From contig CAWDDV010000012.1 in NCBI GenBank assembly GCA_963801205.1, positions 293 through 64,292 of the forward strand: a stretch of DNA of 64,000 bases. The letters are read 5' to 3'. A program made the position numbers and the translations under genes. The first letter of the stretch is position 1, and each line of letters begins with the position of its first letter. This DNA is from an uncultured Acidimicrobiia bacterium. GTDB lineage: Bacteria > Actinomycetota > Acidimicrobiia > Acidimicrobiales > AC-14. Below, piece by piece: positions 1-64,000 of this stretch. The notes below the pieces were generated by a model. That model saw only the letters and a program-made list of their open reading frames with translations. It was not told the DNA's origin and did no database searches.

Positions 1-2
1 TC

Positions 3-1079
3 ATGCTTGTCCTTGGAGATGCCGACCTCCTCGTCGACCGTCATTGCGTCGGCGATCCCTCAGTTCGCTTCGACATTCGGGAAGATGAGGTACTCGCAAG
101 GAGGTCGCGCCCAAGCTCACTGCATGCTGTCAACGATGTCGCAAGAGTTGGTGCTGACGATGCCCCGCTGTTGTTTCTTTTCACTGGGGCGGGGGCGTCC
201 ACCCACTTCGGTCTTCCGACTGGTAATGAGATGCGAAACCGTGCGCTTGAGCATTGGCTAGGAGCAGGCGCCGATGCCTTAGACTATGACACCCAGGCCC
301 GCCGCTTTTATCAAGAACTCTCCGACGGCGACCGCCTCCGCGACGTAGAACGAGACATGGGCATCGAAGCCTTCGTGTCGGGACTGGTCTTGGAGCGAGT
401 GCTCAGGGAAGAGCAATGGCGCGAGAACCGTCGAGATTCCCACACGGTACGCCATTTTATCGGCCTTCACAATATAGCGATAGATGCCATTGCTCAACGG
501 ATCGCCAAGGGCGTGCCCAAGAGTCCTTTGGCCGAGCTTGTTGCGTCAGGACGGCGCTTAGTGATATTCACGGTCAACTTCGATCAGACGCTCGAAGCCG
601 AAGCGGGATCGCGTGTCCGACCGTTCGTGACCGAAGCCGACTTTGCAACTCTGGCGGAGCACGTTGACGATTATCTCGCGGGGAAGACTGATTCCGTACC
701 CTACATAAAGTTGCACGGCGATGTCGGCGACCCCAATACTATTGTGGCCAACATCGACGAGACAGAAGGGGGGCTGTCACAAGCTCGACTGAGCGCATTA
801 CGCACTCTACGCGACCGACCGGCCATCGTGCGCCCGTGGGTTTATATCGGATATAGGATGCGTGATCTCGACGTGCATCCGGTACTGGCGGCGCCCGATC
901 TTGGGGACGGACTTGTTGAGTGGTGGGTCGGGCCGTTCGTTGACGCCGCGGTTCGTGGTTTCCTTGATCGCTACCGGGTTCCGCGGTGGCGCGCGGCGGG
1001 CCGATCTTACGGGGTTGACGACCGTGTCGTAACTATGGCAGCCGTTGACTACCTCCGGGCTCTATTGGATGCGTTGTGA
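3..1079 (+). CDS. SIR2-like (SIR2_2-type) domain protein. The frame is open to the window edge, so the true 5' end is uncertain.
   Basis: 358-aa ORF with LFLFTGAGASTHFGLPTG (GAGxS plus GLP), FTVNFDQTLE and IKLHGD motifs, typical of defence-type SIR2 domains. The region has visibly lower G+C. Confidence 0.7.
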   Translation: MLVLGDADLLVDRHCVGDPSVRFDIREDEVLARRSRPSSLHAVNDVARVGADDAPLLFLFTGAGASTHFGLPTGNEMRNRALEHWLGAGADALDYDTQARRFYQELSDGDRLRDVERDMGIEAFVSGLVLERVLREEQWRENRRDSHTVRHFIGLHNIAIDAIAQRIAKGVPKSPLAELVASGRRLVIFTVNFDQTLEAEAGSRVRPFVTEADFATLAEHVDDYLAGKTDSVPYIKLHGDVGDPNTIVANIDETEGGLSQARLSALRTLRDRPAIVRPWVYIGYRMRDLDVHPVLAAPDLGDGLVEWWVGPFVDAAVRGFLDRYRVPRWRAAGRSYGVDDRVVTMAAVDYLRALLDAL

Positions 1080-1083
1080 CCAG

Positions 1084-2073
1084 TCACGCTTGCGGTGCTA
1101 GCTGCGACTGCGCAAGCCGGGCCTTCTTAACGTTGTCTCGGGCGGCGCGGGCGTACGCTTGGGATAGCTCGAATCCCTGTGCCAGCCGTCCGTTCGAGAC
1201 GGCGACGATTAGGGTCGTTCCTGTTCCACAAAATGGATCCAGCACCACACCCCCCGGCGGCGAACTCGTGAGGATCCTAGGCCTCACCAGCTCGTCGGGG
1301 AATGTCGCCGAATGCCCGTCCCTTCCCTTCCGAGCATTATGGCTAACTACGTCGAGAGCACCCAGCTCTGCCTGTTCAGCATCGTAGTAGTAACTTGCTC
1401 GACCTCTCGACGGCCGAAGCACGAAGTGGAAGAAATGCTCATGTGATAGCCGAAGACGATCACCTTCAGGGCGCGGCGCCACCGAAGGCTTGCTCCAAAT
1501 AAGATCATTCCGGAGTATCCAACCGTCTTCTTGCATTGCGATCGCAACCCGGGCCGGTATCATCAACAGTTGTTTGTCTTGGCGCCAGCCACCAGACGGC
1601 GTACGACGCCTGAGTCTCTCCGGAGATCCAAGGCCTTGGCGGCCATCTTGCCGCAAACTGGACCACCGAGCGAAATAGGTGTCTCCAAGATTTATCCAAA
1701 GGCTCCCGGTGCCTTTCAGAACTCGCCGGGTGCCTCGTAGAAGTTCCACAATATGGGCTACGTACCACTCAGGGTAGGGCTCTAAGCCGAGGTATCCGCC
1801 GTGGTCGCGATACCAACGCCACGTTGGAATCTCGCTCGGCGACGAGGTGGTAGCTCGCCATTCCCGGAGAAGGTCTTCGTTCTGGCAGTGCCCGTAAGTG
1901 CGGAGGCCCCAGTATGGCGGGGAGGTGCAAACTAAATCAATTGAGCGCCGAGGTACGTCGGCCAGCAAATCGTACGCGTCGCCACAGCGGACAAGCGGTA
2001 TTCGGCGAGCGGAATCGCCCAACTCCTTGTGACCCTGAAGCGGTTGGACGACGGCCGCTGGCGATGTAGGCAC
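1084..2073 (-). CDS. Site-specific DNA methyltransferase (N4/N6, PF01555-like, beta-class motif order)
   Basis: 329-aa ORF. Catalytic motif DLVCTSPPYWGL (SPPY) lies N-terminal and the AdoMet motif VLDPFCGTGTT lies C-terminal. Convergent with the SIR2 gene across a 4-bp gap, in the lower-G+C region. Confidence 0.85.
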   Translation of the reverse strand: MPTSPAAVVQPLQGHKELGDSARRIPLVRCGDAYDLLADVPRRSIDLVCTSPPYWGLRTYGHCQNEDLLREWRATTSSPSEIPTWRWYRDHGGYLGLEPYPEWYVAHIVELLRGTRRVLKGTGSLWINLGDTYFARWSSLRQDGRQGLGSPERLRRRTPSGGWRQDKQLLMIPARVAIAMQEDGWILRNDLIWSKPSVAPRPEGDRLRLSHEHFFHFVLRPSRGRASYYYDAEQAELGALDVVSHNARKGRDGHSATFPDELVRPRILTSSPPGGVVLDPFCGTGTTLIVAVSNGRLAQGFELSQAYARAARDNVKKARLAQSQLAPQA

Positions 2074-2507
2074 GACCTCGGATTCTAAGATGCTGGAGGC
2101 GGAGGCGCCAGAGACCTGGCGCGGCGTGGGGCGGTAGTCGGAGGCTCTCAGGGGCAGGTGGAGGGTGTTCGACGGCGACTATCTACTGACCCCAGGGTAC
2201 ATTCACGGTGCGAATTTCCAGCGACCGCGTGCCGGCTTGGGGCATCGCTTGCTGGTTGACTCCGGCTGGGACGTGTGTCCGGGCACCGGCCCGCTCCACG
2301 GGCAGAGGCACCTGATTGGCTAGATGCATCTAACTCGACGCCGGTCGGTGAGAACCACCATGAGAACCAAACCTCGGCGAAAAGCGGAAACGGGGGGTCA
2401 ATCCCGGTCAACCGCGGTTGCTCCTCAACCCGCGAAGGCCCACGTCAGAGGGCATGAACGGTCCCTGTGGACACTCCCGGCAACCTGTTGATAACCCCAG
2501 GGTGCGA

Positions 2508-2550
2508 ACTACGGATCAGAAGGTTGGGAGTTCGAATCTCTCCGGGCGCA
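2508..2550 (+). other. tRNA-Arg(ACG) 3'-half remnant, a putative att repeat marking an island boundary
   Basis: ACTACGGATCAGAAGGTTGGGAGTTCGAATCTCTCCGGGCGCA reads as anticodon loop (ACG), 3' anticodon stem, variable loop, T-arm (GGGAG-TTCGAAT-CTCTC) and 3' acceptor CGGGCGC plus discriminator A. No complementary 5' acceptor or D-arm lies upstream. Confidence 0.6.
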
Positions 2551-2800
2551 CACAAAAGTCCAGGTCAGAGCCCCATGCCCCTGGCGGAGCGCGCCCGTGG
2601 CGATGAAACTCTCGGGGGTCGCCCGCCGGGCCCCGGGACTTGAAGCGGGACATGACAAGCCCGGGACGTGACGGGCGGAGCAGGTCCTTGAGCCAGCTCG
2701 GACCCGTAGCGCCCGACGTGGGTGTCGTACACGTCCGCCCCGTGATCCGGCGGACGTCCGCCCGGTCACGCACACCCCACCGACAGTACGACGGGGCGGG

Positions 2801-5216
2801 TCAGTCCGGGGCCTGGTGGGCGAAGGATCGGGGCTCGCGGCCCGCGAGGAGCCAACCGCCGGCCGTCGCCACCGCCGGCAGCCCCACGGCCAGCAACAGG
2901 AGGTGGGTGACCGGCAGCGGGACGAGGCGGTCGAGCTGGCCGTGGTAGGCGGCCACGACGGTCGCATAGGCCCCGGCGATGCTGAGCACGACCCCCAACA
3001 GGGCCAGGGTGCCGGCGGTGGCGGCGGTCAGCGCCCGCCGGGTGCTCGCCGGGGCACCGGTGGCGGTCAGGGTGCGGAGGTCGCCGGCGGCCTCGCCCCG
3101 CAGCAGCCCGATGGCCATGGCCACGATGGCGAGCGCCAGGAGCGCCCCCACCACGGTGCTCCCGGTGCGTAGACCGGCCAACTCGTCCTGGCTCGACCGG
3201 ACCTCGACGGTGAGACCGGCCCGGGCCGCCGCCTGCCGGGCCGAGCTGATCTGGGCCGGTGTGAGGGGGGACCTCGACTCGATCAGCCACTCGGCCCGGG
3301 CCGCGACCCACCCGTGCTCCGCCATCGCCCGCTCCGTGATCAGCGACTGCGGCCCGGACGTGTAGCGGGAGAGGTCCGCCCGCTGCACGGGCCGGCGCCG
3401 CTCGCTCCCGTCCGGGCGCACGCTGGTGTCGATGAGGAGCACGTCCCGGGTGACGGACGTGAGGAGCTCGGTCGCCGGGTCGATGGAGGCGGGGTCGATC
3501 CCGAGGTACGCCAGGACGGCCGGGGTGGCGACGTAGGGCTGGTCGACGTCCCGATAGCCGCGGTCGACGGGGAGGACGACGGTGATCGGTTCGATGATCC
3601 GGTTGGCGCGGGCCGAGGCGGGGTTGAGGGCGACGTCGAGCGGGACCACGTGCACCCCCTGGCCGCCCACGGCGGTGGCGATGGCGGCCACGTCGGCCTC
3701 GAGCCGGGCCCGCTCGACCGCGGCCAGGTTCGGGTCGAGCACCGCCCCCCGGTCACCGCCCGGCTGGACCACGAGCTGCCTGCTGGACAGGTTGCCCTCG
3801 TCGCCCCGGTACTCGTTGAGCTTGGCCAGGACGACGATGGACACGGCGATGCCGAGGCCGAGGGTGATGGCAGCCACCGCCCCGGCTGTCCGAGCCTGGT
3901 AACGGACGAGGTCGCGCAAGGCGAGACGGGGGGCGAGCGGCAGCCACCGGGTGACCAGCCCCAGGGCCCGGATCGCCCCCGGCGCCACGAACACAAGTCC
4001 CACAATCATGGCCACCATCCCCGAGATGAGGACAAGGGGCCGGACGTGGTCGCCGTTGGGGTCGGCGACGACGATGGCGGCCACGCCCAGCCCCACCAGG
4101 CCCACGGCCAGGGCCAGCGAACGGTGCACCGGCGAGGGCCGGGTCGGCCGCCGCGACAGGGCGGCCATGACGGGCACCTTGGCCATGGCCCGGGCCGGCC
4201 ACCAGGCCGCCGCCACCGACGCCACCCCGGCCAGGGCCAGGCACCCGCCGACCAGGCCCCACGGCAGGTCGCAGCCGGTCGATCCGGTGGCCGACGGCGG
4301 TCTCGACCGCGGGCGCCGCCGCGATCCACCCGATGACGCCGAGCGACGCCTCCGACCAGGGCGGCGGCGGCGCCGACGATGAAGCCGTTGGCCACCATCA
4401 CCAGCCGGATGTGGCGGTGGGTGGCGCCCAGGGCGGCCAGCAGCCCCAGCTGGCGCTGGCGGCGCTGGGCGACGACGACGAAGCCGGCGGCCGCGATGAG
4501 CGCAACCAGGGCCATGGCCAGGGTCACCACGATCAGCACGAAGGCCCGAACCGCCTGCTTCTCGTTGCCGATGACCTCGACCCGGAACGCCGACATGTCG
4601 GCCGCGGGTTCGTCCGCCGTGGCCCGGGCGGCCGCCGCCGCGGTGCGGCCGTCCGAGGCGAGGAGCAGGGTCAAGAGGTCGGCGGGGGCGGCCGGGTCGG
4701 GGACGACCAGGGCGAAGTCGTCGGCCAGGTCGCCCGGGTTCTCGACCCGGCCCGACGACGGTCAGGGTCCGGCCGCCCAGCTCGACCTGCCGGCCGATGC
4801 CGGTGGACAGCAGTTCGGCGGCGCCGTCGGTGAGGGCCACCTCGCCGCTCGAGCTCGGGTAGCGGCCGTCGCGCAGCCCCAGCATCGGCCCGCTCAGCCC
4901 GCCTTCCGGATCCTGGGCCCGGAGGTCGATGGGCTCGGGCGACCCGGGCACCGCCACCGGCGTGTGGCTGACGACCTCGATGTCGCCGAACCGCTGCCGG
5001 ACGGCGGCCACGTTGGCCTGCGCCAGCGCCGCGTCGCTGCCGTCGATCTGGATGCGTCCGCCGGGCCGCGCCGAGCTGGCCCCGGCTCTCGCCGGCCGCC
5101 TCGACCGCCATGGCCGCGCCGGCCACGGCGGCGGCCACCGCCACCGTGAGCAGGGCCAGCACGAGCAGCTGCTGCCGCCACTCCCGGCGGAACATCCGCC
5201 ACGCCCAGCGCACCAT
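2801..5216 (-). pseudogene. ABC transporter permease, FtsX/MacB-like with two FtsX domains; frameshifted as given
   Basis: N-terminus MVRWAWRMFRREWRQQLLVLALL. Two FtsX-type TM bundles are present (LRDLVRYQARTAGAVAAITLGL; C-terminal LRTLTATGAPASTRRAL). The reading frame changes near 5070, 4740 and 4320, with segments recovered from ORFs 4671..6569, 2801..5011 and 4006..4674. Confidence 0.8.
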
Positions 5217-5242
5217 GGCCCGCCGGCCCGGATCCCGACGGC

Positions 5243-5969
5243 TCACGGCCGGGGGCGGGGGCCGGTGGCCAGCAGCGACTCCGGTTCCGCCGGCGCGCCG
5301 GTCTGGTCGACCACCCGCCCGTCGCGGAGGAACACCACCCGATCGGCCCACGCCGCCAGCTGGGCGTCGTGGGTGACCACGACCGCGGCCGCGCCCCGGC
5401 GGGTGATGTCCCGCAGCAGGCGCATCACCGACTCGCTGTTGACCGAGTCGAGGGCGCCGGTGGGCTCGTCGGCCAGCAGCAGCCGCCGCTCGCCGACGAT
5501 CGGCCCGGGCGATGGCCACCCGCTGGCGCTCGCCGCCGGAGAGGTCGTCGGGGAAGTGCCCGGCCCGGTCGCGACAGCCCCAGCTCGTCGAGCGCGTCCC
5601 GCGGCCGCCCGGCGGGCCTCCCGGGCGGACGTGCCGTCGAGCTCCAGCGGCATGGCCACGTTCTCCAGCGGCCGTCAGCCCGGCGAGCAGGTTGAAGTCC
5701 TGGAACACGAACCCGATCGACCGGCGCCGCAGGCGGGCCTTGTCCTTGCGGCTCATCCCGTCCAACCGGGCCCCGTCGACGACGACCTCGCCGCTGGTGG
5801 CGTCCTCCAGGCTGCCGGCGATGGTGAGCAGGCTGCTCTTGCCCGAGCCGCTGGGGCCCATGATCGCCACCAGCTCGCCTCGGGCGACGGCCAGGTCGAC
5901 CTCGCGCAGGGCGTGCACCTCGGTCTGGCCCTCGCCGTAGGTCTTGGACACCTGCCGCAGCTCGAGCAT
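5243..5969 (-). pseudogene. ABC transporter ATP-binding protein (MacB/LolD-like); frameshifted as given
   Basis: Walker A GPSGSGKSS, signature LSGGERQRVAIARA, Walker B LLLADEPTGALD and H-loop VVVTHD are spread over two frames, with shifts near 5660, 5590 and 5505. Confidence 0.85.
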
Positions 5970-5974
5970 GGCGG

Positions 5975-6569
5975 TCACGACCGCACCGCCAGTCGGCCGG
6001 TCGGGCTCACACGGGACGGGGACGACTTGGTCGACGGGGCCGGCGCGACGGGCCGGTGGGCGTGTTGCCGGAGGCGGATGTCGGCCGTGTCGAGCCAGCG
6101 CACGGCCGCCTCGATGCGGAACAGCTCGGCGTCGACCACCAGGGCCAGGGCCAGGTCGTCCTCGGGAGCGTCGGCCTTGACCGCGGTGTAGCGCTGCATC
6201 AGCTCGATCAGGTGGCGGCGGTGGACCTGCACCACCTCGTGCACGTCGACCCCCGGCACCTCCACCGCCACCAGGACCTTGATCAGCAGCTCGTCCCGCG
6301 GCGGCTGGGCGATCTCGGGCGGCGTCTGCAGCCAGGCCATCAGCTCCCGGCTGCCGTCGGCGGTGATGCGTGTAGCCCTTCTGGGGACCGTCGCCCTCGC
6401 CGTCGGACTCCACCAGGCCGTCCCGCTCGAGCCGCTGCAGCGTCGTGTACACCTGGCCGACGTTGAGGGGCCACACCTCGCCGGTGCGGGCCTCGAACTC
6501 GTGACGGAGCTGCAACCCGTACTTCGGTCCGTCGCTCAGCAGCGCCAGCAGCGCGTGACGGACGCTCAT
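5975..6569 (-). pseudogene. PadR family transcriptional regulator; one frameshift near 6370
   Basis: N-terminal winged helix ALLALLSDGPKYGLQLRHEFE..VYTTLQRLERDGLV in ORF 4671..6569. The C-terminal dimerisation part is in ORF 5975..6340. Confidence 0.8.
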
Positions 6570-6602
6570 GACCTACTCGATAGGGGAAACATACACAGTA
6601 GA

Positions 6603-6613
6603 ATACTCAGTAT
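6603..6613. promoter_or_regulatory. Palindrome ATACT-C-AGTAT next to TTGACA (6622-6627) in the padR/cupin divergent region; possible PadR operator
   Basis: Perfect 5-1-5 palindrome 34 nt upstream of the padR start codon, in the only AT-rich stretch of the intergenic region. Confidence 0.25.
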
Positions 6614-6808
6614 CCTCGGGGTTGACAAGGCGGCGACTCTTCGTGTTGACCTAGTCATTAACCTGCGTGGTGCAGCAGGCCCAACGGTCGAAATGTGCCG
6701 GTCTCGGCGACCTGTGGTGACCCTTCACGCCGCCGGGAAAAATCTGAAACGGCGGTCCGGCCTTCCGGGACTGCGTAGCGAACACCCGATCGCGAGGAGG
6801 ACACCGCA

Positions 6809-7180
6809 ATGGCTGGAGTCACGAGCCGGAACCTGGACACGCCCGACGAGACCCGCACGCCCGACAAGTCACTGATCCAGCTGGTGAGCCTCGACGGCGC
6901 CAAGGTCGGCCGGGCCACGTTCCAGCCCGGATGGAAGTGGTCGGAGTGCATCAAGCCCGTCGTCGGCACCGAGTCGTGCCAGGTGCACCACGTCGGCGTG
7001 ATCATGGGTGGGACCATGCACGTCGTCCACAACGACGGCTCCGAGGCCGAAGTCACCGCTGGCGAGGTCTACGAGATCCAGCCCGGCCACGACGCCTGGG
7101 TGGTGGGTGACGAGCCCGTCGTCGCGTTCGAGTTCGACTCCACCGCGGTGACCACCTTCGCCAAGCCCGCTGACGACTGA
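6809..7180 (+). CDS. Cupin domain protein
   Basis: Intact 123-aa ORF with a beta-barrel cupin-like sequence (HHVGVIMGGTMHVVHNDG..EIQPGHDAWV). Confidence 0.65.
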   Translation: MAGVTSRNLDTPDETRTPDKSLIQLVSLDGAKVGRATFQPGWKWSECIKPVVGTESCQVHHVGVIMGGTMHVVHNDGSEAEVTAGEVYEIQPGHDAWVVGDEPVVAFEFDSTAVTTFAKPADD

Positions 7181-7232
7181 CGACTGACGACTGACCGCGC
7201 CGCTCGACGCCGCCCACCCCCGGGAATCAGGA

Positions 7233-8079
7233 TCAGAACACGGCGAAGAACGTCAGGGCGGCGATGGGGATGACGAGCCAGCCCAGCAGGGTGATGGCGA
7301 TGGCGACGGCGGCGAAGGTGCGGGCGTTGTCCTTGGGGGGCTTCCCGCACCAGCCGACCGTCTGCCAGAGGGCGCCGAGGGGCCGGTCCAGGCTAAGCTA
7401 AGGCGGATGCGGCGGCGGGCGATGGCGGCCCCGTGGAGGACGACCCACGAGACGGCCGCCAGCAACACGAACGCAACCGCCCCGGCCACGATCAGGCCCG
7501 CTTTGGAGCCGAGGGCGGCCGAGGCTCCGCCCCGGAACACCTGGGTGACCGACGAGGCGGCCGCGCCGCCGACGAGGGCGGTGGGGAGCACGCTCGTCTT
7601 CTTCTTGTAGGCCGGCGTGGCCCGCTCGACGTCGATGCGGGCCCGGATCAGCAGCATGCGGGAAGGGTCGCCGGCCGGCGTCCACGCCAGGCGGCGGGTG
7701 TAGAGATCACGCACCGAGTCGATCACCCGGCCCTGGTGGCCCCGGACGATGGCCCGGATCACCTGCTGGGCCAGGATCCGGACGATCCCGGTCAGCGGCC
7801 CGAGCTTGAGCTGGCTCGGGGCCGGGCTCCGTTGCGGGCCAGGACCTCGAGCGCCTTCATGGCCACGCCGTGGGCGTCGACGAAACGCTCCGGGAGGGCG
7901 AGGGTCTGGGCGCCGGCCAGGTCGCGGACGATGTCCCGCTCGACCCGGCCCTGGCCGCCGAGCTCGTTGAGGATCTTGTCGGTGGCGGCGTCGTCGTCGT
8001 AGAGGAGACGGAGCTGGGCCAGCCGGCTGCCCAGCTCGTCGATGATGAGAGGCCGATCCTGGGGCGCCTCCTCGGTCAC
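7233..8079 (-). pseudogene. Hypothetical membrane-associated protein; frameshifted near 7790 and 7390
   Basis: Three co-linear ORF pieces: 7792..8079, 7253..7762, and a terminal hydrophobic tail ...AVAIAITLLGWLVIPIAALTFFAVF ending at 7233. I recognise no family. Confidence 0.4.
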
Positions 8080-8089
8080 GGCGCGGACG

Positions 8090-8524
8090 TTACGCGCCTG
8101 CGTCCCCCGCGTGCTCCTCCCGCCTGGCCTCCTGGAGCACCCACGTGTTGCCGTCGGGATCCTTGAAGTCGGCGAAGGAGTTGTACCGGCGGCGGCTGGG
8201 GTCGGGACCGGACCCCCACTTCGTCCCGTCGAAGTGCCTGATCTCGCTCACGTCGACGCCCCGTTCGACCAGCTCGGCCCGGGCCACCTCGATGTCGTCG
8301 ACCACCAGATGGGTGCCCCGGTAGGAGCCGGGCGTGGCGTCGGTCATCCCCTTCCCGATGGTGATGGAGCAGGCCGAGCCGGGCGGTGTCATCTGGACGA
8401 CGCGGAACTCCTTGCTCACCTCGTGGTCGACGTCGAGGTTGAAGCCCGCCTTCTCCACGTAGAACGCTTTGGCCCGGTCGATGTCGGTGACCGGGATCAG
8501 GATCAGCTCAAGTCTCAGGTCCAC
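8090..8524 (-). CDS. VOC/glyoxalase family protein
   Basis: VDLRLELILIPVTDIDRAKAFYVEKAGF..HLVVDDIEVARAELVERGV is a typical beta-alpha-beta-beta-beta VOC module. GTG start at 8524. Confidence 0.75.
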   Translation of the reverse strand: MDLRLELILIPVTDIDRAKAFYVEKAGFNLDVDHEVSKEFRVVQMTPPGSACSITIGKGMTDATPGSYRGTHLVVDDIEVARAELVERGVDVSEIRHFDGTKWGSGPDPSRRRYNSFADFKDPDGNTWVLQEARREEHAGDAGA

Positions 8525-8943
8525 GATGCAGCTCCCCCTCGATGGCTCGCATCCGGTTGTTCCTCGGGTTGTGCTCCAACTCGGCCAGTCCGAGGCGTTC
8601 GAGGACGGGCGGTACATAGTTCCCGAACCGGCCCCGGTACCCCTTGCGCAGGCCGTACCAGCCACCGACGGGGTTGGCGTCCGACCGGCGCCCACGCCTC
8701 CACGCTGCCCTCGGGCGCCGGCTTCTGCTCGTCGGCGTTGCCGAGCGGCATCCAGTCCCCGTGGTCCCGCAACATGGCGTGCAGGTCGTCGATGCACCGG
8801 AGCATGTAGCGGACCTGGGTCTTTCCCACCTGCACGACCAGGGCCGGCGGGTCGGCCGCCTCGTCCCGGTAGGCCTCGAACTCCGAGCCGCCGGGTGGTG
8901 TGGTGAGCACCCAGGGGGCGTCCTTGGACCCCTCTTCACTCAT
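8508..8943 (-). pseudogene. Conserved actinobacterial hypothetical protein; one frameshift near 8690
   Basis: N-terminal part MSEEGSKDAPWVLTTPPGGSEFEAY..LRCIDDLHAMLRDHGDWMPLG is in frame 1. The C-terminal part NPVGGWYGLRKGYRGRFGNYVPPVLERLGLAELEHNPRNNRMRAI is in frame 2. Confidence 0.5.
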
Positions 8944-9217
8944 TCGAACGCTCCTTGGTCGTTGGGGATGAGGCCGTTCCCGCGGCCGGCGGGGGCGTTG
9001 GTGTTGGCCGAGTCGCTCCGAGGCGGGCGACGGACTTGGCGATGCGGCGCTGGCGGGTCCCGCCCATTACCGCCACCGTGCTCCGATAGGTGTGGCCGTT
9101 GATCGTGACCCGCACCGGCGGCCGCTTGCCGGCACCGAGTCCCTCGACGATCTCGGCCGGGATCTCGATCCCGGTGGCGGTCTTTCCGCCCAGCAGCAAC
9201 GTGGTTCGGAAGGTCAT
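8936..9217 (-). CDS. DUF1905-like small protein with a YdeI-like C-terminal RRIAKSV motif
   Basis: MTFRTTLLLGGKTATGIEIPAEIVEGLGAGKRPPVRVTINGHTYRSTVAVMGG. Confidence 0.55.
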   Translation of the reverse strand: MTFRTTLLLGGKTATGIEIPAEIVEGLGAGKRPPVRVTINGHTYRSTVAVMGGTRQRRIAKSVARLGATRPTPTPPPAAGTASSPTTKERSNE

Positions 9218-9361
9218 GCCGGGTGGACGATTGGGCGGTCGCGATCTCATCGGTCCGAAAGGAGCATCGCCTCCATCATGCGTGGACCGTACGCCTTCCA
9301 GTCGGCTTGAAGGTCAAGCCGGCCGACGTAGCGTCCGCCGCGCCGTACCGTGGGAAGCGGC

Positions 9362-10234
9362 ATGGCCCGGATCGACCAGCGTGACCCTCGCAACGCCGAC
9401 GGGCCGTGGTTCGTCGACACCCGGTGCATCGACTGCGGGACCTGCCGCGACCTCGTCCCCGAGCTGTTCGCGGCGGTGAGGGGCGACCAGTCGATCGTCA
9501 CGGTCCAGCCCGACGACGCCGACGGTGAGCACCGGGCCTGGCTGGCGGCGGAGGCGTGCCCGACCCAGTCCATCGGCCGCACGCCTCGGACGCCCCGTCC
9601 CCAGGGCCTCTACCCGCTCCCCGTCGACGGCCCCGTCTACGACCTGGGCCACACCGCGGAGGACTCCTTCGGCGCCACCGGCTACCTGGTCCTCCGGCCC
9701 GAGGGAAACCTCATGGTCGACGCCCCCCGCTACACCCGCGCCCTGACCGCACCGATCGACGCCCTCGGCGGGGTGGCCCATGTCCTGCTCACCCATCGGG
9801 ACGACGTGGCCGACGCCCCCCGGTGGGCCGAGCGCTACCGGGCCCGGATGTGGATCCACGAGGACGACCGGTCGGCCGCTCCCACCGCCACCGACCTGTT
9901 CCACGGCGAGGCGCCGGTGACGGTGGCGCCGGGCGTGGTCGCCCTCCCCGTCCCCGGTCACACCCGGGGATCGGTGGTCTTCGCCGTCGACGAGACGTGG
10001 CTGTTCACCGGCGACTCCCTCGCGTGGAGCCACCGCGGCCAGGACCTGGTCGCCTTCCAGGGCGCCTGTTGGTACTCGTGGCCGGCGCAGACCCGGTCGC
10101 TGGCCCGCCTGGCGGAGACGGTGTCGTTCTCGTGGGTCCTCCCGGGCCACGGCGCCCGGGTGGGTCTCGATCCCGACGACGCCCACCGCCGCCTGGTGGC
10201 CCTGGTGACCAGAATGAGCGCCCGCGGGGCGTAA
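9362..10234 (+). CDS. Ferredoxin-domain / MBL-fold metallo-hydrolase fusion protein
   Basis: N-terminal CIDCGTCRDLVPE..ACPTQSI (4Fe-4S ferredoxin-like), then VLLTHRDDVADA and PGHTRGS, the HxHxD-like and His motifs of the metallo-beta-lactamase fold. Intact. Confidence 0.75.
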   Translation: MARIDQRDPRNADGPWFVDTRCIDCGTCRDLVPELFAAVRGDQSIVTVQPDDADGEHRAWLAAEACPTQSIGRTPRTPRPQGLYPLPVDGPVYDLGHTAEDSFGATGYLVLRPEGNLMVDAPRYTRALTAPIDALGGVAHVLLTHRDDVADAPRWAERYRARMWIHEDDRSAAPTATDLFHGEAPVTVAPGVVALPVPGHTRGSVVFAVDETWLFTGDSLAWSHRGQDLVAFQGACWYSWPAQTRSLARLAETVSFSWVLPGHGARVGLDPDDAHRRLVALVTRMSARGA

Positions 10235-10302
10235 AATCGGTGCTGGAGCCACCGCTCGAGCACCCTGGCCCTGACTCCACCTCGATCCCGAGGGATGGGG
10301 CC

Positions 10303-10968
10303 ATGTGCTTCTCGGCCGGAGCCGACGTGGTGGCGGGCGTCGTCATCGGCGCCATCGGAGCCGACGGACTGCGCCACGTCCGGCGGCCGCAGGAGCTGTG
10401 GCTGGCCTCGCTGCCCCTCGTCCTGGCCGCCCACCAGCTAGTCGAGGCGTTCGTGTGGTGGGGCCTCGAGGGCCGGATCGCGGAGGAAGTCTGGAGGACC
10501 GCCCTCGGCGTCTACCTGGCCATCGCCTTCGGAGTGCTGCCGGTGCTGATGCCGCTGGCGGTGAGCGCGCTCGAACCCCCTGGACGACGGCGGTGGCTAC
10601 GGGTGTTCGTGGGGATCGGTGCGGTGGTGGCCCTGGCGCTCATGTACGCGGTGGTCCGGGGGCCGGTGGACGCCCGCATCCAGGAGCGGCACATCGAGTA
10701 CTCGGTCGACCTGTGGAGCGGCGGCCTGCTGGTGGCCCTCTACGTGCTGGCGACCTGCGCGCCCGCTGTGCTGTCCAAGTACCGCCACGTCCGGTGGTTC
10801 GGGATCGGGAACATCCTGGTGGCGGCCACGCTGGCCTGGATCAGCCAGACCGCGTTCATCTCCCTGTGGTGCCTGTGGGCGGCCGTCACCAGCCTGGCCA
10901 TCGTTGTCCACCTACGCCTGGCCCACCCCGGCCCGTCACCGACCTGGTGGCGGCCGGTCAGCGACTAG
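10303..10968 (+). CDS. Integral membrane protein (about 6 TM helices), function unknown
   Basis: ATG at 10303, a strongly hydrophobic periodic sequence, intact to the stop at 10968. Confidence 0.55.
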   Translation: MCFSAGADVVAGVVIGAIGADGLRHVRRPQELWLASLPLVLAAHQLVEAFVWWGLEGRIAEEVWRTALGVYLAIAFGVLPVLMPLAVSALEPPGRRRWLRVFVGIGAVVALALMYAVVRGPVDARIQERHIEYSVDLWSGGLLVALYVLATCAPAVLSKYRHVRWFGIGNILVAATLAWISQTAFISLWCLWAAVTSLAIVVHLRLAHPGPSPTWWRPVSD

Positions 10969-10974
10969 GACGAC

Positions 10975-11370
10975 CTAGACGGTGGCGCTGGCCTGGATCT
11001 CCTGGAGGAGGCCGACGACCAGGTCACGCATGGAGAACACGCCCACCAGGGTGCCGACCTCGTCGACCACGACCAGGTGGCGGAAGCCCCGGTCGCGCAT
11101 GATCTGCGCCGCCTCCCGCACCGACATGGTCGGCGGGGCGGTCAGGAGGCGCCTCGACAGGTAGTCGGCGACGTTCCGGGCCGTCCCGTCCCCACCCTGG
11201 GCGTAGGCCCGCATCACGTCCCGGTCGGTGACGATGCCGACGGGCTTGCCCTCGACCAGCACGACCGCGGAGCCGACACCCCGTTCGACCATGCCCACGG
11301 CGGCATCCCTGAGGCTGTCGTCCTCGTCGATGGTCAGGACGGCGCGGGTGGTGAGGGGTCCGATCTCCAT
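10975..11370 (-). CDS. CBS domain pair protein
   Basis: 131 aa with two CBS repeats (VGIVTDRDVMRA.. and LVGVFSMRDLV). Intact. Confidence 0.8.
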   Translation of the reverse strand: MEIGPLTTRAVLTIDEDDSLRDAAVGMVERGVGSAVVLVEGKPVGIVTDRDVMRAYAQGGDGTARNVADYLSRRLLTAPPTMSVREAAQIMRDRGFRHLVVVDEVGTLVGVFSMRDLVVGLLQEIQASATV

Positions 11371-11408
11371 GCGTGCAGCCTAGCCGTCGGAGCTTCCCCC
11401 TCTCGTGA

Positions 11409-11426
11409 TTGTGAACACATTCACAA
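11409..11426. promoter_or_regulatory. Rex-type operator TTGTGAA-CACA-TTCACAA
   Basis: Perfect 7-4-7 inverted repeat 22 nt upstream of the NuoF-like start. It matches the published Rex operator half-sites TTGTGAA/TTCACAA. Confidence 0.55.
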
Positions 11427-11447
11427 CCAGCGACTAGACTGGCGAGC

Positions 11448-12903
11448 ATGACGCTCGTCCACCGGGTGCTGTACCCGTCGCCGATCATGTCCCTGCAGGA
11501 GTACCTCACGCGGGGGGGTGGGACCGGCATCGAAGCGGCCCGGGAGATGACCCCAGCCGCCATCATCGAGCGGGTGCTCGCCTCCGGCCTCCGGGGCCGA
11601 GGGGGCGCCGGGTTCCCCACCGGCCGCAAGTGGGAGACGGTGGCCGCCAACCACTCGCCGACCGCGCCGTCGACCGTGATCGTCAACGCCGCCGAGGGTG
11701 AGCCGGGCACATTCAAGGACCGCACCATCCTCCGCCGCAACCCGTACGTGGTGATCGAGGGGGCGCTGATCGCGGCCAAGGCGGTCGGCGCCGACCTGGT
11801 CGTCTTCGCCACCAAGGAGGCGTTCGAGGGCGAGATCGACCGGCTGCGGGAGGCCATCGAGGACATCGAGGATCGCGGGCTGGAACGACGGCGTCGAGCT
11901 GATCGTCTTCGAGGGCCCCGACGAGTACCTCTACGGCGAGGAGAGCGCGCTGCTGGAGACGATCGACGGCCGCTGGCCCTTCCCCCGCATCGTCCCCACC
12001 TTCCGCCGGGGACTGCGCCGGGGACCGCTGCCCGAGGACGCCCCCAGCGAGCCGGCCCTGGTCAACAACACCGAGACCCTGGCCAACGTGGCCCGCATCG
12101 TCGGCCGGGGACCGGACTGGTTCCGCACCATGGGTACCGCCGAGTCGCCGGGCACGATCGTGTGCACGGTCACCGGCCGCACCCAGCGTCACGGCGTGGG
12201 CGAGGTCCAGATGGGCACGCCGCTGCGCGAGGTCATCGAGGCCATCGGCGGCGGCCCCGGCCCGGGCGCACGATCAAGGCCGTGCTGTCGGGCGTCGCCA
12301 ACGGGATCATCACCGCCGACGCACCTCGACACGCCGGTGACCTACGAGAGCCTGGCCGCCATCGGCAGCGGCCTGGGGTCGGCCGGCTTCATCGTGTTCG
12401 ACGACGAGACCGACATGACGGCCGTCGCCGCCGGGGTGGCCCGGTTCCTGGCGGTGGAGTCGTGCGGGCAGTGCTCGCCGTGCAAGCTCGACGGGATCAC
12501 GCTGTCGAACTCGCTGGCCCGGCTGGCTTCGCACGGACGGGCCGCCCGCACGACTTCGACGTGGTCGCGCCATCGGCTGACCACCGTCGCCGACCGGTCC
12601 CGGTGCTACCTGGCCACGCAGCAGCAGATCGTGATCGGCAGCATCGTCAAGCACTTCCCGGAGGAGTTCGCGGCCCACGCCGCGCTGGAGCTGCCGCCGT
12701 GCGAGCCCGAGCTGATCGCCGAGCTGGTCGACATCAACAACGGCAGGGCCCTGCTCGACCAGCGTCACCGCCAGAAGCAGTGGGACTGGAGCTTCAACAG
12801 TGGGACTCGGGCACGGTGCCGGTCGAGCGCTACCAGGCGGTGGCGCCGCCGTGGCTGGCCGGCAACCACTACGAGCCGGTCGTGTTGCGCACCGCGGGGG
12901 TAG
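11448..12903 (+). pseudogene. NuoF-like NADH dehydrogenase (51-kDa subunit family, FMN/NADH and 4Fe-4S binding); multiple frameshifts; 3' end uncertain
   Basis: GLRGRGGAGFPTGRKW, NAAEGEPGTFKDR and ESCGQCSPCKLDG motifs. The protein alternates between two frames, with shifts near 11885, 12265, 12325, 12545, 12570 and 12800. Confidence 0.75.
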
Positions 12904-13002
12904 TCGCCGCACGGGCCGCCCGGCTGTCGATTTCGGCGGCGCCGCGTTCGTCGTGCGGCGTCGAGAGGCGCCGACCGGGCGCCTTCGACCCGAGGAGCGA
13001 CC

Positions 13003-13350
13003 ATGCCGCAGCCCGTCGTCCACGCCGAGATCCGCTCGACCGACCCCGACGCCACCCGGGCCTTCTTCGGGGGGCTGTTCGGGTGGACATACACCGACGA
13101 GGGTGCGTCCCGGCTACACCTTCGTCGACACCGGCGTCCCCGACGCCCTCTACACCGCCATCAGCCCCCTGCAGGGCGGCGGCGAGATGGTCACCTTCTT
13201 CGTCGGGGTGGACGACATCGACGCCTCCCTGGCCGACGCCACCCGCCTCGGCGGGCGGTCGTGCAGCCCAAGACGAGCGTGCCCGGCGTGGCCTTCGCCC
13301 TCATCGCCGACCCCCAGGGCCACGTGGTCGGATTGGCGCAGCAGCTGTAG
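13003..13350 (+). pseudogene. VOC/glyoxalase-like protein with a compensating frameshift pair near 13105 and 13255
   Basis: MPQPVVHAEIRSTDPDATRAFFGGLFGW.. and ..VPGVAFALIADPQGHVVGLAQQL lie in one frame. The middle part GYTFVDTGVPDALYTAISPLQGGGEMVTFFVGVDDIDASL lies in another. Confidence 0.65.
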
Positions 13351-13402
13351 CGGGCGCCGGGCCGGGCGCCGGGCTTCGAGTGTCCGACCTACGAGATCGT
13401 GC

Positions 13403-14149
13403 TCAGATCTTCCATCGAGTGGGGCCGAAGCGCTCCACTTGATGCGCTCGACGGCGACGCCGGCCTCCGTCAGCAGGCCCGTCACGGTGTCGCAGAAGCC
13501 GGCCGATCCGCACACGTAGGCGGTGGCTCCGGCCCCGACGGCGGCCACGGCCGGGACCAGGTCGTCCAGGGTGATCCGACCGGCGGGCCGGGCCTCGCCG
13601 CGGCAGCGTCTGGCGGGTGTGGACGACCGTCGTCTCGGGGCCGGGGGAGCTCGTCGGCGAAGAACAGGTCGTCGGGGCCCGCGGACCGAGACCACCAGCC
13701 GCACCCGGTCCGACCGGCCCGTGTCCCGGGCCAGGCGGAGCATCGCCATCAGGGGGACCACGCCCGAGCCCGCCGCCGACCAGCAACGCCGGCGACTCCC
13801 CGTCCCACACGAAGAACCTCCCGATCGGGCCCCGGACCTCCAGCTCGTCGCCCGGCTCGACCACGTCGTGGAGGAAGGTCGACACCTCGCCCTCCTCCAG
13901 CCGCTCGACGGTGATCTCGAACTCGTCCGACGCCGTCGGGCGCCGACGCCACCGAGTACGACCGGGAGGCGGTGTACCCGTCGGGCGCGGTCAGCCGGAT
14001 CACATAGTGCTGCCCGGCCAGGTGGGGCGCCGCCCGGGCAACGACAGGCGAAATGTCCGGGCGTGGGGGGTCTCGTCCCGGAACCCGACGACGGTGGCCA
14101 TCTGCCAACCCTTGCGGGGCGGCGGCTGGACGTCGGCCGCGTCAGTCAC
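13403..14149 (-). pseudogene. Ferredoxin-NADP reductase-type FAD/NAD-binding oxidoreductase; about six frameshifts
   Basis: RSYSVASAP (RxYS FAD motif), LLVGGGSG-like NAD motif and C-terminal ERFGPTRWKI. Pieces come from ORFs 13749..14108, 13403..13885 and 13150..13761. The GTG start overlaps the upstream stop. Confidence 0.7.
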
Positions 14150-14753
14150 CCTGGTAGCGCTCCTCCCGCCAGGGGTCGCCCCGGTCGTGGTAGCCGTTCA
14201 CCTCCCAGAACCCGGGCTGGTCGTGGTCGAGGAGGCGGAGGGAGGCGACCCACTTGGCGCTCTTCCAAAAGTAGAGGTGGGGGACGAGGAGCCGCACCGG
14301 CCCGCCGTGGGCGGTGGGCAGTGGGCCGCCGTCGACCTCCCAGACCACCCACGCCTTGCCCCCCGTGACGTCGGCCAGCGGCAGGTTGGTCGTGTACCCG
14401 GTGTGGGACGTGGCCAGGATGTGGGTGGCGGCCGGCAGGGCCCGCCGGCCGCCTCCAGGAGGGTGTCGACGGACACGCCGGTGAACGTGATCCCGAGCTT
14501 CGACCACGTGGTCACGCAGTGGATGTCGCCCGAGTAGGTGGACGGGGGGAGGGCGTGCAGCTCGTCCCACGTCCACGTGGTGGGCTGGGCCACCAGGCCC
14601 TCGATGCCGAAGGTGTACGTCTCCGGCGCGCATCTTGGGCGTGGCCTCGGCCGTCAGCACCGGCCAGTCCCGCCCGGCGTCGTACTGGCCCGGCGGCAAC
14701 CGCGGGTCCCGGGCCGCCCCCCGGCTGGCGAACCCCCTCGTGAACTTGGCCAT
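14142..14753 (-). pseudogene. Sulfite-oxidase-like molybdopterin oxidoreductase (YedY/MsrP-like fold); compensating frameshift pair near 14628 and 14440
   Basis: PPGQYDAGRDWPVL.., ..DIHCVTTWSKLGITFTGVSVDTLL (second frame), ..HGGPVRLLVPHLYFWKSAKWVASLRLLDHDQPGFWE. Confidence 0.75.
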
Positions 14754-14774
14754 GGCCGAGACGTTACGTCGGCG

Positions 14775-16126
14775 TCACCCGGCAGGGAAGCCGCCCGCCG
14801 GTCGCAGTGACACCGCCACCTCCAGCGGCGGCTCGTCCAGGTCGGTCTCCAGCCGGAAGGCCCGGACGAGCGTGGCCACCGCCACCACCAGCTCGGCGGT
14901 GGCCAGGTGTTGGCCGATGCATCCCCTCGGCCCGCCGCCGAAGGGCAGGTGGTGGTAGCGGCCGAGGTCGGCCCCACCGAAGCGGTCGGGGTCGAAGCGG
15001 TCGGGATCGAAGCGGTCGGGATGGGGCCAGACATCCGGGTTGTGGTGGACGCCCCAGATGCTGACCGCCACCAGGTGGCCGGGCGGGATCTCCTCGCCGT
15101 CGAGGGTCGTCGCCGCGTGGGCGTGGCGGACGAGGGTGTGGCCCGGGGGGTAGAGGCGCATGGTCTCGTCGATCACCTGGGCGGTGTAGGTGAGGTGGGG
15201 GAGGTCTCCGGCCGCCACGGGCCGGGCGCCGACCACCGCCTCCACCTCGTCCCGCACCCGTTGCTGGACCTCGGGATGGCGGCCGAGGAGGTGGAGGGTG
15301 AGGGCCATGGTCGTGCCGGTGGTCTCGTGGCCGGCGAGGAGGAGGATGAGGGCCTGGTCCCGGACGGCGTCGTCGTCGAGGGCGGACCCGTCCTCCGGGT
15401 CGCGGGCGGTAAGGAGGAGGCTGAGGAGGTCGTCACCGTCGAGCGTGGGGGCGGCCCGGCGGTCCTCGATGAGCCGGTCGACCAGCCCCCACAGTTCCTT
15501 GCCGCGCCCCTCCGCCCGCCGGTTGGACGCCGTCGGCACCCACGCCGGCAGCCGCACCGGCGAGAGCACCCGGCGGGCGGCGTAGTCGTTGAGCACCTGG
15601 ACGGTGGCCCGCAGCACGGGCGCGGCCGACTCCACGTCGGCCCCGAAGACGCTCCGGCCGAGGACGTCGAGGGCGTAGTGGCCGCCGGCGGCGTTGAGGT
15701 CGACTGGGGCGGCGACGGCCGTGGCCCACGTGGTCGCCAGCCGGTCGGCGGCGGCCGCCATCCCGTCGACGTAGGTCTCGACCCGTCGTCGGGAGAAAGG
15801 GGGCGCCACGATGCGGCGGTCCCGGTGCCAGCGGCCCCGCCGCTGAGGAGGAGGCCGTCGCCGAACACCCGCCGCAGCTCCCCGATCCCGGGGACCTCCT
15901 TGTCGTACCGGGCGGCCTCGGTGGCCAGGATCTGGTGGGCGTCCTCGGGGCGGAAGACGGTGTCGAAGACGAACCCGGCTCTCGGCGGGCCGACCCGGAA
16001 GCGGACCCGTCGCCCGCCATGGTCCTTCAGGGCCTTGGCGTAGGTGGCCAGCTGGTCCTGCTTGAAGTCCCGGCCCGAGCCCGACAGCCACGAGCCCCGG
16101 ATCATCGGGGGCTGGTCGCCGGCCAT
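14775..16126 (-). pseudogene. Cytochrome P450; one frameshift near 15845
   Basis: I-helix LLLAGHETTG, ExxR (ETMRLYPP) and heme loop FGGGPRGCIGQHLA. The N-terminal 95 aa are in ORF 15173..16126. Confidence 0.9.
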
Positions 16127-16146
16127 GCGAGGGAGGATAGGAGGCC

Positions 16147-17433
16147 ATGGCCCCCGCGAGTCGGTCGCAGCAGATCGCCTGGGCGGCCGGCATCGGGACG
16201 GTGGCGGGCCTGGCCCTCGGCGGGCCGCGGCGGCGGGTGGCGGGCGCCGCGCTCGGTGCGGCCGTGGCCGCCGCGTCGGAAGCGGTGGCCCGCCGGCGCC
16301 AGCGGCCGAACGAGATCCCCGCCCGGCGGCATCGGATCCTCATGAGCGGCGCGCTGGCTGCGCCCGTCGGGTGGGCGGTCGGCAAGGTCACCGGCGCGGG
16401 GCCGGTCGCGGTCGGCGTCGGCGCGGGCGCAGCGACGGGCGCGATCGGCCTCCGGCCCCAGAAGGTCGCACTGGGGCCGGTGTTCGGCGCGGCCGTGGGC
16501 CGGGCACTGGCCGCGGTTGACCCCGGCATGCCACCGGCCCGGGTGGCGGCGGCCACCGTCGTGGCCTATCGGGCCCTGTCCGCCGTCGTATTCCGGGACG
16601 CCCAGGTCGACCTGCTGGCCGAGGCCGTCGACCCCGCCGACCTCCCGTTCGTGGTGCCGTTGGAGTCCCGGGCCCGGTACGTGGGCACCGACTACGTGCG
16701 GGAGCTGGCGGCGGTGCTCGGCGGCGCGTACGCCCGGGACGTCGCCGACGCCGGCATCGTGGCGTCCCTCGACACCCTCGCCGGGCCCGACTTCGACCCG
16801 TCGTCGGTCGACGCCCGGGTCCGCCGCTTCTACGAGCACACCAGCCGCTACCGGCTCGACATCGTCCCCGAGTGGCGGCCGTGGGTGCGTCCCGGGTACC
16901 TGCTCTACCGCACGGTCGTGGCCCGGCCCCTGGGCCAGGCCAACGTGCCCATGAACCAGCGGGAGGCGCTGCGGGGCGTCCACAGCCGCATCGACACCAT
17001 CGACGCCGACGGCGACGGCATACCCGAGGTGCGAGGGTGGATCCGGTCCTTCGCCGACGACGACGCCCCCATCTACACCGGCATCTACACCACCTACCGG
17101 CACGAGGACCGGGGCTACGTCAGCGTCGGGTTCCCCCTCCCCCAGGCCAGCTTCACCGCCACCCTCGCCCCCCGCGCCCGGGACGGCGGCGGGCTCACGC
17201 TCAGCTCCCGCCGGCCCGACCTGGCCCACGCCGGCCACTACCTGACCTACATCGACGCCGAGTCCCGGCGGCTCACGACGTTGGCGGTCCACGGGTTCGC
17301 CGAGGAGCTTCACGTGTTCGTCTCGGAGGACGGCGACCTTCGGGCCGACCACGCCTTCTGGGTGTTCGGTCTGCCCTTCCTCGTCCTGCACTACCGGATC
17401 AGCCCGAAGCCGGAGCCCCCCGGGTCATGGTGA
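16147..17433 (+). CDS. Hypothetical protein with a Gly/Ala-rich hydrophobic N-terminal half and a conserved-looking C-terminal domain (possibly DUF4166-like, unverified)
   Basis: Intact 428-aa ORF with codon usage typical of the genome. The family call rests on memory only. Confidence 0.45.
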
Positions 17434-18429
17434 AGATCTCCTGGGCGTTGGCCGCGTCGAACGCCAGGTCGGCCCGGACCCGTCGGGGAGCGGCTGGCGG
17501 CTGATCAGCTCGAAGAACGACCCGGGGACGGAGCGGGTCTCGGTCGAGCGATCGCCCACCCGGAACCGGCGCTCGACCATGACCGCCCGGTGGGCCGTCT
17601 GCGCGACCCGGCCCGACGCCGAGACCTCCACCTTGTCCTTGATCGGCCGGCCCGCGGCCCGCTCCGCCTCGGCCACCGCGGCCACGTCGTCGACCCGGTC
17701 GGTGGCGTGGTTGAAGGCGGTGCCCTCGGTGGCGATCCAGGCCATCTCGGCGGACTCGGCCAACAACCGCTCGTAGTCGGCCAGGCCGGGGGTGCCGTGC
17801 TGGCGGGCGAAGCAGGTGGCCAGCTCGCCCAGGAGGGACTCGGCGGCAGACATGGGCAGGTGACCGTCGGCGGCCAGCCGCTCGAGGTTGAGCACGCCCA
17901 GGCTGGTGAGGGGTTCCCGGGACGAGCCCACCACCCGGGCCGCGGCGGCGGTGAAGTCCGCCGAGAAGCGGTCGGCGTGCAGCTCGCTGACGAAGTACTG
18001 GGGGATGTCGGACGGGAGGTCGAGGTGGCACCACGAGTGGCCCGTCATGCGCAGGCGGTTGAGGTCGTAGGTGTCGAGGTGGGAGTAGCCGAGCGGGCGC
18101 AGGACCCGGGCCAGGCTCTCCTGGCCGCCGTCGAGCTCGCCGCAGGCCACGCCGGCGACGGTGCGGACGGCGCCGTGGTCGAGGAACAGCCGCCCGCCGC
18201 CCGCCCACCGGTCCTCGGCGTAGGCGGCCGCGCTCGGGACCCGCTGGAGGAGGTCGTGGAGGAGGACGATGCCGAGGGCCTGGGCCAGGATGGCCCGGGA
18301 GGCGAGGTCGGCCCCGTCAGTGGCCACGAGGGACGGGTGGACGGTCAGCCCGTCGAGGAGGGTGGTCGCCCGCTCGGAGCCGACCTGGCCCGCCACCAGC
18401 CATTGGAGCACGGACGCGCTCACGGTCAC
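17399..18429 (-). pseudogene. hglS: DUF1338 / HglS-like 2-oxoadipate dioxygenase-decarboxylase; one frameshift near 17490
   Basis: The conserved body runs ..LFLDHGAVRT..GYSHLDTYDL..SWCHLD..FVSELH..AWIATEGTAFNHATDRV..VPGSFFELI, then [12 protein letters not shown] in another frame. The GTGA start overlaps the upstream stop. Confidence 0.6.
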
Positions 18430-19511
18430 GGGGCCAGCGCCGAGAGGTCGCCCAGGAGGCGGCCGGTGGGGGTGGTGGCGAAGGCGGCCAGGTCGACGTC
18501 CTCCTGGCGGACGAAGCCCCGGTCGGGCAGGCGGCCGGTGGCGACCAGGTCGACCATGGCCGCGGCCGACGCCGCCGTCGTCCACGAGATGGCCCGCCAC
18601 CGCCGGCCGTCGATCGACATCGGCTCGTAGCTGCGGACGACCTGGTCGCGCACTTGTCGTCCTCCTCGGAGGCCCTCGACGGCGGCGTACAGGTAGACGA
18701 CGTCGTCGCCCACCGGCGGCTTGGCGTCGACCAGGATCCGTCCCGCCAGCTCCCGCTGGCGGCGGAGGTGGAGCTCGTCGAAGAAGAAGCGCATGAGCTG
18801 GCAGTGACCGGGATAGCGGAGGGTCTTGTAGTCGAGCCGGTCGAGGCGGCCGTCGAAGGTGGCGCACATGGTGCCCAGCCCGCCGGAGGTGGTGAAGGCC
18901 TCCAGCTGGGTGCCCCCGATCCACACCTGCTCGAGTTCGCTCATCGACGGGACGGTCTGGCGGTGGCCGTCGCGGATGACCTCGCAGTCGTTGAGGTACT
19001 CGTTGACCACCCCCTCGGGCGACCAGTTGAAGGCGTAGCCGAGCAGGCCACTGGGGTTGCGGGGCAGGGCGCCCACCTTGAGCTCCATGGAGTCGAGGCG
19101 GTCGAGGCCCCGGGCCAACCCCACGCCCACGATGCAGATGAGCCCCGGGGCGAGGCCGCAGTTGGGGACGAAGGCGGCGGCCGTGGCCGTTCGGGCCAGC
19201 TCCTCGACCCGGTGGCTGAGGGCGACGTCCTCCGAGAGATCGAAGTAGTGGACGCCGACGTCGGCCGCGGCCTGGGCCACCCCCGCGCTCAGGCGGTGGG
19301 GTAGGCAGGAGACCACCGCGTCGGTGGCCCCGAGCGCCCGCCGGAGGGCGTCGGGGTCGGCCGCGTCGAGCCCCTTCACGGGGAAGGGGAGGTCGTCGCG
19401 GACGGCCTGGTCGGCGCCCACCACGTCGAACCCGGCGCCGTGGAGGAGGCGGGCCACGAGCTCGCCCACCATCCCCAGACCACACACCAGGACGTTGGTG
19501 AACGTTCTCAT
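18426..19511 (-). CDS. Saccharopine dehydrogenase family NAD(P)-binding protein (lysine 6-dehydrogenase-like)
   Basis: N-terminal Rossmann motif VLVCGLGMVGELVARLL. 361 aa, intact. Located in a lysine-catabolic gene context. Confidence 0.7.
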   Translation of the reverse strand: MRTFTNVLVCGLGMVGELVARLLHGAGFDVVGADQAVRDDLPFPVKGLDAADPDALRRALGATDAVVSCLPHRLSAGVAQAAADVGVHYFDLSEDVALSHRVEELARTATAAAFVPNCGLAPGLICIVGVGLARGLDRLDSMELKVGALPRNPSGLLGYAFNWSPEGVVNEYLNDCEVIRDGHRQTVPSMSELEQVWIGGTQLEAFTTSGGLGTMCATFDGRLDRLDYKTLRYPGHCQLMRFFFDELHLRRQRELAGRILVDAKPPVGDDVVYLYAAVEGLRGGRQVRDQVVRSYEPMSIDGRRWRAISWTTAASAAAMVDLVATGRLPDRGFVRQEDVDLAAFATTPTGRLLGDLSALAP

Positions 19512-19646
19512 GTGACGAATGGTAAGGCCGGCCCGATCCCTATCATCGGTCAGCAGACGTGAGCGTTCTCCCCACCACCGAGGACCTGGCGGGCGCCGCC
19601 GCCGCCGCCCTCGATCGGCTCGGGGTGACGTGGTCCGGCTCGGCCG

Positions 19647-21080
19647 ATGGTGGCGCGGACGCCTGTGACGGGCGGGGTGTTGGGGTCGGTGGCGGTGTCG
19701 TCGGCGGACGATGTGGCGGTCGCGGTGGGGGCGGCGGCGGAGGCGTTCGCGGCGTGGCGAACGGTGCCCGCGCCCCGTCGGGGCGACATGGTGCGGCGGC
19801 TGGGGGAGCTGCTACGGGAGCATCGGTCGGACCTGGCGTTGCTGGTCACGATCGAGGCGGGCAAGATCCGGTCGGAGGCGGCGGGCGAGGTCCAGGAGAT
19901 GATCGACGTCTGCGACTTCGCCGTTGGCCTGTCCCGGCAGCTGTACGGGCTGACGATGCCCTCGGAGCGTCCCGAGCACCACATGCGGGAGGTGTGGCAC
20001 CCCCTGGGGGTGGTCGGGGTGATCACCTCGTTCAACTTCCCGGTGGCGGTGTGGGCGTGGAACGCGGCCCTGGCCCTGGTGGCGGGCGACCCGGTGGTGT
20101 GGAAGCCGTCGGAGAAGACGCCGCTGACGGCGCTGGCGGTGCACGGGCTGGCGTCGCGGGCGGCGGCCGAGGTGGGGGCGCCGGCGGGGCTGTGCGGGCT
20201 TGTGCTGGGGGGCGCCGACGTGGGGCAGGCGGTGGTCGACGATGCCCGCGTCGCCATGCTGTCGGCCACCGGCTCTTCGGGGATGGGGCGCGTTGTCGGT
20301 CCCCGGGTGGCGGCCCGCTTCGGGCGCTGCCTGCTCGAGCTGGGCGGGAACAACGCGGCCGTCGTGGCGCCCTCGGCTGACCTGGACCTCACCGTGCGGG
20401 CGGTCGCCTTCGCCGCCGCCGGCACCGCCGGGCAGCGGTGCACGTCCCTGCGCCGGTTGCTGGTGCACCGGTCGGTGCACGACGAGCTGGTCGACCGGCT
20501 GGTGGCCGCCTACGGGTCGTTGCGGGTGGGCTCGCCGCTGGCCGACGGCACCCTGGTGGGGCCGCTGATCGACGGCGCCGCGTACGCCGCGTTCGCGGGC
20601 GCCCTGGCCTCGGCCACTGGCGACGGGGGGAAGGTGGTGGTGGGCGGGGAGCGGGAGCTGGCCGACGAGGCGCCGGGCGCGTTCTACGTGCGGCCGGCAG
20701 TGGTGGTCATGCCCTCGCAGACCGGGTTGGTCCTGCGGGAGACGTTCGCGCCGGTGCTGTACGTCGTGGCCTACGACGAGTGGGACGAGGCGATCGCGTT
20801 GCACAACGCGGCCGCCCACGGGCTGTCGTCGTCGGTGTTCACCGCCGACGTACGGGAGGCGGAGCGGTTCCTGTCGGCGGCGGGGTCGGACTGCGGGATC
20901 GCCAACGTCAACATCGGGCCGTCGGGGGCCGAGATCGGCGGGGCGTTCGGGGGAGAAAAGGAGACGGGCGGCGGGCGGGAGTCGGGGTCCGACGCGTGGA
21001 AGGCCTACATGCGCCGGATGACCGCCACCGTCAACTTCTCGTCGGATGTGCCGCTGGCCCAGGGCGTGGAGTTCCTGTAG
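19647..21080 (+). CDS. Aldehyde dehydrogenase, ALDH7/piperideine-6-carboxylate (alpha-aminoadipic semialdehyde) dehydrogenase-like. It probably starts at GTG 19559, with a frameshift near 19645.
   Basis: FNFPVAVWAWNAALALVAGDPVVWKPSEKTP, LELGGNNA and GQRCTS catalytic Cys motif. An upstream in-phase-looking N-terminus MSVLPTTEDLAGAAAAALDRLGV lies in another frame. Confidence 0.8.
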   Translation: MVARTPVTGGVLGSVAVSSADDVAVAVGAAAEAFAAWRTVPAPRRGDMVRRLGELLREHRSDLALLVTIEAGKIRSEAAGEVQEMIDVCDFAVGLSRQLYGLTMPSERPEHHMREVWHPLGVVGVITSFNFPVAVWAWNAALALVAGDPVVWKPSEKTPLTALAVHGLASRAAAEVGAPAGLCGLVLGGADVGQAVVDDARVAMLSATGSSGMGRVVGPRVAARFGRCLLELGGNNAAVVAPSADLDLTVRAVAFAAAGTAGQRCTSLRRLLVHRSVHDELVDRLVAAYGSLRVGSPLADGTLVGPLIDGAAYAAFAGALASATGDGGKVVVGGERELADEAPGAFYVRPAVVVMPSQTGLVLRETFAPVLYVVAYDEWDEAIALHNAAAHGLSSSVFTADVREAERFLSAAGSDCGIANVNIGPSGAEIGGAFGGEKETGGGRESGSDAWKAYMRRMTATVNFSSDVPLAQGVEFL

Positions 21081-21092
21081 TCCTGCGGGGCG

Positions 21093-21137
21093 AACTGGTG
21101 ACGGGTCCGGGCCTGACCCCGAAAAACGTCACCGGTT
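21093..21137. repeat. REP-like hairpin (AACTGGTGACG ... CGTCACCGGTT) between convergent genes
   Basis: 11-bp arms (10/11 complementary) around a 23-nt loop. The same arms recur at 28575-28626 and 36883-36927. Confidence 0.6.
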
Positions 21138-22508
21138 GGGAGGGGCGGGCGGGAGCAGGACGTTGGGGTTGAGGATGCCGTCGGGGTCGAGGGCGTGCTT
21201 AATGGCGCGGAAGGCGTCGATCTCCGCGGAGGACCGGCTGAGGTGGAGCCACCGGCGCTTGGCGGTGCCGATGCCGTGCTCGGCGCTGATGCTCCCGCCC
21301 AGGTCGGCGACCAGGCGGAGGACGGCGTCGTCGACCCGTTCGTCGTCGGGGTCGACGCCGGTGACATTGACGTGGACGTTGCCGTCGGCCGCGTGGCCCC
21401 ACATCCACGTGCGGGCGCCCGGCTCGAGGGCGGCGACGACCCGGTGGACCTGGTCGAGGAACGTTGCCAGCTGGTCGCCGGGGAGGCTCACGTCGAGCTT
21501 GTGGGGCGGGCCGAGGGTGTTGACGGCGGCGGCGTGGTCTTCCCGGATGGCCCACAGGGCGGCGGGGTCGCCCTCGACCAGCTCGACCACCTCGGCCACG
21601 CCGGCGATGGCGGCGATGGCGGCGGCCAGGTCGGCGCTCGGATCGGCGCTGTCGGCCGCCTCGACCAGGAGGAAGGCGGCGCGGGGCTGCGCAGTCGGCG
21701 GAGGGCGGCCCGTCACCCGGCACACCAGGTCGACGCCAGCGGCCACCATCAACTCGGCCGCGTCCAGCGCCCGCACGTGGCGGCGCAGGTCGTAGGCGGC
21801 GGCGACCGCCGTAGCGACGTCGTCGAAGGCGAGCAGGGCGGTGACCCGATGGGACGACGGGCCGACCAGGCGCAGGCGGGCGGCGGTGACGATCCCGAGC
21901 GTCCCCTCGCTGCCGCACAGGAGCGACGGCAGGTGGTAGCCGGTGTTGTCCTTGGCCAGGCCGCCCAGGTGGGACACCACCGTCCCGTCCCCCAGCACCG
22001 CCTCCACGCCGAGGACCTGGGCCCGGGTGTCGCCGTGGCGCAGGACCCGGAGGCCGCCGGCATTGGTGGCGATCGTCCCTCCGACGGTGGCCCGGTCGCG
22101 GCTGGCGAAGTCGACCCCGTAGGTCCACCCGGCGGCCCCCGCCGCCCCGTGGATGGCGGTCAGGGTGGCGCCCCCGCCCGCCGTCACCTGGCCGGTGCGC
22201 TCGTCCACCAGTCCGACCTGGTCGAGGCCGCGGAGGCTGAGCACGACCTCGCCCGCGAGGGGCACCGACCCCCCGACCAGCCCGGTGTTGCCGCCTTGGA
22301 GGGTGAGCCCGACGCCGAGGCGGCGGCAGGCGGCGACCACCGCCGCGACCTCGTCGGTCGTCCTCGGTCGGAGTACGGCCGGCGTCGAGCCCCGGAACCG
22401 TCCCGACCAGTCGACGCAGAAGGGAGCGGTGTCCTCCGGCGCGGTGAGGACCTGGTCCGGCCCAGGATGTCGGCGAAGGGGCTTCCGGCCACGGACCGAT
22501 CGTGGCAC
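21129..22508 (-). CDS. FAD-linked oxidase (D-2-hydroxyglutarate/glycolate dehydrogenase-like); a possible extra N-terminal frameshift near 22460
   Basis: FAD-binding PCMH domain (GGNTGLVGGSVP), C-terminal ISAEHGIGTAKR. 459 aa. Confidence 0.8.
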   Translation of the reverse strand: MPRSVRGRKPLRRHPGPDQVLTAPEDTAPFCVDWSGRFRGSTPAVLRPRTTDEVAAVVAACRRLGVGLTLQGGNTGLVGGSVPLAGEVVLSLRGLDQVGLVDERTGQVTAGGGATLTAIHGAAGAAGWTYGVDFASRDRATVGGTIATNAGGLRVLRHGDTRAQVLGVEAVLGDGTVVSHLGGLAKDNTGYHLPSLLCGSEGTLGIVTAARLRLVGPSSHRVTALLAFDDVATAVAAAYDLRRHVRALDAAELMVAAGVDLVCRVTGRPPPTAQPRAAFLLVEAADSADPSADLAAAIAAIAGVAEVVELVEGDPAALWAIREDHAAAVNTLGPPHKLDVSLPGDQLATFLDQVHRVVAALEPGARTWMWGHAADGNVHVNVTGVDPDDERVDDAVLRLVADLGGSISAEHGIGTAKRRWLHLSRSSAEIDAFRAIKHALDPDGILNPNVLLPPAPPNR

Positions 22509-22513
22509 GGTAG

Positions 22514-23449
22514 GTGTCCATGTACCGCGATCGACTTCCGCAGCTCGACGGTGGCGTGTTCCTCACCGACAGCGGGCTGGAGACGGCCCTGATCTTCCTG
22601 GAAGGCGTGGAGCTGCCGCTGTTCGCCGCCTTCGCCCTCCTCGACTCCGAGGAGGGCACCGACCGCCTGCGGCGGTACTTCCAGCGCCACGCCGCCATCG
22701 CCGAGGAGGCGGGGGTGGGCTTCGTCGCCGAGGCCGCCACCTGGCGGGCCAATCCCGACTGGGCGTCCCAGCTGGGCTACGACTCGGCCGCCCTCGACCG
22801 GCTGAACCGGCAGGCGGTCGGAATGCTGGCCGACCTCCGGGACGGCTTCGGAGGAGGGCCGTTCGTCATCAGCGGGTGTGTGGGGCCGCGGGGCGACGGC
22901 TACAGCCCGGAGACGCTCATGACGCCCGACGAGGCCCAGCGCTACCACGGCGAGCAGATCGGGACGTTCGCCGACACCGAGGCCGACATGGTGACGGCCA
23001 TGACCATGACCCACACCGGCGAGGCCATCGGGGTCGTCCGGGCGGCTGTGGCGGCCGGCATCCCGGTGGTGATCGGCTTCACGGTGGAGACCGACGGTCG
23101 GCTGCCGTCGGGGGAGACCCTGGCCGAGGCGGTGACCACGGTCGACGACGCCACCGGGTCGGCGCCCGCGTACTACATGGTCAACTGCGCCCACCCGTCC
23201 CACTTCGAGGACGTGCTGGCGGTGGACGAGCCGTGGGTGGGTCGCATCCGGTCCATCCGGGCCAACGCCTCCCGCCGCAGCCACGCCGAGCTGGACGAGG
23301 CCGAGGACCTCGACGACGGCGATCCCGACGAGCTGGGCGCCGACTATGCCCGACTGCGGCAAGCCCACCCGCAGCTGGCGGTGCTGGGCGGGTGCTGTGG
23401 CACCGACGACCGCCACGTGGCCGCCATCTCCGCCGCCTGCGCCATCTGA
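22514..23449 (+). CDS. Homocysteine S-methyltransferase family protein
   Basis: DSGLETALIF.., GCVGPRGDGY, C-terminal GGCCGTDDRH zinc-binding motif. Intact 311 aa. Confidence 0.8.
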   Translation: MSMYRDRLPQLDGGVFLTDSGLETALIFLEGVELPLFAAFALLDSEEGTDRLRRYFQRHAAIAEEAGVGFVAEAATWRANPDWASQLGYDSAALDRLNRQAVGMLADLRDGFGGGPFVISGCVGPRGDGYSPETLMTPDEAQRYHGEQIGTFADTEADMVTAMTMTHTGEAIGVVRAAVAAGIPVVIGFTVETDGRLPSGETLAEAVTTVDDATGSAPAYYMVNCAHPSHFEDVLAVDEPWVGRIRSIRANASRRSHAELDEAEDLDDGDPDELGADYARLRQAHPQLAVLGGCCGTDDRHVAAISAACAI

Positions 23450-23460
23450 GCCGGCGGCCG

Positions 23461-24879
23461 ATGGCGGGGGCCGACCTTGTCGTCGGGGTCGACATGGCGA
23501 CGGCCGCCGTGCGGGCGATGGCAATGGATGCGGGCGGGCGGGTGCACGCCGAGGCCCACCGTCCGTTGCCGGCGCCGACGTCGCCGAAGCCCGGGTGGTC
23601 GGAGCAGGACCCGGCGACGTGGTGGCCGGCCGTGGCCGCGGTGATCGCCGAGGTGGTGGAGGCGGCGGGCCGCGGGCAGGTGGTGGCGGTGAGCGTGTGC
23701 GCCACGTCGGGGACGGTGGTGGCGTTGGACGGCCGGGGCGAGCCGGTGGGGACCGCCCTCACCTACGCCGACCAACGGGCGGTGGCGGAGGCGGAGCGGG
23801 TGGGGGTGCGGGTCCCGCCATCGTTCGGGCTCCCCAAGTGGGGGTGGCTGGTAGCGAACCGGCCCGGCGTCGCCGCCCTGGCCCACGCCTCGGACGTGGT
23901 CGTGGGCCGGCTGGTGGGCGGCGGGTCCCGGGTCGCCACCGACTGGAGCCACGCGTTGAAGAGCGGCTTCGACCCCCTGCGGGAGGAGTGGTCGGCGGAG
24001 CCGATGGGGGCGTTGGGGATCGGGTCGTCATTGCTGCCCGAGGTCCGGCGGCCCACGTCGTCGGCCGGGGTGGTGGCGCGGGAGGCGGCGGAGGCCACCG
24101 GCTTGCCGATGGGGTGCGGGGTCCGCCTGGGGATGACCGACGGGTGCGCGTCGCAGCTGGCGGCGGGGGCGGGCCAGCCGGGACGGTTCGTGTCGGTGCT
24201 GGGGTCGACCCTCGTCCTCAAGGGGGCCAGCCGGGAGCTGGTCGTCGACCCGACGGGCGCCGTCTACAGCCACCGCCACCCCGACGGTTGGTGGCTGCCG
24301 GGGGGCGCCTCGAGCACCGGCGGGCGGGCGATGGTGGAAGGGTTCCCAGGCCGGGACCTGGCCGAGCTCGACGGGATTGCGGCGGCGCAAGGGCCGGCCA
24401 CGTGCGTGATGTACCCGCTGGTGGGGAGGGGTGAGCGCTTCCCCTTCGTGGCGCCCGACGCCGAGGGTTTCGTGGTCGGCGAGCCGTCCGGGGAGGCCGA
24501 CCGCATCCGGGCCACCTTGGAGGGGGTGGCCTTCGTGGAACGGCTGGGCTACGAGAGGCTGGCGGCGCTGGGGGCGCCGGCGTCGGCGCCCGTGGTGGTG
24601 ACGGGCGGTGGCAGCCGGAGCCCGGTGTGGAACCGGATCCGGGCGACGGTGTTGGGGATGCCGCTGCTGGCCGTCCCCGACGCGTCCACCGCCCGGGGCG
24701 CGTGCATCCTGGCCGCCGCCGGCACCCTCCATCCCGACCTGGCCACCGCCACCGCGGCCATGTCGGCGCGGGGCGAGCCGGTCGAGCCGGACGACGCCGA
24801 GCGCGACGCGCTGGAGGCGAGCTACGCCCGCTTCCGGTCCGCCATCGCCGAGCGAGGCTGGCTCGGCGGCTGGGACTGA
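23461..24879 (+). CDS. FGGY family carbohydrate kinase
   Basis: VGVDMATAAVRAMAMD.., GWSEQDPATWW, GGGSRSPVWNRIRATVLG. Intact 472 aa. Confidence 0.85.
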   Translation: MAGADLVVGVDMATAAVRAMAMDAGGRVHAEAHRPLPAPTSPKPGWSEQDPATWWPAVAAVIAEVVEAAGRGQVVAVSVCATSGTVVALDGRGEPVGTALTYADQRAVAEAERVGVRVPPSFGLPKWGWLVANRPGVAALAHASDVVVGRLVGGGSRVATDWSHALKSGFDPLREEWSAEPMGALGIGSSLLPEVRRPTSSAGVVAREAAEATGLPMGCGVRLGMTDGCASQLAAGAGQPGRFVSVLGSTLVLKGASRELVVDPTGAVYSHRHPDGWWLPGGASSTGGRAMVEGFPGRDLAELDGIAAAQGPATCVMYPLVGRGERFPFVAPDAEGFVVGEPSGEADRIRATLEGVAFVERLGYERLAALGAPASAPVVVTGGGSRSPVWNRIRATVLGMPLLAVPDASTARGACILAAAGTLHPDLATATAAMSARGEPVEPDDAERDALEASYARFRSAIAERGWLGGWD

Positions 24880-24906
24880 GTCGACCTCTTCCGGCTGGTG
24901 ACAACG

Positions 24907-24954
24907 TTCCGCGGCGCGGAGCAGTCGCCTGGCGACTCGATCGCGCCGCGGAAG
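24907..24954 (+). terminator. Long GC hairpin downstream of the FGGY kinase gene
   Basis: 12-bp perfect arms TTCCGCGGCGCG / CGCGCCGCGGAA enclose a second 7-bp inverted repeat AGTCGCC/GGCGACT. There is no U-tract. Confidence 0.4.
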
Positions 24955-25047
24955 AGGCGACTGTCGCGCGGGCGACGTAGCCTGTCCGCCGAACGGCGGC
25001 TCGACCGAACAGGTCCTACAGAGTTTCTCGCTCGTAAGGACATTTCC

Positions 25048-25547
25048 ATGGGTGACTCGTTCATCGTGGTCGAGGGCTACCTGGCCACGCCCGCCGACCG
25101 CTCCAACCTGCGCGACGACGTCTGGTCGTTCGCCCTCGACCAGCGGGCTTTCGGCCCCGGCGGCTGGTGGTGGTCTTCGCCGACCGATCCGGCCGGGTCC
25201 TCACCATCGCCCACGCGCCCCGCACCGACCCTCCCGAGAACGCCCTCGAGGCGTGCATCCAGCACCTGGGTCAGGGGGCGGAGGTGGCCGTCGCCTTCTG
25301 CGACGAACCGGTCGACGAGGGCCCGCCGTCGCCCCGAATCGCCTTCGATCTCGCCGTGCGGAGGTCCGTCGCCGGCCGCTACGGCGTCCACCTCCACGAT
25401 TGGATCTCGTGCGACGACCAGCTCTTCCGCAGTAGCCGCCTGGCCGCCGACGCTGCCGGCGAGTGGTGGGGCCTGCCGTCGCCCCCGCCTCGCTCCGGCC
25501 CGCGCCGCCGGGGGACGTCTCACCACCGGGTCAGGCGTCGCCGGTGA
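25048..25547 (+). pseudogene. Hypothetical protein; one frameshift near 25165
   Basis: MGDSFIVVEGYLATPADRSNLRDDVWSFALDQRAFGPGG continues in ORF 25167..25547 (VVVFADRSGRVLTIAHAP...). I recognise no family. Confidence 0.35.
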
Positions 25548-26508
25548 CCGGCGGGCCGTAGGCCGCGGTCAGGGCCGACCCGAGACGGGCCAGCTCGGCC
25601 CGTAGCTCGGGCGGGTCGATGACCTCGACGTGGCCCGCCAGACCGGCCAGGTCGGAGGCGAGCGACTCCGTGCCGTGGCCGCGGACCTCCACCTCGATCC
25701 GCCCGTCGGGCAAGGGCGGCCCGATGCGCAGGCGGTTGCCGAACGCCCACCGGCACCAGCCGAGGGCCCGGGGCGTGGCCGCGGCGCGGGCAGTCATCGG
25801 CATGCGCCGTTGGTCGACCTCCTCGGCGATGAGCTTCCACGCCTCGGTCAGCACGAACCCCTCCGGCCGCACCACCGCGTCCCCGGTGGGCTCCACCGAC
25901 GTCATGCGGTCGACCCGGAACGTCCGCAGCCCGGCCTCGGTGCCGGCCACCAGGTACCAGGCCCACCCCTTGGCGGCCAGGCCCAGGGGGTGCACCACCC
26001 GGGTGCTCGGCTCCCGGTTGCGAGCCACGTAGCCGAGCGTCACCTGCTGCCCTTCGACCACCGCCCGCTGCACCGAGTCGAGGAAGGGCGGCGGCGGGCG
26101 CCCGGCGCCCGGGTCCCGCGCCTGGTCCCACCCCCGAGGGTCGACCACGACGGCCTCCGATGCCGCCTCCGCGTGGGGACGGAACGGCTCCGGCAGGGCC
26201 CGGGTCAGCTTGCGCAGGGCGGCCTTGACCTGCGGCGTCGCCGCCGACGACGGCCCCGCCACCAGGAACAGCGCCCGGGCCTCGGCCGCGGTCAACCCGC
26301 TCAGGTCGGTCCGCCCGCCGCCGGCCAGCCGCCACCCGCCGTTGCGCCCCTGCATGGAGTAGATGGGCAGGCCCGCCATCCCCAGAGCCTCCAGATCGCG
26401 GCGGGCGGTGCGCTCCGAGACCTCCAACTCCTCCGCCACCTGGGCCGCGGTGACCTGGCCCTTCGACTGCAGCAACAGGAGGATGGCCACTAGCCGATCG
26501 GCTCTCAC
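25531..26508 (-). CDS. YafY-type transcriptional regulator (N-terminal HTH, WYL domain, C-terminal WCX-like domain)
   Basis: MRADRLVAILLLLQSKGQVTAAQVAEELEVSERTARRDLEAL..; central LGYVARNREPSTRVVHPLGLAAKGWAWYLVA. Intact 325 aa. Confidence 0.85.
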   Translation of the reverse strand: MRADRLVAILLLLQSKGQVTAAQVAEELEVSERTARRDLEALGMAGLPIYSMQGRNGGWRLAGGGRTDLSGLTAAEARALFLVAGPSSAATPQVKAALRKLTRALPEPFRPHAEAASEAVVVDPRGWDQARDPGAGRPPPPFLDSVQRAVVEGQQVTLGYVARNREPSTRVVHPLGLAAKGWAWYLVAGTEAGLRTFRVDRMTSVEPTGDAVVRPEGFVLTEAWKLIAEEVDQRRMPMTARAAATPRALGWCRWAFGNRLRIGPPLPDGRIEVEVRGHGTESLASDLAGLAGHVEVIDPPELRAELARLGSALTAAYGPPVTGDA

Positions 26509-26544
26509 GACCTCACCATTCTGACCCCGAGAACCGGCCAGGAG

Positions 26545-27210
26545 GTGACCGGTTTAGAGGCGCACGCTCGTCCCATGACGACAACCCAAACCGCCACCGA
26601 CATCCGCACCGTGTTCGCCCGGGCCGTGGCCACCGGCAGCGAGGTGATCGCCGCCGTCCGCCCCGACCAGCTCGACGGCCCGACGCCCTGCCCCGACTAC
26701 GACGTGCGCACCCTGGTCGGCCACTTGGTCGGCGTCCTCGAGCGGGTGGCGCTCATGGGCCGGGGCGAGAACCCGTTCCAGGCCCCCGACAAGGTCACCG
26801 GCCTGGCCGACGACCAGTGGCTGCCGGCCTGGTCCGACGCCGCCCAGCGGGTGGCCGAGGCGTGGGCCGACGACGCCAGCCTCGTCCGCACCGTCCACCT
26901 GCCGTGGGCCCAGGAGTCGGGTGCCCTCACCCTGGCCAGCTACTGCAACGAGATCACGGTCCACACGTGGGACCTGGCCACCGCCACCGGCCAGAGCCCG
27001 GCGTGGGACCACGAGGTGGTGGCCACCGCCTGGGAGTCCATCCGGGGCATGCCCGGCCACGGCCGGTCGGCGATGTTCGCCGCGGTCCTGGCAGGAATGC
27101 CGGCGGAGTACCGGAAGGCGGGCGACCCGTGGGCCGACGCCGTCCCCGTCCCCGACGCCGCCCCCCTCATCGACCGGCTGGTGGCGTGGAACGGCCGCCG
27201 GCCGACGTGA
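26545..27210 (+). CDS. TIGR03086 / DinB-like (mycothiol-dependent maleylpyruvate isomerase N-terminal type) protein; the start may be ATG 26575
   Basis: LDGPTPCPDYDVRTLVGHLV.. and C-terminal LIDRLVAWNGRRP. Intact. Confidence 0.7.
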   Translation: MTGLEAHARPMTTTQTATDIRTVFARAVATGSEVIAAVRPDQLDGPTPCPDYDVRTLVGHLVGVLERVALMGRGENPFQAPDKVTGLADDQWLPAWSDAAQRVAEAWADDASLVRTVHLPWAQESGALTLASYCNEITVHTWDLATATGQSPAWDHEVVATAWESIRGMPGHGRSAMFAAVLAGMPAEYRKAGDPWADAVPVPDAAPLIDRLVAWNGRRPT

Positions 27211-27402
27211 CCGGTTGGGAGGACGGCCTGCGGTGGGCGTTGCTGTTGACCTCCACCGGGTCTGACGGCTCGGCTGGGCTCGACACCCCGATCGCCGCCC
27301 GCCGGGACGATCATCCCGCGGCCACCGGTATGCCCGCCGGTCCTGCCTCGCCCCGTTAATCGGCCACCTCCCCCGGGCCGGAGCCGTCACACTGGAGCGG
27401 CC

Positions 27403-28563
27403 ATGCCCGTGACCATCAACCCCAAGCTCCTCTCGTGGGCGACCGACGTCGACCCCGGCACCATCCGCCAGGCAGAGAAGACGGCCCGCCTGCCCATCGT
27501 CGCGGGCCACGTCGCCCTCATGCCCGACGCCCACGTGGGCCTGGGCGCCACCGTCGGCTCGGTCATCCCCACCAAGGGCGCGATCATCCCCGCCGCGGTC
27601 GGCGTCGACATCGGCTGCGGCATGGTCGCGGCCGAGCTCGACGTCACCGAGGACCAGCTGCCCGACTCGCTGGAGCCGCTGCTGGGCCGCATCGAGCGGG
27701 CCATCCCCGCCGGCGTGGGCCAGGGCCACGACACCGTGGCCCGCAACGCCGACCGCTGGCTGGCGGCCCACCGTCCGGCCACCGACCTGTCGGCCGACCG
27801 CGTCGTCAAGGCGGCCAAGCAGTTCGGCACGCTCGGCTCGGGCAATCACTTCTTCGAGCTGTGCGTCGACGAGCGGGCCCGGGTGTGGGTGGTGCTGCAC
27901 TCGGGCAGCAGGGGCATCGGCAACCAGCTGGCCCAGATGCACATCGCCACCGCCCGCCGGCTGGCCAAGCACCTCGAGCAGCGGCTGGAGGACCGGGACC
28001 TGGCCTCCTTCGTGGAGGGTACGCCCGAGTTCCAGGCCTACATCGCCGACATGCTGTGGGCCCAGGACTACGCCCGGGCCAACCGGGACCAGATGATGGA
28101 CAACGCCATGCGCGAGGTCTTCGCGTTCCTCGGCCGGGGCCGGGAGACGCGGCGCATCAACTGTCACCACAACTTCACCCAGCGTGAGGTCCACGGAGGC
28201 CAGGAGCTGTGGATCACCCGCAAGGGCGCCATCAAGGCCGACCGGGGCGACTTCGGCGTCATTCCCGGCTCGATGGGCACCCGCAGCTACATCGTGGCCG
28301 GCAAGGGCAACGCCGAGAGCTGGACGTCGTGCTCGCACGGCGCCGGCCGTCGCCACAGCCGGACCCAGGCCAAGAAGCTGTTCACCACCGCCGACCTGGC
28401 CGATTCGATGGCCGGCAAGGTCTGGCTCTCGAAGCGGGCTGCGGCCCTGGTCGACGAGATCCCGGCCGCCTACAAGGACATCGACCAGGTCATGGCCGAC
28501 CAGGCCGACCTGGTCGAGGTCCAGCACGTCCTGCACCAGGTCCTGAACTACAAGGGCACCTGA
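27403..28563 (+). CDS. rtcB: RNA ligase RtcB family protein
   Basis: DAHVGLGATVGSV, DIGCGM, GSGNHFFEL, HSGSRGIGN, CHHNF and SCSHGAGR motifs. Intact 386 aa. Confidence 0.9.
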   Translation: MPVTINPKLLSWATDVDPGTIRQAEKTARLPIVAGHVALMPDAHVGLGATVGSVIPTKGAIIPAAVGVDIGCGMVAAELDVTEDQLPDSLEPLLGRIERAIPAGVGQGHDTVARNADRWLAAHRPATDLSADRVVKAAKQFGTLGSGNHFFELCVDERARVWVVLHSGSRGIGNQLAQMHIATARRLAKHLEQRLEDRDLASFVEGTPEFQAYIADMLWAQDYARANRDQMMDNAMREVFAFLGRGRETRRINCHHNFTQREVHGGQELWITRKGAIKADRGDFGVIPGSMGTRSYIVAGKGNAESWTSCSHGAGRRHSRTQAKKLFTTADLADSMAGKVWLSKRAAALVDEIPAAYKDIDQVMADQADLVEVQHVLHQVLNYKGT

Positions 28564-28574
28564 CCCCCGCGGCG

Positions 28575-28626
28575 AACTGGTGACGCTTTCCGGGGCCGAC
28601 AGCGGCCACCGAAGACGTCACCGGTT
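28575..28626. repeat. REP-like hairpin (AACTGGTGACG ... CGTCACCGGTT) downstream of rtcB
   Basis: Same arms and flanks (GCGAACTGGTGACG / ACGTCACCGGTT) as at 21093-21137. Confidence 0.6.
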
Positions 28627-28670
28627 CGGCTGACTACGGTCACTGATGGTGAGCGAGCGAGTGGAAGCTC

Positions 28671-29807
28671 GTGTGGTTCGGCGACGACGCCACCTGGTAC
28701 GACCACGGTCCCGAGCACCCCCTGCGCCCGGAACGGGTCACCCTCACCCGCCGCCTCATCCACGATTTCGGGCTCGTCGACGGCGAGCGGGTGCGGGAGA
28801 CGCCGGCCCGGGACGCCACCCTCGACGAGCTGGGCCTGGTGCACACCGAGGACTACATCGACGCCGTCATCCGGGCCGGACGGGGCGAGCGGGGGTCGTG
28901 GTGGGAGTTCGGTTTCGGGCCGGGCGACAACCCGATCTTCCCCCGCATGCACGAGGCGTCGTCCCGGGTGGTGGGGGCGACGCTGGCCGCGGCCGAGGCG
29001 GTGCTCACCGGCCGGGCCGAGCACGCCTTCAACCCCGCCGGCGGGCTCCACCACGCCCTGCCGTCGCGGGCCAGCGGGTTCTGCGTGTACGACGACCCGG
29101 CGGTGGCCATCTCCTGGCTCCTGGCCCGCGGCGTGGCCCGGATCGCGTACGTCGACGTCGACGTCCACCACGGCGACGGGGTGCAGGCGATCTTCTACTG
29201 GGACCCGCGGGTGCTCACCATCTCCCTGCACCAGGACGGGCGGACGCTCTTCCCCGGCACCGGTTTCGTCGACGAGCTGGGCTCCGGCGACGCCGAGGGG
29301 ACGAGTGTGAACGTGCCGCTCCCGCCGTTCACGGGCGACGACGCCTGGCTGCGGGCGTTCCGGGAGGTGGTCCCGCCGCTCGTGGAGACGTTCCACCCCG
29401 AGGTGCTGGTCACCCAGCTGGGCTGCGACAGCCACCACACCGACCCTCTGGCCAACATGGGCCTGACGACGGCCGCCTACCGGGCCACCGCGGTGGCGCT
29501 GCACGACCTCGCCCACCGGGCCGCGGGCGGTCGGTGGCTGGCGACCGGCGGTGGCGGCTACCAGTGGGCGAGCGTCGTTCCCCGGGCGTGGACGCTCTAT
29601 TTTGCGGAGATGGCGGGCGCGGGCGCGTCGTTGCCGGACGCCATCCCCCCGTCGTGGCTGGAGGCGGCCGAGCTGGTCGCCGGCCACCCGTTGCCGACGA
29701 CGCTGTCGGAGCCGGCGGTGGTGTCCAACCGGCCCGACGAAGGCGTCGACCGCTCGATCGCGGCAGTCCGCCGCCTGGTGTTTCCTCTGTACGGGCTCAA
29801 GTCGTAG
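28671..29807 (+). CDS. Histone deacetylase family / acetoin-utilisation AcuC-like deacetylase
   Basis: GGLHHALPSRASGFCVYDD, DVDVHHGDGVQ and GGGGY motifs. Intact 378 aa. Confidence 0.85.
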   Translation: MWFGDDATWYDHGPEHPLRPERVTLTRRLIHDFGLVDGERVRETPARDATLDELGLVHTEDYIDAVIRAGRGERGSWWEFGFGPGDNPIFPRMHEASSRVVGATLAAAEAVLTGRAEHAFNPAGGLHHALPSRASGFCVYDDPAVAISWLLARGVARIAYVDVDVHHGDGVQAIFYWDPRVLTISLHQDGRTLFPGTGFVDELGSGDAEGTSVNVPLPPFTGDDAWLRAFREVVPPLVETFHPEVLVTQLGCDSHHTDPLANMGLTTAAYRATAVALHDLAHRAAGGRWLATGGGGYQWASVVPRAWTLYFAEMAGAGASLPDAIPPSWLEAAELVAGHPLPTTLSEPAVVSNRPDEGVDRSIAAVRRLVFPLYGLKS

Positions 29808-29909
29808 GTCCCACCGACCGAAGGGGTCTGTGGGTAGAGGACCTCGGCGCGCGCCCCCGACCCGTAGACGACGAACAGTCGGCGTGCTCCACCAGGAGGG
29901 TTTCGTCCC

Positions 29910-30548
29910 ATGGGTATGTTCCGTCCGATCGTCGCCGCGTGCGTCGCCGCAGTGGTCCTGAGCTCGTGCTCGTCGTCGAAGTCGGACCCCACGTCGGCGG
30001 ACCCGGCGCCCACCACCGACGTCGCCGCCTCGTCCGGCGTCCCCGCCTCCGACCGCGAGCTCGAGGCCCTGTTGGTCACGACCGTGCCGGGGGGCTTCGA
30101 GCTCCAGCCCGACGATGTCGGCGACACCGGCCCCTCCGACCTGGCCAAGGCCATCCGCGACGACCCCACCGACGGGGGCGAGCAGGCGCTCCGGGACGAG
30201 GGCTTCGTCCGGGGCTACCAGCGGCTGTGGGTGGGACCGGCCGACGCCGAGATCATCGTGTTCCTCTACCAGTTCGAGACGCCCGCCGGCGCCCAGGCCG
30301 ACTTCGAGCGGTCGAAGGCGTTCCTCGACGACGAGGAGTTCCTGCCCGAAGCCACGCCCTTCACGGTCGACGGCATCCCCGCGGCCGAGTCGGCGGCCAT
30401 CTCCGCCTCCGTCCCGACCGCCGCCGTCGCGTTGGTGCAGTTCCACACCGGCGTCTACAACGTCCAGATCGTCACCAACGGCCCGGTCATCCAGGGCCTC
30501 CAGGCCCGCGTCTCGAGCATCGCCAAGGACCAGCTCGCCCGCCTCTGA
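29910..30548 (+). CDS. Putative lipoprotein, function unknown
   Basis: Signal peptide with lipobox AAVVLSSC followed by a Ser/Pro/Thr-rich linker. Intact 212 aa. Confidence 0.6.
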   Translation: MGMFRPIVAACVAAVVLSSCSSSKSDPTSADPAPTTDVAASSGVPASDRELEALLVTTVPGGFELQPDDVGDTGPSDLAKAIRDDPTDGGEQALRDEGFVRGYQRLWVGPADAEIIVFLYQFETPAGAQADFERSKAFLDDEEFLPEATPFTVDGIPAAESAAISASVPTAAVALVQFHTGVYNVQIVTNGPVIQGLQARVSSIAKDQLARL

Positions 30549-30571
30549 GCCCGCCTATGGGCCCTCGCTCC

Positions 30572-30931
30572 TTAGCGCAGGGGATCAGTCCGGGCCGGGT
30601 TCTCGATCTCGAACCAGACCGTCTTGCCGTTCCGGTGACGGTCGACGCCCCACCGGGTGGCGAGGACCTCGACGATGTTCAGTCCGCGGCCATGCTCCGC
30701 GTTCGCCGGGCGCATCTCGGGCACGCGAGTGCTCCCGTCTCGCACCTCCACCCGCGCGCAGTGGCCGAGGTCGCGGACGGTCAGCTTCATCTGGCTCTGG
30801 GCGTGCACGACGGCATTCGTCACCAGTTCGGAAACGACGAGCACGATGGCGTCGAGGTTGGCGGGGGACGTTGTCGCCACCCGGCGAACAAACCTCCGGG
30901 CCAGGGCGGGCGAGGCGAGTCCACAGGCCAA
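30572..30931 (-). CDS. HATPase_c-type ATP-binding protein (RsbW/anti-sigma regulatory kinase-like)
   Basis: VVSELVTNAVVHA .. VEVRDGS .. HGRGLNIVEVLATRWG. Confidence 0.65.
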   Translation of the reverse strand: MACGLASPALARRFVRRVATTSPANLDAIVLVVSELVTNAVVHAQSQMKLTVRDLGHCARVEVRDGSTRVPEMRPANAEHGRGLNIVEVLATRWGVDRHRNGKTVWFEIENPARTDPLR

Positions 30932-31069
30932 GGTGACGGACTCGGCGCGGGCGTGTCTCCGGCCTATCAGCGCGAGTCCATAGCCGCTACCTACCCGTCG
31001 ACCGGCGGGCGGAACCGGACGGCCCCCCAGACCGGCGTCGTCGGACGCCGGCCGACTAGCGGCGGCCGC

Positions 31070-31489
31070 TCACGACCAGAAGGCGTCCTCCGCGTCCTGG
31101 TCGTCGGCGCAAACCCAGTACTCGCGCCACATCCCATCGGACCGGACGGTGAAGGCGTGGGCCAGGACGACGTCGAGCGAGCGCCCGCCCTCGCGCACCC
31201 CCGTGGCCCGGGTGAACATCGCCGTGTGGTAGTCGGTGGCCAGCACCGACTCCGGCTCCAGGGCGAAGGTCCCGTCCGTCCGCGACCGCAGCTCACCGAA
31301 GTACGCCAGGAGGTCCTCCTTGCCCCGGTGGTCGCCGCTCAGCGGGTGCGTCCCGGCCACGTGCCAGGCGAGGTCGTCGGTGAAGAAGTCGCCCATGGCC
31401 TGGTCGTCGCCCCGGCCGAAGGCCTCGAGGAAGCCCCGCGCCTTCGCCACCCCCGCGTGCTCAATCACCCGGTGGGCCCAGCCCGACAC
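31070..31489 (-). CDS. SnoaL/NTF2-like family protein
   Basis: 139 aa with FLEAFGRGDDQAMGDFFTDDLAWHVAG.., typical of an NTF2-like fold. Confidence 0.6.
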   Translation of the reverse strand: MSGWAHRVIEHAGVAKARGFLEAFGRGDDQAMGDFFTDDLAWHVAGTHPLSGDHRGKEDLLAYFGELRSRTDGTFALEPESVLATDYHTAMFTRATGVREGGRSLDVVLAHAFTVRSDGMWREYWVCADDQDAEDAFWS

Positions 31490-32267
31490 CCAGACCGGCC
31501 GCGCCGGAGTCGGCCACGGTGAAGAACTCCGACTCCGGCAACTGGTTGTCGGAGACGTTCCACACCTCGGCGATCTTGCCGCTGCCGTCGATCCGGTAGG
31601 CGCACGCGTTGCGCAGGTCGAGGTGCTCGTCGCCCCGCTGGTACGTGGTGCGCATGATCGCCATCCCGTACCGGTCGTCGGCCACGACGTCCTCCACCTC
31701 CATCTCGAAGCCGTCGATGCCCAGCCCGGCGAACTTCTCGAAGAAGTCGGTGACGCCCGCCGGGCCCTGGTAGCTCCCGTTGAGGGCGGGCTTGCCCCGC
31801 ATATGGATCACGATGTCGTCGGCCGCGAGGGCGGTCCAGGTGGCGAAGTCGCCGTCGAACCAGGCGTTGAGGAAGCGGCGGACGGCGGCCGCGTTGGGAT
31901 GCTCCTCGTCCACGGGGGTTGTGGCCTCCTGGGGGGTCGCCAGCAGGGTGGTGACGGGGATGCAACCGGGCTCGTCGTCGGCGGCGCTCCCCGCCACCCG
32001 ATGGAGCACCGCGCCCGCCGGCCGCACCGACACCAGCGACCCGACGATCTCGGCCGGCCCGTCGACGATGAGGCTGTGGTCGTCGCCCGAGGCCGGCGGC
32101 CACACGAACGTGACGTCCGCCCCTGAGCCGACGTTGGCCGTGGTGCGGGATCCGGCCCCACACACCAGGGCGGCGCCCTCCCACGACACCGTCACCGAGA
32201 CCACGTGGGGCCGCTTCGTCTCGGGCGACACCGTGACCAGGTAGGCAACCGGCCCGTGGTGGGCCAC
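31461..32267 (-). CDS. Fusion of a pyridoxamine-5'-phosphate-oxidase-like (FMN-binding split barrel) domain and a SnoaL-like domain
   Basis: N-terminal VAYLVTVSPETKRPHVVSVTV.., C-terminal AAAVRRFLNAWFDGDFATWTALAADDIVIH... Intact 268 aa. Confidence 0.55.
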   Translation of the reverse strand: MAHHGPVAYLVTVSPETKRPHVVSVTVSWEGAALVCGAGSRTTANVGSGADVTFVWPPASGDDHSLIVDGPAEIVGSLVSVRPAGAVLHRVAGSAADDEPGCIPVTTLLATPQEATTPVDEEHPNAAAVRRFLNAWFDGDFATWTALAADDIVIHMRGKPALNGSYQGPAGVTDFFEKFAGLGIDGFEMEVEDVVADDRYGMAIMRTTYQRGDEHLDLRNACAYRIDGSGKIAEVWNVSDNQLPESEFFTVADSGAAGLGVGLGPPGD

Positions 32268-32294
32268 CTGCTCCCGGAAGCTCGGCCGGTTCGA

Positions 32295-32749
32295 CTGGTT
32301 CGCTCGCCTGCGGCTCGCTCATTGGCGCACCATCCTCTCGGATGCTGCGCCAACGAAACCCTTCGCTGGACCCGGCCTGCGGCCGGCCCGAGCGCTCCAC
32401 ATTGGTTCGCTCGCCTGCGGCTCGCTCATTGGCGCACCATCCTCTCGGATGCTGCGCCAACGAAACCCTTCGCTGGACCCGGCCTGCGGCCGGCCCGAGC
32501 GCTCCACATTGGTTCGCTCGCCTGCGGCTCGCTCATTGGCGCACCATCCTCTCGGATGCTGCGCCAACGAAACCCTTCGCTGGACCCGGCCTGCGGCCGG
32601 CCCGAGCGCTCCACATTGGTTCGCTCGCCTGCGGCTCGCTCATTGGCGCACCATCCTCTCGGGTGCTGCGCCAACGAAACCCTTCGCTGGACCCGGCCTG
32701 CGGCCGGCCCGAGCGCTCCACATTGGTTCGCTCGCCTGCGGCTCGCTCA
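32295..32749. repeat. Tandem repeat with a 107-bp unit, 4 full copies plus a 27-bp partial copy
   Basis: Units start at 32295, 32402, 32509, 32616 and 32723. Only 2 mismatches occur over 4 copies. Each unit contains an 8-bp stem TTGGCGCA(N16)TGCGCCAA and a CCGGCC-TGC-GGCCGG hairpin. Confidence 0.95.
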
Positions 32750-32794
32750 CGCCCGCCATCGTACGACCTGGGCGGCGTCCCGTAGTCTGCGCCG

Positions 32795-33388
32795 GTGGTC
32801 GACGAGTCCGAATTGGTGGCTCTGCTGCAGGCGGGGGACGAGCAGGCCTTCGTCACCCTCGTCGACCTCTACCACGGCCCCCTGCTCCGCCTGGCGTCGA
32901 CGTTCGTTCCCAGCCGGGCGGTGGCCGAGGAGGTTGTCCAGGACACGTGGCTCGGCGTGATCCGGGGTATCGAGCGCTTCGAGGGACGGTCGTCGCTCAA
33001 GACGTGGCTGTTCCGGATCGTGGTCAACCGGGCCCGCACCGCCGGCGTGCGGGAGCGGCGGGAGGTGCCCCTCGACCAATCGGGAGAGCCCGCCGTCCCC
33101 CCCGAGCGCTTCAACGCCGCCGGCGGGTGGTCGTCGCCCCCCACGCCCTGGGCTGACGACGCCGAGGACCGCATCGTCGCCCGCCAAACGGCGGCCAAGG
33201 TGTCCCGCCACCTCAACCTCCTTCCCGACCGCCAGCGGCAGGTGGTGGTCATGCGCGACTTCGAGGGGCTGCCGGCGACCGAGGTGTGCACCATCTTGGG
33301 GATCACGGAGGCGAACCAGAGGGTGCTCCTGCACCGGGGCCGCTCCCGACTCCGGAACATGCTCGAGCGTGAGCTGGGGAAGGCCTGA
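32795..33388 (+). CDS. ECF (group 4) RNA polymerase sigma factor
   Basis: Region 2 (EEVVQDTWLGVIRGIERFEGRSSLKTWLFRIVVNRA) and region 4 (LPDRQRQVVVMRDFEGLPATEVCTILGITEANQRVLLHRGRSRLR). Intact. Confidence 0.9.
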   Translation: MVDESELVALLQAGDEQAFVTLVDLYHGPLLRLASTFVPSRAVAEEVVQDTWLGVIRGIERFEGRSSLKTWLFRIVVNRARTAGVRERREVPLDQSGEPAVPPERFNAAGGWSSPPTPWADDAEDRIVARQTAAKVSRHLNLLPDRQRQVVVMRDFEGLPATEVCTILGITEANQRVLLHRGRSRLRNMLERELGKA

Positions 33389-33392
33389 GGCG

Positions 33393-33641
33393 ATGACGAG
33401 ACGAAACGCCATCATGTGCCGCCAGGCCGTCGAGCTGGTCACCGACTACCTGGAAGGGGCCCTCACCGCCGACGATCGGGCCCGTTTCGAGGCCCACCTG
33501 GCCGGCTGCCCCCACTGCACCGAGTACCTGCGGGAGATGCGGGTGACGATCGCGGCCATGGGCCGGGTGGAGCCGGAGTCCCTGTCCCGGGCGGCGCGGG
33601 ACGACCTGGTCGCCCTCTACCGCAACTGGCGGGCGGGCTGA
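33393..33641 (+). CDS. Zinc-finger (zf-HC2/ZAS-type) anti-sigma factor, soluble short form
   Basis: C..(x)..HLAGCPHCTEY motif (H-x3-C-x2-C), directly downstream of the ECF sigma gene. Confidence 0.8.
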   Translation: MTRRNAIMCRQAVELVTDYLEGALTADDRARFEAHLAGCPHCTEYLREMRVTIAAMGRVEPESLSRAARDDLVALYRNWRAG

Positions 33642-33659
33642 TCGGGCTGCTCGGGCTGC

Positions 33660-35668
33660 TCAGATGACCCGGTCGTTCCCCCCGTCGACCGGGACCTGGG
33701 CGCCGGTGGTACGGGCGAAGGCGGGGCCGCACATGGCCACCACCAGGCGGGCCACGTCGGCGCTGGTGACCTCCGCCCCGAGGACGTTGCCCGTGCGGTA
33801 CTCCTCGGGCGTCATCCCGTAGCGGGCGGCCCGCTCGGCCACCACCTCGTCCGACCACAGCCCGGTGTCGAACACCGCGTTGGGGTGGACGACGTTGACC
33901 CGGATGCCGTCCGGTCCCCACTCGAGCGCCGCCACCCGGGCCAGCTGGGTGAGGGCGGCCTTGGACGCGGAGTAGGCGGCGGCTCCGGGGCCGGGGGCGG
34001 GGACGTTCTTGGACCCGACCACCACCACTCGCCCGCCCCGGGGTGATCGGGCGAGCAACGGGTGGGCCAGGCGGAGGAGGGCGGCGTTGGCGTCGAGGTT
34101 GACGGCCATGGTGTGGCGCCAGGAGGTCGGGTCGAGGTCGGCCACGGCCGCCCCGGGCGGGAAGACGCCCGCGTTGAGGACGAGGACGTCGAGCCCCCCG
34201 AAGCGGGCGACGCACGTCTCCACGGCGGCGTCGAGGGCGGCCTCGTCGGTGACGTCGGCCGCGATGCCGAGCCACGCCGGGTCCCCGTCGTTCTCGGTAG
34301 CGGGGAGTGCGGAAGGCGCACTACCTGCTACCGAGAACGCGGTGTCGACGCCGACCACCGCCGCCCCCTCGGCATGGAAGGCGTCGGCGGTGGCCCGGCC
34401 GATCCCTCTGGCGGCACCGGTCACGAGCGCGATCTCGCCGGCCAGGGGGGCGGGGGCGGGCCGGCGGCGGAGCTTGGCCTGCTCGAGGTCCCAGTACTCG
34501 ACGTCGAACAGGTCGGCGGTGGTCACCGGCCGGTAGCCGCCGAGGGCGGTGGCGTCGGCGATGACCTTCATGGTGTGGCGGTAGACGTCCTCCACGATGG
34601 CCGCGTCCCGGGGCGTGCGGCCGGCGCAACACAGGCCGAGCTCGGGGTCGAGCACCACCCGGGGGGCGGGGTCGAGGGGCAGGAGCGGGCGGGGGGCCCG
34701 GGGGCTGTGCTCGGTGAAGTACCGGCGGTAGGCGTCCACGAAGGCGTCGACGTCGCGGCCCACGAGGGGCACCCGCTTGGTGCGGATGACGTGGTCGGGC
34801 GTGGCCGGTCCGCGTTGGGAGATGTCGGCCATGTCGGCCCGTCCGATGAAGGCCATGGCCTGCCCGTCGGTGTGGGACGACATCACGAACGGGGCCCGGC
34901 CGCGTCGGAGATGCGGCGGCGCAGGTCGGCCCGGGCCAGTCTGACGCCGGCGGCCGGTGGGGGCGCGGGCGGCGCGATGCGGTGGCGGTCGACGAACTCC
35001 TCGGCCCGGCTGACGAGGTCGATCATGGTCTCGTACGACTCCCTCGCCGACTCGCCCCAGGTGAAGATGCCGTGGTTCATGAGGACCACCCCGACGGTGT
35101 CCGGCCGCAGGGCCGTGGGCAGGAGGTGGGAGCACTCCCGGGCCAGAAGGAAGCCGGGCATCACGTAGGGGATGACGACCACCCGGTCGCCGTAGACCTC
35201 GTCGAGGACGCCGGCTGCGTTCTCGGAGTTGGTGAGGGTGACGACGGCGTCGGCGTGGGTGTGGTCGACGAAGCGGTACGGGAGGATGGCGTGGAGGATC
35301 GCCTCCACCGACGGCGCCGGCCCGCCCGCGGTGAGGGACGCCACCAGGAGCTGCTCGGCCATGTCGGTGTCGGAGAGGGCGTCGAGCTCGGCCAGCCGGG
35401 CCACGTCGTCGAGGCGGAGGCAGGCGAAGCCGGGCTTGTCGATGTCGGCCAGATCGGCGCCGCTGCCCTTCACCAAGAGGACGTCGACCTCCTCCCCGAA
35501 GACGGTCGTGCGCCGGGACTTCACCGACGTGTTCCCCCCGCCGTGGAGGACCAGGTCGGGGTCGCGGCCGAGCAGGCGGGACGTGTACACCCGCAGGCCG
35601 AGGTCGCCCTTGGCTGCCCACCGCCCGGCCTCGGCGTCGTCCCACATGCTCTTGACCACTGGTGGCAA
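33660..35668 (-). pseudogene. Bifunctional class II aldolase/adducin-domain plus short-chain dehydrogenase (rhamnulose-1-phosphate aldolase/alcohol dehydrogenase-like); one frameshift near 34890
   Basis: The N-terminal aldolase domain is in ORF 34883..35668. The C-terminal SDR (TGAARGIGRA, YSASKAAL) is in ORF 33660..35864. Confidence 0.8.
34289..34339. repeat. Palindromic repeat (CGTTCTCGGTAGC ... GCTACCGAGAACG), copy A, inside the SDR coding region
   Basis: 13-bp perfect arms, 51 bp in total (17 codons). Same family as 56582-56699 and 57704-57751. Confidence 0.85.
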
Positions 35669-35679
35669 AGCTAGAGGCG

Positions 35680-36891
35680 ATGAGGACGATCGGCATCGAG
35701 GAGCGGCGGGCCCGGGTCGCCCGCCGCCACCGCCTGGCCGCCGACGCCCGGTCGGGCGACGTGGTGGAGACCGTCCGCGACCTCGTCGCCCTCCATGCGA
35801 CCGATCCGGCGTCGGTGTACCTGTCGGTGCTGGCCCGCAGCGACGGGTCGCTCGACGTGGCCACCGTCGAGCGGGAGCTCTACGAGGTCCGCAGCCTGGT
35901 GCGGATGCTCGGGATGCGGCGGACGATGTGGGTGGTGCCGGTGGAGCTGGCGGCCGTCGTCCACGGGGCGTGCACCCGGGCCATCGAGGTGCGGGAACGG
36001 GCCCGGCTGGTGCAGTTCCTCGTCGAGGCGGGCGTCGTCGACGACGAGTCCCAGGGCGGCGCCTGGCTGGCCGAGGTGGAGGACGCCACCGTCGAGGCCT
36101 TGGCCGGCGCTGGCGAGGCCACCGCGGCCGAGCTGTCGCAGCTGGTGGCGGGCCTGCGGGAGCGCCTTCACCTGGGCGTGGGGACGAAGTGGGAGGTGGT
36201 GCAGGGGGCGTCGACCCGGGTGTTGTTCATCCTGGCCGCCGCGGGACGGGTGGTGCGGGGCCGGCCCCGGGGCTCTTGGATCAGCAGCCAGTACCGGTGG
36301 GCCACGACCCCGGCCTGGCTCCCGGGCGGTCTTGACCGGGGGCTGACCCTCCTGCCCACCGGCGTGGCCCAGGTGGAGCTGGTGTGGAAGTGGCTGGCCG
36401 CCTTCGGTCCGGGGACGATGGCCGACCTGGCATGGTGGACCGGGTTGACACTGGGCGAGGTCCGCCGGGCGGTGGCCGAGCTACCGACGGTGGAGGTCGA
36501 CGTCGGGGGCGGGGCGGCCAAGCCGGGCCTGGTGCTGGTCGACGATGTCGACCCCGTGGCGCCGCCGGCGCCGTCGGCGGCGTTGTTGCCCGCGCTCGAC
36601 CCGACCGTCATGGGCTGGAAGGAACGGTCGTGGTACCTGGGCGACCACGGCCCGGCGCTGTTCGATCGCTCCGGCAACGCCGGCCCCACCGTGTGGTGGG
36701 ACGGCCGCATCGTCGGCGGCTGGGCCCAACGTAAGTCCGGCGAGGTCGTCGTGGGCTTCCTGGAGGACGTCGGCCGGGAGGCGGTGACGGCCGTCCTGGC
36801 CGAGGCGGCCCGCCTGCAGGCCGCCGTCGGCCCCGTCCGGGTCACCCCGAGGTTCCGGACCCCGATGGAGCGCGACCTCTCGAACCGGTGA
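35680..36891 (+). CDS. Winged-helix DNA-binding domain protein (YcaQ/AlkZ-like DNA glycosylase family)
   Basis: MRTIGIEERRARVARRHRL.., LVALHATDPASVYLSVLAR, MLGMRRTMWVVP. Intact (the ORF track starts at 35662). Confidence 0.65.
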   Translation: MRTIGIEERRARVARRHRLAADARSGDVVETVRDLVALHATDPASVYLSVLARSDGSLDVATVERELYEVRSLVRMLGMRRTMWVVPVELAAVVHGACTRAIEVRERARLVQFLVEAGVVDDESQGGAWLAEVEDATVEALAGAGEATAAELSQLVAGLRERLHLGVGTKWEVVQGASTRVLFILAAAGRVVRGRPRGSWISSQYRWATTPAWLPGGLDRGLTLLPTGVAQVELVWKWLAAFGPGTMADLAWWTGLTLGEVRRAVAELPTVEVDVGGGAAKPGLVLVDDVDPVAPPAPSAALLPALDPTVMGWKERSWYLGDHGPALFDRSGNAGPTVWWDGRIVGGWAQRKSGEVVVGFLEDVGREAVTAVLAEAARLQAAVGPVRVTPRFRTPMERDLSNR

Positions 36892-36927
36892 CGTTTCTTG
36901 GGGCCAGGGCCCGGCGACCGTCACCAG
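36883..36927. repeat. REP-like hairpin (AACCGGTGACG ... CGTCACC) that contains the stop codon of the preceding gene
   Basis: The left arm overlaps TGA 36889-36891. It lies between convergent genes. Confidence 0.5.
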
Positions 36928-36941
36928 AACGGCGGCGGCGC

Positions 36942-38792
36942 TCAGAAGCGGGGGGTGACGCGCAGGTCGGGGTCGGGTCGGGGCGGTCCCGGGCGACCGG
37001 TGAGGAAGTCGTGGCTGTCCGGGCCAGCCAGCGTCTCGACCAGGAGCCTGGTCTCGGCGGCGGCGGCGTCGCACCACTTCGGGGTGTGCTTGTAGAACCG
37101 CGTGCGACCAGGCGCGGGCTCGGACGGGCCGAACGTCCTCACGAACTGGTCGTAGCCGGGCGACCCGTCGGGCAGGGGAACGTCGAAGATCTCCCTGAGC
37201 CGCAGCGCCTGCTGTTGGAGCTCGCTCATGGCGGTCACGTACCGGGTCCAGCGGTGCTGCGGCCAGTCGAAATCGGCTAGTTCCTCGGCCGCCTGCCGGC
37301 CTCGCTCGGCGACCAGGGCGATCTTGTCCGGGGGCATGGCCAGGTTCATCCCGCCCTCGTCGTCGTGGAGGTGGACATCGACGATGCGGTCGCGGAAGCC
37401 CGGCAACGATCCCTGCCCGTCGTCGGACCAGTTCTGCATCGTGTCGGCGATCCCGTGGAGGAAGCCGAGCAGGGTGCCCGTGTCCTTGATCGCGGGGAGG
37501 CGACCGGTGGCGCCTGGGCCGGGTCGGTAGACGTCGCTCCCGAGGTGCGCCCGGTGGTAGGGCCGCAGGTTGATCCCAAACGTGGGCCGCACCGGGCACA
37601 GGGTGTCGAAGAAGTGGATGGGGAAGTTGCTGGTGATGCCGCCGTCGGAGAACCAGCAGCGGACGGCGACGTGGGTCTCGGCCGACCGGTCGACGGAGAA
37701 GAGCGGGACGGCGCTAACCAGGCCCGGGAAGCTCAGACTGATCCTGGTGGCGACCACGACCGGCATGTCCTCGGGAGGAGGAAGCTTCCGCAGGGGGACG
37801 TCGTGGTCGGGACAGCGCCAGTCCTCGTCGACGACGCTCGTGTCGATCATGTGCCGGTAGATCCGGGGCGGGAAGTAGCGGGCGAGCTCCTTCTCGCAGA
37901 ACAGGTAGAGGTTGAGGTTCGAAGCCTCCGCCGAGAAGGGGAAACGGGCCGGACGGCCGAAGGTGACGTTGGTCGTCATCACCTGCAGGTCGATGGCCGC
38001 GCCGGGCCGGTCACGGAGGTGCCGGAAGGTCAGCGGGCCGGCACCGGCGGGGAGCCCGGCATAGGTGTCGATCGTGTCCGCCATCCAGTCGGTGAGGTGT
38101 ACCGGCCCGCCGGCGGGCGCGTTGGCACCGGCCGACCCGGTGCAGAGGCCGTAGCCGTTGGCGGACAGGCCGCGAAAGCCGCCCACCGCCTGACCGACGA
38201 TCGCGCCCACCAGGCCGAAGACGAGGGCGAAGGGGAGGAGGATCACGGCCCCAATCGCCAGCTGGCCCCATTCGGCCCCGTCGTCGGGTTTGCCGCCGAC
38301 CGCCAGCAGCGCCGGGACGCCGAGCACGTAGAGCAGCAGCAGACCGCCTACGAACCACAACGGCCGGCCCCGGACCAGGGCACCGAGCAGGCGGCGGGCT
38401 TTCGTCCGGATCGACGGCGCCGGGGCCACGCCGGCGAGCAGCACGTCGAAGAGGGCCTTGGTCCCCGGCTGCGGACGGAAGAGGGCCGTCATCTGGTGGC
38501 CCAGCTGCTCGGGCAGGGCGGCCAGGCGGTTGAACCCACCCGAGCCGCGGCCGTACTCGGCGGCGGCCGCCATCGTCGCCGCGATCGCCCCCGCCGACGC
38601 ACCGCCGATGTTCCGGAACCGGTACTTCTTGGCCAGCTCGCAGACCGCCAGCGGGTAGACGATCCCGCTGGTGATCCCGCCCTTCATGACCACGTCGCAC
38701 TCGTCGACCGGCGCCGACGGATAGCTCTCGTCCACCAGCTGCCGGGCTCGTTGGCGTGCCTGGTCGGCGTCCATATATCTCCCGTTCCTCAA
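36942..38792 (-). CDS. Patatin-like phospholipase with two internal predicted TM helices and a C-terminal domain of about 250 aa with unknown function; the likely real start is ATG 38774
   Basis: Oxyanion motif VMKGGITSG, nucleophile elbow GGASAG, catalytic Asp in FSDGGITSNFP. Hydrophobic stretches LWFVGGLLLLYVLGVPALLAVGG and LAIGAVILLPFALVFGLVGAIVG. Intact. Confidence 0.85.
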   Translation of the reverse strand: MRNGRYMDADQARQRARQLVDESYPSAPVDECDVVMKGGITSGIVYPLAVCELAKKYRFRNIGGASAGAIAATMAAAAEYGRGSGGFNRLAALPEQLGHQMTALFRPQPGTKALFDVLLAGVAPAPSIRTKARRLLGALVRGRPLWFVGGLLLLYVLGVPALLAVGGKPDDGAEWGQLAIGAVILLPFALVFGLVGAIVGQAVGGFRGLSANGYGLCTGSAGANAPAGGPVHLTDWMADTIDTYAGLPAGAGPLTFRHLRDRPGAAIDLQVMTTNVTFGRPARFPFSAEASNLNLYLFCEKELARYFPPRIYRHMIDTSVVDEDWRCPDHDVPLRKLPPPEDMPVVVATRISLSFPGLVSAVPLFSVDRSAETHVAVRCWFSDGGITSNFPIHFFDTLCPVRPTFGINLRPYHRAHLGSDVYRPGPGATGRLPAIKDTGTLLGFLHGIADTMQNWSDDGQGSLPGFRDRIVDVHLHDDEGGMNLAMPPDKIALVAERGRQAAEELADFDWPQHRWTRYVTAMSELQQQALRLREIFDVPLPDGSPGYDQFVRTFGPSEPAPGRTRFYKHTPKWCDAAAAETRLLVETLAGPDSHDFLTGRPGPPRPDPDLRVTPRF

Positions 38793-39652
38793 ATCCCGAT
38801 TCGCCTGCGAAAGGCACGGACGATCCCCTCCGCCACCGCAGAGAAGCGAGCGTCCGGGCGACAGTAGGTCTCGAGGTCGGCCAGGTACTGGGTCAGCCGC
38901 GCCCGCAGCTCCGCCCGCTTGCGTGCCCTCTCGGCGGGGATCACCGAGTCGAGGTCGTCCAAGTCCCGCACGACGTCCTCGACGTGGGCGATGGCGGTGG
39001 CGACGGTGATGGCAACCGCCTTGCGACCGTTGGCCAGGCCGAGCCGGCGGAGGGCGGTGATGTGGATCGTGGCCTCGCTGCGCGCTCGGTCCGGACCGCT
39101 GGCGCGGAGGGGGGCCACGTTGCCGTCGTCGGAGAACGTCAGGAAATCAGCCGGATTATCGACGGTCGGATCGAGCAGCAGCGGCAGCTCGGCCGTCGCC
39201 TGGGCCCCGGGCCTGCGGGCTCGCTTCCCGGCGACGGGGAACTGGCTGGCCTTGCCGGCGACGGCCCGGCCGTCGGGGCCGACCAGGTCGTGCTCCCGGG
39301 CCCGGTTGCAGTCGATGCAGGACGGGAGGAGGTTCTCCCACGCCGCGGCCAACCACCAGTAGCCGGGCGTCACCAGCCTCTTGCCATGGAGGTAGCCCGA
39401 CTTGGGCCGGTAGTGCTCGACGTCGACCGGTTGCACCTCGTCGTACCGGGCCTCGCAGTAGGCGCACTTCCCGGCCGACATCCGGGCCAGCTCGGCGCGC
39501 ACGTCGGCGCCCTTGTAGGCCTGGAAGCGGAAGGTGGCGGTAGCGGCGGCCTGGCCCCGGAACACGAGCTTCGCCCGGGCCAGTTCCCGACCTCCCGCCG
39601 ATGCGTCGCCGTCGAGGCTGGGGGGAGCCGGGCCGCGAACGAGCTGGCGCAT
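38789..39652 (-). CDS. HNH nuclease of the TIGR02646 / Septu PtuB-like type
   Basis: GKCAYCE..VDVEHYRPKS..WENLLPSCIDCNRA (CxxC..H..N..CxxC, beta-beta-alpha-Me scaffold). The start lies 1 nt after the upstream ATPase stop. Intact 287 aa. Confidence 0.75.
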   Translation of the reverse strand: MRQLVRGPAPPSLDGDASAGGRELARAKLVFRGQAAATATFRFQAYKGADVRAELARMSAGKCAYCEARYDEVQPVDVEHYRPKSGYLHGKRLVTPGYWWLAAAWENLLPSCIDCNRAREHDLVGPDGRAVAGKASQFPVAGKRARRPGAQATAELPLLLDPTVDNPADFLTFSDDGNVAPLRASGPDRARSEATIHITALRRLGLANGRKAVAITVATAIAHVEDVVRDLDDLDSVIPAERARKRAELRARLTQYLADLETYCRPDARFSAVAEGIVRAFRRRIGI

Positions 39653-39653
39653 C

Positions 39654-41215
39654 TCAGTCGAGGGACTCGAGGGTGGTCGCGGACCAGATGGAGCGCAGCT
39701 CGGCGAGCGTGCTCTCCTTGAGGTCGGCCCGGGCCAGCTCGCCCTTGGTCGCCCGCTGCTCGGCCAGGTACTGCTCGGCCGCTTCCAGCGCCAGCCGCTC
39801 CCGGGGCGTCTCGCCGAGCACCCGCAGCGGTTCCAGCTTGGCGGTCAGGGCGGCCAACCGCTGCTCCTGGGCGGGCGTGCGCGTGGGGGCCGCTTTCAGA
39901 GCGAAGTACTCGTCGAACTCGGCCTCCAGCTCGGGGTCGATGGTGCTGCGCAGGCCGAACAGCTCGGATGTGAGGAGCTGGTCGGTGCGCATGGCCCCCA
40001 CCGGCGGCAGATCGGTGCGGACCACGACGGTGCGGGCCCGGTCGACCAAGCGCTCGACCACCACCACTTCACCGTCGCGGAGGCCTCGCAGGCAGAGCGG
40101 GTCATGGGTCGTGACCAGGAACTGCACGCGTGGGAAGAGCGCCCGCAGCCGGCCGACGATGCGCATCCGCCACCGGGGATGGAGGTGGGATCCCATCTCG
40201 TCGATCACGACCACGCCTTCGGCCGCGGTGAGGTCGGACCACCGGCTGAACAGGACGCTCATGATGTCGGCGGCGAGGGCGACGACCGACTGGTAACCGT
40301 CGCTCATCTCCTCCAGGCGGACACTGGCACCCAGCGTGCGGCACCGGATCTCATTACTGGCCCGATGGCGCTGGATGACGTCCTCGCCCTCCATGCCGAG
40401 AAGGCCCCGGAGGCCTCGGGCGGCCGCCGCGAACTCTCTGTCGCCCAGGGACAGCAGCCACGACGTGGCGTTGGCCAGCGGGGCGAAGGGATCGAAGAGG
40501 TTCGCCACCCGTGAGATCTGGGCCGCGGGGGCGTCCTCCTGCCGACGTGGAAGGAGGCGGGTCGAGCCATAGGCCAGGAGGAGGACCTTCGGGTCCGGGG
40601 ACCCTTCCCACGAGGGGTCGGTCCTGCTGAAGGTAAGTGTGAGGGGCTCGTCGATCCCGGTCAGCCATACGCGGACCGACCCCTTCTGTGCGCCGTGCCG
40701 GACGTAGCGGCGGGGGTCCAGGCCAGCTCGGCCCGTGCCTGCTGGCCCATGAGGGTGAGGGCGACAGCCTGAAGCACCGAGCTCTTCCCGGCCCCGTTCT
40801 CGCCCAGGAGGCTCAACCACGTGCCGCCGTCGGCACCGACCTCGGGGACGTCGAGCGCCAAGTTGGCGATGGGACGGAAGTTCCGGATCTCGAGGCGGCG
40901 AATAAACCGAGCGGTCTTGAAGTAGTCGACGTTCGTCGCCTCGTCCTCCAGCGAGTAGCTCGACTGTTGGATGCGGGATTCGGACTCGGCCCGCTGGGCA
41001 GTCTCCTCGTCCTCCACGCTGCGCTTCTTCAGCCGCACGTCGCCGATGAGGAGGTGATCTCCCGTGTCGACGATCGTTGTCTGGTCGGACTTGGCTAGGA
41101 GGCCACCAGCCACAGCCAGCCGCCGAACCGCCTGCCGGCGCGCCCCCGCGTATGGTGCCCTCTCGTCCAAGGACTGGTCGAGGCCAGGACGCCGCCACTG
41201 ATGTTGTGCCTCCAA
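39654..41215 (-). pseudogene. ABC/SMC-type AAA ATPase (AAA_15/AAA_21, Septu PtuA-like); one frameshift near 40730; probably fused to the upstream HNH-like module
   Basis: Walker A LLGENGAGKSSVL, signature-like MSDGYQSVVAL, Walker B GVVVIDEMGSHLHP, TTHDP. The N-terminal part is in ORF 40661..41215 and the rest in ORF 39654..41198. Confidence 0.75.
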
Positions 41216-41822
41216 GATCGCTTCACGGCGAGCCGGATGAGCTTGGTGTCGTTGAGATCGAAGGTCTCGATGGTGTACTGGCCCCGGACGCTTTCGGCGG
41301 CAACCTGCCCATTGTCAAGGAAGACCAGGTGTTCGTCGGGATCGTCTGCGCACGGATCGAGCAGGAGCGGCCGTTCGGCTGCCAGGAGGGCGCCGTAGGT
41401 ACCGATTCTGACGCGGTACCTTTGGACAGGGAAACGGCGGCCACGGGCTCGGGAGCAGCGGTGGCAGATCACGTAGAGGTTGTCCCACTCGTATGCCAGC
41501 CAGGCGTAGTGCTCCGAGCTCACGTCGCCGTTCCGGCCTACTGCCCCGCTGGGCGGCCGGTACCAGGAGATCGTGTCTATGTCCACGTTTGGCGACTCGC
41601 AGAACGCGGCACTTGCCAAAGAGCTTCAACAGGGCGGCCGCTAGCTCCGGATGCCTGAGCACGTTGTCGTCGCGCGGAACAAATGCCAGCTGCGCGCGCT
41701 TGGAGGTAGGCGAATTGATCTGACTGCGGGCCCACCTCGAGGGCTTCGCCGCGGGCCTCGGTGGTGCGAGCGTTGAGGAATACCGCTGGCGGGCCGGATG
41801 TCGGGCGCTCGACTCGAATCAC
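41095..41822 (-). pseudogene. Degenerate HNH-like (PtuB-paralogous) module; frameshifts near 41730, 41608 and 41220. The frame of the downstream ATPase stays open across the junction.
   Basis: Same scaffold as gene 38789..39652 (GKC-AFCES..VDID-TISW-YRP..YEWDNLYVICHRCSRA..FPV..PLLLDPC.DDP), but the catalytic His is replaced by TISW and the Asn by Ser. Confidence 0.55.
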
Positions 41823-41916
41823 ACCACCACCGCCGTTCGCTCGCCGCCCGTGGGCCGAACCTAGCCCGGTGGAGGCGATCCCGCTCGGGACCGGCGGGCG
41901 ACGGCGACGGGGTCGG

Positions 41917-43626
41917 TCAGGCGGGGCGGCGAACGACCGCGACGCTCGCCGGCGGCAAGCTCACGACGCCGTCGTCGGTGGTGGTGGCCGTGTCGTCCGA
42001 GGCCATGACCATGTCGCCGGCGACCCCCGAGATCCGGCGCGATTCAGGCGAGAAGTTGCAGGCGATGGCGAACGGGCCCCGCTCCAAGACCAGCCAGCGC
42101 TGGTCTTCGTCGAAGCGGACGTCGAGGCCGTCGAAGCTCCCCGACGACAACGGCGGCTCGGACCGCCGCAGGGCGATGAGGCGGCGGTGCCAGTCGAGGA
42201 GCTCTCGGTGGACGCCGTCGCCGACCTCGTCCCAGTCGAGGCGGGAGGCCTCGAAGGTCTTGGGGGACTGGGGGTCGGGCACGTCCTCCGGCGACCACCC
42301 GAAGGCGGCGAACTCCCGGCGCCGGCCCTCGCTCACCAGCCGCCCCAGCTCGGCGTCCTCGTGGTCGGTGAAGTAGAGGAAGGGCGTGCTCGCCCCCCAC
42401 TCCTCCCCCTGGAACAGCATGGGGACGAACGGACCGAGCAGGACCAGGGCGGCCGACAACTTCACCAACCCCGGCCCGACCAGCATCGACGACCGCTCGC
42501 CGGTGGCCCGGTTGCCCACCTGGTCGTGGTTCTGCAGGTAGCCGAGGAACTTCGAGGCGGGCAGCCCGGTCGGCTGACGGCCGTGGCGGCGCCGGCGGAA
42601 GGCTGAGTACTCGCCGTCGTGCACGAACGCATGGCGCAGGGCCTTGGCCAGCTGCCCTACCGTCCCGAAGTCGGCGTAGTACCCCGATCGCTCCCCGGTG
42701 ACGACGGTGTGGAGGGCGTGGTGGAAGTCGTCGCTCCACTGGGCGTCGAGCCCGTACCCTCCCACGACCCGGGGCCGCACCACCCGGGGGTCGTTGAGGT
42801 CGCTCTCCGCCACCAGGAACCCATCCCCGCCCACCTCGACCGCCAGCTCTTCCAGGATGTGGGTAGCGGACGTGTCGAGGATGGCGTGCACCGCATCGAG
42901 GCGCAGGCCGTCGGCGTGGTAGTCCCGCAGCCACATACGGGCGTTGTCGACCACGAACGCCCGCACCTCGTCGCTCCCGGGGCCGTCGAAGTTGACCGCC
43001 TCGCCCCACGGGGTGTGGTAGCGGTCGGTGAAGTAGGGCCCGAACTCCCGCAGGTAGTTCCCCGCCGGGCCCAGGTGGTTGTAGACGACGTCGATGACCA
43101 CGGCCAGGCCCTTCCCGTGGGCCGCGTCCACCAGCCGTCGGAGGCCGCCGGGCCCGCCGTAGGCGGCGTGGGGCGCGAACAGGTCGACCCCGTCGTACCC
43201 CCACCCCCATCGACCGGGGAACTGGTTGACGGGCATGAGCTCGACCACGTCGGCGCCGAGGTCGACGAGGTGGTCGAGGCGGGCGATGGCCCCGTCGAAG
43301 GTCCCCTCGGGCGAGAAGGTCCCCACGTGCAGCTCGTAGATCACCGACGACCCGTCCAGCGGACGACCACGCCACCCGCCGTCGGTCCAGGCGAAGGCGT
43401 CGTGGTCGACCATCCGAGAGAGCCCGTGGACGCCGTCCGGTTGCCACCGCGATCGGGGATCGGGACGGGCCGGCCCGCCGTCGAGCGAGAACCCGTAGGA
43501 CTGGCCGACCGCGGGCTCGGCCTCGGTCCGGAACCAGCCCCGCTCGTCGGGACCGTCCATCGCCACCCGCCGGTCGCCGACCACCAGGTCGACCCGCTCC
43601 GCCCGGGGCGCCCAGACCGACGTCAC
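41917..43626 (-). CDS. treZ: Malto-oligosyltrehalose trehalohydrolase
   Basis: GH13 motifs VIDVVYNH, GLRLDAVH, VAESD, YLQNHDQ. The GTGA start overlaps the treY stop. Intact. Confidence 0.9.
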   Translation of the reverse strand: MTSVWAPRAERVDLVVGDRRVAMDGPDERGWFRTEAEPAVGQSYGFSLDGGPARPDPRSRWQPDGVHGLSRMVDHDAFAWTDGGWRGRPLDGSSVIYELHVGTFSPEGTFDGAIARLDHLVDLGADVVELMPVNQFPGRWGWGYDGVDLFAPHAAYGGPGGLRRLVDAAHGKGLAVVIDVVYNHLGPAGNYLREFGPYFTDRYHTPWGEAVNFDGPGSDEVRAFVVDNARMWLRDYHADGLRLDAVHAILDTSATHILEELAVEVGGDGFLVAESDLNDPRVVRPRVVGGYGLDAQWSDDFHHALHTVVTGERSGYYADFGTVGQLAKALRHAFVHDGEYSAFRRRRHGRQPTGLPASKFLGYLQNHDQVGNRATGERSSMLVGPGLVKLSAALVLLGPFVPMLFQGEEWGASTPFLYFTDHEDAELGRLVSEGRRREFAAFGWSPEDVPDPQSPKTFEASRLDWDEVGDGVHRELLDWHRRLIALRRSEPPLSSGSFDGLDVRFDEDQRWLVLERGPFAIACNFSPESRRISGVAGDMVMASDDTATTTDDGVVSLPPASVAVVRRPA

Positions 43627-46278
43627 CGGCGCACCAGCAGCGCCACCGGGAAACGGGCCAGCAGTTCGCCGACGGCCACCGGGCCGCCCTCGACCTCGGC
43701 TCCGTCCAGCGCGTCCACCCACGCCCCGGGGGGCACGCCGACGGCGGTGTCACCCCAGCCGCCGGACCGGGCCAACCCGACGACCAGCCGGGGCACGACG
43801 ACCGCCACCTGCCCGCCCCGTACGAACCCGACCACGTGGTCGGCCGCCGACCCCTTCGCCATCAGCGGTTCGTAACCGGCCGCGGACCCGGCGAACGCCT
43901 CCGGGTGCTCGCGGCGCACGCCGAGCGCCCGCCACACCGTCCACAGCTTGGCCGCCCCTTCGTCGGCGAGGGCCGACACGTCGGCCGCCGACATGCCCCG
44001 CACCTTCTCCAGCAGGCTGCGGCGGGACTGGTAGTCGACCGGGCGGCGGTTGTCGGGGTCGACCAGGCTGAGGTCCCACACCTCCGTCCCCTGGTACAGG
44101 TCGGGAACGCCGGGCGAGGTGAGCTTGAGCAGGGCCTGGGCCACCGAGACCACCCGTCCCGGCTCCACCAGCGGCCCCACGAACCGGCCCAGGTCGGCCA
44201 TGAACTCCGCATCCCCGACCACGGCCGACACGAACTCCCGCAGCGCCCCGTCATACTCCGGCGAAGGGTCGATCCACGACGTGTGCTCCTTGGCCTCCCG
44301 CGTCGCCTTCTCCATGTAGGCCGCCGCCCGCTCGGCGTCGAGAGGGTGGGCGCCCACGAGGGTCTGGTACAGGAGGTACTCGGCGTTGGCGTCGGGGAGA
44401 CCGTCCGTCTTGTGGCGGGCGTTTATGGCCGTCCACCGGCGGACGGCCTCGGCCCACTCGGCGGGGATCTCCGACAGCAGGCCGATGCGGGCCCGGACGT
44501 CCTCGCTGCGCTTGGTGTCGTGGGTGGACGTGGCCAGCATGGTGTGGGGCCAGACGGCTGCCATCCGCCCGTTGAAGCGGTGGAACTCGTCGACCGACGC
44601 GCCGAACCGCCCGGGATCGCCGCCGACGTCGTTGAGGCTGACCAGCCGGTTGTAGCGGTAGAAGGCGGTGTCCTCCACCCCCTTGGCCATGACCGGTCCG
44701 GTGACCTGCTGGAAGCGGAGGGCGAAGTCGGCCTCCGCCTCGCCCGGCACCTTCAGGAGCAGCAGGTCGCACAGGAACGAGAACAGGGCCGGGTCGAGCT
44801 GGGGGCGGCGGGCGGCGGCCGTGTCCACCGCTGTCCGCACCACCTCGACGTCGTGGTCGGAGGGCGGCTCCCCCGGCCGCACGTAGGTCCGGTAGACGGG
44901 GAAGCAGGCCAGCATCTCCCACAGGGCCTCGTGCAGGTCGCGACGGGTGTAGTCCCGGTAGCGGCGGTGGCGCTCGCAGACCGAGACCAGGAGGTTCACC
45001 AGCCGGTTGACGTCGGCCCCCAGCACCTCCCGCAGGACCAGGTTCTTGCCCTCGGCCACGGCGTCGTCCCAGCGGGGCGGGTCGGCCAGCCCCAGGACCT
45101 CCCGGTAGAGCTCGGTGAGGGGCGCCTTGCCGGCGGGGTCGACGAACAGGCCCGCCACCACGTTGAGGAAGTCGTAGCCGGTCGTGCCGGCCACGGGCCA
45201 TGACGCCGGTAGGGCCTCGTCCCGCTCGAGGATCTTCTCCACCACCACGTAGGCGCCGTCGGACTCCTCGTGCAGCCGGTGGAGGTAGGCGGTCGGGTAG
45301 CGGAGGCCGTCGATGTGATCGACCCGGAGCCCGTCCACTCGACCGTCCTTCACCAGCTCGAGCATCTTCTCGTGGGCGGCGGTGAAGATCCGCTTCTTCT
45401 CGGTGCGCAGCCCGATGAGGGTGGGCACGTCGAAGAAGCGGCGGTAGTCGAGCTCCTGGCCGGCCGCCCGCCAGTAGGCCAGGCGGTAGTTCTGGCGTTC
45501 GAGGAGGGCGTCGAGGGCGTCGGGATCGTCGTTGGTGGCGGCGACGCCCCCGTCGACGGCCCGGGCCAGCTGGAGGTTCTCGTCTAGCAGCCGGGCCAGC
45601 TGGCCCCGGAGGACCTCCTTGTCCCGGTGGCGCTCGATGACGCTCTTCCTCGTCGGTGGCGTTGGCCGGTGGCAGGCGGCCGAGGGCGACGGCCAGGCTG
45701 GCCAGCTCGTCGGACCCGAAGAGCTCCGCCGTGCGTCCGAGCAGCTCGTCGAGGGTGCGGGGCGACACCGGCACCAGGTGGTCGAAGTAGCGGACGACGA
45801 AGCTGCCGCCGTCGCGGCCGAGGCGGAGGTCGCCCGCCTCCAGCACCCGTCCGTAGTGGTCGCCCAGGAAGGGGAGGAGGACCTTCTGGTGGGAGGCGCC
45901 GTCGGTGTCCCAGTCGATGTCGAAGGCGGCCGCCCACCGGCTGGACTGGCCGTTCTCCAGGACGTCCCACCACCAGGCGTTGGTCTCGCCGATGGCCATG
46001 TGGTTGGGGACGATGTCGACCACCTGGCCCAGTCCCCGGCGGGCCAGGGCCTCCGACAGCCGCTCGTGGCCGGCCTCGCCGCCGAGCTCGGCGTTGATCC
46101 GGGAGTGGTCGATCACGTCGTAGCCGTGGGTGCTGCCGGCCACCGCCTGCAGGATCGGCGACAGGTAGGCATGGCTCACGCCCAGGTCGGCGAGGTAGTC
46201 GACGATCTCGACGGCGTCGTCGAACGTGAACCCGGCGTGCATCTGGAGGCGGTACGTCGCCCGCGGCGGTCGTGTCAT
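43623..46278 (-). pseudogene. treY: Malto-oligosyltrehalose synthase; one frameshift near 45640
   Basis: N-terminus ATYRLQMHAGFTFDDA..YLSPIL..VDIVPNH (ORF 44251..46278). The rest, including GLRVDHIDGL, is in ORF 43623..45428. Confidence 0.9.
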
Positions 46279-46343
46279 CGGCGCTCCCGACCGTACCCAA
46301 GGGAGTGACCGGGGAAGCCCACCGCGTCCGCTTCAATAGGGCC

Positions 46344-47411
46344 ATGGACCTTCCGGTCATGCCCCCGGTCAAGCCGATGCTGGCCAAGCTGTCGCGAGAG
46401 CTGCCGGCCGCCGGTGGGGTGGTGTACGAGCCCAAGTGGGACGGGTTCCGGGGCATCGTGTTCCGCGACGGCGACGAGGTGGAGATCGGCAGCCGCAAGG
46501 AGAAGCCGCTGACCAGGTACTTCCCGGAGCTGGTCGACCCCATCCGGGCGCAACTCCCGAAGCGGTGCGTCGTCGACGGCGAGATCGTGATTGCCACCCC
46601 GAGCGGGCTCGACTTCGAAGCGTTGCAGCTGCGGATCCACCCGGCGGAGTCCCGCATCAAGATGCTGGCCCGGGAGATTCCCGCCTCCTTCGTTGCCTTC
46701 GACCTGCTGGCCATGGGCGACGACGACCTGCGGGGCCGCCCGTTCTCCGAGCGCCGGGCCCTGCTCGAGGAGGCCTTGGCGGGGGCCACGCCGCCCATCC
46801 ACCTCACCCCCGCCACCGACGACCGGGCGGTGGCCGAGCAGTGGTTCGAGAACTTCGAGGGGGCCGGCCTCGACGGCGTGGTGGCCAAACCCGTCCACCT
46901 TCCCTACCGGGAGGACGAGCGGGTGATGCTCAAGGTCAAGCACCAACGGACGGCCGACTGCGTGGTGGCCGGCTTCCGCTGGCACAAGAGTGGCCCCATC
47001 GTGGGGTCCCTCCTCCTCGGCCTCTACGACGCCGACGGGTCGCTCCATCACGTGGGCGTGGCCGCCGCCTTCTCCATGGCCCGGCGCAAGGAGCTGGTCG
47101 ACGAACTGGCGCCCTACCGGGTCGATGCCCTCGACGGCCACCCGTGGGCCGAGTGGGCCGAGTTCATGACCGCTTCCGGGGGCCAGGTGCCGGGGATGGG
47201 AAACCGGTGGAACGCGGGCAAGGACATGTCGTGGGAGCCGCTGCGAGCGGAGCTGGTGGTGGAGGTCGCCTTCGACCACATGCAGGGCGAACGCTTCCGC
47301 CACGCCACCAACTTCGTCCGCTGGCGCCCCGAGCGCGACCCACAGTCGTGCACCTACGACCAACTCGAGGTGGCGGTGCCGAAGGAGCTGGCCGAGGTCT
47401 TCGGCGCGTAG
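46344..47411 (+). CDS. ligC: ATP-dependent DNA ligase (short LigC-type)
   Basis: Adenylation motif I YEPKWDGFR plus the downstream nucleotidyltransferase and OB-fold motifs (EGLVAK-like GLDGVVAKP, KVKHQRTADCVV). Intact. Confidence 0.8.
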   Translation: MDLPVMPPVKPMLAKLSRELPAAGGVVYEPKWDGFRGIVFRDGDEVEIGSRKEKPLTRYFPELVDPIRAQLPKRCVVDGEIVIATPSGLDFEALQLRIHPAESRIKMLAREIPASFVAFDLLAMGDDDLRGRPFSERRALLEEALAGATPPIHLTPATDDRAVAEQWFENFEGAGLDGVVAKPVHLPYREDERVMLKVKHQRTADCVVAGFRWHKSGPIVGSLLLGLYDADGSLHHVGVAAAFSMARRKELVDELAPYRVDALDGHPWAEWAEFMTASGGQVPGMGNRWNAGKDMSWEPLRAELVVEVAFDHMQGERFRHATNFVRWRPERDPQSCTYDQLEVAVPKELAEVFGA

Positions 47412-47447
47412 TCCAAGGCCGATCGCGGCGGTTGGCTTGTCGCTCCG

Positions 47448-47478
47448 GTTGCCGCTCGGGTGTCAGCCGAGCGGCAAC
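47448..47478 (+). terminator. Hairpin downstream of the ligase gene
   Basis: 12-bp perfect stem GTTGCCGCTCGG / CCGAGCGGCAAC around a 7-nt loop. Confidence 0.5.
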
Positions 47479-47568
47479 GTCGGTAATTCCTTCCGTCCGA
47501 TCCCTCATCCATGTACCGCTCCGCTGCCACTCGGATGCGACCGAACGCATCGAGTAATCAGGCGGCGG

Positions 47569-48199
47569 TCATTGTGCGGAAGAGGGCTCGAGGTAGCCGA
47601 TCGGGCCTCCAGAGGAGACCGTGATCCGGCTCGCCATGATCCTGTCTACGAGCGGGCGGAGGTGGCCAGGCATTGGTTCACGTGACGCGGCCACCATCCC
47701 CGGCGAGACCCGCGTGAGGAGCGTGCCGACGAAGTGATGGCGTGGCGCCTCCTCGTCCGGGCGCGGTATAGGACTCGCTGTGCCCGGTCAACAGATACAC
47801 CGCGACAGGGAACGTCGCAACGGTCACCGCGAAGAGTTCGTTGTCCAGGACCCGAGCTGGATTGCATCGCCACCAGCGAAGGCTCGTCTCGTCGAGTTCA
47901 GTGTCAGTGTGCTGAACGTGAAAGCCGATCCAGCGACGCGAGTCGTAGGGGTACTTCGCGGCCTCCTGACGAGCGTCTGTGCGCAGAACGGTTAGTTGCC
48001 CGTCAACGACCCGTAGCTTGGGGCGGTCGAGGAGACGTTCAATCGAAGGGGCTGTGATCGGCAGGGTGAGCATTCCCGCACGCACCATCTTGTCGACGTG
48101 CGCAACGTGCAGGTCGAGACGTGCCGCCGCCACGGTTCGAGATAGCGCTTCAGGTCGGCTGTCGGGTACCGCGGACGTGGCAAATGTAGGCAGAGGCAT
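47569..48199 (-). pseudogene. Hypothetical protein in a lower-G+C patch; one frameshift near 47760
   Basis: ORF 47678..48199 continues in another frame (..PDEEAPRHHFVGTLLTRVSPGMVAAS..GYLEPSSAQ) to the stop at 47569. I recognise no family. Confidence 0.35.
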
Positions 48200-48264
48200 A
48201 TCGTGGCCCTTCGGTAGGGTTGGGTCTCGGTGACCCTTGATGGCGACGAACCTGATGGCCCGTC

Positions 48265-48603
48265 ATGCGTTGCACAATACACGATTTTCGCCACGTCGGG
48301 CACATGACGGCGTACACCGCCCGGACGTCGGCCCTCGTCGCCCACCTCGGCGGTACCCGGCCGACCTTCCTCAGCCCGCGGGAGGCGGAGGTCGCCACGC
48401 TCGTGGCCGAGGGACTCACCAACCGGCAGATCGCCCAGCGGCTCGTCATCTCCGAGCGGACCGCCCAGAACCATGTGCAGCACATCCTGGTCAAGCTCGG
48501 GTTCACCACCCGCAGCCAGATCGCGGCGTGGTGGCGCGGGGGGGACCAGATGAGTACTCCGATGAGTCATCCGGCGGATTCCAGAAGATCGGCGTTTTCG
48601 TAG
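48265..48603 (+). CDS. LuxR/GerE-type HTH protein (DNA-binding domain only)
   Basis: [44 protein letters not shown]. Confidence 0.7.
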
Positions 48604-48657
48604 CGTTCCTCCTGCGGCCAGTCGGGTCGCACGGCACATACACCAGGAGGAAATGTC

Positions 48658-48948
48658 ATGTGGATCACCGTGGCCACCCCGTCGTTCTCGTCGATCGACC
48701 AGGTCGACGCCGTCATCGCCCAGTTGGACGGGGCCCGGAGGGCCTGGAGGCTCGCTACGTCGGGACCGCCGGCGACGGCACCCTCGGCCGTCGTTTCCCT
48801 CTGGCAGTCGCAGGCGCACGCCGAGCGCTTCCTGACCGAGAAGCTCGGGCCCGCAGTGGCCAAGGCCCTTGGCCCCGAGCCGGAGGGTGCAGCCGACCTC
48901 CTCGGTATCGACATCCAGCGTGCCTGCGTGGCCCAACCGGTCGGCTGA
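48658..48948 (+). CDS. Small hypothetical protein (possibly ABM/dimeric alpha-beta-barrel-like)
   Basis: 96-aa ORF preceded by AGGAGGAAA 5 nt upstream of the ATG. Confidence 0.45.
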   Translation: MWITVATPSFSSIDQVDAVIAQLDGARRAWRLATSGPPATAPSAVVSLWQSQAHAERFLTEKLGPAVAKALGPEPEGAADLLGIDIQRACVAQPVG

Positions 48949-49090
48949 CAGGCAGGACCGTCGTGGCGAGCGGCCGGGTGGGAGCGGGTTGACCGTTGTC
49001 ATCCGGCCGATTCGCGCCCTCCGTGGTTCCCGACCGGCGTCGGAGGGAAGACCTACCAACGAACCCCTTCGCGACACCCCTCACCACGCC

Positions 49091-49510
49091 ATGCCCAAGA
49101 CTCAAACCACCGGTCAACCGGCACCCGTACCGCTCCCGCTTCCAGTCACGCCGGGCGAGGCCCGGCAGGAACTGAAAACGATGCTCACCGGGACCCGTTG
49201 GTGCCGGCACGTCGACGGGGTGGTCTTGGCCGTGCACGAGGCGCTCACCAACGCCGACCGCCACGGCGGTGGCGTGGTCCGGGTGCACGCCGCGGTCGAG
49301 CGAGGAGCGCTGGTGATCGAGGTGTGCGACCGCGGCGCCGGCTTCGAGTTCCCCGCGGCCGACGAAGTCGCCGAGAACGGCACGCCGCCGGACGATCCGC
49401 TGGCCGAGCACGGTCGGGGCTTGTGTCTCATGCGCGAGATCGCGACCCGGATCGAGACCGAGCGCCACGGCTCCCACTTCTGCCTCCGCCTCCGCTTCGA
49501 CCCCCCCTGA
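49091..49510 (+). CDS. HATPase_c-type anti-sigma regulatory kinase (RsbW-like)
   Basis: VHEALTNADRHGGG..IEVCDRGAGF..HGRGLCLMREIA. Immediately upstream of a sigma factor gene. Confidence 0.7.
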   Translation: MPKTQTTGQPAPVPLPLPVTPGEARQELKTMLTGTRWCRHVDGVVLAVHEALTNADRHGGGVVRVHAAVERGALVIEVCDRGAGFEFPAADEVAENGTPPDDPLAEHGRGLCLMREIATRIETERHGSHFCLRLRFDPP

Positions 49511-49647
49511 CCGGCCCAGGAGGCCGGTCCATCGAGCATTTACTGGGCCATCCCTCGCAGAGGGTGGGCCAGTGAACGGCCCGGCTTGAGGCCCTGACGG
49601 GCCGGACGCCCTTTGGTAGGTTCCGACATACGACGAGGAGGGTCGGC

Positions 49648-50586
49648 GTGACGGGTCGAGGAGGGCAGACCAGCGAGGAGTACGACCTCCTCCAGCTCTA
49701 CCTGAACGACATCGGCAAGCACCCCCTTCTCGACCGGGACGAGGAGCTCCGCCTGGGCCAGCTCACCCAGGCCGGGCAGGCGGCGGCGGCCCGGCTGCGG
49801 CAGGCCGGCGTGGCCGTCGACCCCGTCCGGCGCAATGAGCTGGAAGCGGTGGCGGGGGCCGGCGCCGACGCGTCCCGCCGGTTCGTGCAGGCCAACCTCC
49901 GGCTGGTCGTGTCGATCGCCAAGCGCTACCAGTCCAGCGGCCTGCCCCTCCTCGACATCATCCAGGAGGGCAACTTCGGCCTCATCGAGGCGGTCGAGCG
50001 CTTCGACCCGTCCCGGGGGTTCAAGTTCTCGACCTACGCCACGTGGTGGATCAAGCAGACGATCACCCGCGGCATCGCCAACACCAGCCGCACCATCCGC
50101 CTGCCGGTCCACGCCAGTGACCAGCTGCTGGCCATCCGGATGGCGAGCGCCGCCATCGAGGCCCGCACCGGACGACCGCCCCGCCCCGACGAGCTGGCGG
50201 CCGCCGTCACCATTCCCGCCAAGAAGATCATGGAACTTCTGCCCCACGTGGTGGAGCCGGTGTCGCTGTCGGAGCGGATCTACGACGCCGACGGCGGCGA
50301 GCTAGGCGAGCTGGTGGAGGACGCCACCGAGGCCCCGCCCGACGTGGCCGTCTTCGAGGCCATGCTCCCCGGCCAGGTCGGCCAGCTGCTGTCCGTCCTC
50401 GAGCCGCGGGAGCGGGAGGTCGTCGGGCTGCGCTACGGGTTCGACCGGGGCCAGTCCCGTTCCCTCGACGAGGTCGGGCACCTGCTCGACGTGTCGCGGG
50501 AGGTCGTGCGCCAGCTCGAGACCCGGGCCATGACCAAACTGCGGCGGGCCTCGACCCGTAGTCTCCGCGACCTTTTGTCGGCGTAG
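49648..50586 (+). CDS. Sigma-70 family RNA polymerase sigma factor (group 2/3, SigB/SigF-like)
   Basis: Region 2 NLRLVVSIAKRYQSSGLPLLDIIQEGNFGLIEAVERFDPSRGFKFSTYATWWIKQTITR, region 3 and region 4 (LDEVGHLLDVSREVVRQLE). Intact. Confidence 0.9.
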   Translation: MTGRGGQTSEEYDLLQLYLNDIGKHPLLDRDEELRLGQLTQAGQAAAARLRQAGVAVDPVRRNELEAVAGAGADASRRFVQANLRLVVSIAKRYQSSGLPLLDIIQEGNFGLIEAVERFDPSRGFKFSTYATWWIKQTITRGIANTSRTIRLPVHASDQLLAIRMASAAIEARTGRPPRPDELAAAVTIPAKKIMELLPHVVEPVSLSERIYDADGGELGELVEDATEAPPDVAVFEAMLPGQVGQLLSVLEPREREVVGLRYGFDRGQSRSLDEVGHLLDVSREVVRQLETRAMTKLRRASTRSLRDLLSA

Positions 50587-50615
50587 CCGGTCGGTCGGCG
50601 GGGTACATCTGGCCC

Positions 50616-50870
50616 GTGACCATGACCGATGCTGGGGACGTGAGGCTGGTGGGGCGGGCGCTGGCCTTGGTGGTGTCGATGGTTCCGGAGCGGGAGGCGG
50701 TGGAGGACCTGGCCCGGGCGGCCGGTCACGACCGCCGGCTGCTGCGGGACGCCCGGGAAGCGTGCCGGGTGTCGTCGTCGGGCCGGTCCGACATGCCCGA
50801 GGTGGCCCGGGCCCTCCAGTTCCTGGACGCGGCCGCGGCGGCGGCCGGAGCCACCGCCGCGCCGTCGTGA
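50616..50870 (+). CDS. Small hypothetical protein
   Basis: 84-aa ORF with no recognisable motif, kept only because no better ORF covers the interval. Confidence 0.25.
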   Translation: MTMTDAGDVRLVGRALALVVSMVPEREAVEDLARAAGHDRRLLRDAREACRVSSSGRSDMPEVARALQFLDAAAAAAGATAAPS

Positions 50871-50907
50871 CCGCCGGACGACTACTACCCGACTGACTAC
50901 CGCCTGG

Positions 50908-51781
50908 CTACCGCTCGATCGGGGCCCGGACCAGGTTGCCCCACTCGGTCCACGAGCCGTCGTAGTTGCGGACGTTCTCGAAGCCGAGCAGGTGGGTGAG
51001 CACGAACCAGGTGTGGCTGGAGCGCTCGCCGATCCGGCAGTAGACGATCACGTTCTGGTCGGAGCTGAGGCCGTGCTTGCCCTCGTACAGCTCCCGCAGG
51101 AACTGGGCGTCCTTGAACGTGCCGTCCTCTTCGTTGGCCGTGGCTTTCCACGGCTGGCTCTTGGCGGTGGGGATGTGGCCGCCCCGGAGCGCGCCCTCCT
51201 GGGGGTACTCGGGCATGTGGAGCAGCTCACCCGAGTACTCGCCCGGCGAGCGGACGTCGATCAGCGGGCCCTGGCCGATGTGGCCGAGGGTGTCGTCGCG
51301 GTAGGCCCGGATGGGGGTGTCGTCGCGCTCGACGACGGGGTAGTCGGTGGCCTCCCGCTTGGGGATGTCGGTGGTGAGCGCGGCCGTCCTTGATCCAGCG
51401 GGCCCGGCCGCCGTTCACCAGGCGGACGTCGGGATGGCCGAAGAGCTTGAATACCCACAGGGCGTAGGCGGCCCACCAGTTGAAGGCGTCGCCGTAGAAC
51501 ACGACGGTGGAGTCGCGGCTGATCCCGTTCTTGGAGCAGAGGCTGGCGAAGCCTTGGCCGTCGACGTAGTCCCGGGTGAGCTGGTCGTTGAGGTCGAGGT
51601 GCCAGTCCACCTTGATGGCGCCCGGGATGTGGCCGGTGTCGTAGAGGAGGACGTCCTCGTCGGACTCGACGATCACGACATTGGGGTCGTCGGCGTGGTC
51701 GGCCACCCAGTCGGTGGTGACCAGCATCTCGGGGTGGGCGTACTGCTGCAGGTCGGCTGCGGGATCGGCGGCGACGGCCAT
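50908..51781 (-). pseudogene. Thiosulfate/3-mercaptopyruvate sulfurtransferase (tandem rhodanese); one frameshift near 51385
   Basis: The N-terminal rhodanese domain is in ORF 51227..51979 (from MAVAADP). The C-terminal domain, with the active-site loop YCRIGERSS, is in ORF 50908..51216. Confidence 0.85.
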
Positions 51782-51833
51782 CGGGCCTCCTTTGGAGTCG
51801 ATCGTGGTCGATTCCCGACCAATGTAGTCGACT

Positions 51834-52412
51834 ATGTTGCTAATTGGCACCGCCCACGTGGGAAACTGGGGCCATGGGAATGAGCCGGTGACCACGCCCG
51901 CCCTCCAGCGCATCGTCGACCTCTTCGGTGGTGCTCCTAAGGACCTGCGCATCCAGGCGCTGCTCGAGTACTCCCGCAAGGTGCCGCCCTTGCCCGAGCG
52001 CTACGCCGACCACCCCGAGCTGCTGGAGGCGGTGCCCGAGTGCCAGACACCGTTCTTCCTGACCACGGAGATCGACGACGACGACCGGGTCCACCTCTTC
52101 TTCAAGGTGCCGGCGGAGGCGCCCACCACCAGGGGCTTCGCCGGCATCCTGTCGGCCGGGTTGGACGGGGCCACCGCGTCGGAGGTGTTGGAGACGCCCA
52201 ACGACTTCTACAACAAGATGGGCCTGGCCGAGGTCATCTCGTCGCTCCGGCTGCGGGGGATGTCCGCCATCCTGGCCCGCCTGAAGCGCCAGGTGGGAGC
52301 GCACGTGGCCGCCCGCCAGGCGCCGTCGGGCCCTCGCCCTGGCCGACCGCCCGGAGGAACGGGCGGACGGCGGCGAGGAACGCGGCGGGCGACTCGAGGT
52401 AGAGGCTCGTGA
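51834..52412 (+). CDS. sufE: SufE-like cysteine desulfuration protein. Both the start and the 3' tail are doubtful, because the tail overlaps the convergent hydrolase gene.
   Basis: ..[57 protein letters not shown]. Confidence 0.65.
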
Positions 52413-53141
52413 CCGAGTCCTGGGAGCACGACCAGTTGCGATCGGGGGATGTGGGTGTGGAGGTGCTCGGCCACGAACCGGGGTGAGCGCTCGTCGTCCT
52501 CGCCGTAGAGCAGGAGGGTGGGGACGTCGATGCCGGCCAGGGCGGGCCGGAGGTCGGCGGCGGCGAAGGCCCGGATCATCGTCTTGGCCGGCGCCAGCCG
52601 GACGTCCTCCATGATGCCGGTGAGCTTCCTCGGCCGCCTCTGGGGGCATGACGTCGGAGAAAAGGCCGGGGAACGACCGCGGCACGAACGGCTCCTCCAT
52701 GGCCACGAACGCGGTCAGGCGGGCCTCGACCACGTCCGCCGGCAGCGATCCGGACCACCCCGCGTACGCCCCCACCAGCACCAACGAGCGGGGGACCGAC
52801 GGATGGCGATGGGCGAGCTCGATGGCCAGTCCTCCACCGAACGAGTGGCCGACGACGTGGGGTCGCTCCAGGCCCAGGGCCTCGACGAACCCGGCCAGGC
52901 AGTCGGCGTAGTCGGCCAGGCTGAACGTCTCCGGCGGGTCGTCGGACGGGCCGCAGCCGGGGGCGTCCCAGGCTACGACGGTGAACTCGTCCGAGAGATC
53001 GTCGAGCTGGCGCCGCCACACCCGGCCGTCGCTCACCCCGCCGTGGAGGAGCACGACCGGCGGACCGTCCCCCGCCCGCCGGTACCCGATGCGCAGGCCG
53101 CCCACGTCGACGCTCGCCAGGGGCGGAACCCCTCCGGGCAT
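52234..53141 (-). pseudogene. Alpha/beta hydrolase; frameshifts near 52620 and 52400; 3' end uncertain
   Basis: VVLLHGGVSDG, nucleophile elbow GHSFGG, C-terminal LLLYGEDDERSP..LPGLGH then [18 protein letters not shown] in a third frame. ATGA overlap with the upstream gene. Confidence 0.75.
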
Positions 53142-53767
53142 CAGGTGAACGGCCCGTCGACCACGCGCCAGCAGTACCAGGCCGCGATCGACCGATACGG
53201 CCGGTAGACCTCGCCGGCGGCGGCCAGCGCGGCCGGCGTGGGCGGGACGTCGAGGCCGTGCATGCGGCCGTAGCCGACCCGCACGCCGAGGTCGCCGGTG
53301 GGCCATACGTCGGGCCGGTTGAGCTGGAAGATGAGGAACATCTGGGCCGTCCACGGCCCGATCCCCCGCACCTGCACCAGCCGCTCGACGATCTCGTCGT
53401 CGTCCATGCGGGCCCACCCTTGGAGGGGGACGGTGCGGTCGAGCGACTTGGCCGCCAGGTCCTTGATCGACGCCACCTTGGCCGCCGACAGGCCCACGCT
53501 CCGGAGGACGTCGTCGGGGGTGGCCGCCACCGCGGCCGGGGTGGGACGGCCGTCGAAGAGGGCGGCGAAGCGTCCGTGGATGGCGGCCGCGGCCGCCCCC
53601 GCCAACTGCTGGAAGCAGATGGACCGGGCCAGGGCGCCGAACGCCCCGCCCGCCGCCCTCCCCCGGACCAGTCGGCATCGGCCGCCGTCGGCCGCGATCA
53701 CCCGGGCCAGGACGGGGTCGGCCGCCGACAGGGTGGCGCAGGCGTCGGCCCAACGATCATCTGCCAC
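53141..53767 (-). CDS. DNA-3-methyladenine glycosylase II (HhH-GPD, AlkA-like)
   Basis: VGLSAAKVASIKDLA, VRGIGPWTAQMFLIF and PTGDLGVRVGY motifs. Intact 208 aa. Confidence 0.8.
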   Translation of the reverse strand: MADDRWADACATLSAADPVLARVIAADGGRCRLVRGRAAGGAFGALARSICFQQLAGAAAAAIHGRFAALFDGRPTPAAVAATPDDVLRSVGLSAAKVASIKDLAAKSLDRTVPLQGWARMDDDEIVERLVQVRGIGPWTAQMFLIFQLNRPDVWPTGDLGVRVGYGRMHGLDVPPTPAALAAAGEVYRPYRSIAAWYCWRVVDGPFT

Positions 53768-53793
53768 GTTCCTATTCTTCCCGGCTGACCTCG

Positions 53794-53807
53794 GGAGCGA
53801 TCGCTCC
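53794..53807. promoter_or_regulatory. Perfect 14-bp palindrome GGAGCGATCGCTCC between a -35-like CTGACC (53785-53790) and a -10-like TAGAAT (53808-53813); candidate MerR operator/promoter
   Basis: Geometry read directly from the sequence. It lies immediately upstream of the MerR-family gene, and ATG 53821 would then be a leaderless start. Confidence 0.4.
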
Positions 53808-53811
53808 TAGA

Positions 53812-54588
53812 ATGATCACTATGAGGATGCGGGTGGAGGAGCTGGCGCTCCAGGCCGACGTCTCCGTCGATACCATTCGCTTCTACCAGAAGCAGCACCT
53901 CCTGCCGCCCCCCGGCCGGGACGGACGCCTGGCCTGGTACAACGAGGACCACCTCGAGCGCATCGCCCGCATCAAGGAGCTGCAGCGGCGGGGCTTCACC
54001 CTGGCCGTCATCCGCCGCTTCCTCTCCGGCGAGCTCGACCCGGCCGACGAGCGGTTGGCGGCGGCGGTGGTCGAGGCGGGCGACGAGGACGCCGTCGGCG
54101 ACGGCGAGGGGGAGACGTTCGACCTCGAAGGGCTGGCCTCCCGGGTCGGTGTCCCCACCGCCATCCTGGAATCGCTCGTGCGGGAGGGACTGCTCGTCCC
54201 CCGCGTCCACGAGGGTGAGGCCCGGTTCGGCCCCGACGACGTCACCGTGCTCACTGCCGGCCTGCGCCTGCTCGAGGCCGGCCTCCCCCTCCCCGAGGTC
54301 TTCGACCTCGCCCGCCGCTTCCACGCCCTCAGCCGGGAGGTGGCCAGCCAGGCGGTGGAGCTGTTCGACACGTACGTCCGCAAGCCGCTGCGGGAGCAGG
54401 ACCTCGACGAGGCGGCCAAGGCCGAGCGCATGGTCGAGACGTTCCGCACACTCATGCCGGCGGTGGGCGACCTGGTGTCGTTCCACTTCCGCCGCATCCT
54501 GCTGCAGGTGGCCCAGGAGCACCTCGAGTCGGTGGGCGACCCGGCCGAGATCGCGGCCGCGGCGGCCGATGACGGATGGTCCCAATGA
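53812..54588 (+). CDS. MerR family transcriptional regulator (two MerR-like HTH repeats); alternative start 53821
   Basis: MRVEELALQADVSVDTIRFYQKQHLLPPP.. and a second repeat LEGLASRVGVPTAILESLVREGLLVP. Confidence 0.8.
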   Translation: MITMRMRVEELALQADVSVDTIRFYQKQHLLPPPGRDGRLAWYNEDHLERIARIKELQRRGFTLAVIRRFLSGELDPADERLAAAVVEAGDEDAVGDGEGETFDLEGLASRVGVPTAILESLVREGLLVPRVHEGEARFGPDDVTVLTAGLRLLEAGLPLPEVFDLARRFHALSREVASQAVELFDTYVRKPLREQDLDEAAKAERMVETFRTLMPAVGDLVSFHFRRILLQVAQEHLESVGDPAEIAAAAADDGWSQ

Positions 54589-55303
54589 CGGTGTGGTCGT
54601 GAGCCAACTACCCCAGGGCCAGGAGAAGGTCAGGGCGGTCGAGGACATGTTCGACGCCATCGCCCCCCGCTACGACGCCCTCAACCGCATCCTCACCATG
54701 CGGATGGACGTGGGCTGGCGCAAGAAGACGGTGCGGTCGTTGGGGTTGCCGCCGGGATCGGTCGTGCTCGACCTGGCGTGCGGGACGGGCGACCTATGCC
54801 GGGTGTTGGAGGACGCCGGCTACCGCGCTGTTGGCGTCGACCGGTCGGCGGGGATGCTGGCCGCGGCCCGGACGTCGGTCCCTCTCGTGCGGGGCGACGC
54901 GCTGGCGTTGCCCGCGGCCGACGGCTCGGTGGACGGGATCGTGTGCGGGTTCGCGTTACGCAACGTCCTCGGCCTCGACCTGTTCTTCGCCGAGTGCGCC
55001 CGGGTGCTCCGTCCCGGGGGACGGGTGGCGCTGCTGGAGGTGTCGGTGCCGGCCAACCCGCTGTTGCGCTTCGGCCACCGGGTGTACTTCGGGAAGGTCG
55101 TCCCTTTCGTGGGCGGCCTGCTGTCTGACCGGGACGCCTACCGCTACCTGCCCAAGTCGGTGGCCTACCTGCCGCCCGTGGCCGAGGTCATGACCATGAT
55201 GGCGGCGGCCGGCTTCTCCTCCGCCACCCGGCGGACGTTCTCCGGTGGCATCGCCCAGCTCCTCACCGGCACCCGGGCGCCGACGCTGGCGGCCGGGGTA
55301 TGA
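54569..55303 (+). CDS. menG: Demethylmenaquinone methyltransferase (UbiE/MenG class I SAM-MTase)
   Basis: FDAIAPRYDALNRILTMRMDVGWRK, VLDLACGTGD, LRNV, VLRPGGRVALLE, YRYLPKSV. Confidence 0.85.
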   Translation: MTDGPNDGVVVSQLPQGQEKVRAVEDMFDAIAPRYDALNRILTMRMDVGWRKKTVRSLGLPPGSVVLDLACGTGDLCRVLEDAGYRAVGVDRSAGMLAAARTSVPLVRGDALALPAADGSVDGIVCGFALRNVLGLDLFFAECARVLRPGGRVALLEVSVPANPLLRFGHRVYFGKVVPFVGGLLSDRDAYRYLPKSVAYLPPVAEVMTMMAAAGFSSATRRTFSGGIAQLLTGTRAPTLAAGV

Positions 55304-56553
55304 GCGCTCTACGGGCCCCCGGCCGACGCTCACCAGCCGCACCCGGGCGTTGGCGGAGGCGCCCGACCTGCTGGCCGCCCTCGGCGATCCCGACGGCTTC
55401 GCCTGGCTGCACGACGGCGCCGGCCTGGTCACGTCCGGCGTGGCCGCCCGCATCCCGGTGCGCCGGGGGCCGGGCCGGTTGGAAGCGGCGGCGGACGAGG
55501 TGAGCGCGCTGCTGGCGGCCATCGAGTCCGACGACACCGTCCGCCTCCCGGGGTCGGGACCGTTGGCCGTCGGGGCCCCCGGCTTCTCCGACGAGGGCGA
55601 GGGCGAGCTTCATCGTCCCCGCCGTCGTCATCGGCCTCACCCGTTCCGGCCAAGCGTGGATGACCGAGACCGGTCCCGGGCCGGGGCTGGCGGCGCCCGC
55701 GCCCATGGCCGTTCCGCCGCCGTCGCCGGGCCCGTCGCGGTTCACGGTCGACGGCCACGGGTTGCGGCCCCGGTGGGGCGAGATGGTGGAGGAGGCCCTG
55801 GCCCGGATCGCGTCGGGCGAGCTGTCGAAGGTCGTTCTGGCCCGGGACGTCACGGTGGAGGCCGACCGCCCGTTCGACGTGGCCACCGTGTTGACGCGGT
55901 TGCGGGGCGGTCACCCCACGTGCTTCACCTTTGCCGCCGGTGGATTGGTGGGGGCGACGCCCGAGCTGCTGGTCCGCCGGCGGGACGCCCTGGTCGTGTC
56001 CCGGCCGATGGCTGGCACCGCGCCCCGGGGCGACACCCTTGACGACGACCGGCGGATGGTGGCCCGCATGAAGTCGTCCACCAAGGAGGGCCGGGAGCAC
56101 CGGGTGGTGGTGGATGCGGTGCGAGCCGCGTTGGGGCCGGTGTGCGAGGAAGTGTCGGCGAGCGCCCAGCCCGAAGTCGCCCGCCTGGCCACCGTCGCCC
56201 ACCTGGCCACCACCGTCGCCGGCCGGCTGAAGGCGCCGTGGCCGTCGGCGCTGGCGTTGGCCGGTCTGCTCCACCCCACGCCGGCGGTGGCCGGCTCACC
56301 CCGGTCGGCGGCCTTGGCCGCGATCGCCGAGCTGGAGGATTTCGACCGGGGCGGTTACACGGGACCGGTGGGATGGGTCGACAGCAGGGGCGACGGCGAC
56401 TGGGCGGTGGCCCTGCGGTGCGCCAACATCCACGGCGCCCGGGCCCGCCTGTTCGCGGGGGCGGGAATCGTGGCCGGGTCGTCTCCCGGCGCGGAGTGGG
56501 CCGAGACCCAGGCCAAGCTGGAGCCCATGATGCGCGCCCTGGTGCAACCGTGA
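55300..56553 (+). pseudogene. menF: Isochorismate synthase; frameshifts at the C5 run 55316-55320 and near 55610
   Basis: ATGA start overlaps the menG stop. Chorismate-binding motifs KVVLARD, GATPELLV, SRPMAGT, EHRVVVD, LHPTPAVAG, YTGPVGW, GAGIVAGSSP. Confidence 0.85.
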
Positions 56554-56581
56554 GCCGGTCCGAGGTGAGGTTGCTTTGCCT

Positions 56582-56699
56582 TTCTCGGTAGCTGAGAGTG
56601 CGATTTCCGCAACGTCCCATACCGAGAACTCGGGGCTTCCTGGGGTTTGCCGTTCTCGGTAGCTGAGAGTGCGATTTCCGCCCCGTCCCATACCGAGAA
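56582..56699. repeat. Two tandem copies (B: 56582-56628, C: 56653-56699, 71-bp period) of the TTCTCGGTAGC...TACCGAGAA palindromic repeat
   Basis: TTCTCGGTAGCTGAGAGTGCGATTTCCGC(A/C)(A/C)CGTCCCATACCGAGAA appears twice, between the menF stop and the DUF559 gene stop. Confidence 0.85.
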
Positions 56700-56730
56700 T
56701 CCTCGGGTGCCGGCGTCGGCTTCGAACATC

Positions 56731-57657
56731 TCAGGCGGCGCGGGCCGTCGCCACTGCTCGTAGCTCCGCGGCGGCGCCTGCCCGATCGTCCACCAGGTCC
56801 TGGTAGACCCAGCGCATCGTCGACCATCCGGCCATCAACGCCTCGCGGTCCCGGCGGCGGTCGCGGCTCATCGCCTCCAGCCGGGCATGCCACCGCCGGC
56901 CGTCGGCCTCCAGGATCAGCCGGCTGGCGGGCACCGCCGCGTCGACACACCCGACGATCGGCTCCCGGTGCCACGGCAGGGGGTGTTGGCGCACCGCTTC
57001 GACGCCGGCGAGACGGATGACTGCGTGGAGCTCGCGCTCGAGGAACGACGCCTCCGGAGGCTCCCCGCCCAGGGTCTCGAGCACCCGTACCAGGCGCGTC
57101 ACTCCCGGCTTGCCCTGCCGGCGAACGTCCCTCAGGACCCGGTCTATCTGGGAGAACGTGGCCTGTCGCTCGACGACGGCGCCCTCGATCGCCCGGCACA
57201 GCCGGAAATCAGTGACGACGGCGGCCAGGTCGATGACGGTGCGGGCCGGGGTCGTGGTCGGGAACCCGTGCACGGTCTCGAGGTGCCACGGGGCCAGGTC
57301 GTCGATGCGGTGCACCGTCATCGTCGTGGGCGGCACGTAGCCCCGCTCGTGGGAGACCGTGACAACGATGAGGTCGCGGCCTATCCCATCCAGGCCGTGG
57401 AGCTCGGCCGCCGACTCGTGGGTGAGGGTGGCGCCCGGGCCGAGGGCGAGAAGGGCAAGATGCCGGCGACGATCGAGGGATTCCGCGGTGCCGGCGAGGA
57501 CCCACGGTCCTCCGAGTGGCCCCACCCAGCGCCCGGCGGCGACCCGCCGGCGGGCCAGCGAGCGGTCGCCCCCCGCGGAGGTCACGTCGGCGATCGAGAA
57601 CGCTCCCGCCTGCCTGGCCGCCACCTGTGCCACTCGCCGGTCCACGTCGCTCCTCAC
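56731..57657 (-). CDS. DUF559 / Vsr-like endonuclease-domain protein with an AbiEi-like N-terminal wHTH; probable GTG start at 57657 (the ORF is open to 57735)
   Basis: N-terminal VAQVAARQAGAFSIADVTSAGGDRSLARRRVAAGRW. C-terminal ..CVDAAVPASRLILEADGRRWHA..RDRRRDREALMAGWSTMRW, typical of DUF559. Intact. Confidence 0.75.
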   Translation of the reverse strand: MRSDVDRRVAQVAARQAGAFSIADVTSAGGDRSLARRRVAAGRWVGPLGGPWVLAGTAESLDRRRHLALLALGPGATLTHESAAELHGLDGIGRDLIVVTVSHERGYVPPTTMTVHRIDDLAPWHLETVHGFPTTTPARTVIDLAAVVTDFRLCRAIEGAVVERQATFSQIDRVLRDVRRQGKPGVTRLVRVLETLGGEPPEASFLERELHAVIRLAGVEAVRQHPLPWHREPIVGCVDAAVPASRLILEADGRRWHARLEAMSRDRRRDREALMAGWSTMRWVYQDLVDDRAGAAAELRAVATARAA

Positions 57658-57703
57658 AACACGTAAAGTGCATGAAAATGAATGAAACGTCAAGACCCTG
57701 CCG

Positions 57704-57751
57704 GTACTCGGTAGCCAGGCGGGCGGTTTTCGCACTCTCCGCTACCGAGAA
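57704..57751. repeat. Inverted-orientation copy (D) of the TTCTCGGTAGC palindromic repeat
   Basis: The reverse complement reads TTCTCGGTAGCGGAGAGTGCGAAAACCGCCCGCCTGGCTACCGAGTAC. It sits upstream of the DUF559 gene next to an AT-rich promoter-like stretch. Confidence 0.8.
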
Positions 57752-57778
57752 CTTGGGGCGCAGGCCAAGCTGGAGCGC

Positions 57779-58042
57779 ATGACGCGCACCGAGGTCGAGG
57801 CCCGGTTCCGGGAGGAGGGCCTGTCGCCCACCTCGTGGGGCAATGGGCCGGGCGACACCTACGGGTGGCACTCGCACACCTACCACAAGGTCCTCTACTG
57901 CGTGTCGGGGAGCATCGTCTTCCACACCCGCGCCGGCGACGTCGAGCTGCACGCCGGCGAGCGCCTCGACCTCCCCCCGGGGACGGAGCACGCGGCCACC
58001 GTCGGCCCGTCCGGGTGCCAGTGCATGGAGGCATCACGATGA
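57779..58042 (+). CDS. Small cupin domain protein
   Basis: GDTYGWHSHTYHKVLYCVSGSIVFH..LDLPPGTEHAA. ATGA overlap with the next gene. Confidence 0.7.
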   Translation: MTRTEVEARFREEGLSPTSWGNGPGDTYGWHSHTYHKVLYCVSGSIVFHTRAGDVELHAGERLDLPPGTEHAATVGPSGCQCMEASR

Positions 58043-58695
58043 AGGTCGTCCCCGAGGACCTGGAGGCCTACGCCGTCACCCATTCGAGCCCGGAGGCGCC
58101 CTGGCTGGTGGCGCTGGCGGCCGAGACCCGGGAGGTGTCGGAGCAGCACGGGATGATGGTGGGCGTCCTCGAAGGGCGGTTCCTGGAGTTCCTGGTCTTC
58201 ATGACCGGCGCCCGCCGGGTGCTCGAGATCGGGACCTTCACCGGCTACTCGGCCCTGTCGATGGCGGCCGCCCTGCCGCCTGACGGGCGGATCGTCACGT
58301 GCGACATCGATCCGGTCACCAACGAAGTGGCCCGCCGGCACGCGTCGTCGAGCCCCCATGGGGACCGGATCGAGTTCCGCCTGGGGCCGGCGTTGGAGAC
58401 GCTGGCCAGCCTGGACGGACCGTTCGACCTGGCGTTCATCGACGCCGACAAGGAGTCGTACCTCGCCTACTACGAGGCGGTGCTCCCCAAGCTGGCCGAT
58501 CGGGGCGTGATCGTGGTCGACAACGTGTTGTGGAGTGGGCGGGTGCTCGACCCGGCCGACGAGTCGGTCGACACCGTCGCCATCCGGGCCTTCAACGACG
58601 CGGTGGCCGCCGATCCGCGGGTGGTGTGCGTGACGCTCACCGTCCGCGACGGGGTCACCCTGCTTCGTCGGGCTCCGGGGGCTGCTCCCAGCTGA
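58039..58695 (+). CDS. Class I SAM-dependent O-methyltransferase (caffeoyl-CoA OMT-like)
   Basis: VLEIGTFTGYSALSMA, DLAFIDADKESY, VVDNVLWSGRV. Confidence 0.85.
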   Translation: MKVVPEDLEAYAVTHSSPEAPWLVALAAETREVSEQHGMMVGVLEGRFLEFLVFMTGARRVLEIGTFTGYSALSMAAALPPDGRIVTCDIDPVTNEVARRHASSSPHGDRIEFRLGPALETLASLDGPFDLAFIDADKESYLAYYEAVLPKLADRGVIVVDNVLWSGRVLDPADESVDTVAIRAFNDAVAADPRVVCVTLTVRDGVTLLRRAPGAAPS

Positions 58696-58879
58696 CGTCG
58701 AAGCCGAGGAGGGTGCGGAAGCGCTCGAGCATGTCGTCCTCCTCGAGCTCGTGGATGTTGCGCCGCTTGGGGTCGTAGACCTCGGCCGCCACGTCGAGCG
58801 TCTGGTCGACGAGCCACGTGTCCATCTCCTGGCGCAGCTGTTCGAGGTGGTCGTCGTCGGGTGAACTATCGGGGGCCAT
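58655..58879 (-). CDS. Small acidic hypothetical protein
   Basis: 74-aa ORF from ATG 58879 (MAPDSSPDDDHLEQLRQEMDTWL..). No family recognised. Confidence 0.35.
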   Translation of the reverse strand: MAPDSSPDDDHLEQLRQEMDTWLVDQTLDVAAEVYDPKRRNIHELEEDDMLERFRTLLGFDVSWEQPPEPDEAG

Positions 58880-58915
58880 CGCTTTCCGTCCTCCTGCGCG
58901 CCAGTATGTCCGCCT

Positions 58916-59338
58916 ATGAGTAACTGGGGCGAAGGCCTGTCCGAGGTGGCCAAAACCGAGATGGACCAGGTGCTCACGGCGGCGGTGACGTTCGCCCAGA
59001 CGATGCTCGAGGGACAAGGGGCGTTCTACCCGTACGCGGTGAAGCTCACCGACGCGGGCGACACGGAGATGGTGACCGCGCCCGCCGGCGCGGACGATGC
59101 GTTGGCCACGCTGATCGGCGCCCTCGCTGCCCAACGGTTCGAACTCCGGGCGGGAGCGGTGGTGGCGGCGGTGCACCTGGACTCGCTCGGGTCCGACGCC
59201 GTCCGAGTCGACCTCGAGCACCGCGAAGGCGCCGCCCTCACCTTGATCCGCCCCTACACGAGGAAGAAGCTGCGCAAGAAGATCGAGTGGGGCGAGATGC
59301 AGTCGATGGTCGTCGACCCCAAGATCTGGGGGGCCTGA
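58916..59338 (+). CDS. Hypothetical protein
   Basis: Intact 140-aa ORF with a non-biased composition. No family recognised. Confidence 0.45.
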   Translation: MSNWGEGLSEVAKTEMDQVLTAAVTFAQTMLEGQGAFYPYAVKLTDAGDTEMVTAPAGADDALATLIGALAAQRFELRAGAVVAAVHLDSLGSDAVRVDLEHREGAALTLIRPYTRKKLRKKIEWGEMQSMVVDPKIWGA

Positions 59339-59340
59339 GA

Positions 59341-59368
59341 GGCGAGGGGGCGCGGCGAAGCCCTCGCC
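59341..59368. terminator. Hairpin between convergent genes
   Basis: GGCGAGGG (N12) CCCTCGCC. Confidence 0.4.
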
Positions 59369-59378
59369 CCCCACCCGC

Positions 59379-60530
59379 TCACCACCCCGGTTCCGATCGT
59401 GGTGGGGACGTCGCTCGCACGATGCCGTCGGGGTCGGTGACCTCGAAGGTGGCATCGGGCAGGAGCTTGGCCGCCCAGCCGGGCTGGTGCAGTCGGTGGT
59501 GGTGCCTCGAGCACACGAGGACGAGGTTGTTGAGCTCGGTCGGCCCGCCGTGGGTGATCCAACGGACATGGTGGCCCTCGCCCCAGGTCGAGGGCCGGTC
59601 ACAGCCGGGGAAGCGGCAGTGCTCGTCGCGGATGACCAGTGCGCTCCACAGGGTGGCGGGGATGGTGCGCGTCGACGTCCCGTAGTCGAGGATGGCCGAG
59701 CGGCCCTTGGTCAGGACCCGGTGCAGGGCGCAGTCGCACACCAACCGGGAGATGGTGGTGGCGTCCAGGCTCGGACCACCCAGGACCCTTCCTCCCCGGT
59801 GTTCCTGCACCGCCTCCAGGTCGACGACCACGTTGAGGTGGGGACGGTGACGCCCTCCCGGCCGTGACTGCTGATGGTCGAGGTAGAACCGGCTCACCGC
59901 CACCAGGGCGTCGGCCCGTTGCTCAGCCGGAGTGCGTCCCGGCTCCTCGACGGTGGCCAGTCGCAGGGCGGTGGCCACCACCGAGCCCCCTTCGGCGTCG
60001 AGATGGCCCTCCAGCACGTGACGACCGTCGAGGGTGGCCGACAGGAACAACGCCCGCTCCCGCTCCGCCGGCTCGTTCCGCTCCTGGGCCTGTTCCTTCC
60101 ACGAGGCCATGGCCCGGGAACACCCGGCCAGGCTCAGCGGAGCCAGATAGGGGACCAGCTCCGCCTCCACCTCGGCGAAGGCATCCACCGTGGCGTCGTC
60201 GAGGTGGGCCACGATCGCCGACACCTGGCCCCCCGACAACCGACCCGTTCGCCAGGCCTCCGCGCACACCGGCAGCTTCCGCAACCGGCGGGCCACCGCC
60301 ACCAACCGCCCCGCCGATTTGTGCGTCATCGATACGTTCGATTTCAACCACGCCGTCATCGACGTCGACCCGTCGACGTCCCACAGCCCTAAGGCGTCGA
60401 GCTCGCCCACCGCCACCGCGATCCGAGCGTCGAGCCGGTCCCGCAAGGCCATCACCTGCACCAACGCAGCCCCGTCGACCGGGACGTCCAGCTCCTCGAT
60501 CGCCACCGCCAACCCTTCGAACACGGCCAC
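59379..60530 (-). CDS. DUF222 plus HNH endonuclease ('13E12-repeat'-type actinobacterial HNH protein)
   Basis: N-terminal DUF222-like region (..MTAWLKSNVSMTHKSAGRLV..), C-terminal HCRFPGCDRP..GHHVRWITHGGPTELNNLVLVCSRHHHRLH. Intact 383 aa. Confidence 0.85.
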   Translation of the reverse strand: MAVFEGLAVAIEELDVPVDGAALVQVMALRDRLDARIAVAVGELDALGLWDVDGSTSMTAWLKSNVSMTHKSAGRLVAVARRLRKLPVCAEAWRTGRLSGGQVSAIVAHLDDATVDAFAEVEAELVPYLAPLSLAGCSRAMASWKEQAQERNEPAERERALFLSATLDGRHVLEGHLDAEGGSVVATALRLATVEEPGRTPAEQRADALVAVSRFYLDHQQSRPGGRHRPHLNVVVDLEAVQEHRGGRVLGGPSLDATTISRLVCDCALHRVLTKGRSAILDYGTSTRTIPATLWSALVIRDEHCRFPGCDRPSTWGEGHHVRWITHGGPTELNNLVLVCSRHHHRLHQPGWAAKLLPDATFEVTDPDGIVRATSPPRSEPGW

Positions 60531-60595
60531 AATCGTACACCTGTTCGATCAATGACGCAAGTCACTTTGAGCAAATTGGCTTCGAAGGCTGGTGA

Positions 60596-61837
60596 TCAAT
60601 TCGCCGGGTCGGCCGCCGCCGTCGGTTGGTCCCGCAACAGCGTCACCGCCACCAGGGGGAACAGGACCACCGACAGGAGCCCGGCCGACACCAGGGCCGC
60701 GCCCGTGACCGGGGTGATCTCGCCCAGGGCGACCCCGATCTCGGCGGCGGTGACCAGGAAGGGCAACGACGTCGCCTGCAGCAACCCGGCCGCCACCGCC
60801 TGGCGACGGCCGACCGTCGGCGCGTACAACAGCGCCGGCAGCCCCCGGACCACCAACAGCCCCAGCAAGAACAGCGGCACCCGGGCCAGCGCCGACGGCG
60901 AGTCCACCAGGGCCTGCAGGTCGAACCGCAGCCCGCTCGACACGAAGAAGACCGGCACCACGAACCCGTAGCCGATGGCCTCCAGCTTGAGGCGGAAGTT
61001 CGGGTGGGTGACGGTGTCGCGGTCGACCATGTTGAGAATGGCCCCGGCCAGGAACGCGCCCAGGATCGTCTCCAGCCCCAGCCGACCGGCGAGGGCCACG
61101 AACGCCACCAGCAGCAACACCGCGATCCGCACCCGGATCTCGGCGGTGGTGTCCTGCAGCCGCAGGATCACCATGTCCAACCGCGTGATCCGTTCCAGGC
61201 GGGCCAGGGCCACCACAGTCACCACGGCCAGCACCGAGAACAGCCCCAGCAGGACCAGCTTGCCGCCGACGCCGCCCTCGCTCTCCGAGAACAGCAGCGA
61301 CAGCAGGACCACGGCCGCGAAGTCGGCAACCGACGCGCCCGCGATCGTCAGCTGACCCACCGGTCGGTCGACCTGGCCGGCGTCCTTGAGCACCGGGACC
61401 ACCAGCCCCAGCGACGTCGCCGACAACGCGACCGCCAGCAGCAACGGCGACTTCACCCACCCCACCGCGCCGAACGCCAGCCCGACGGCCACTCCCAGGA
61501 CGAGCGTCAGTCCGAAACCCGCGCCGGCCGTCTTCAACACCGGCCCCCGCAGCTTGGCCACGTCGATCTCCAACCCGGCCAGGAACAGGAGGAAGGCCAG
61601 CCCCATGAGGGCCAGCACCTGCACCGGGACGTCGACCTCGACCCAGCCGAACCCGGCCGGACCCACCACGATCCCGGCCACGATCTCGAGCACGACCGCC
61701 GGTACCCGCAGCTTGGGCACCAGTCCGACGAGCAGCGGCGCCGCCACCGCGATCACGGCCACGACCAGCAGGTTCCCGAAGGAAAGGCCGGTCGTCACGG
61801 CTGGTGGTGGAGCGGGAGCACGGGCCGCACGGATCAC
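60596..61837 (-). CDS. Cation:proton antiporter (CPA1/CPA2, Na+/H+ exchanger family)
   Basis: 413-aa polytopic membrane protein with ..VVLEIVAGIVVGPAGFGW.. and ..LLFLAGLEID... Intact. Confidence 0.8.
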   Translation of the reverse strand: MIRAARAPAPPPAVTTGLSFGNLLVVAVIAVAAPLLVGLVPKLRVPAVVLEIVAGIVVGPAGFGWVEVDVPVQVLALMGLAFLLFLAGLEIDVAKLRGPVLKTAGAGFGLTLVLGVAVGLAFGAVGWVKSPLLLAVALSATSLGLVVPVLKDAGQVDRPVGQLTIAGASVADFAAVVLLSLLFSESEGGVGGKLVLLGLFSVLAVVTVVALARLERITRLDMVILRLQDTTAEIRVRIAVLLLVAFVALAGRLGLETILGAFLAGAILNMVDRDTVTHPNFRLKLEAIGYGFVVPVFFVSSGLRFDLQALVDSPSALARVPLFLLGLLVVRGLPALLYAPTVGRRQAVAAGLLQATSLPFLVTAAEIGVALGEITPVTGAALVSAGLLSVVLFPLVAVTLLRDQPTAAADPAN

Positions 61838-61859
61838 AGTCTCGCGGGGCCGGCACCCG

Positions 61860-62453
61860 TTACGTCCGGCGCACCTCGTACACCCCCGCGGTCAGCCCGC
61901 CCAACAGGTTGGCGACCAGGTCGCGGCCGGTGTTCTGGAAGCCGCCGACCTGGGTGTCGGGGACGGCCAGCGTGTAGAGGAACTCGAGCACCTCGTTCAC
62001 CGCCCCTACGCCGCAGCCCAGGAGGGCGACGAAGACCACGGTGGCCACCGGTCCGACCTCGACGTCGCCCAGCCACCGGGCCCGGAGGGCGGACCAGCAC
62101 GCCAGCCCGGCCGTCCCGAAGCCGACGAAGTGGACGACGTTGTCGAAGTGGAACCACCTGGCGAACACGAGGTTGTAGAGGATGCGCTCGCCGTCGTCGA
62201 GCTCGACGATCCCCCCGGCCAGGTGGCCGAGACCCCACAGGGTGAGGCCGACGAGGACCACCCGGCGGAACCGGAACCGGTCATCGGCCACGGCCAGGCC
62301 GACGAAGGCGACGGCCACGATGACGACGTAGGGCACGGTCAGCGGGGACCCGGTGACCAGTCCGAAGGCGCCCAGCGCGACCACATACATGACCACCACC
62401 GCAGTCACCGCCGGGTGACGGCGGACAGACGCCGCCGCCGTCGCGCCGATCAC
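61860..62453 (-). CDS. Integral membrane protein, function unknown
   Basis: GTG start at 62453 overlaps the menD stop (GTGA). Five or six hydrophobic helices. Confidence 0.5.
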   Translation of the reverse strand: MIGATAAASVRRHPAVTAVVVMYVVALGAFGLVTGSPLTVPYVVIVAVAFVGLAVADDRFRFRRVVLVGLTLWGLGHLAGGIVELDDGERILYNLVFARWFHFDNVVHFVGFGTAGLACWSALRARWLGDVEVGPVATVVFVALLGCGVGAVNEVLEFLYTLAVPDTQVGGFQNTGRDLVANLLGGLTAGVYEVRRT

Positions 62454-64000
62454 CCCAACGCCTCCGCCACCGCCTGGTGGGCTCGCCGGTGGTGGGCCAC
62501 GTTGGCATCCCGGTCGGTGGGCACGACGACGACCCGGACCCCGCCGGCCTCCACCGCGGCCCCCACCGCCGGCGCCACGCCCGACGCCCGATCCACCCGG
62601 ACCGCGACGACCCCATGCACCGCGCACAACTCCAGCAGGTCGAGGTGGTGGGGCGTCCCCCACAGGGTCTCGAACTGCTCGACCGGCAGCCTGGCCTGGG
62701 GGAGGAAGGAGAAGATCCCGCCACCCCGGTTGTCGACCACCACGAACACGGCGTCGAGGTCGCGGCGGGACGCTTCCAGCAGCCCGCCGACGTCGTGGAG
62801 GAAGGTCAGGTCGCCGCACAGGGCCACGACCGGACCGCCGCCCGCCGCCGCGGCCACGCCCAGGACGGTGGACACGAACCCGTCGATGCCGTTGACGCCC
62901 CGGTTGGAGTGGAAGCGCACACCCCCCCGGGGACGGGCGAAAGCCTCGACGTCCCGTACCGGCATGCTCGAGCCGACGACCAGCGACGAGCCGTCGGGCA
63001 GGCAGGCCACCAGATCCGGGCCACCCGGGCCTCGGACGGCTCGTCGTCGGCGTCGAGCCAGCCGTCGAGGGCGGTCCGGGCGGTGGCCTCGGCGGCCAGC
63101 CACGACTCGAGCCACGGCGACCGCCCGGCGGCGCCGTACGCCTCCAGCCGCTCGGCGAGGGCGGCCAGGAGCGCGCCCGGGTCGGCCACCACCCGCTCCG
63201 ACGCCGCCCGGTGGGGGTCGAGCCAGGCCCGGTCGGGGTCGACCAGGATCCGGGGGACCTCGGCGTCGAGCCAGGCGGTGGCCACCTTCCCGGTGAGGGC
63301 GGCGCCCACGTGCAGGACCAGGTTGGGCCGCAGCCGGTCCGCCACCGCCGGCACCCGCAGCAGCGCGTCGTAGGTGGACACCGCTAACGGCCCGCGGCGC
63401 ACGTTCGACAGGGGATCGGCCAGGATCGGCCAGCCGGCGGCGGTAGCGAAGCGCTCGACCACCTCGGCACCACACCCCCGCCCCCCACCCGGCCACCACC
63501 ATTCCCCGGGGAGTGGCCGCCACCCTTGCCGCCAGCCCGTCCACCTCGTCGGGGTCGGGCAGAAGCCGCCCGACCGAGGTGGCGATCCACGGTCGCCCAC
63601 CCGCCCGGCCCCTATCGACCACGACGTCCCCGACCGGCACCAGTGGCTCCCGGAAGGCGAGGTTGAGGTGGACGGGGCCGGCGGGCGGGCCGGACGCGTC
63701 GGCCACCGACCGGGCCGCCACCGACCGCCAGTAGGCGGGGTCGGCCACGTCGGCCGGGCCCACTTCGCAGAACCAGCGCACCGACGACCCGTAGAGCTTG
63801 ATCTGGTCGGTGGCCTGGCCGGCCCCCGTGTCCCGCAACTCGGGCGGACGGTCGGCGGTGGCGACCACCAGCGGCACCCGGCCGTGCCACGCCTCCAGCA
63901 CCGCGGGGTGGAAGTTGGCGGCCGCCGTCCCCGACGTGCACAGCACGACCGCGGGCCGGCCCGACGCCCGCGCCCCGCCCAGGGCGAAGAAGGAGGCCGA
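62450..64000 (-). pseudogene. menD: 2-succinyl-5-enolpyruvyl-6-hydroxy-3-cyclohexene-1-carboxylate synthase; 5' end beyond the window; compensating frameshift pair near 63490 and 63010
   Basis: LCTSGTAAANFHPAVLEA..PLVVATADRPPELR.., TPP motif GDLTFLHDVGGL..VVVDNRGGGIF. The middle segment is in ORF 62806..63600. Confidence 0.85.

Follow-up and report, generated by a model that had tools for sequence, protein, structure and literature searches.

A closely packed gene string directly downstream of treYZ in an uncultured Acidimicrobiia bacterium raises the question of whether an ATPase, an HNH nuclease and a membrane-anchored patatin-like lipase act here as one defence system, and whether such a system has been described before. 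In the window, i.e. the whole 64,000-nucleotide stretch of DNA analysed, the first-pass annotation read on the minus strand an HNH-like module, an ATPase, a second HNH nuclease and the lipase, and proposed an undescribed defence operon. All these features are present (Table 1), but two of them turn out to be parts of a single gene and the nuclease core is a known one. Our analysis suggests that the locus is probably a variant Septu anti-phage system of three genes, which encode a long-form PtuA, PtuB and a patatin phospholipase. Septu is among the commonest anti-phage systems.

Table 1. Features of the ptuA-ptuB-patatin locus, in positions of the window
Feature	Position	Strand	Remarks
ptuA, long form	39654..41822	-	about 722 aa when repaired at four single-base frameshifts; colinear PADLOC PDLC00292 fragments, single tblastn HSP against intact homologues
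N-terminal PtuB-like, HNH-like domain of PtuA	41236..41822	-	PDLC00292 positions 62-188; PtuB models match
PtuA linker, ABC/SMC-type ATPase and C-terminal helical region	39654..41233	-	Pfam AAA_21, AAA_23, AAA_15; PADLOC PtuA1 E 2e-119
ptuB, intact HNH nuclease	38789..39652	-	287 aa; PADLOC PtuB1 PDLC00328 E 4e-69
Patatin-like phospholipase gene	36942..38774	-	610 aa from ATG (616 aa from TTG, 36942-38792); Pfam PF01734
GGGAG Shine-Dalgarno-like motif	38779..38783	-	4 nt before patatin ATG 38774, within the 14-nt ptuB-patatin spacer
Two hydrophobic helices in the patatin domain, predicted membrane hairpin	38175..38363	-	residues 144-169 and 173-206 of the 616-aa ORF; Kyte-Doolittle scan
Patatin catalytic Ser codon	38595..38597	-	GASAG, S66
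Patatin partner Asp codon	37644..37646	-	SDGG, D383
Frameshift 1	41735..41737	-	one extra base (GAG-G-TGG)
Frameshift 2	41608..41609	-	one extra C, at 41608 (GTGC-C-GCG; orthologue L111 has GTGCGCG)
Frameshift 3	41232..41236	-	one base missing near 41234-41235 (ATCCGG^CTC)
Frameshift 4	40722..40725	-	one base missing at 40724 (GCTGG^CCTGG; L111 has CTCGGGCTCGAC)

The HNH-like module and the ATPase, previously read as two genes, form one long ptuA. Three PtuA fragments fall in order on a single PADLOC model, PDLC00292 (PtuA1), at positions 62-188, 223-372 and 377-720 of 726 (E values of 4e-42, 8e-31 and 2e-119 for the N-terminal, middle and C-terminal parts), and the repaired 722-aa protein aligns as one piece with intact homologues of 706-790 aa; the search of database proteins gave homologues of 722-748 aa with 100% query coverage. 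The colinear mapping and the single-HSP alignments rule out two separate genes. Every ATPase motif that had been recognized is found intact: Walker A (GENGAGKSS), signature (SDGYQS), Walker B (VVVIDEMG) and H-loop (TTHDP). The N-terminal domain is indeed HNH-like and, as had been proposed, inactivated: in an alignment of 25 PtuA N-domains and 26 PtuB sequences it keeps the CxxC pairs but has Trp at the position of the catalytic His (ISWYRP vs. VEHYRP in PtuB), and it scores 29.5 bits against TIGR02646. The idea that this second, degenerate HNH was an added component must be abandoned, however, because the domain lies within the PADLOC models PDLC00292, 288 and 291. Klebsiella, Bacillus, Gluconobacter, Janthinobacterium, Rhizobium and others have the same long PtuA in plain two-gene Septu systems, and the long-PtuA Septu is a two-gene system in most cases. 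Judged from these alignments, the 'extra HNH' is a normal domain of the long PtuA, often catalytically dead, and nothing new. Solved PtuA structures match the protein over residues about 489-627; the solved Septu PtuAs (8EE4/8EEA), which are 465 aa long and lack the HNH-like N-domain, match only residues about 500-589.

The second gene encodes PtuB, with the motifs CAYCE, VEHYRP, WENL and CIDCN and thus the catalytic set CxxC, EHYRP, N and CxxCN, whose HNH residues are kept in all 26 aligned PtuB sequences. The description of this protein as an intact TIGR02646/PtuB-type HNH stands as regards the motifs and the PtuB1 match, but its score against TIGR02646, the retron system putative HNH endonuclease subfamily, is 47.1 bits, just below the cut-off of 52.15. 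The PADLOC matches of both proteins corroborate the proposed PtuA/PtuB (Septu) identity of the pair. Septu type I systems, reportedly described by Doron in 2018, consist of a PtuA ATPase and a PtuB HNH nuclease, as modelled in PADLOC. The genes studied here match PtuA1 and PtuB1 strongly and are adjacent, co-directional and nearly overlapping, although they are not both intact, given the four ptuA frameshifts in the assembly. A hit to an already named subtype had been set down beforehand as evidence against novelty, and for the core this is what we found. What Septu type I lacks is the third gene, here a conserved transmembrane patatin lipase for which PADLOC has no model, so that only this part of the proposed novelty survives.

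The patatin assignment rests on Pfam PF01734 (48.6 bits, gathering cut-off 27.7) and on the motifs GGITSG (oxyanion), GASAG (nucleophile) and SDGG. S66 and D383 are invariant in the family alignment, in which the columns of the hairpin are hydrophobic throughout. A catalytically intact patatin with two hydrophobic, putatively transmembrane segments is therefore borne out. The protein of about 610 aa carries the predicted membrane hairpin as an insertion, followed by a C-terminal helical domain, and its AlphaFold2 model (pLDDT 79, pTM 0.80) places helices at residues 144-166 and 186-211. It matched no PADLOC model, CBASS effector models included, and the NCBIfam search gave no name for it. A start at the TTG at 38792 was considered and set aside, as the ATG at 38774 is better supported by the ribosome-binding site, by the alignment of the orthologous locus L111, which begins at 38774, and by the database protein P0001, to which the 610-aa reading is identical. 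An exact-protein look-up of P0001 for its contig context found no record.

The three genes, which make up the whole operon, are packed as had been claimed. The ptuA stop (TGA, 39656-39654) is followed after 1 nt by the ptuB ATG at 39652, in the same direction, and 14 nt with a ribosome-binding site inside separate the ptuB stop from the patatin ATG. Upstream of ptuA on the same strand, treZ (41917-43722) lies at a distance of 94 nt, preceded by treY, while an AlkZ-like glycosylase borders the locus on the other side. A promoter and terminator scan of 36500-42300 gave no promoter-like site and one chance-level terminator, and is uninformative in a genome of 71% G+C. The flanks in the window are occupied by housekeeping genes, with no defence island, which counts against reading the three genes as a system.

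Does the patatin belong to this Septu, or does it merely lie beside it? Its family is large (5853 proteins at E <= 1e-5, annotated as 'RssA', 'SuhR' or 'RpoH suppressor') and mostly lives without PtuAB: flanks of 2.5 kb or more on each side make 34 loci informative, 24 of these lack PtuAB and show varied contexts, and the stand-alone patatins include relatives at 66-68% identity. The lipase thus does not depend on PtuAB, an independence that the first-pass annotation had itself named as speaking against its operon. Together with the mostly two-gene nature of long-PtuA Septu, these numbers would fit a two-gene Septu that is the chance neighbour of an unrelated housekeeping membrane lipase, with no functional link. 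We nevertheless consider such an accident very improbable, because PtuA/PtuB is the sole recurrent neighbour cluster of the patatin family (16 of 92 fetched loci, against five at most for the next cluster). PtuAB adjoins the patatin in the remaining 10 of the 34 informative loci, and PtuA lies 1-3 kb from it in at least 10 of the 20 plasmid records that carry the patatin. Moreover, the triad is present in two phyla, Actinomycetota (soil actinobacteria among the hosts) and Alphaproteobacteria, on chromosomes and on plasmids, in three gene orders (ptuA-ptuB-patatin, patatin-ptuA-ptuB and a patatin gene divergent from ptuA-ptuB) and with spacers of 12-33 nt.

Inheritance of the three genes points in the same direction. 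The patatin-linked PtuAs form coherent clades, and the PtuA, PtuB and patatin trees agree in their sub-clades. Distances correlate strongly between PtuA and patatin (Mantel r 0.87) and between PtuA and PtuB (r 0.75; both p = 2e-4), although part of the distance correlation may come from host phylogeny. All three genes are kept in L111, which has the order treY-treZ-ptuA-ptuB-patatin, 74.6% DNA identity and an intact PtuA of 732 aa. The expected conservation of synteny is therefore upheld for the PtuAB-patatin linkage, which recurs in three orders with co-varying phylogenies, but not for the patatin family at large, most members of which stand alone. Intact triads exist in the cultured strains Rhizobium etli NXC12, R. 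beringeri TP66, Paracoccus sp. SMMA_5, Nocardioides astragali and Rhabdaerophilum sp. SD176, and plasmids of Rhizobium indicum, R. etli, R. beringeri and Paracoccus are annotated with the succession 'AAA family ATPase / endonuclease / patatin-like phospholipase'. The triads on Rhizobium plasmids lie in a defence context, which favours a defence role: next to them are a type II methyltransferase, an LmuB-like ATPase and an IetA/S8 peptidase.

As assembled, ptuA is broken, and on its sequence the system would be inactive. The four frameshift sites, first placed at about 41730, 41608, 41220 and 40730, were all confirmed and refined against the intact L111; the reading frames run 2>3>1>3>2. They stem either from errors of the assembly or from very recent mutation. 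If they are real, the locus could be a dead remnant, in which Septu has been inactivated and PtuB and the patatin persist by chance or independently of PtuA. We regard this as a serious possibility, falling a little short of an even chance. The density of the lesions is in its favour, with four indels in the 2.2 kb of ptuA against two in about 10 kb of the neighbouring genes examined (treY and the aldolase/SDR gene), as is the lower G+C across the N-terminal half of ptuA; the dip noticed earlier at 40.8-41.8 kb is genuine (0.644-0.660 over 40750-41749, 0.70-0.73 in the flanks). The ptuA fragment ORFs are also on record (three of nine start-codon variants), in the NCBI/ENA record only, and a near-identical intact PtuA was not found in the database protein search. 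Furthermore, a heritable PtuA split is seen in finished plasmids of R. indicum and R. leguminosarum from two countries, so that natural disruption of PtuA beside intact PtuB and patatin genes does occur. Taken with the disruption seen here, this could mean that the ATPase is dispensable or under counter-selection.

Against decay, the repaired ptuA is free of in-frame stops, retains every ATPase motif and, of 73 highly conserved columns, departs from only 1, compared with 0-10 in intact homologues. Frameshifts also seem, with Pfam support, to affect three further genes of the window, the housekeeping genes treY, P450 and aldolase/SDR, which points to indel-type assembly error, and a related locus in a nanopore-derived MAG has its PtuA and PtuB garbled in the same manner. 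Such counts depend on homology, as a GC3-phase and ORF-overlap scan of the whole window was too noisy to yield them. A Logan contig (run ERR11593888) is 100% identical over 38135-40431 and ends 290 nt short of the nearest frameshift.

If the three-gene Septu is functional, its mode of action may be sketched by analogy. What is known of the solved complexes of Septu and of retron Ec78/Eco7 leads us to expect that PtuA would assemble into an ATP-regulated oligomer with bound PtuB, whose nuclease would be freed or activated upon infection. The intact Ser-Asp dyad and the two-helix membrane hairpin make it tempting to see in the patatin a second effector that attacks the membrane, or one that PtuAB licenses. 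Infection would then lead to cleavage of nucleic acids and hydrolysis of phospholipids, and hence to abortive infection. Alternatively, the patatin could be a membrane sensor or anchor instead of a killing effector, reporting membrane perturbation at phage entry or tethering PtuAB, in a way comparable to the control of PtuAB by the reverse transcriptase-msDNA module of retron I-A. Septu type II has a regulator rather than an effector as its third component (PMC8565338), PtuB with its intact catalytic residues already supplies an effector, and the hairpin is conserved. This alternative seems unlikely to us, as stand-alone patatins need no PtuAB and no triad copy departs from the Ser-Asp dyad or the oxyanion motif (GG(I/V)TSG, G(T/A)SAG and SDGG in 16 of 16), which argues for an enzymatic role.

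Among known systems, the closest parallel to a three-gene Septu is Septu type II or retron type I-A (Ec78/Eco7: RT-ncRNA, PtuA and PtuB), likewise a PtuAB core with a third component; two reports describe PtuAB coupled to an extra module there (PMC8565338; PMC12819146). The third component is of another kind, however: PtuC in PADLOC is a reverse transcriptase, whereas the locus studied here has a lipase, with no reverse transcriptase adjacent. The NCBIfam equivalogs of Ec78 also score far below their cut-offs (NF041760 for PtuA, 81.8 vs. 500 bits; NF041761 for PtuB, 50.9 vs. 150 bits). With CapV of CBASS our patatin shares a patatin phospholipase fold, a place in a defence operon and an expected damage to membranes (PMC12480259). 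CBASS, however, needs a CD-NTase, and the operon encodes none. The best solved matches by profile and by fold are the toxins ExoU and VipD, although these matches are very weak (E about 2e-3 to 4e-3, TM about 0.2) and both toxins are secreted effectors without a membrane hairpin. ExoU and VipD are large patatins that need a partner protein to be active.

The PtuAB core is thus already known as Septu type I, and the patatin third gene is the new element, which seems to be undescribed: no paper that connects PtuA to a patatin emerged from our literature search, and searches for Septu with patatin or phospholipase gave reviews and surveys only. For genome annotation, the 'extra HNH' of long PtuA is to be read as an ordinary domain of that protein. 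We advance more tentatively, as an idea that may well prove wrong, that long PtuA, PtuB and patatin constitute a distinct cross-phylum Septu subtype, in which an ATP-sensing PtuA-PtuB complex is physically coupled to a phospholipase embedded in the membrane, so that one sensing event fires nuclease and lipase, or the lipase reports phage membrane damage to the nuclease complex. If true, such an association of an ABC-ATPase/HNH module with a lipid-directed enzyme would be an undescribed coupling. Retron I-A is a known extension of Septu, in which a distinct sensing module is wired to PtuAB; a conserved variant with a transmembrane patatin would bring in a second kind of partner and connect the membrane with a defence complex directed at nucleic acids. 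The large uncharacterized family of membrane patatins of about 610 aa, now annotated as RssA, SuhR or 'RpoH suppressor', would thereby also gain its first functional context.

The locus consists of three tightly packed minus-strand genes that lie between treZ and a convergent gene for an AlkZ-like glycosylase. The encoded patatin carries the motifs GGITSG, GASAG and SDGG, and two hydrophobic segments (residues 144-169 and 173-206). Its start is most likely ATG 38774: a GGGAG motif stands 4 nt before it, and both the orthologue alignment and the database protein P0001 (610 aa, 100% identical to the window patatin from this ATG) begin at this codon; with such a start, 14 nt would separate the patatin gene from the ptuB stop. 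The ATG of ptuB itself is found 1 nt past the stop of the upstream ATPase frame. All motifs and coordinates quoted for this locus by the first-pass annotation were found in the sequence, and the stretch of lower G+C that it described is borne out by a dip to 0.644-0.660 across 40750-41749, as compared with 0.70-0.73 in the flanks.

Coordinates of the Septu-patatin locus, the ptuA lesions and other genes of the window
Feature	Position	Strand	Remarks
Patatin ORF	36942-38792	-	616 aa; Pfam Patatin, score above cut-off
ptuB	38789-39652	-	287 aa; complete HNH motif set; PADLOC PtuB1, E 4e-69
ptuA ORF fragments	41095-41619, 40661-41215, 39654-40700	-	PADLOC PDLC00292 positions 62-188, 223-372, 377-720 of 726
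ptuA lesion 1	near 41735-41737	-	one base too many
ptuA lesion 2	41608	-	surplus C: GTGCCGCG in window vs GTGCGCG in orthologous locus L111
ptuA lesion 3	near 41234-41235	-	one base lost
ptuA lesion 4	40724	-	one base lost
treZ	41917-43722
AlkZ-like glycosylase gene	35662-36891
treY (maltooligosyl-trehalose synthase)	43623-46278	-	appears frameshifted, junction near 45650; alpha-amylase N-terminal part in ORF 44254-46332, remainder in ORF 43626-46112
Bifunctional class-II aldolase / short-chain dehydrogenase (SDR)	33663-35680	-	split over two frames, junction near 34900; Aldolase_II in 34886-36226, SDR in 33663-35879
Cytochrome P450	14778-16153	-	ORF 14778-16565 matches Pfam profile only from position 93; junction near 15800; N-terminal part seemingly in another frame

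The HNH-like module and the ATPase, previously listed as separate parts, are a single gene. The three ptuA fragments are colinear on the PtuA1 model PDLC00292, and likewise on PDLC00288 and PDLC00291, and tblastn with intact homologues as queries follows the reading frame through the shifts 2>3>1>3>2. Once the frames are joined, the repaired PtuA (722 aa) aligns as a single HSP of ~700 residues with the intact PtuA genes of nine fetched loci, and with 100% coverage to database proteins of 722-748 aa. The lesions were defined as single-base events by comparison with the orthologous locus L111, where treY-treZ-ptuA-ptuB-patatin follow in the same order as in the window (74.6% DNA identity over 6.6 kb) and PtuA is intact (732 aa). 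The four frameshift sites estimated in the first-pass annotation proved accurate in this comparison.

We give a little less than an even chance to the ptuA indels being real mutations. Their density, four in 2.2 kb, is well over that of the surrounding genes, the N-terminal half of ptuA is lower in G+C, and a heritable split of PtuA into an N-domain ORF and an ATPase ORF, beside intact PtuB and patatin, occurs in R. indicum and R. leguminosarum plasmids, both finished and from different countries. In these plasmids (pPR13E04, L096 3788-6014; pRLa11, L110 2690-4820), PtuA is frameshift-split after '...HLVPR' into ORFs of 215-247 aa and 456-478 aa; ptuA is unbroken in their R. etli relative (L098). 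Alternatively, the indels could be an assembly artefact or very recent events, as suggested by a repaired frame without any in-frame stop, by ATPase motifs that are all intact, and by a repaired PtuA that deviates at 1 of 73 highly conserved columns, compared with 0-10 in 19 intact homologues. Moreover, treY, the cytochrome P450 and the bifunctional aldolase/SDR of the window also look frameshifted, and a related locus from a nanopore MAG (L010) displays similar garbling in both PtuA and PtuB. An independent Logan contig (run ERR11593888) covers 38135-40431 at 100% identity and ends before the nearest frameshift site; the ptuA fragment ORFs were found only in the NCBI/ENA record.

Elsewhere in the window, numerous GC3 phase switches occur within ~5 kb of the minus strand (4400-9200), where an open frame (4674-6572) combines a PadR domain with a truncated ABC_tran domain; this pattern could correspond to several further frameshifts or to several small genes. 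After the gene for an ATP-dependent DNA ligase (46272-47411), G+C drops to 0.62-0.66 between 47500 and 48500, and Pfam recognises there a single ORF, a LuxR/GerE regulator (48265-48603). Two overlong ARAGORN tRNA calls within coding-like sequence (4106-4193 and 11532-11625; 88 and 94 nt) are probably false positives.

The core is Septu type I with a long-form PtuA, in which a PtuB-like N-terminal domain is fused to the ABC ATPase. Two-gene systems of long PtuA and PtuB are present on plasmids of Klebsiella variicola, Bacillus, Gluconobacter, Janthinobacterium, Roseovarius, Sphingomonas, Sinorhizobium and Rhizobium, as well as in two of the four closest relatives of the window PtuA. The catalytic His (EH[YFW]RP) is kept in every aligned PtuB; the equivalent position of the PtuA N-domain is W in the window, and elsewhere R, Q, N or L when it is not His. 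The degenerate second HNH of the first-pass annotation is real, yet it is not a new part but a feature of the whole PtuA family, because only about one third of the aligned PtuA sequences have kept this His; the PADLOC models also cover the protein. This N-domain is absent from the solved PtuA structures, whose proteins (456-552 aa) match the ATPase in its C-terminal half only. Retron-type Septu includes a reverse transcriptase gene; the locus is not of this type, since no such gene adjoins it. The NCBIfam Ec78 equivalogs, like TIGR02646, score under their cut-offs. The PtuAB core as such is known already.

The window patatin is one member of a large family of ~610-aa proteins (5853 matches at E <= 1e-5), annotated at source as RssA, SuhR or 'RpoH suppressor'. 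Around members of this family we gathered 92 loci, of which 10 came from genomes, 80 from metagenomes and 2 from exact look-up, and clustered all neighbouring ORFs. PtuA/PtuB turned out to be the sole recurrent partner (16 of 92 loci, every other cluster reaching 5 at most), and the gene string first noticed in the window recurs in other genomes, plasmids and metagenome loci. Of the 34 patatin loci that show 2.5 kb or more on each side, 10 contain the pair, and PtuA lies 1-3 kb from the patatin in at least 10 of 20 plasmid records carrying it. Cultured strains with finished sequences, such as R. indicum, R. etli, R. beringeri and Paracoccus, carry the triad under the annotation 'AAA family ATPase / endonuclease / patatin-like phospholipase family protein'; there, the first two genes overlap by 1-14 nt, and a gap of 12-33 nt follows before the patatin gene. 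Examples of an intact triad are R. etli NXC12 pRetNXC12e 125650-130316 and Paracoccus pNSM5TCa 221008-226084 and, among the fetched loci, L007, L028 and L098. With A, B and P denoting ptuA, ptuB and patatin, three gene orders exist: A-B-P, P-A-B and divergent P<>A-B. The third is seen in the fetched locus L115 (1985-6946), whose PtuA is 57% identical and whose divergent patatin gene lies 32 nt from ptuA. Catalytic motifs are retained in all 16 triad patatins. Most family members, including relatives at 66-68% identity, stand alone, and the family as a whole is found in varied contexts, which counts against a strict dependence of the patatin on PtuAB.

On Rhizobium plasmids, the triad adjoins a type II methyltransferase, an LmuB-like ATPase and an IetA/S8-peptidase pair. 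In R. beringeri pRlX1 (L103), an IetA-like ATPase (9379-10773; PADLOC E 8.5e-88) and an S8 peptidase lie directly downstream and two PLD-like genes upstream, in what looks like a defence island.

In the tree of PtuA, the proteins linked to a patatin fall into coherent clades (one alphaproteobacterial, two actinobacterial) set among two-gene systems, and the window PtuA clusters with those of four fetched loci (L028, L051, L007 and L029). The same sub-clades appear in the PtuA, PtuB and patatin trees. Between PtuA and patatin, pairwise distances are correlated (r = 0.87, p = 2e-4) as strongly as between PtuA and PtuB (r = 0.75, p = 2e-4), although host phylogeny may lie behind part of the former correlation.

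The three-gene association appears to be undescribed. None of the 5027 models of PADLOC v2 matches the window patatin or its Rhizobium and Paracoccus triad homologues, and PtuC, the third Septu gene in PADLOC, is a reverse transcriptase. In the searchable literature library, no paper combines 'PtuA' with 'patatin', and 'Septu' meets 'patatin' or 'phospholipase' only in surveys or reviews.

In Septu and retron Ec78/Eco7, as described in published work (e.g. PMC12065111), PtuA is an ATP-regulated oligomer; PtuB is bound in between the C-terminal domains of PtuA, which controls the nuclease. The identities, packing, recurrence and co-inheritance of the three genes are observed; the membrane patatin is proposed to act as a second effector, or as one licensed by PtuAB, so that infection would trigger combined nucleic-acid and membrane damage. 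A role as sensor or anchor is a weaker alternative, since conservation of the Ser-Asp dyad points to a catalytic function. In the AlphaFold2 model of the patatin (pLDDT 79, pTM 0.80), a helical hairpin is inserted in the patatin core and a helical domain forms the C-terminal part; its closest solved folds, albeit weak matches, are the partner-activated patatins VipD and ExoU. The triad is an incremental extension of Septu, disrupted in the window copy and with a functional link that we infer, and at the same time a variant conserved in two phyla and testable in cultured strains.

What the first reader, a model, noticed from the sequence alone, without database searches (positions are those of the whole stretch)
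56509..57790. 1.2-kb DUF559 cassette inserted at the 3' end of menF, bracketed by a 30-bp imperfect direct repeat and by inverted copies of a palindromic repeat
CAGGCCAAGCTGGAGCCCATGATGCGCGCC (56509-56538, the last codons of menF) recurs as CAGGCCAAGCTGGAGCGCATGACGCGCACC at 57761-57790. Identity is 27/30, and the first 16 nt are identical. The second copy ends in the first four codons of the downstream cupin gene, and both copies are in-frame with their gene. The 1222 bp between them contain only four things. These are the last four menF codons and stop, two tandem copies of a ~47-bp hairpin repeat (56582-56699), a DUF559/AbiEi-like gene (56731-57657), and an inverted third copy of the repeat (57704-57751) next to an AT-rich promoter-like stretch (TTGACG..ACTTTA). 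The layout (direct repeat, hairpins, gene, inverted hairpin, direct repeat) looks like a small mobile or site-specifically integrated cassette. It appears to regenerate the C-terminus of its target gene. DUF559 genes are known to be scattered in actinobacterial genomes, but I am not aware of a defined mobility mechanism for them.
Basis: partly seen in the sequence, partly recalled or inferred. Interest (0 to 1): 0.6.

Follow-up and report, generated by a model that had tools for sequence, protein, structure and literature searches.

The report
Nuclease gene bracketed by its palindromes
A 1.2-kb insert between two metabolic genes carries a DNA-binding nuclease gene flanked by copies of a short palindrome that is scattered through this genome only, which suggests protein and palindrome are a matched pair like REP repeats and their RAYT enzyme, but with a different enzyme.

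Summary
The 30-mer recurs at 27/30, and no shuffle reached that. Three roughly 48-nt hairpins bracket an AbiEi-like/DUF559 nuclease gene.

Eight related genomes show the empty site. There the menF stop overlaps the cupin start (GTGA).

The insert sits in the first codons of the old cupin gene, with CCGAGGT at both junctions. menF keeps its native C-terminus. The second 30-mer instead gives the displaced cupin a new ribosome-binding site, ATG and first four codons.

The hairpins belong to a 46-copy dispersed family. It was not found in any of 24 relatives searched, and those also lack this gene.

A second paralog in the same genome is bracketed by a second dispersed family. In 55 of 74 homologous loci across Acidimicrobiales the two flanks match, against 6 of 216 in the control. 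RAYT-type transposases were not found in 40 of 41 genomes.

Two genomes that carry the cassette at this same site are not sisters and share no converted flanks. That points to site-specific insertion or precise excision.

My reading is a REP/RAYT-like repeat-and-enzyme partnership with a different enzyme. Binding, cleavage and mobilisation are inferred, not shown.

This scan has reached the same reading on other genomes. I found no paper describing it.

The parts
55323..56553 (+). menF (isochorismate synthase). The C-terminus is native. The frame is broken near 55603-55611.
   Evidence: Pfam Chorismate_bind 7.5e-76. tblastn of the L079 menF splits into two frames. The C-terminal peptide is identical to that of empty-site relatives.
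56509..56538 (+). Left copy of the 30-mer: the original last codons of menF.
   Evidence: The same sequence is present once in 8 relatives.
56550..56566 (+). Remnant of the ancestral cupin start. Its GTG overlaps the menF TGA. It ends in the left CCGAGGT junction copy (56560-56566).
   Evidence: Comparison with the empty sites L039-L047, where the cupin starts at this GTG.
56581..56629 (+). fam1 hairpin, copy 1 (inner stem degenerate).
56652..56699 (+). fam1 hairpin, copy 2, in tandem with copy 1.
56731..57657 (-). Gene for a 308-aa protein. Residues 1 to about 200 form an AbiEi-like DNA-binding module. Residues from about 200 to 308 form a Vsr/DUF559-type nuclease.
   Evidence: Pfam. PADLOC AbiEi 1e-18. 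AF2 model pLDDT 91.9. Foldseek hits 6Y8Q, 1ZEL, 3R3P and 3HRL. E207, D239, E250, D252, R254, D266 and R269 are invariant in 62 homologs.
57658..57703 (-). AT-rich upstream region of the nuclease gene. TTGACG is conserved in L079. Assumed promoter.
   Evidence: Sequence. No consensus promoter scored.
57704..57752 (-). fam1 hairpin, copy 3, inverted relative to copies 1 and 2.
   Evidence: (I2, 88% complementary).
57761..57790 (+). Right copy of the 30-mer. It supplies GGAG (57772-57775), the ATG (57779) and the first four codons of the displaced cupin gene.
   Evidence: A decayed homolog sits at the same place in L079 and L080.
57789..57795 (+). Right CCGAGGT junction copy, where the native cupin sequence resumes.
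57779..58042 (+). Cupin gene (87 aa) with a replaced start.
   Evidence: Pfam Cupin_2. Orthologs in 16 of 24 same-family genomes searched.
34289..34339 (+). Solo fam1 hairpin of the same family, lying in frame inside an SDR gene.

Best explanation
The cassette is one instance of a palindrome-plus-nuclease partnership.

The protein. It has an AbiEi-type DNA-binding module, whose solved relatives bind inverted repeats, fused to a Vsr/DUF559-type nuclease.

The flanking repeats. The gene is flanked by copies of a roughly 48-nt palindrome with invariant 11-bp outer arms (TTCTCGGTAGC / GCTACCGAGAA). The same palindrome occurs about 46 times elsewhere in this genome, and in none of the relatives searched that lack the gene.

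Inferred mechanism. The protein recognises the arms of its own palindrome family and cuts at or near them. This spreads solo palindromes, much as RAYT enzymes are thought to spread REP/REPIN repeats.

The insertion. The whole palindrome-gene-palindrome unit lies in the first codons of the cupin gene at CCGAGGT, which is present at both junctions. At its right end the unit carries a 30-nt menF-like piece that now supplies the cupin's ribosome-binding site and start codon. The unit was either inserted site-specifically more than once or has been excised precisely in several lineages.

Shown: the insertion polymorphism, the repeat census, gene and repeat co-occurrence, the predicted fold, and motif conservation.

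Inferred: binding, cleavage and mobilisation.
For: (1) Empty sites. In G001-G005, G007, G016 and G023 the menF stop overlaps the cupin GTG and there is no insert.

(2) fam1 census. 46 copies in G000. BLAST matches: 36 in G000 and 0 in 24 relatives, including all 7 congeners. None of these has a homolog of this protein above 41% identity.

(3) A second pair in the same genome. The paralog at G000:C6:320508-321317 (29% identity) is flanked 1+2 by fam3, a separate family of 36 copies. fam3 occurs only in G000, G001, G002 and G005, exactly where the syntenic ortholog is fam3-flanked. In G003 and G007 the ortholog has a diverged family (fam3') immediately upstream, and that family is dispersed in those genomes.

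(4) Close metagenome homologs at four or more different loci are all bracketed by hairpins whose arms drift as the protein diverges. Within those 2-9 kb loci, hairpin copies lie only next to the gene.

(5) The cognate hairpins are dispersed in other genomes. Counting distinct places among the matches gives about 22 in G034, about 25 in G029 and 4 in G009.

(6) Survey of named species genomes. In 55 of 74 loci the left flank matches the right flank, most matches being strong hairpins. The mismatched-locus control gave 6 of 216. The genome-wide control in G000 gave 11 of 1705 genes.

(7) In the tree of 46 paralogs, flanked genes and their hairpin families follow protein clades.

(8) No Y1/RAYT transposase was found in G000 or in 39 of its 40 relatives, i.e. 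40 of 41 genomes. No other element in G000 uses fam1 arms as its ends.

(9) Fold and motif.

(10) Carriers are not sisters. In the menF tree L079 groups with the empty G003/G001/G007 (100/98) and the window with the empty G002 (89/95). No shared derived sites lie near the junction. The right 30-mer nevertheless shares two derived bases in the window and L079.
Against: - There is no biochemical evidence for binding or cleavage.
- The three gene-flanking fam1 copies have degenerate inner stems.
- Several paralog clades are never flanked.
- G004 keeps the fam3-clade gene without any fam3 or fam3' repeat. The gene is therefore not sufficient for a repeat family.
- fam2, with 154 copies, has no flanked partner in the assembled 66% of G000.
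- No target-site signature for solo hairpins could be read, because congeners are too diverged in intergenic DNA.
- dS of the nuclease gene between the window and L079 (0.30) is only modestly below that of the flanks (0.36-0.49). Vertical descent with repeated precise loss is not excluded.
- No known transposase consists of a PD-(D/E)xK nuclease alone (my own knowledge).
Confidence: 0.6

Rival explanations
1. The hairpins are operators or insulators of an autoregulated AbiEi-like regulator-nuclease, for example a defence or repair protein. The dispersed copies are its regulon, or are spread by some other unknown mechanism. Gene and repeats co-occur only because they arrived together.
For: The AbiEi fold and AbiEi profile hits. 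Known AbiEi proteins bind inverted repeats in their own promoters (my own knowledge). One hairpin abuts the assumed promoter in the window and in L079.
Against: - Hairpins lie on both sides of the gene, including beyond its 3' end.
- There are 36-154 copies per family. One lies in frame inside a coding sequence, and fam2 forms tandem arrays.
- No AbiEii toxin partner is adjacent.
- The invariant nuclease motif argues for catalysis.
Confidence: 0.2
2. A free-standing homing-endonuclease-type selfish gene that targets the menF/cupin junction. The hairpins are secondary colonists and the direct repeat is a scar of break repair.
For: The nuclease domain superposes on the I-Bth0305I homing endonuclease (3R3P, TM 0.80 on the target). 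The site is the same in non-sister lineages, with clean empty alleles.
Against: - There is no co-conversion tract. The flanks of L079 are of the G003/G007 type up to about 30 nt from the junction.
- It does not explain why 55 of 74 homologs at many different loci are bracketed by matched palindromes.
- It does not explain why the palindrome families exist only where the gene does.
Confidence: 0.12
3. Coincidence. An ordinary accessory gene landed here by illegitimate recombination, REP-like terminators accumulated around it by chance, and the 30-mer is a slippage duplication.
For: Two other G000 genes are flanked by fam1 copies: a Zn-dependent dehydrogenase and a small lipoprotein-like ORF. 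That number is roughly what chance predicts for 46 copies.
Against: Shuffles never reach 27/30. Enrichment is 74% against 2.8% and 0.6% in the controls. Gene and repeats co-occur across congeners. The cassette sits at the same site in three lineages.
Confidence: 0.05

Closest known systems
REP/REPIN repeats with their RAYT gene (REPtrons; Nunvar 2010, Bertels and Rainey 2011, PMC3337134; Di Nocera 2013, PMC3733652)
   Same: A single-copy gene is flanked by copies of a short palindromic repeat that is dispersed tens of times in the same genome. Several cognate pairs coexist in one genome. Gene and repeat family co-occur across species. Some partner genes are vertically inherited at a fixed locus (the fam3 locus).
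   Different: The enzyme is not an HUH/Y1 transposase. PF01797 was not found in 40 of 41 genomes. It is an AbiEi-like DNA-binding module fused to a Vsr/DUF559 nuclease. The repeats are longer (about 48 nt) and nearly perfect palindromes, with GTAG inside the stem rather than as an unpaired tag. The host is Acidimicrobiales, not Proteobacteria. This particular gene copy is insertion-polymorphic between species.
Vsr-like homing endonucleases (I-Bth0305I, PDB 3R3P) and DUF559 proteins (NGO0050, PDB 3HRL)
   Same: The fold of the C-terminal domain of about 100 aa and its conserved acidic/His motif. Presence/absence polymorphism at one exact site.
   Different: There is no intron or intein. The N-terminal domain differs. 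No co-converted flanks were seen. The partnership with palindromes has not been described for these proteins.
AbiEi antitoxin-repressors (6Y8Q; Rv2827c, 1ZEL) of type IV AbiE systems
   Same: The fold of the N-terminal part of about 200 aa. AbiEi proteins bind inverted repeats (my own knowledge).
   Different: There is no AbiEii nucleotidyltransferase gene next to it, and the protein is fused to a nuclease. The repeats lie on both sides of the gene and throughout the genome.
IS elements with derived MITEs, and IS elements that target REPs
   Same: A gene-bearing unit plus many short gene-less palindromic copies. There is possibly a short duplicated target (CCGAGGT).
   Different: No recognised transposase family is present. 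The gene-bearing unit is single-copy. The gene is flanked by whole palindromes, not half-sites. The empty sites in relatives hold no pre-existing hairpin.

Membership tests
DUF559 / Vsr-like PD-(D/E)xK nuclease superfamily | Pfam PF04480 score above the curated cut-off | tested here: not met
   19.9 bits against a cut-off of 20.6. MTES_1575 scored 25.2 against 38.2. Most homologs carry precomputed PF04480 or PF18741 hits.
DUF559 / Vsr-like PD-(D/E)xK nuclease superfamily | Profile and fold match to solved members | tested here: met
   The profile of 62 homologs hits 3HRL at E=1.4e-8. Foldseek gives 3R3P a TM of 0.80 and 3HRL a TM of 0.72 on the target. Model pLDDT is 91.9.
DUF559 / Vsr-like PD-(D/E)xK nuclease superfamily | Conserved acidic/His catalytic motif | tested here: met
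   E207, D239, E250, D252 and R254 are invariant and H257 is at least 90% conserved in 62 sequences.
AbiE type IV toxin-antitoxin system | AbiEi-type DNA-binding protein | tested here: met
   PADLOC AbiEi 1.2e-18 over residues 5-177. Foldseek 6Y8Q, E=5.7e-6.
AbiE type IV toxin-antitoxin system | Adjacent AbiEii nucleotidyltransferase toxin gene | tested here: not met
   The neighbours are menF and a cupin gene. The same holds in L079 and L080.
REPtron (RAYT + REP) | Gene flanked by copies of a palindromic repeat that is dispersed in the same genome | tested here: met
REPtron (RAYT + REP) | Co-occurrence of gene and repeat family across genomes | tested here: met
   fam1 gave 36 matches in G000 and none in 24 relatives. 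For the fam3 and fam3' pattern.
REPtron (RAYT + REP) | The gene encodes an HUH/Y1 (IS200-like) transposase | tested here: not met
   The protein has no such domain. PF01797 was not found in 40 of 41 genomes, while the control genomes gave hits.
REPtron (RAYT + REP) | The enzyme cleaves or mobilises its repeats | not testable with these tools
   Needs biochemistry or genetics.
Homing endonuclease gene | Occupied and empty alleles of one exact site in related genomes | tested here: met
Homing endonuclease gene | Co-conversion of flanking markers with the gene | tested here: not met
   The flanks follow the species tree up to the junction, and there are no shared derived sites near it.
Insertion sequence / MITE | Recognised transposase and several copies of the autonomous unit | tested here: not met
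   The unit is single-copy and the paralogs are about 30% identical. No transposase domain was found.
Insertion sequence / MITE | Target-site duplication | tested here: inconclusive
   CCGAGGT lies at both junctions in the window. It could not be checked at solo hairpins.

The most novel reading that the evidence does not exclude
AbiEi-DUF559 nucleases are a second, non-HUH class of enzymes that create and spread REP-like palindromes in Acidimicrobiales and perhaps in Actinomycetota at large. In addition, the palindrome-gene-palindrome unit is itself a mobile element that inserts at a specific short target and excises precisely, carrying an outward-facing start signal for the gene it displaces.
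Probability: 0.4. Interest if true: 0.9.

Novelty: new variant of a known kind. Interest (0 to 1): 0.78.

Why it matters
Many REP-like repeat families have no known mobilising enzyme. Di Nocera et al. 2013 (PMC3733652) state this for the CGTC-type REPs.

DUF559 proteins are common and have no assigned function.

A matched nuclease-palindrome pair gives both problems a testable answer:
- a candidate enzyme for RAYT-less palindromic repeats;
- a candidate substrate for a large family of uncharacterised nucleases;
- a sequence-programmable DNA-binding nuclease whose target can be read from its own flanks.

This locus adds a natural experiment. Congeneric species with and without the gene differ by the whole repeat family, and clean occupied and empty alleles of one site are available.

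Tried and rejected
- Target-site signature of solo fam1 hairpins. I compared two sites with five congeners. The intergenic site is too diverged to align. The in-frame SDR site falls in a loop of variable length. No duplication could be read from either.
- Read-level search for excision or circle junctions.
- menF-cupin fusion idea. It was prompted by long open frames and rejected. Relatives have a TGA stop with an overlapping GTG start in another frame.
- Campbell-type integration at the 16-nt identical core. Rejected, because the left copy continues with native chromosomal sequence. The geometry fits a crossover or target at CCGAGGT instead.
- Transfer by homologous recombination with long arms. 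No donor-type sites lie next to the junction.
- Rfam and the consensus promoter and terminator scans found nothing.
- NCBIfam found nothing.
- A search for another element using fam1 arms as its ends found only chance or near-chance matches.
- Literature searches linking DUF559, Vsr or AbiEi to REP-like repeats found nothing.
Full report
**1. The observation**

The sequence is as described.
- The 30-mer at 56509-56538 recurs at 57761-57790 with 27/30 identity (family D2).
- In 200 Markov shuffles of 56300-58100 the best 30-nt match never exceeded 25.
- Two tandem hairpins lie at 56581-56629 and 56652-56699. A third, inverted copy lies at 57704-57752.
- Together they bracket a 308-aa ORF on the minus strand, 56731-57657.
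- Its Pfam hits are all just below threshold: MTES_1575, DUF559, AbiEi_4 and AbiEi_1.
- The neighbours are menF (Chorismate_bind) and an 87-aa cupin, followed by an O-methyltransferase.

**2. It is an insertion, and where exactly**

Cupin orthologs were located in 16 of the 24 same-family genomes searched.
- In eight of these genomes the menF-type 30-mer was found about 20-60 nt upstream of the cupin. They are six congeners (G001-G005, G007) plus G016 and G023.
- In all eight, menF ends with the same peptide and a TGA that overlaps the GTG start of the cupin (GTGA). Nothing lies between the two genes.
- In the window the first 17 nt of that ancestral cupin start survive at 56550-56566. The cassette follows.
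- After the third hairpin comes the second 30-mer, joined to the cupin at GAGGTCGAGG.
- CCGAGGT is therefore present at both junctions (56560-56566 and 57789-57795).
- The menF C-terminus is the native one.
- The second 30-mer provides GGAG (57772-57775), an ATG (57779) and four codons (MTRT). These replace the lost M-S/T-R-S/A start of the cupin.
- The right copy looks like the 58-nt stretch 56509-56566 with its middle 23 nt removed. The two 12-mers that flank the removed stretch are similar to each other.

**3. The same cassette elsewhere**

A protein search found homologs at 88% (P0002) and 74% (P0003) identity.
- Both lie between menF (or the contig end) and the cupin/O-methyltransferase pair.
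- L079, which carries P0002, has one fam1-type hairpin on each side. It also has a decayed right repeat that shares two derived bases with the window's copy.
- L080, which carries P0003, has no hairpin on the promoter side and a weaker right repeat.
- Homologs at 64-52% identity lie at other loci: next to an acyl-CoA dehydrogenase, downstream of whiB and a hydrolase, and at two further loci.

**4. The carriers are not sisters**

- In the menF tree L079 groups with the empty-site genomes G003, G001 and G007 (100/98). The window groups with the empty G002 (89/95).
- The cupin/O-methyltransferase tree does not unite the carriers either.
- Sliding identities and a search for shared derived sites show no tract of common ancestry next to the junction.
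- Within the last ~30 nt on either side, L079 matches its own subclade, not the window.
- dS between the window and L079 is 0.30 for the nuclease gene. For the flanking genes it is 0.49 (menF), 0.41 (cupin) and 0.36 (O-methyltransferase).
- Two readings remain. Related cassettes entered the same short target independently, or one old insertion was excised precisely in several lineages. Recombination between the two CCGAGGT copies would restore the empty site exactly.
- Both readings imply defined element ends. Transfer by homologous recombination with long arms is not supported.

**5. The hairpins are a dispersed family tied to the gene**

- An iterative nhmmer search finds 46 fam1 copies in the 3.28-Mb, 66%-complete genome.
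- In 34 copies of standard length the 11-bp outer arms are essentially invariant. An inner TGCG/CGCA stem and a 5-nt loop are conserved, and the positions between them vary.
- The same query gives 36 matches in G000 and none in 24 relatives, including all seven congeners. None of these has a homolog of this protein above 41% identity.
- No other element in G000 uses fam1 arms as its ends.
- Y1/RAYT transposases were not found in G000 or in 39 of its 40 relatives, while the control genomes gave hits.

**6. The pattern is general**

*Close homologs.*
- In every locus holding a close homolog, the gene is bracketed by matched palindromes.
- The arms drift with protein divergence: TTCTCGGTAGC, then TTCTCGGTACG, then TTCTCGGGAAC, then forms such as CGAACTCGAGTGTGAG.
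- Within those 2-9 kb loci, copies lie only next to the gene.

*A second paralog in G000.*
- The gene at C6:320508-321317 is flanked by one plus two inverted copies of fam3, a separate 36-copy family.

*The fam3 locus across the genus.*
- The locus is syntenic across the genus.
- fam3 repeats occur only in G000, G001, G002 and G005, where the gene is fam3-flanked.
- In G003 and G007 the ortholog has arrays of a diverged family (fam3') immediately upstream, on its 5' side. fam3' shares the loop motif with fam3, and it is dispersed in those genomes.
- G004 keeps the gene but has neither family.

*fam2.*
- fam2 has 154 copies in G000.
- fam2 flanks DUF559 paralogs in G001-G007 and G019.
- No fam2-flanked partner is in the assembled part of G000.

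*Other genomes.*
- The cognate hairpins of G034, G029 and G009 are dispersed there. Counting distinct places among the matches gives about 22, about 25 and 4.

*Survey of named species genomes.*
- The genomes were mostly Microthrixaceae and other Acidimicrobiales.
- In 55 of 74 loci the left flank matched the right flank at E<1e-3.
- By my count from that listing, about 41 matches are 30 nt or longer and 35 fold at -20 kcal/mol or better.
- The control, pairing flanks from different loci, gave 6 of 216.

*Controls and tree.*
- In G000, 11 of 1705 crude genes have matched flanks, and one of them is the C6 paralog.
- In a tree of 46 paralogs, flanked genes and their hairpin families follow clades. 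Three clades are never flanked.

**7. The protein**

- Sixty-two homologs share invariant E207, D239, E250, D252, R254, D266 and R269. H257 is nearly invariant.
- The AlphaFold model is confident: pLDDT 91.9.
- Residues 1 to about 200 superpose on the AbiEi antitoxin (6Y8Q) and Rv2827c (1ZEL).
- The last ~100 residues superpose on the I-Bth0305I homing endonuclease (3R3P) and the DUF559 protein NGO0050 (3HRL).
- PADLOC AbiEi models match residues 5-177 at 1e-18. NCBIfam has no model for the protein.
- No AbiEii gene is adjacent.

**8. Reading**

- The best-supported explanation is a REP/RAYT-like partnership in which a DNA-binding nuclease of a different class is paired with its own palindrome family.
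- The finding's cassette is the gene-bearing member of the fam1 pair.
- It is caught as an insertion polymorphism that rebuilt the start of the gene it displaced.
- Binding, cleavage and mobilisation are inferred.
- The rivals are weighed in their own sections: operator or regulon, homing endonuclease, and coincidence.

**9. Prior knowledge**

- Seven full-text searches found no paper linking DUF559, Vsr-like or AbiEi proteins with dispersed palindromes.
- Di Nocera et al. 2013 state that CGTC-type REPs lack a dedicated transposase, and the text search found no mention of Actinobacteria in that paper.
- After reaching this reading I looked up this scan's notes. At least eight earlier follow-ups on other genomes reached the same reading.
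- What this locus adds:
  - the within-genus co-occurrence test;
  - the syntenic fam3/fam3' switch;
  - the empty site with junction anatomy;
  - the non-sister carriers.

**10. Limits**

- G000 is 66% complete.
- The relatives are one genome per species.
- The metagenome contigs L079-L081 are of unknown exact taxonomy.
- The trees rest on 0.9-1.4 kb.

Noticed in passing
window 55323-55611: menF appears frameshifted. Residues 11-107 of the L079 ortholog match one frame (55323-55610) and residues 105-421 match another (55603-56550). This is either a pseudogene or an assembly error in this metagenome-assembled genome.
   Followed up: partly
window 34289-34339: A solo fam1 hairpin lies in frame inside an SDR-type gene. 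In five congeners the same spot is a loop of variable length, so the hairpin sits in a tolerant region.
   Followed up: partly
G000:C15:214703-215455 (outside the window): A small lipoprotein-like ORF (signal peptide and LLAGC lipobox, no Pfam hit) is flanked by two 53-nt fam1 copies. The copies are 100% identical and in direct orientation, which suggests a very recent event.
   Followed up: partly
G000:C9:161451-162568 (L004 1500-2617): A zinc-dependent dehydrogenase gene is flanked on both sides by fam1 hairpins.
   Followed up: no
G000:C13:38030-38634 and other sites: fam2 hairpins (154 copies) often form head-to-tail arrays with a period of about 61 nt and up to 11 units.
   Followed up: no
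L107 340-700 (G003:C6) and L205 (G007:C97): Upstream of the syntenic fam3-clade gene, G003 and G007 carry arrays of a diverged palindrome (fam3'). In G003 the array has an 83-nt period. G000, G001, G002 and G005 carry fam3 at that position. The two families share a GAGGGGG loop motif.
   Followed up: yes
G000:C4:103333-104601, C9:303477-305099, C15:135018-136541, C16:282319-283938: Four genes have long direct repeats (83-194 nt, 86-99% identity) in their two flanks. These are unrelated to the hairpin families examined.
   Followed up: no
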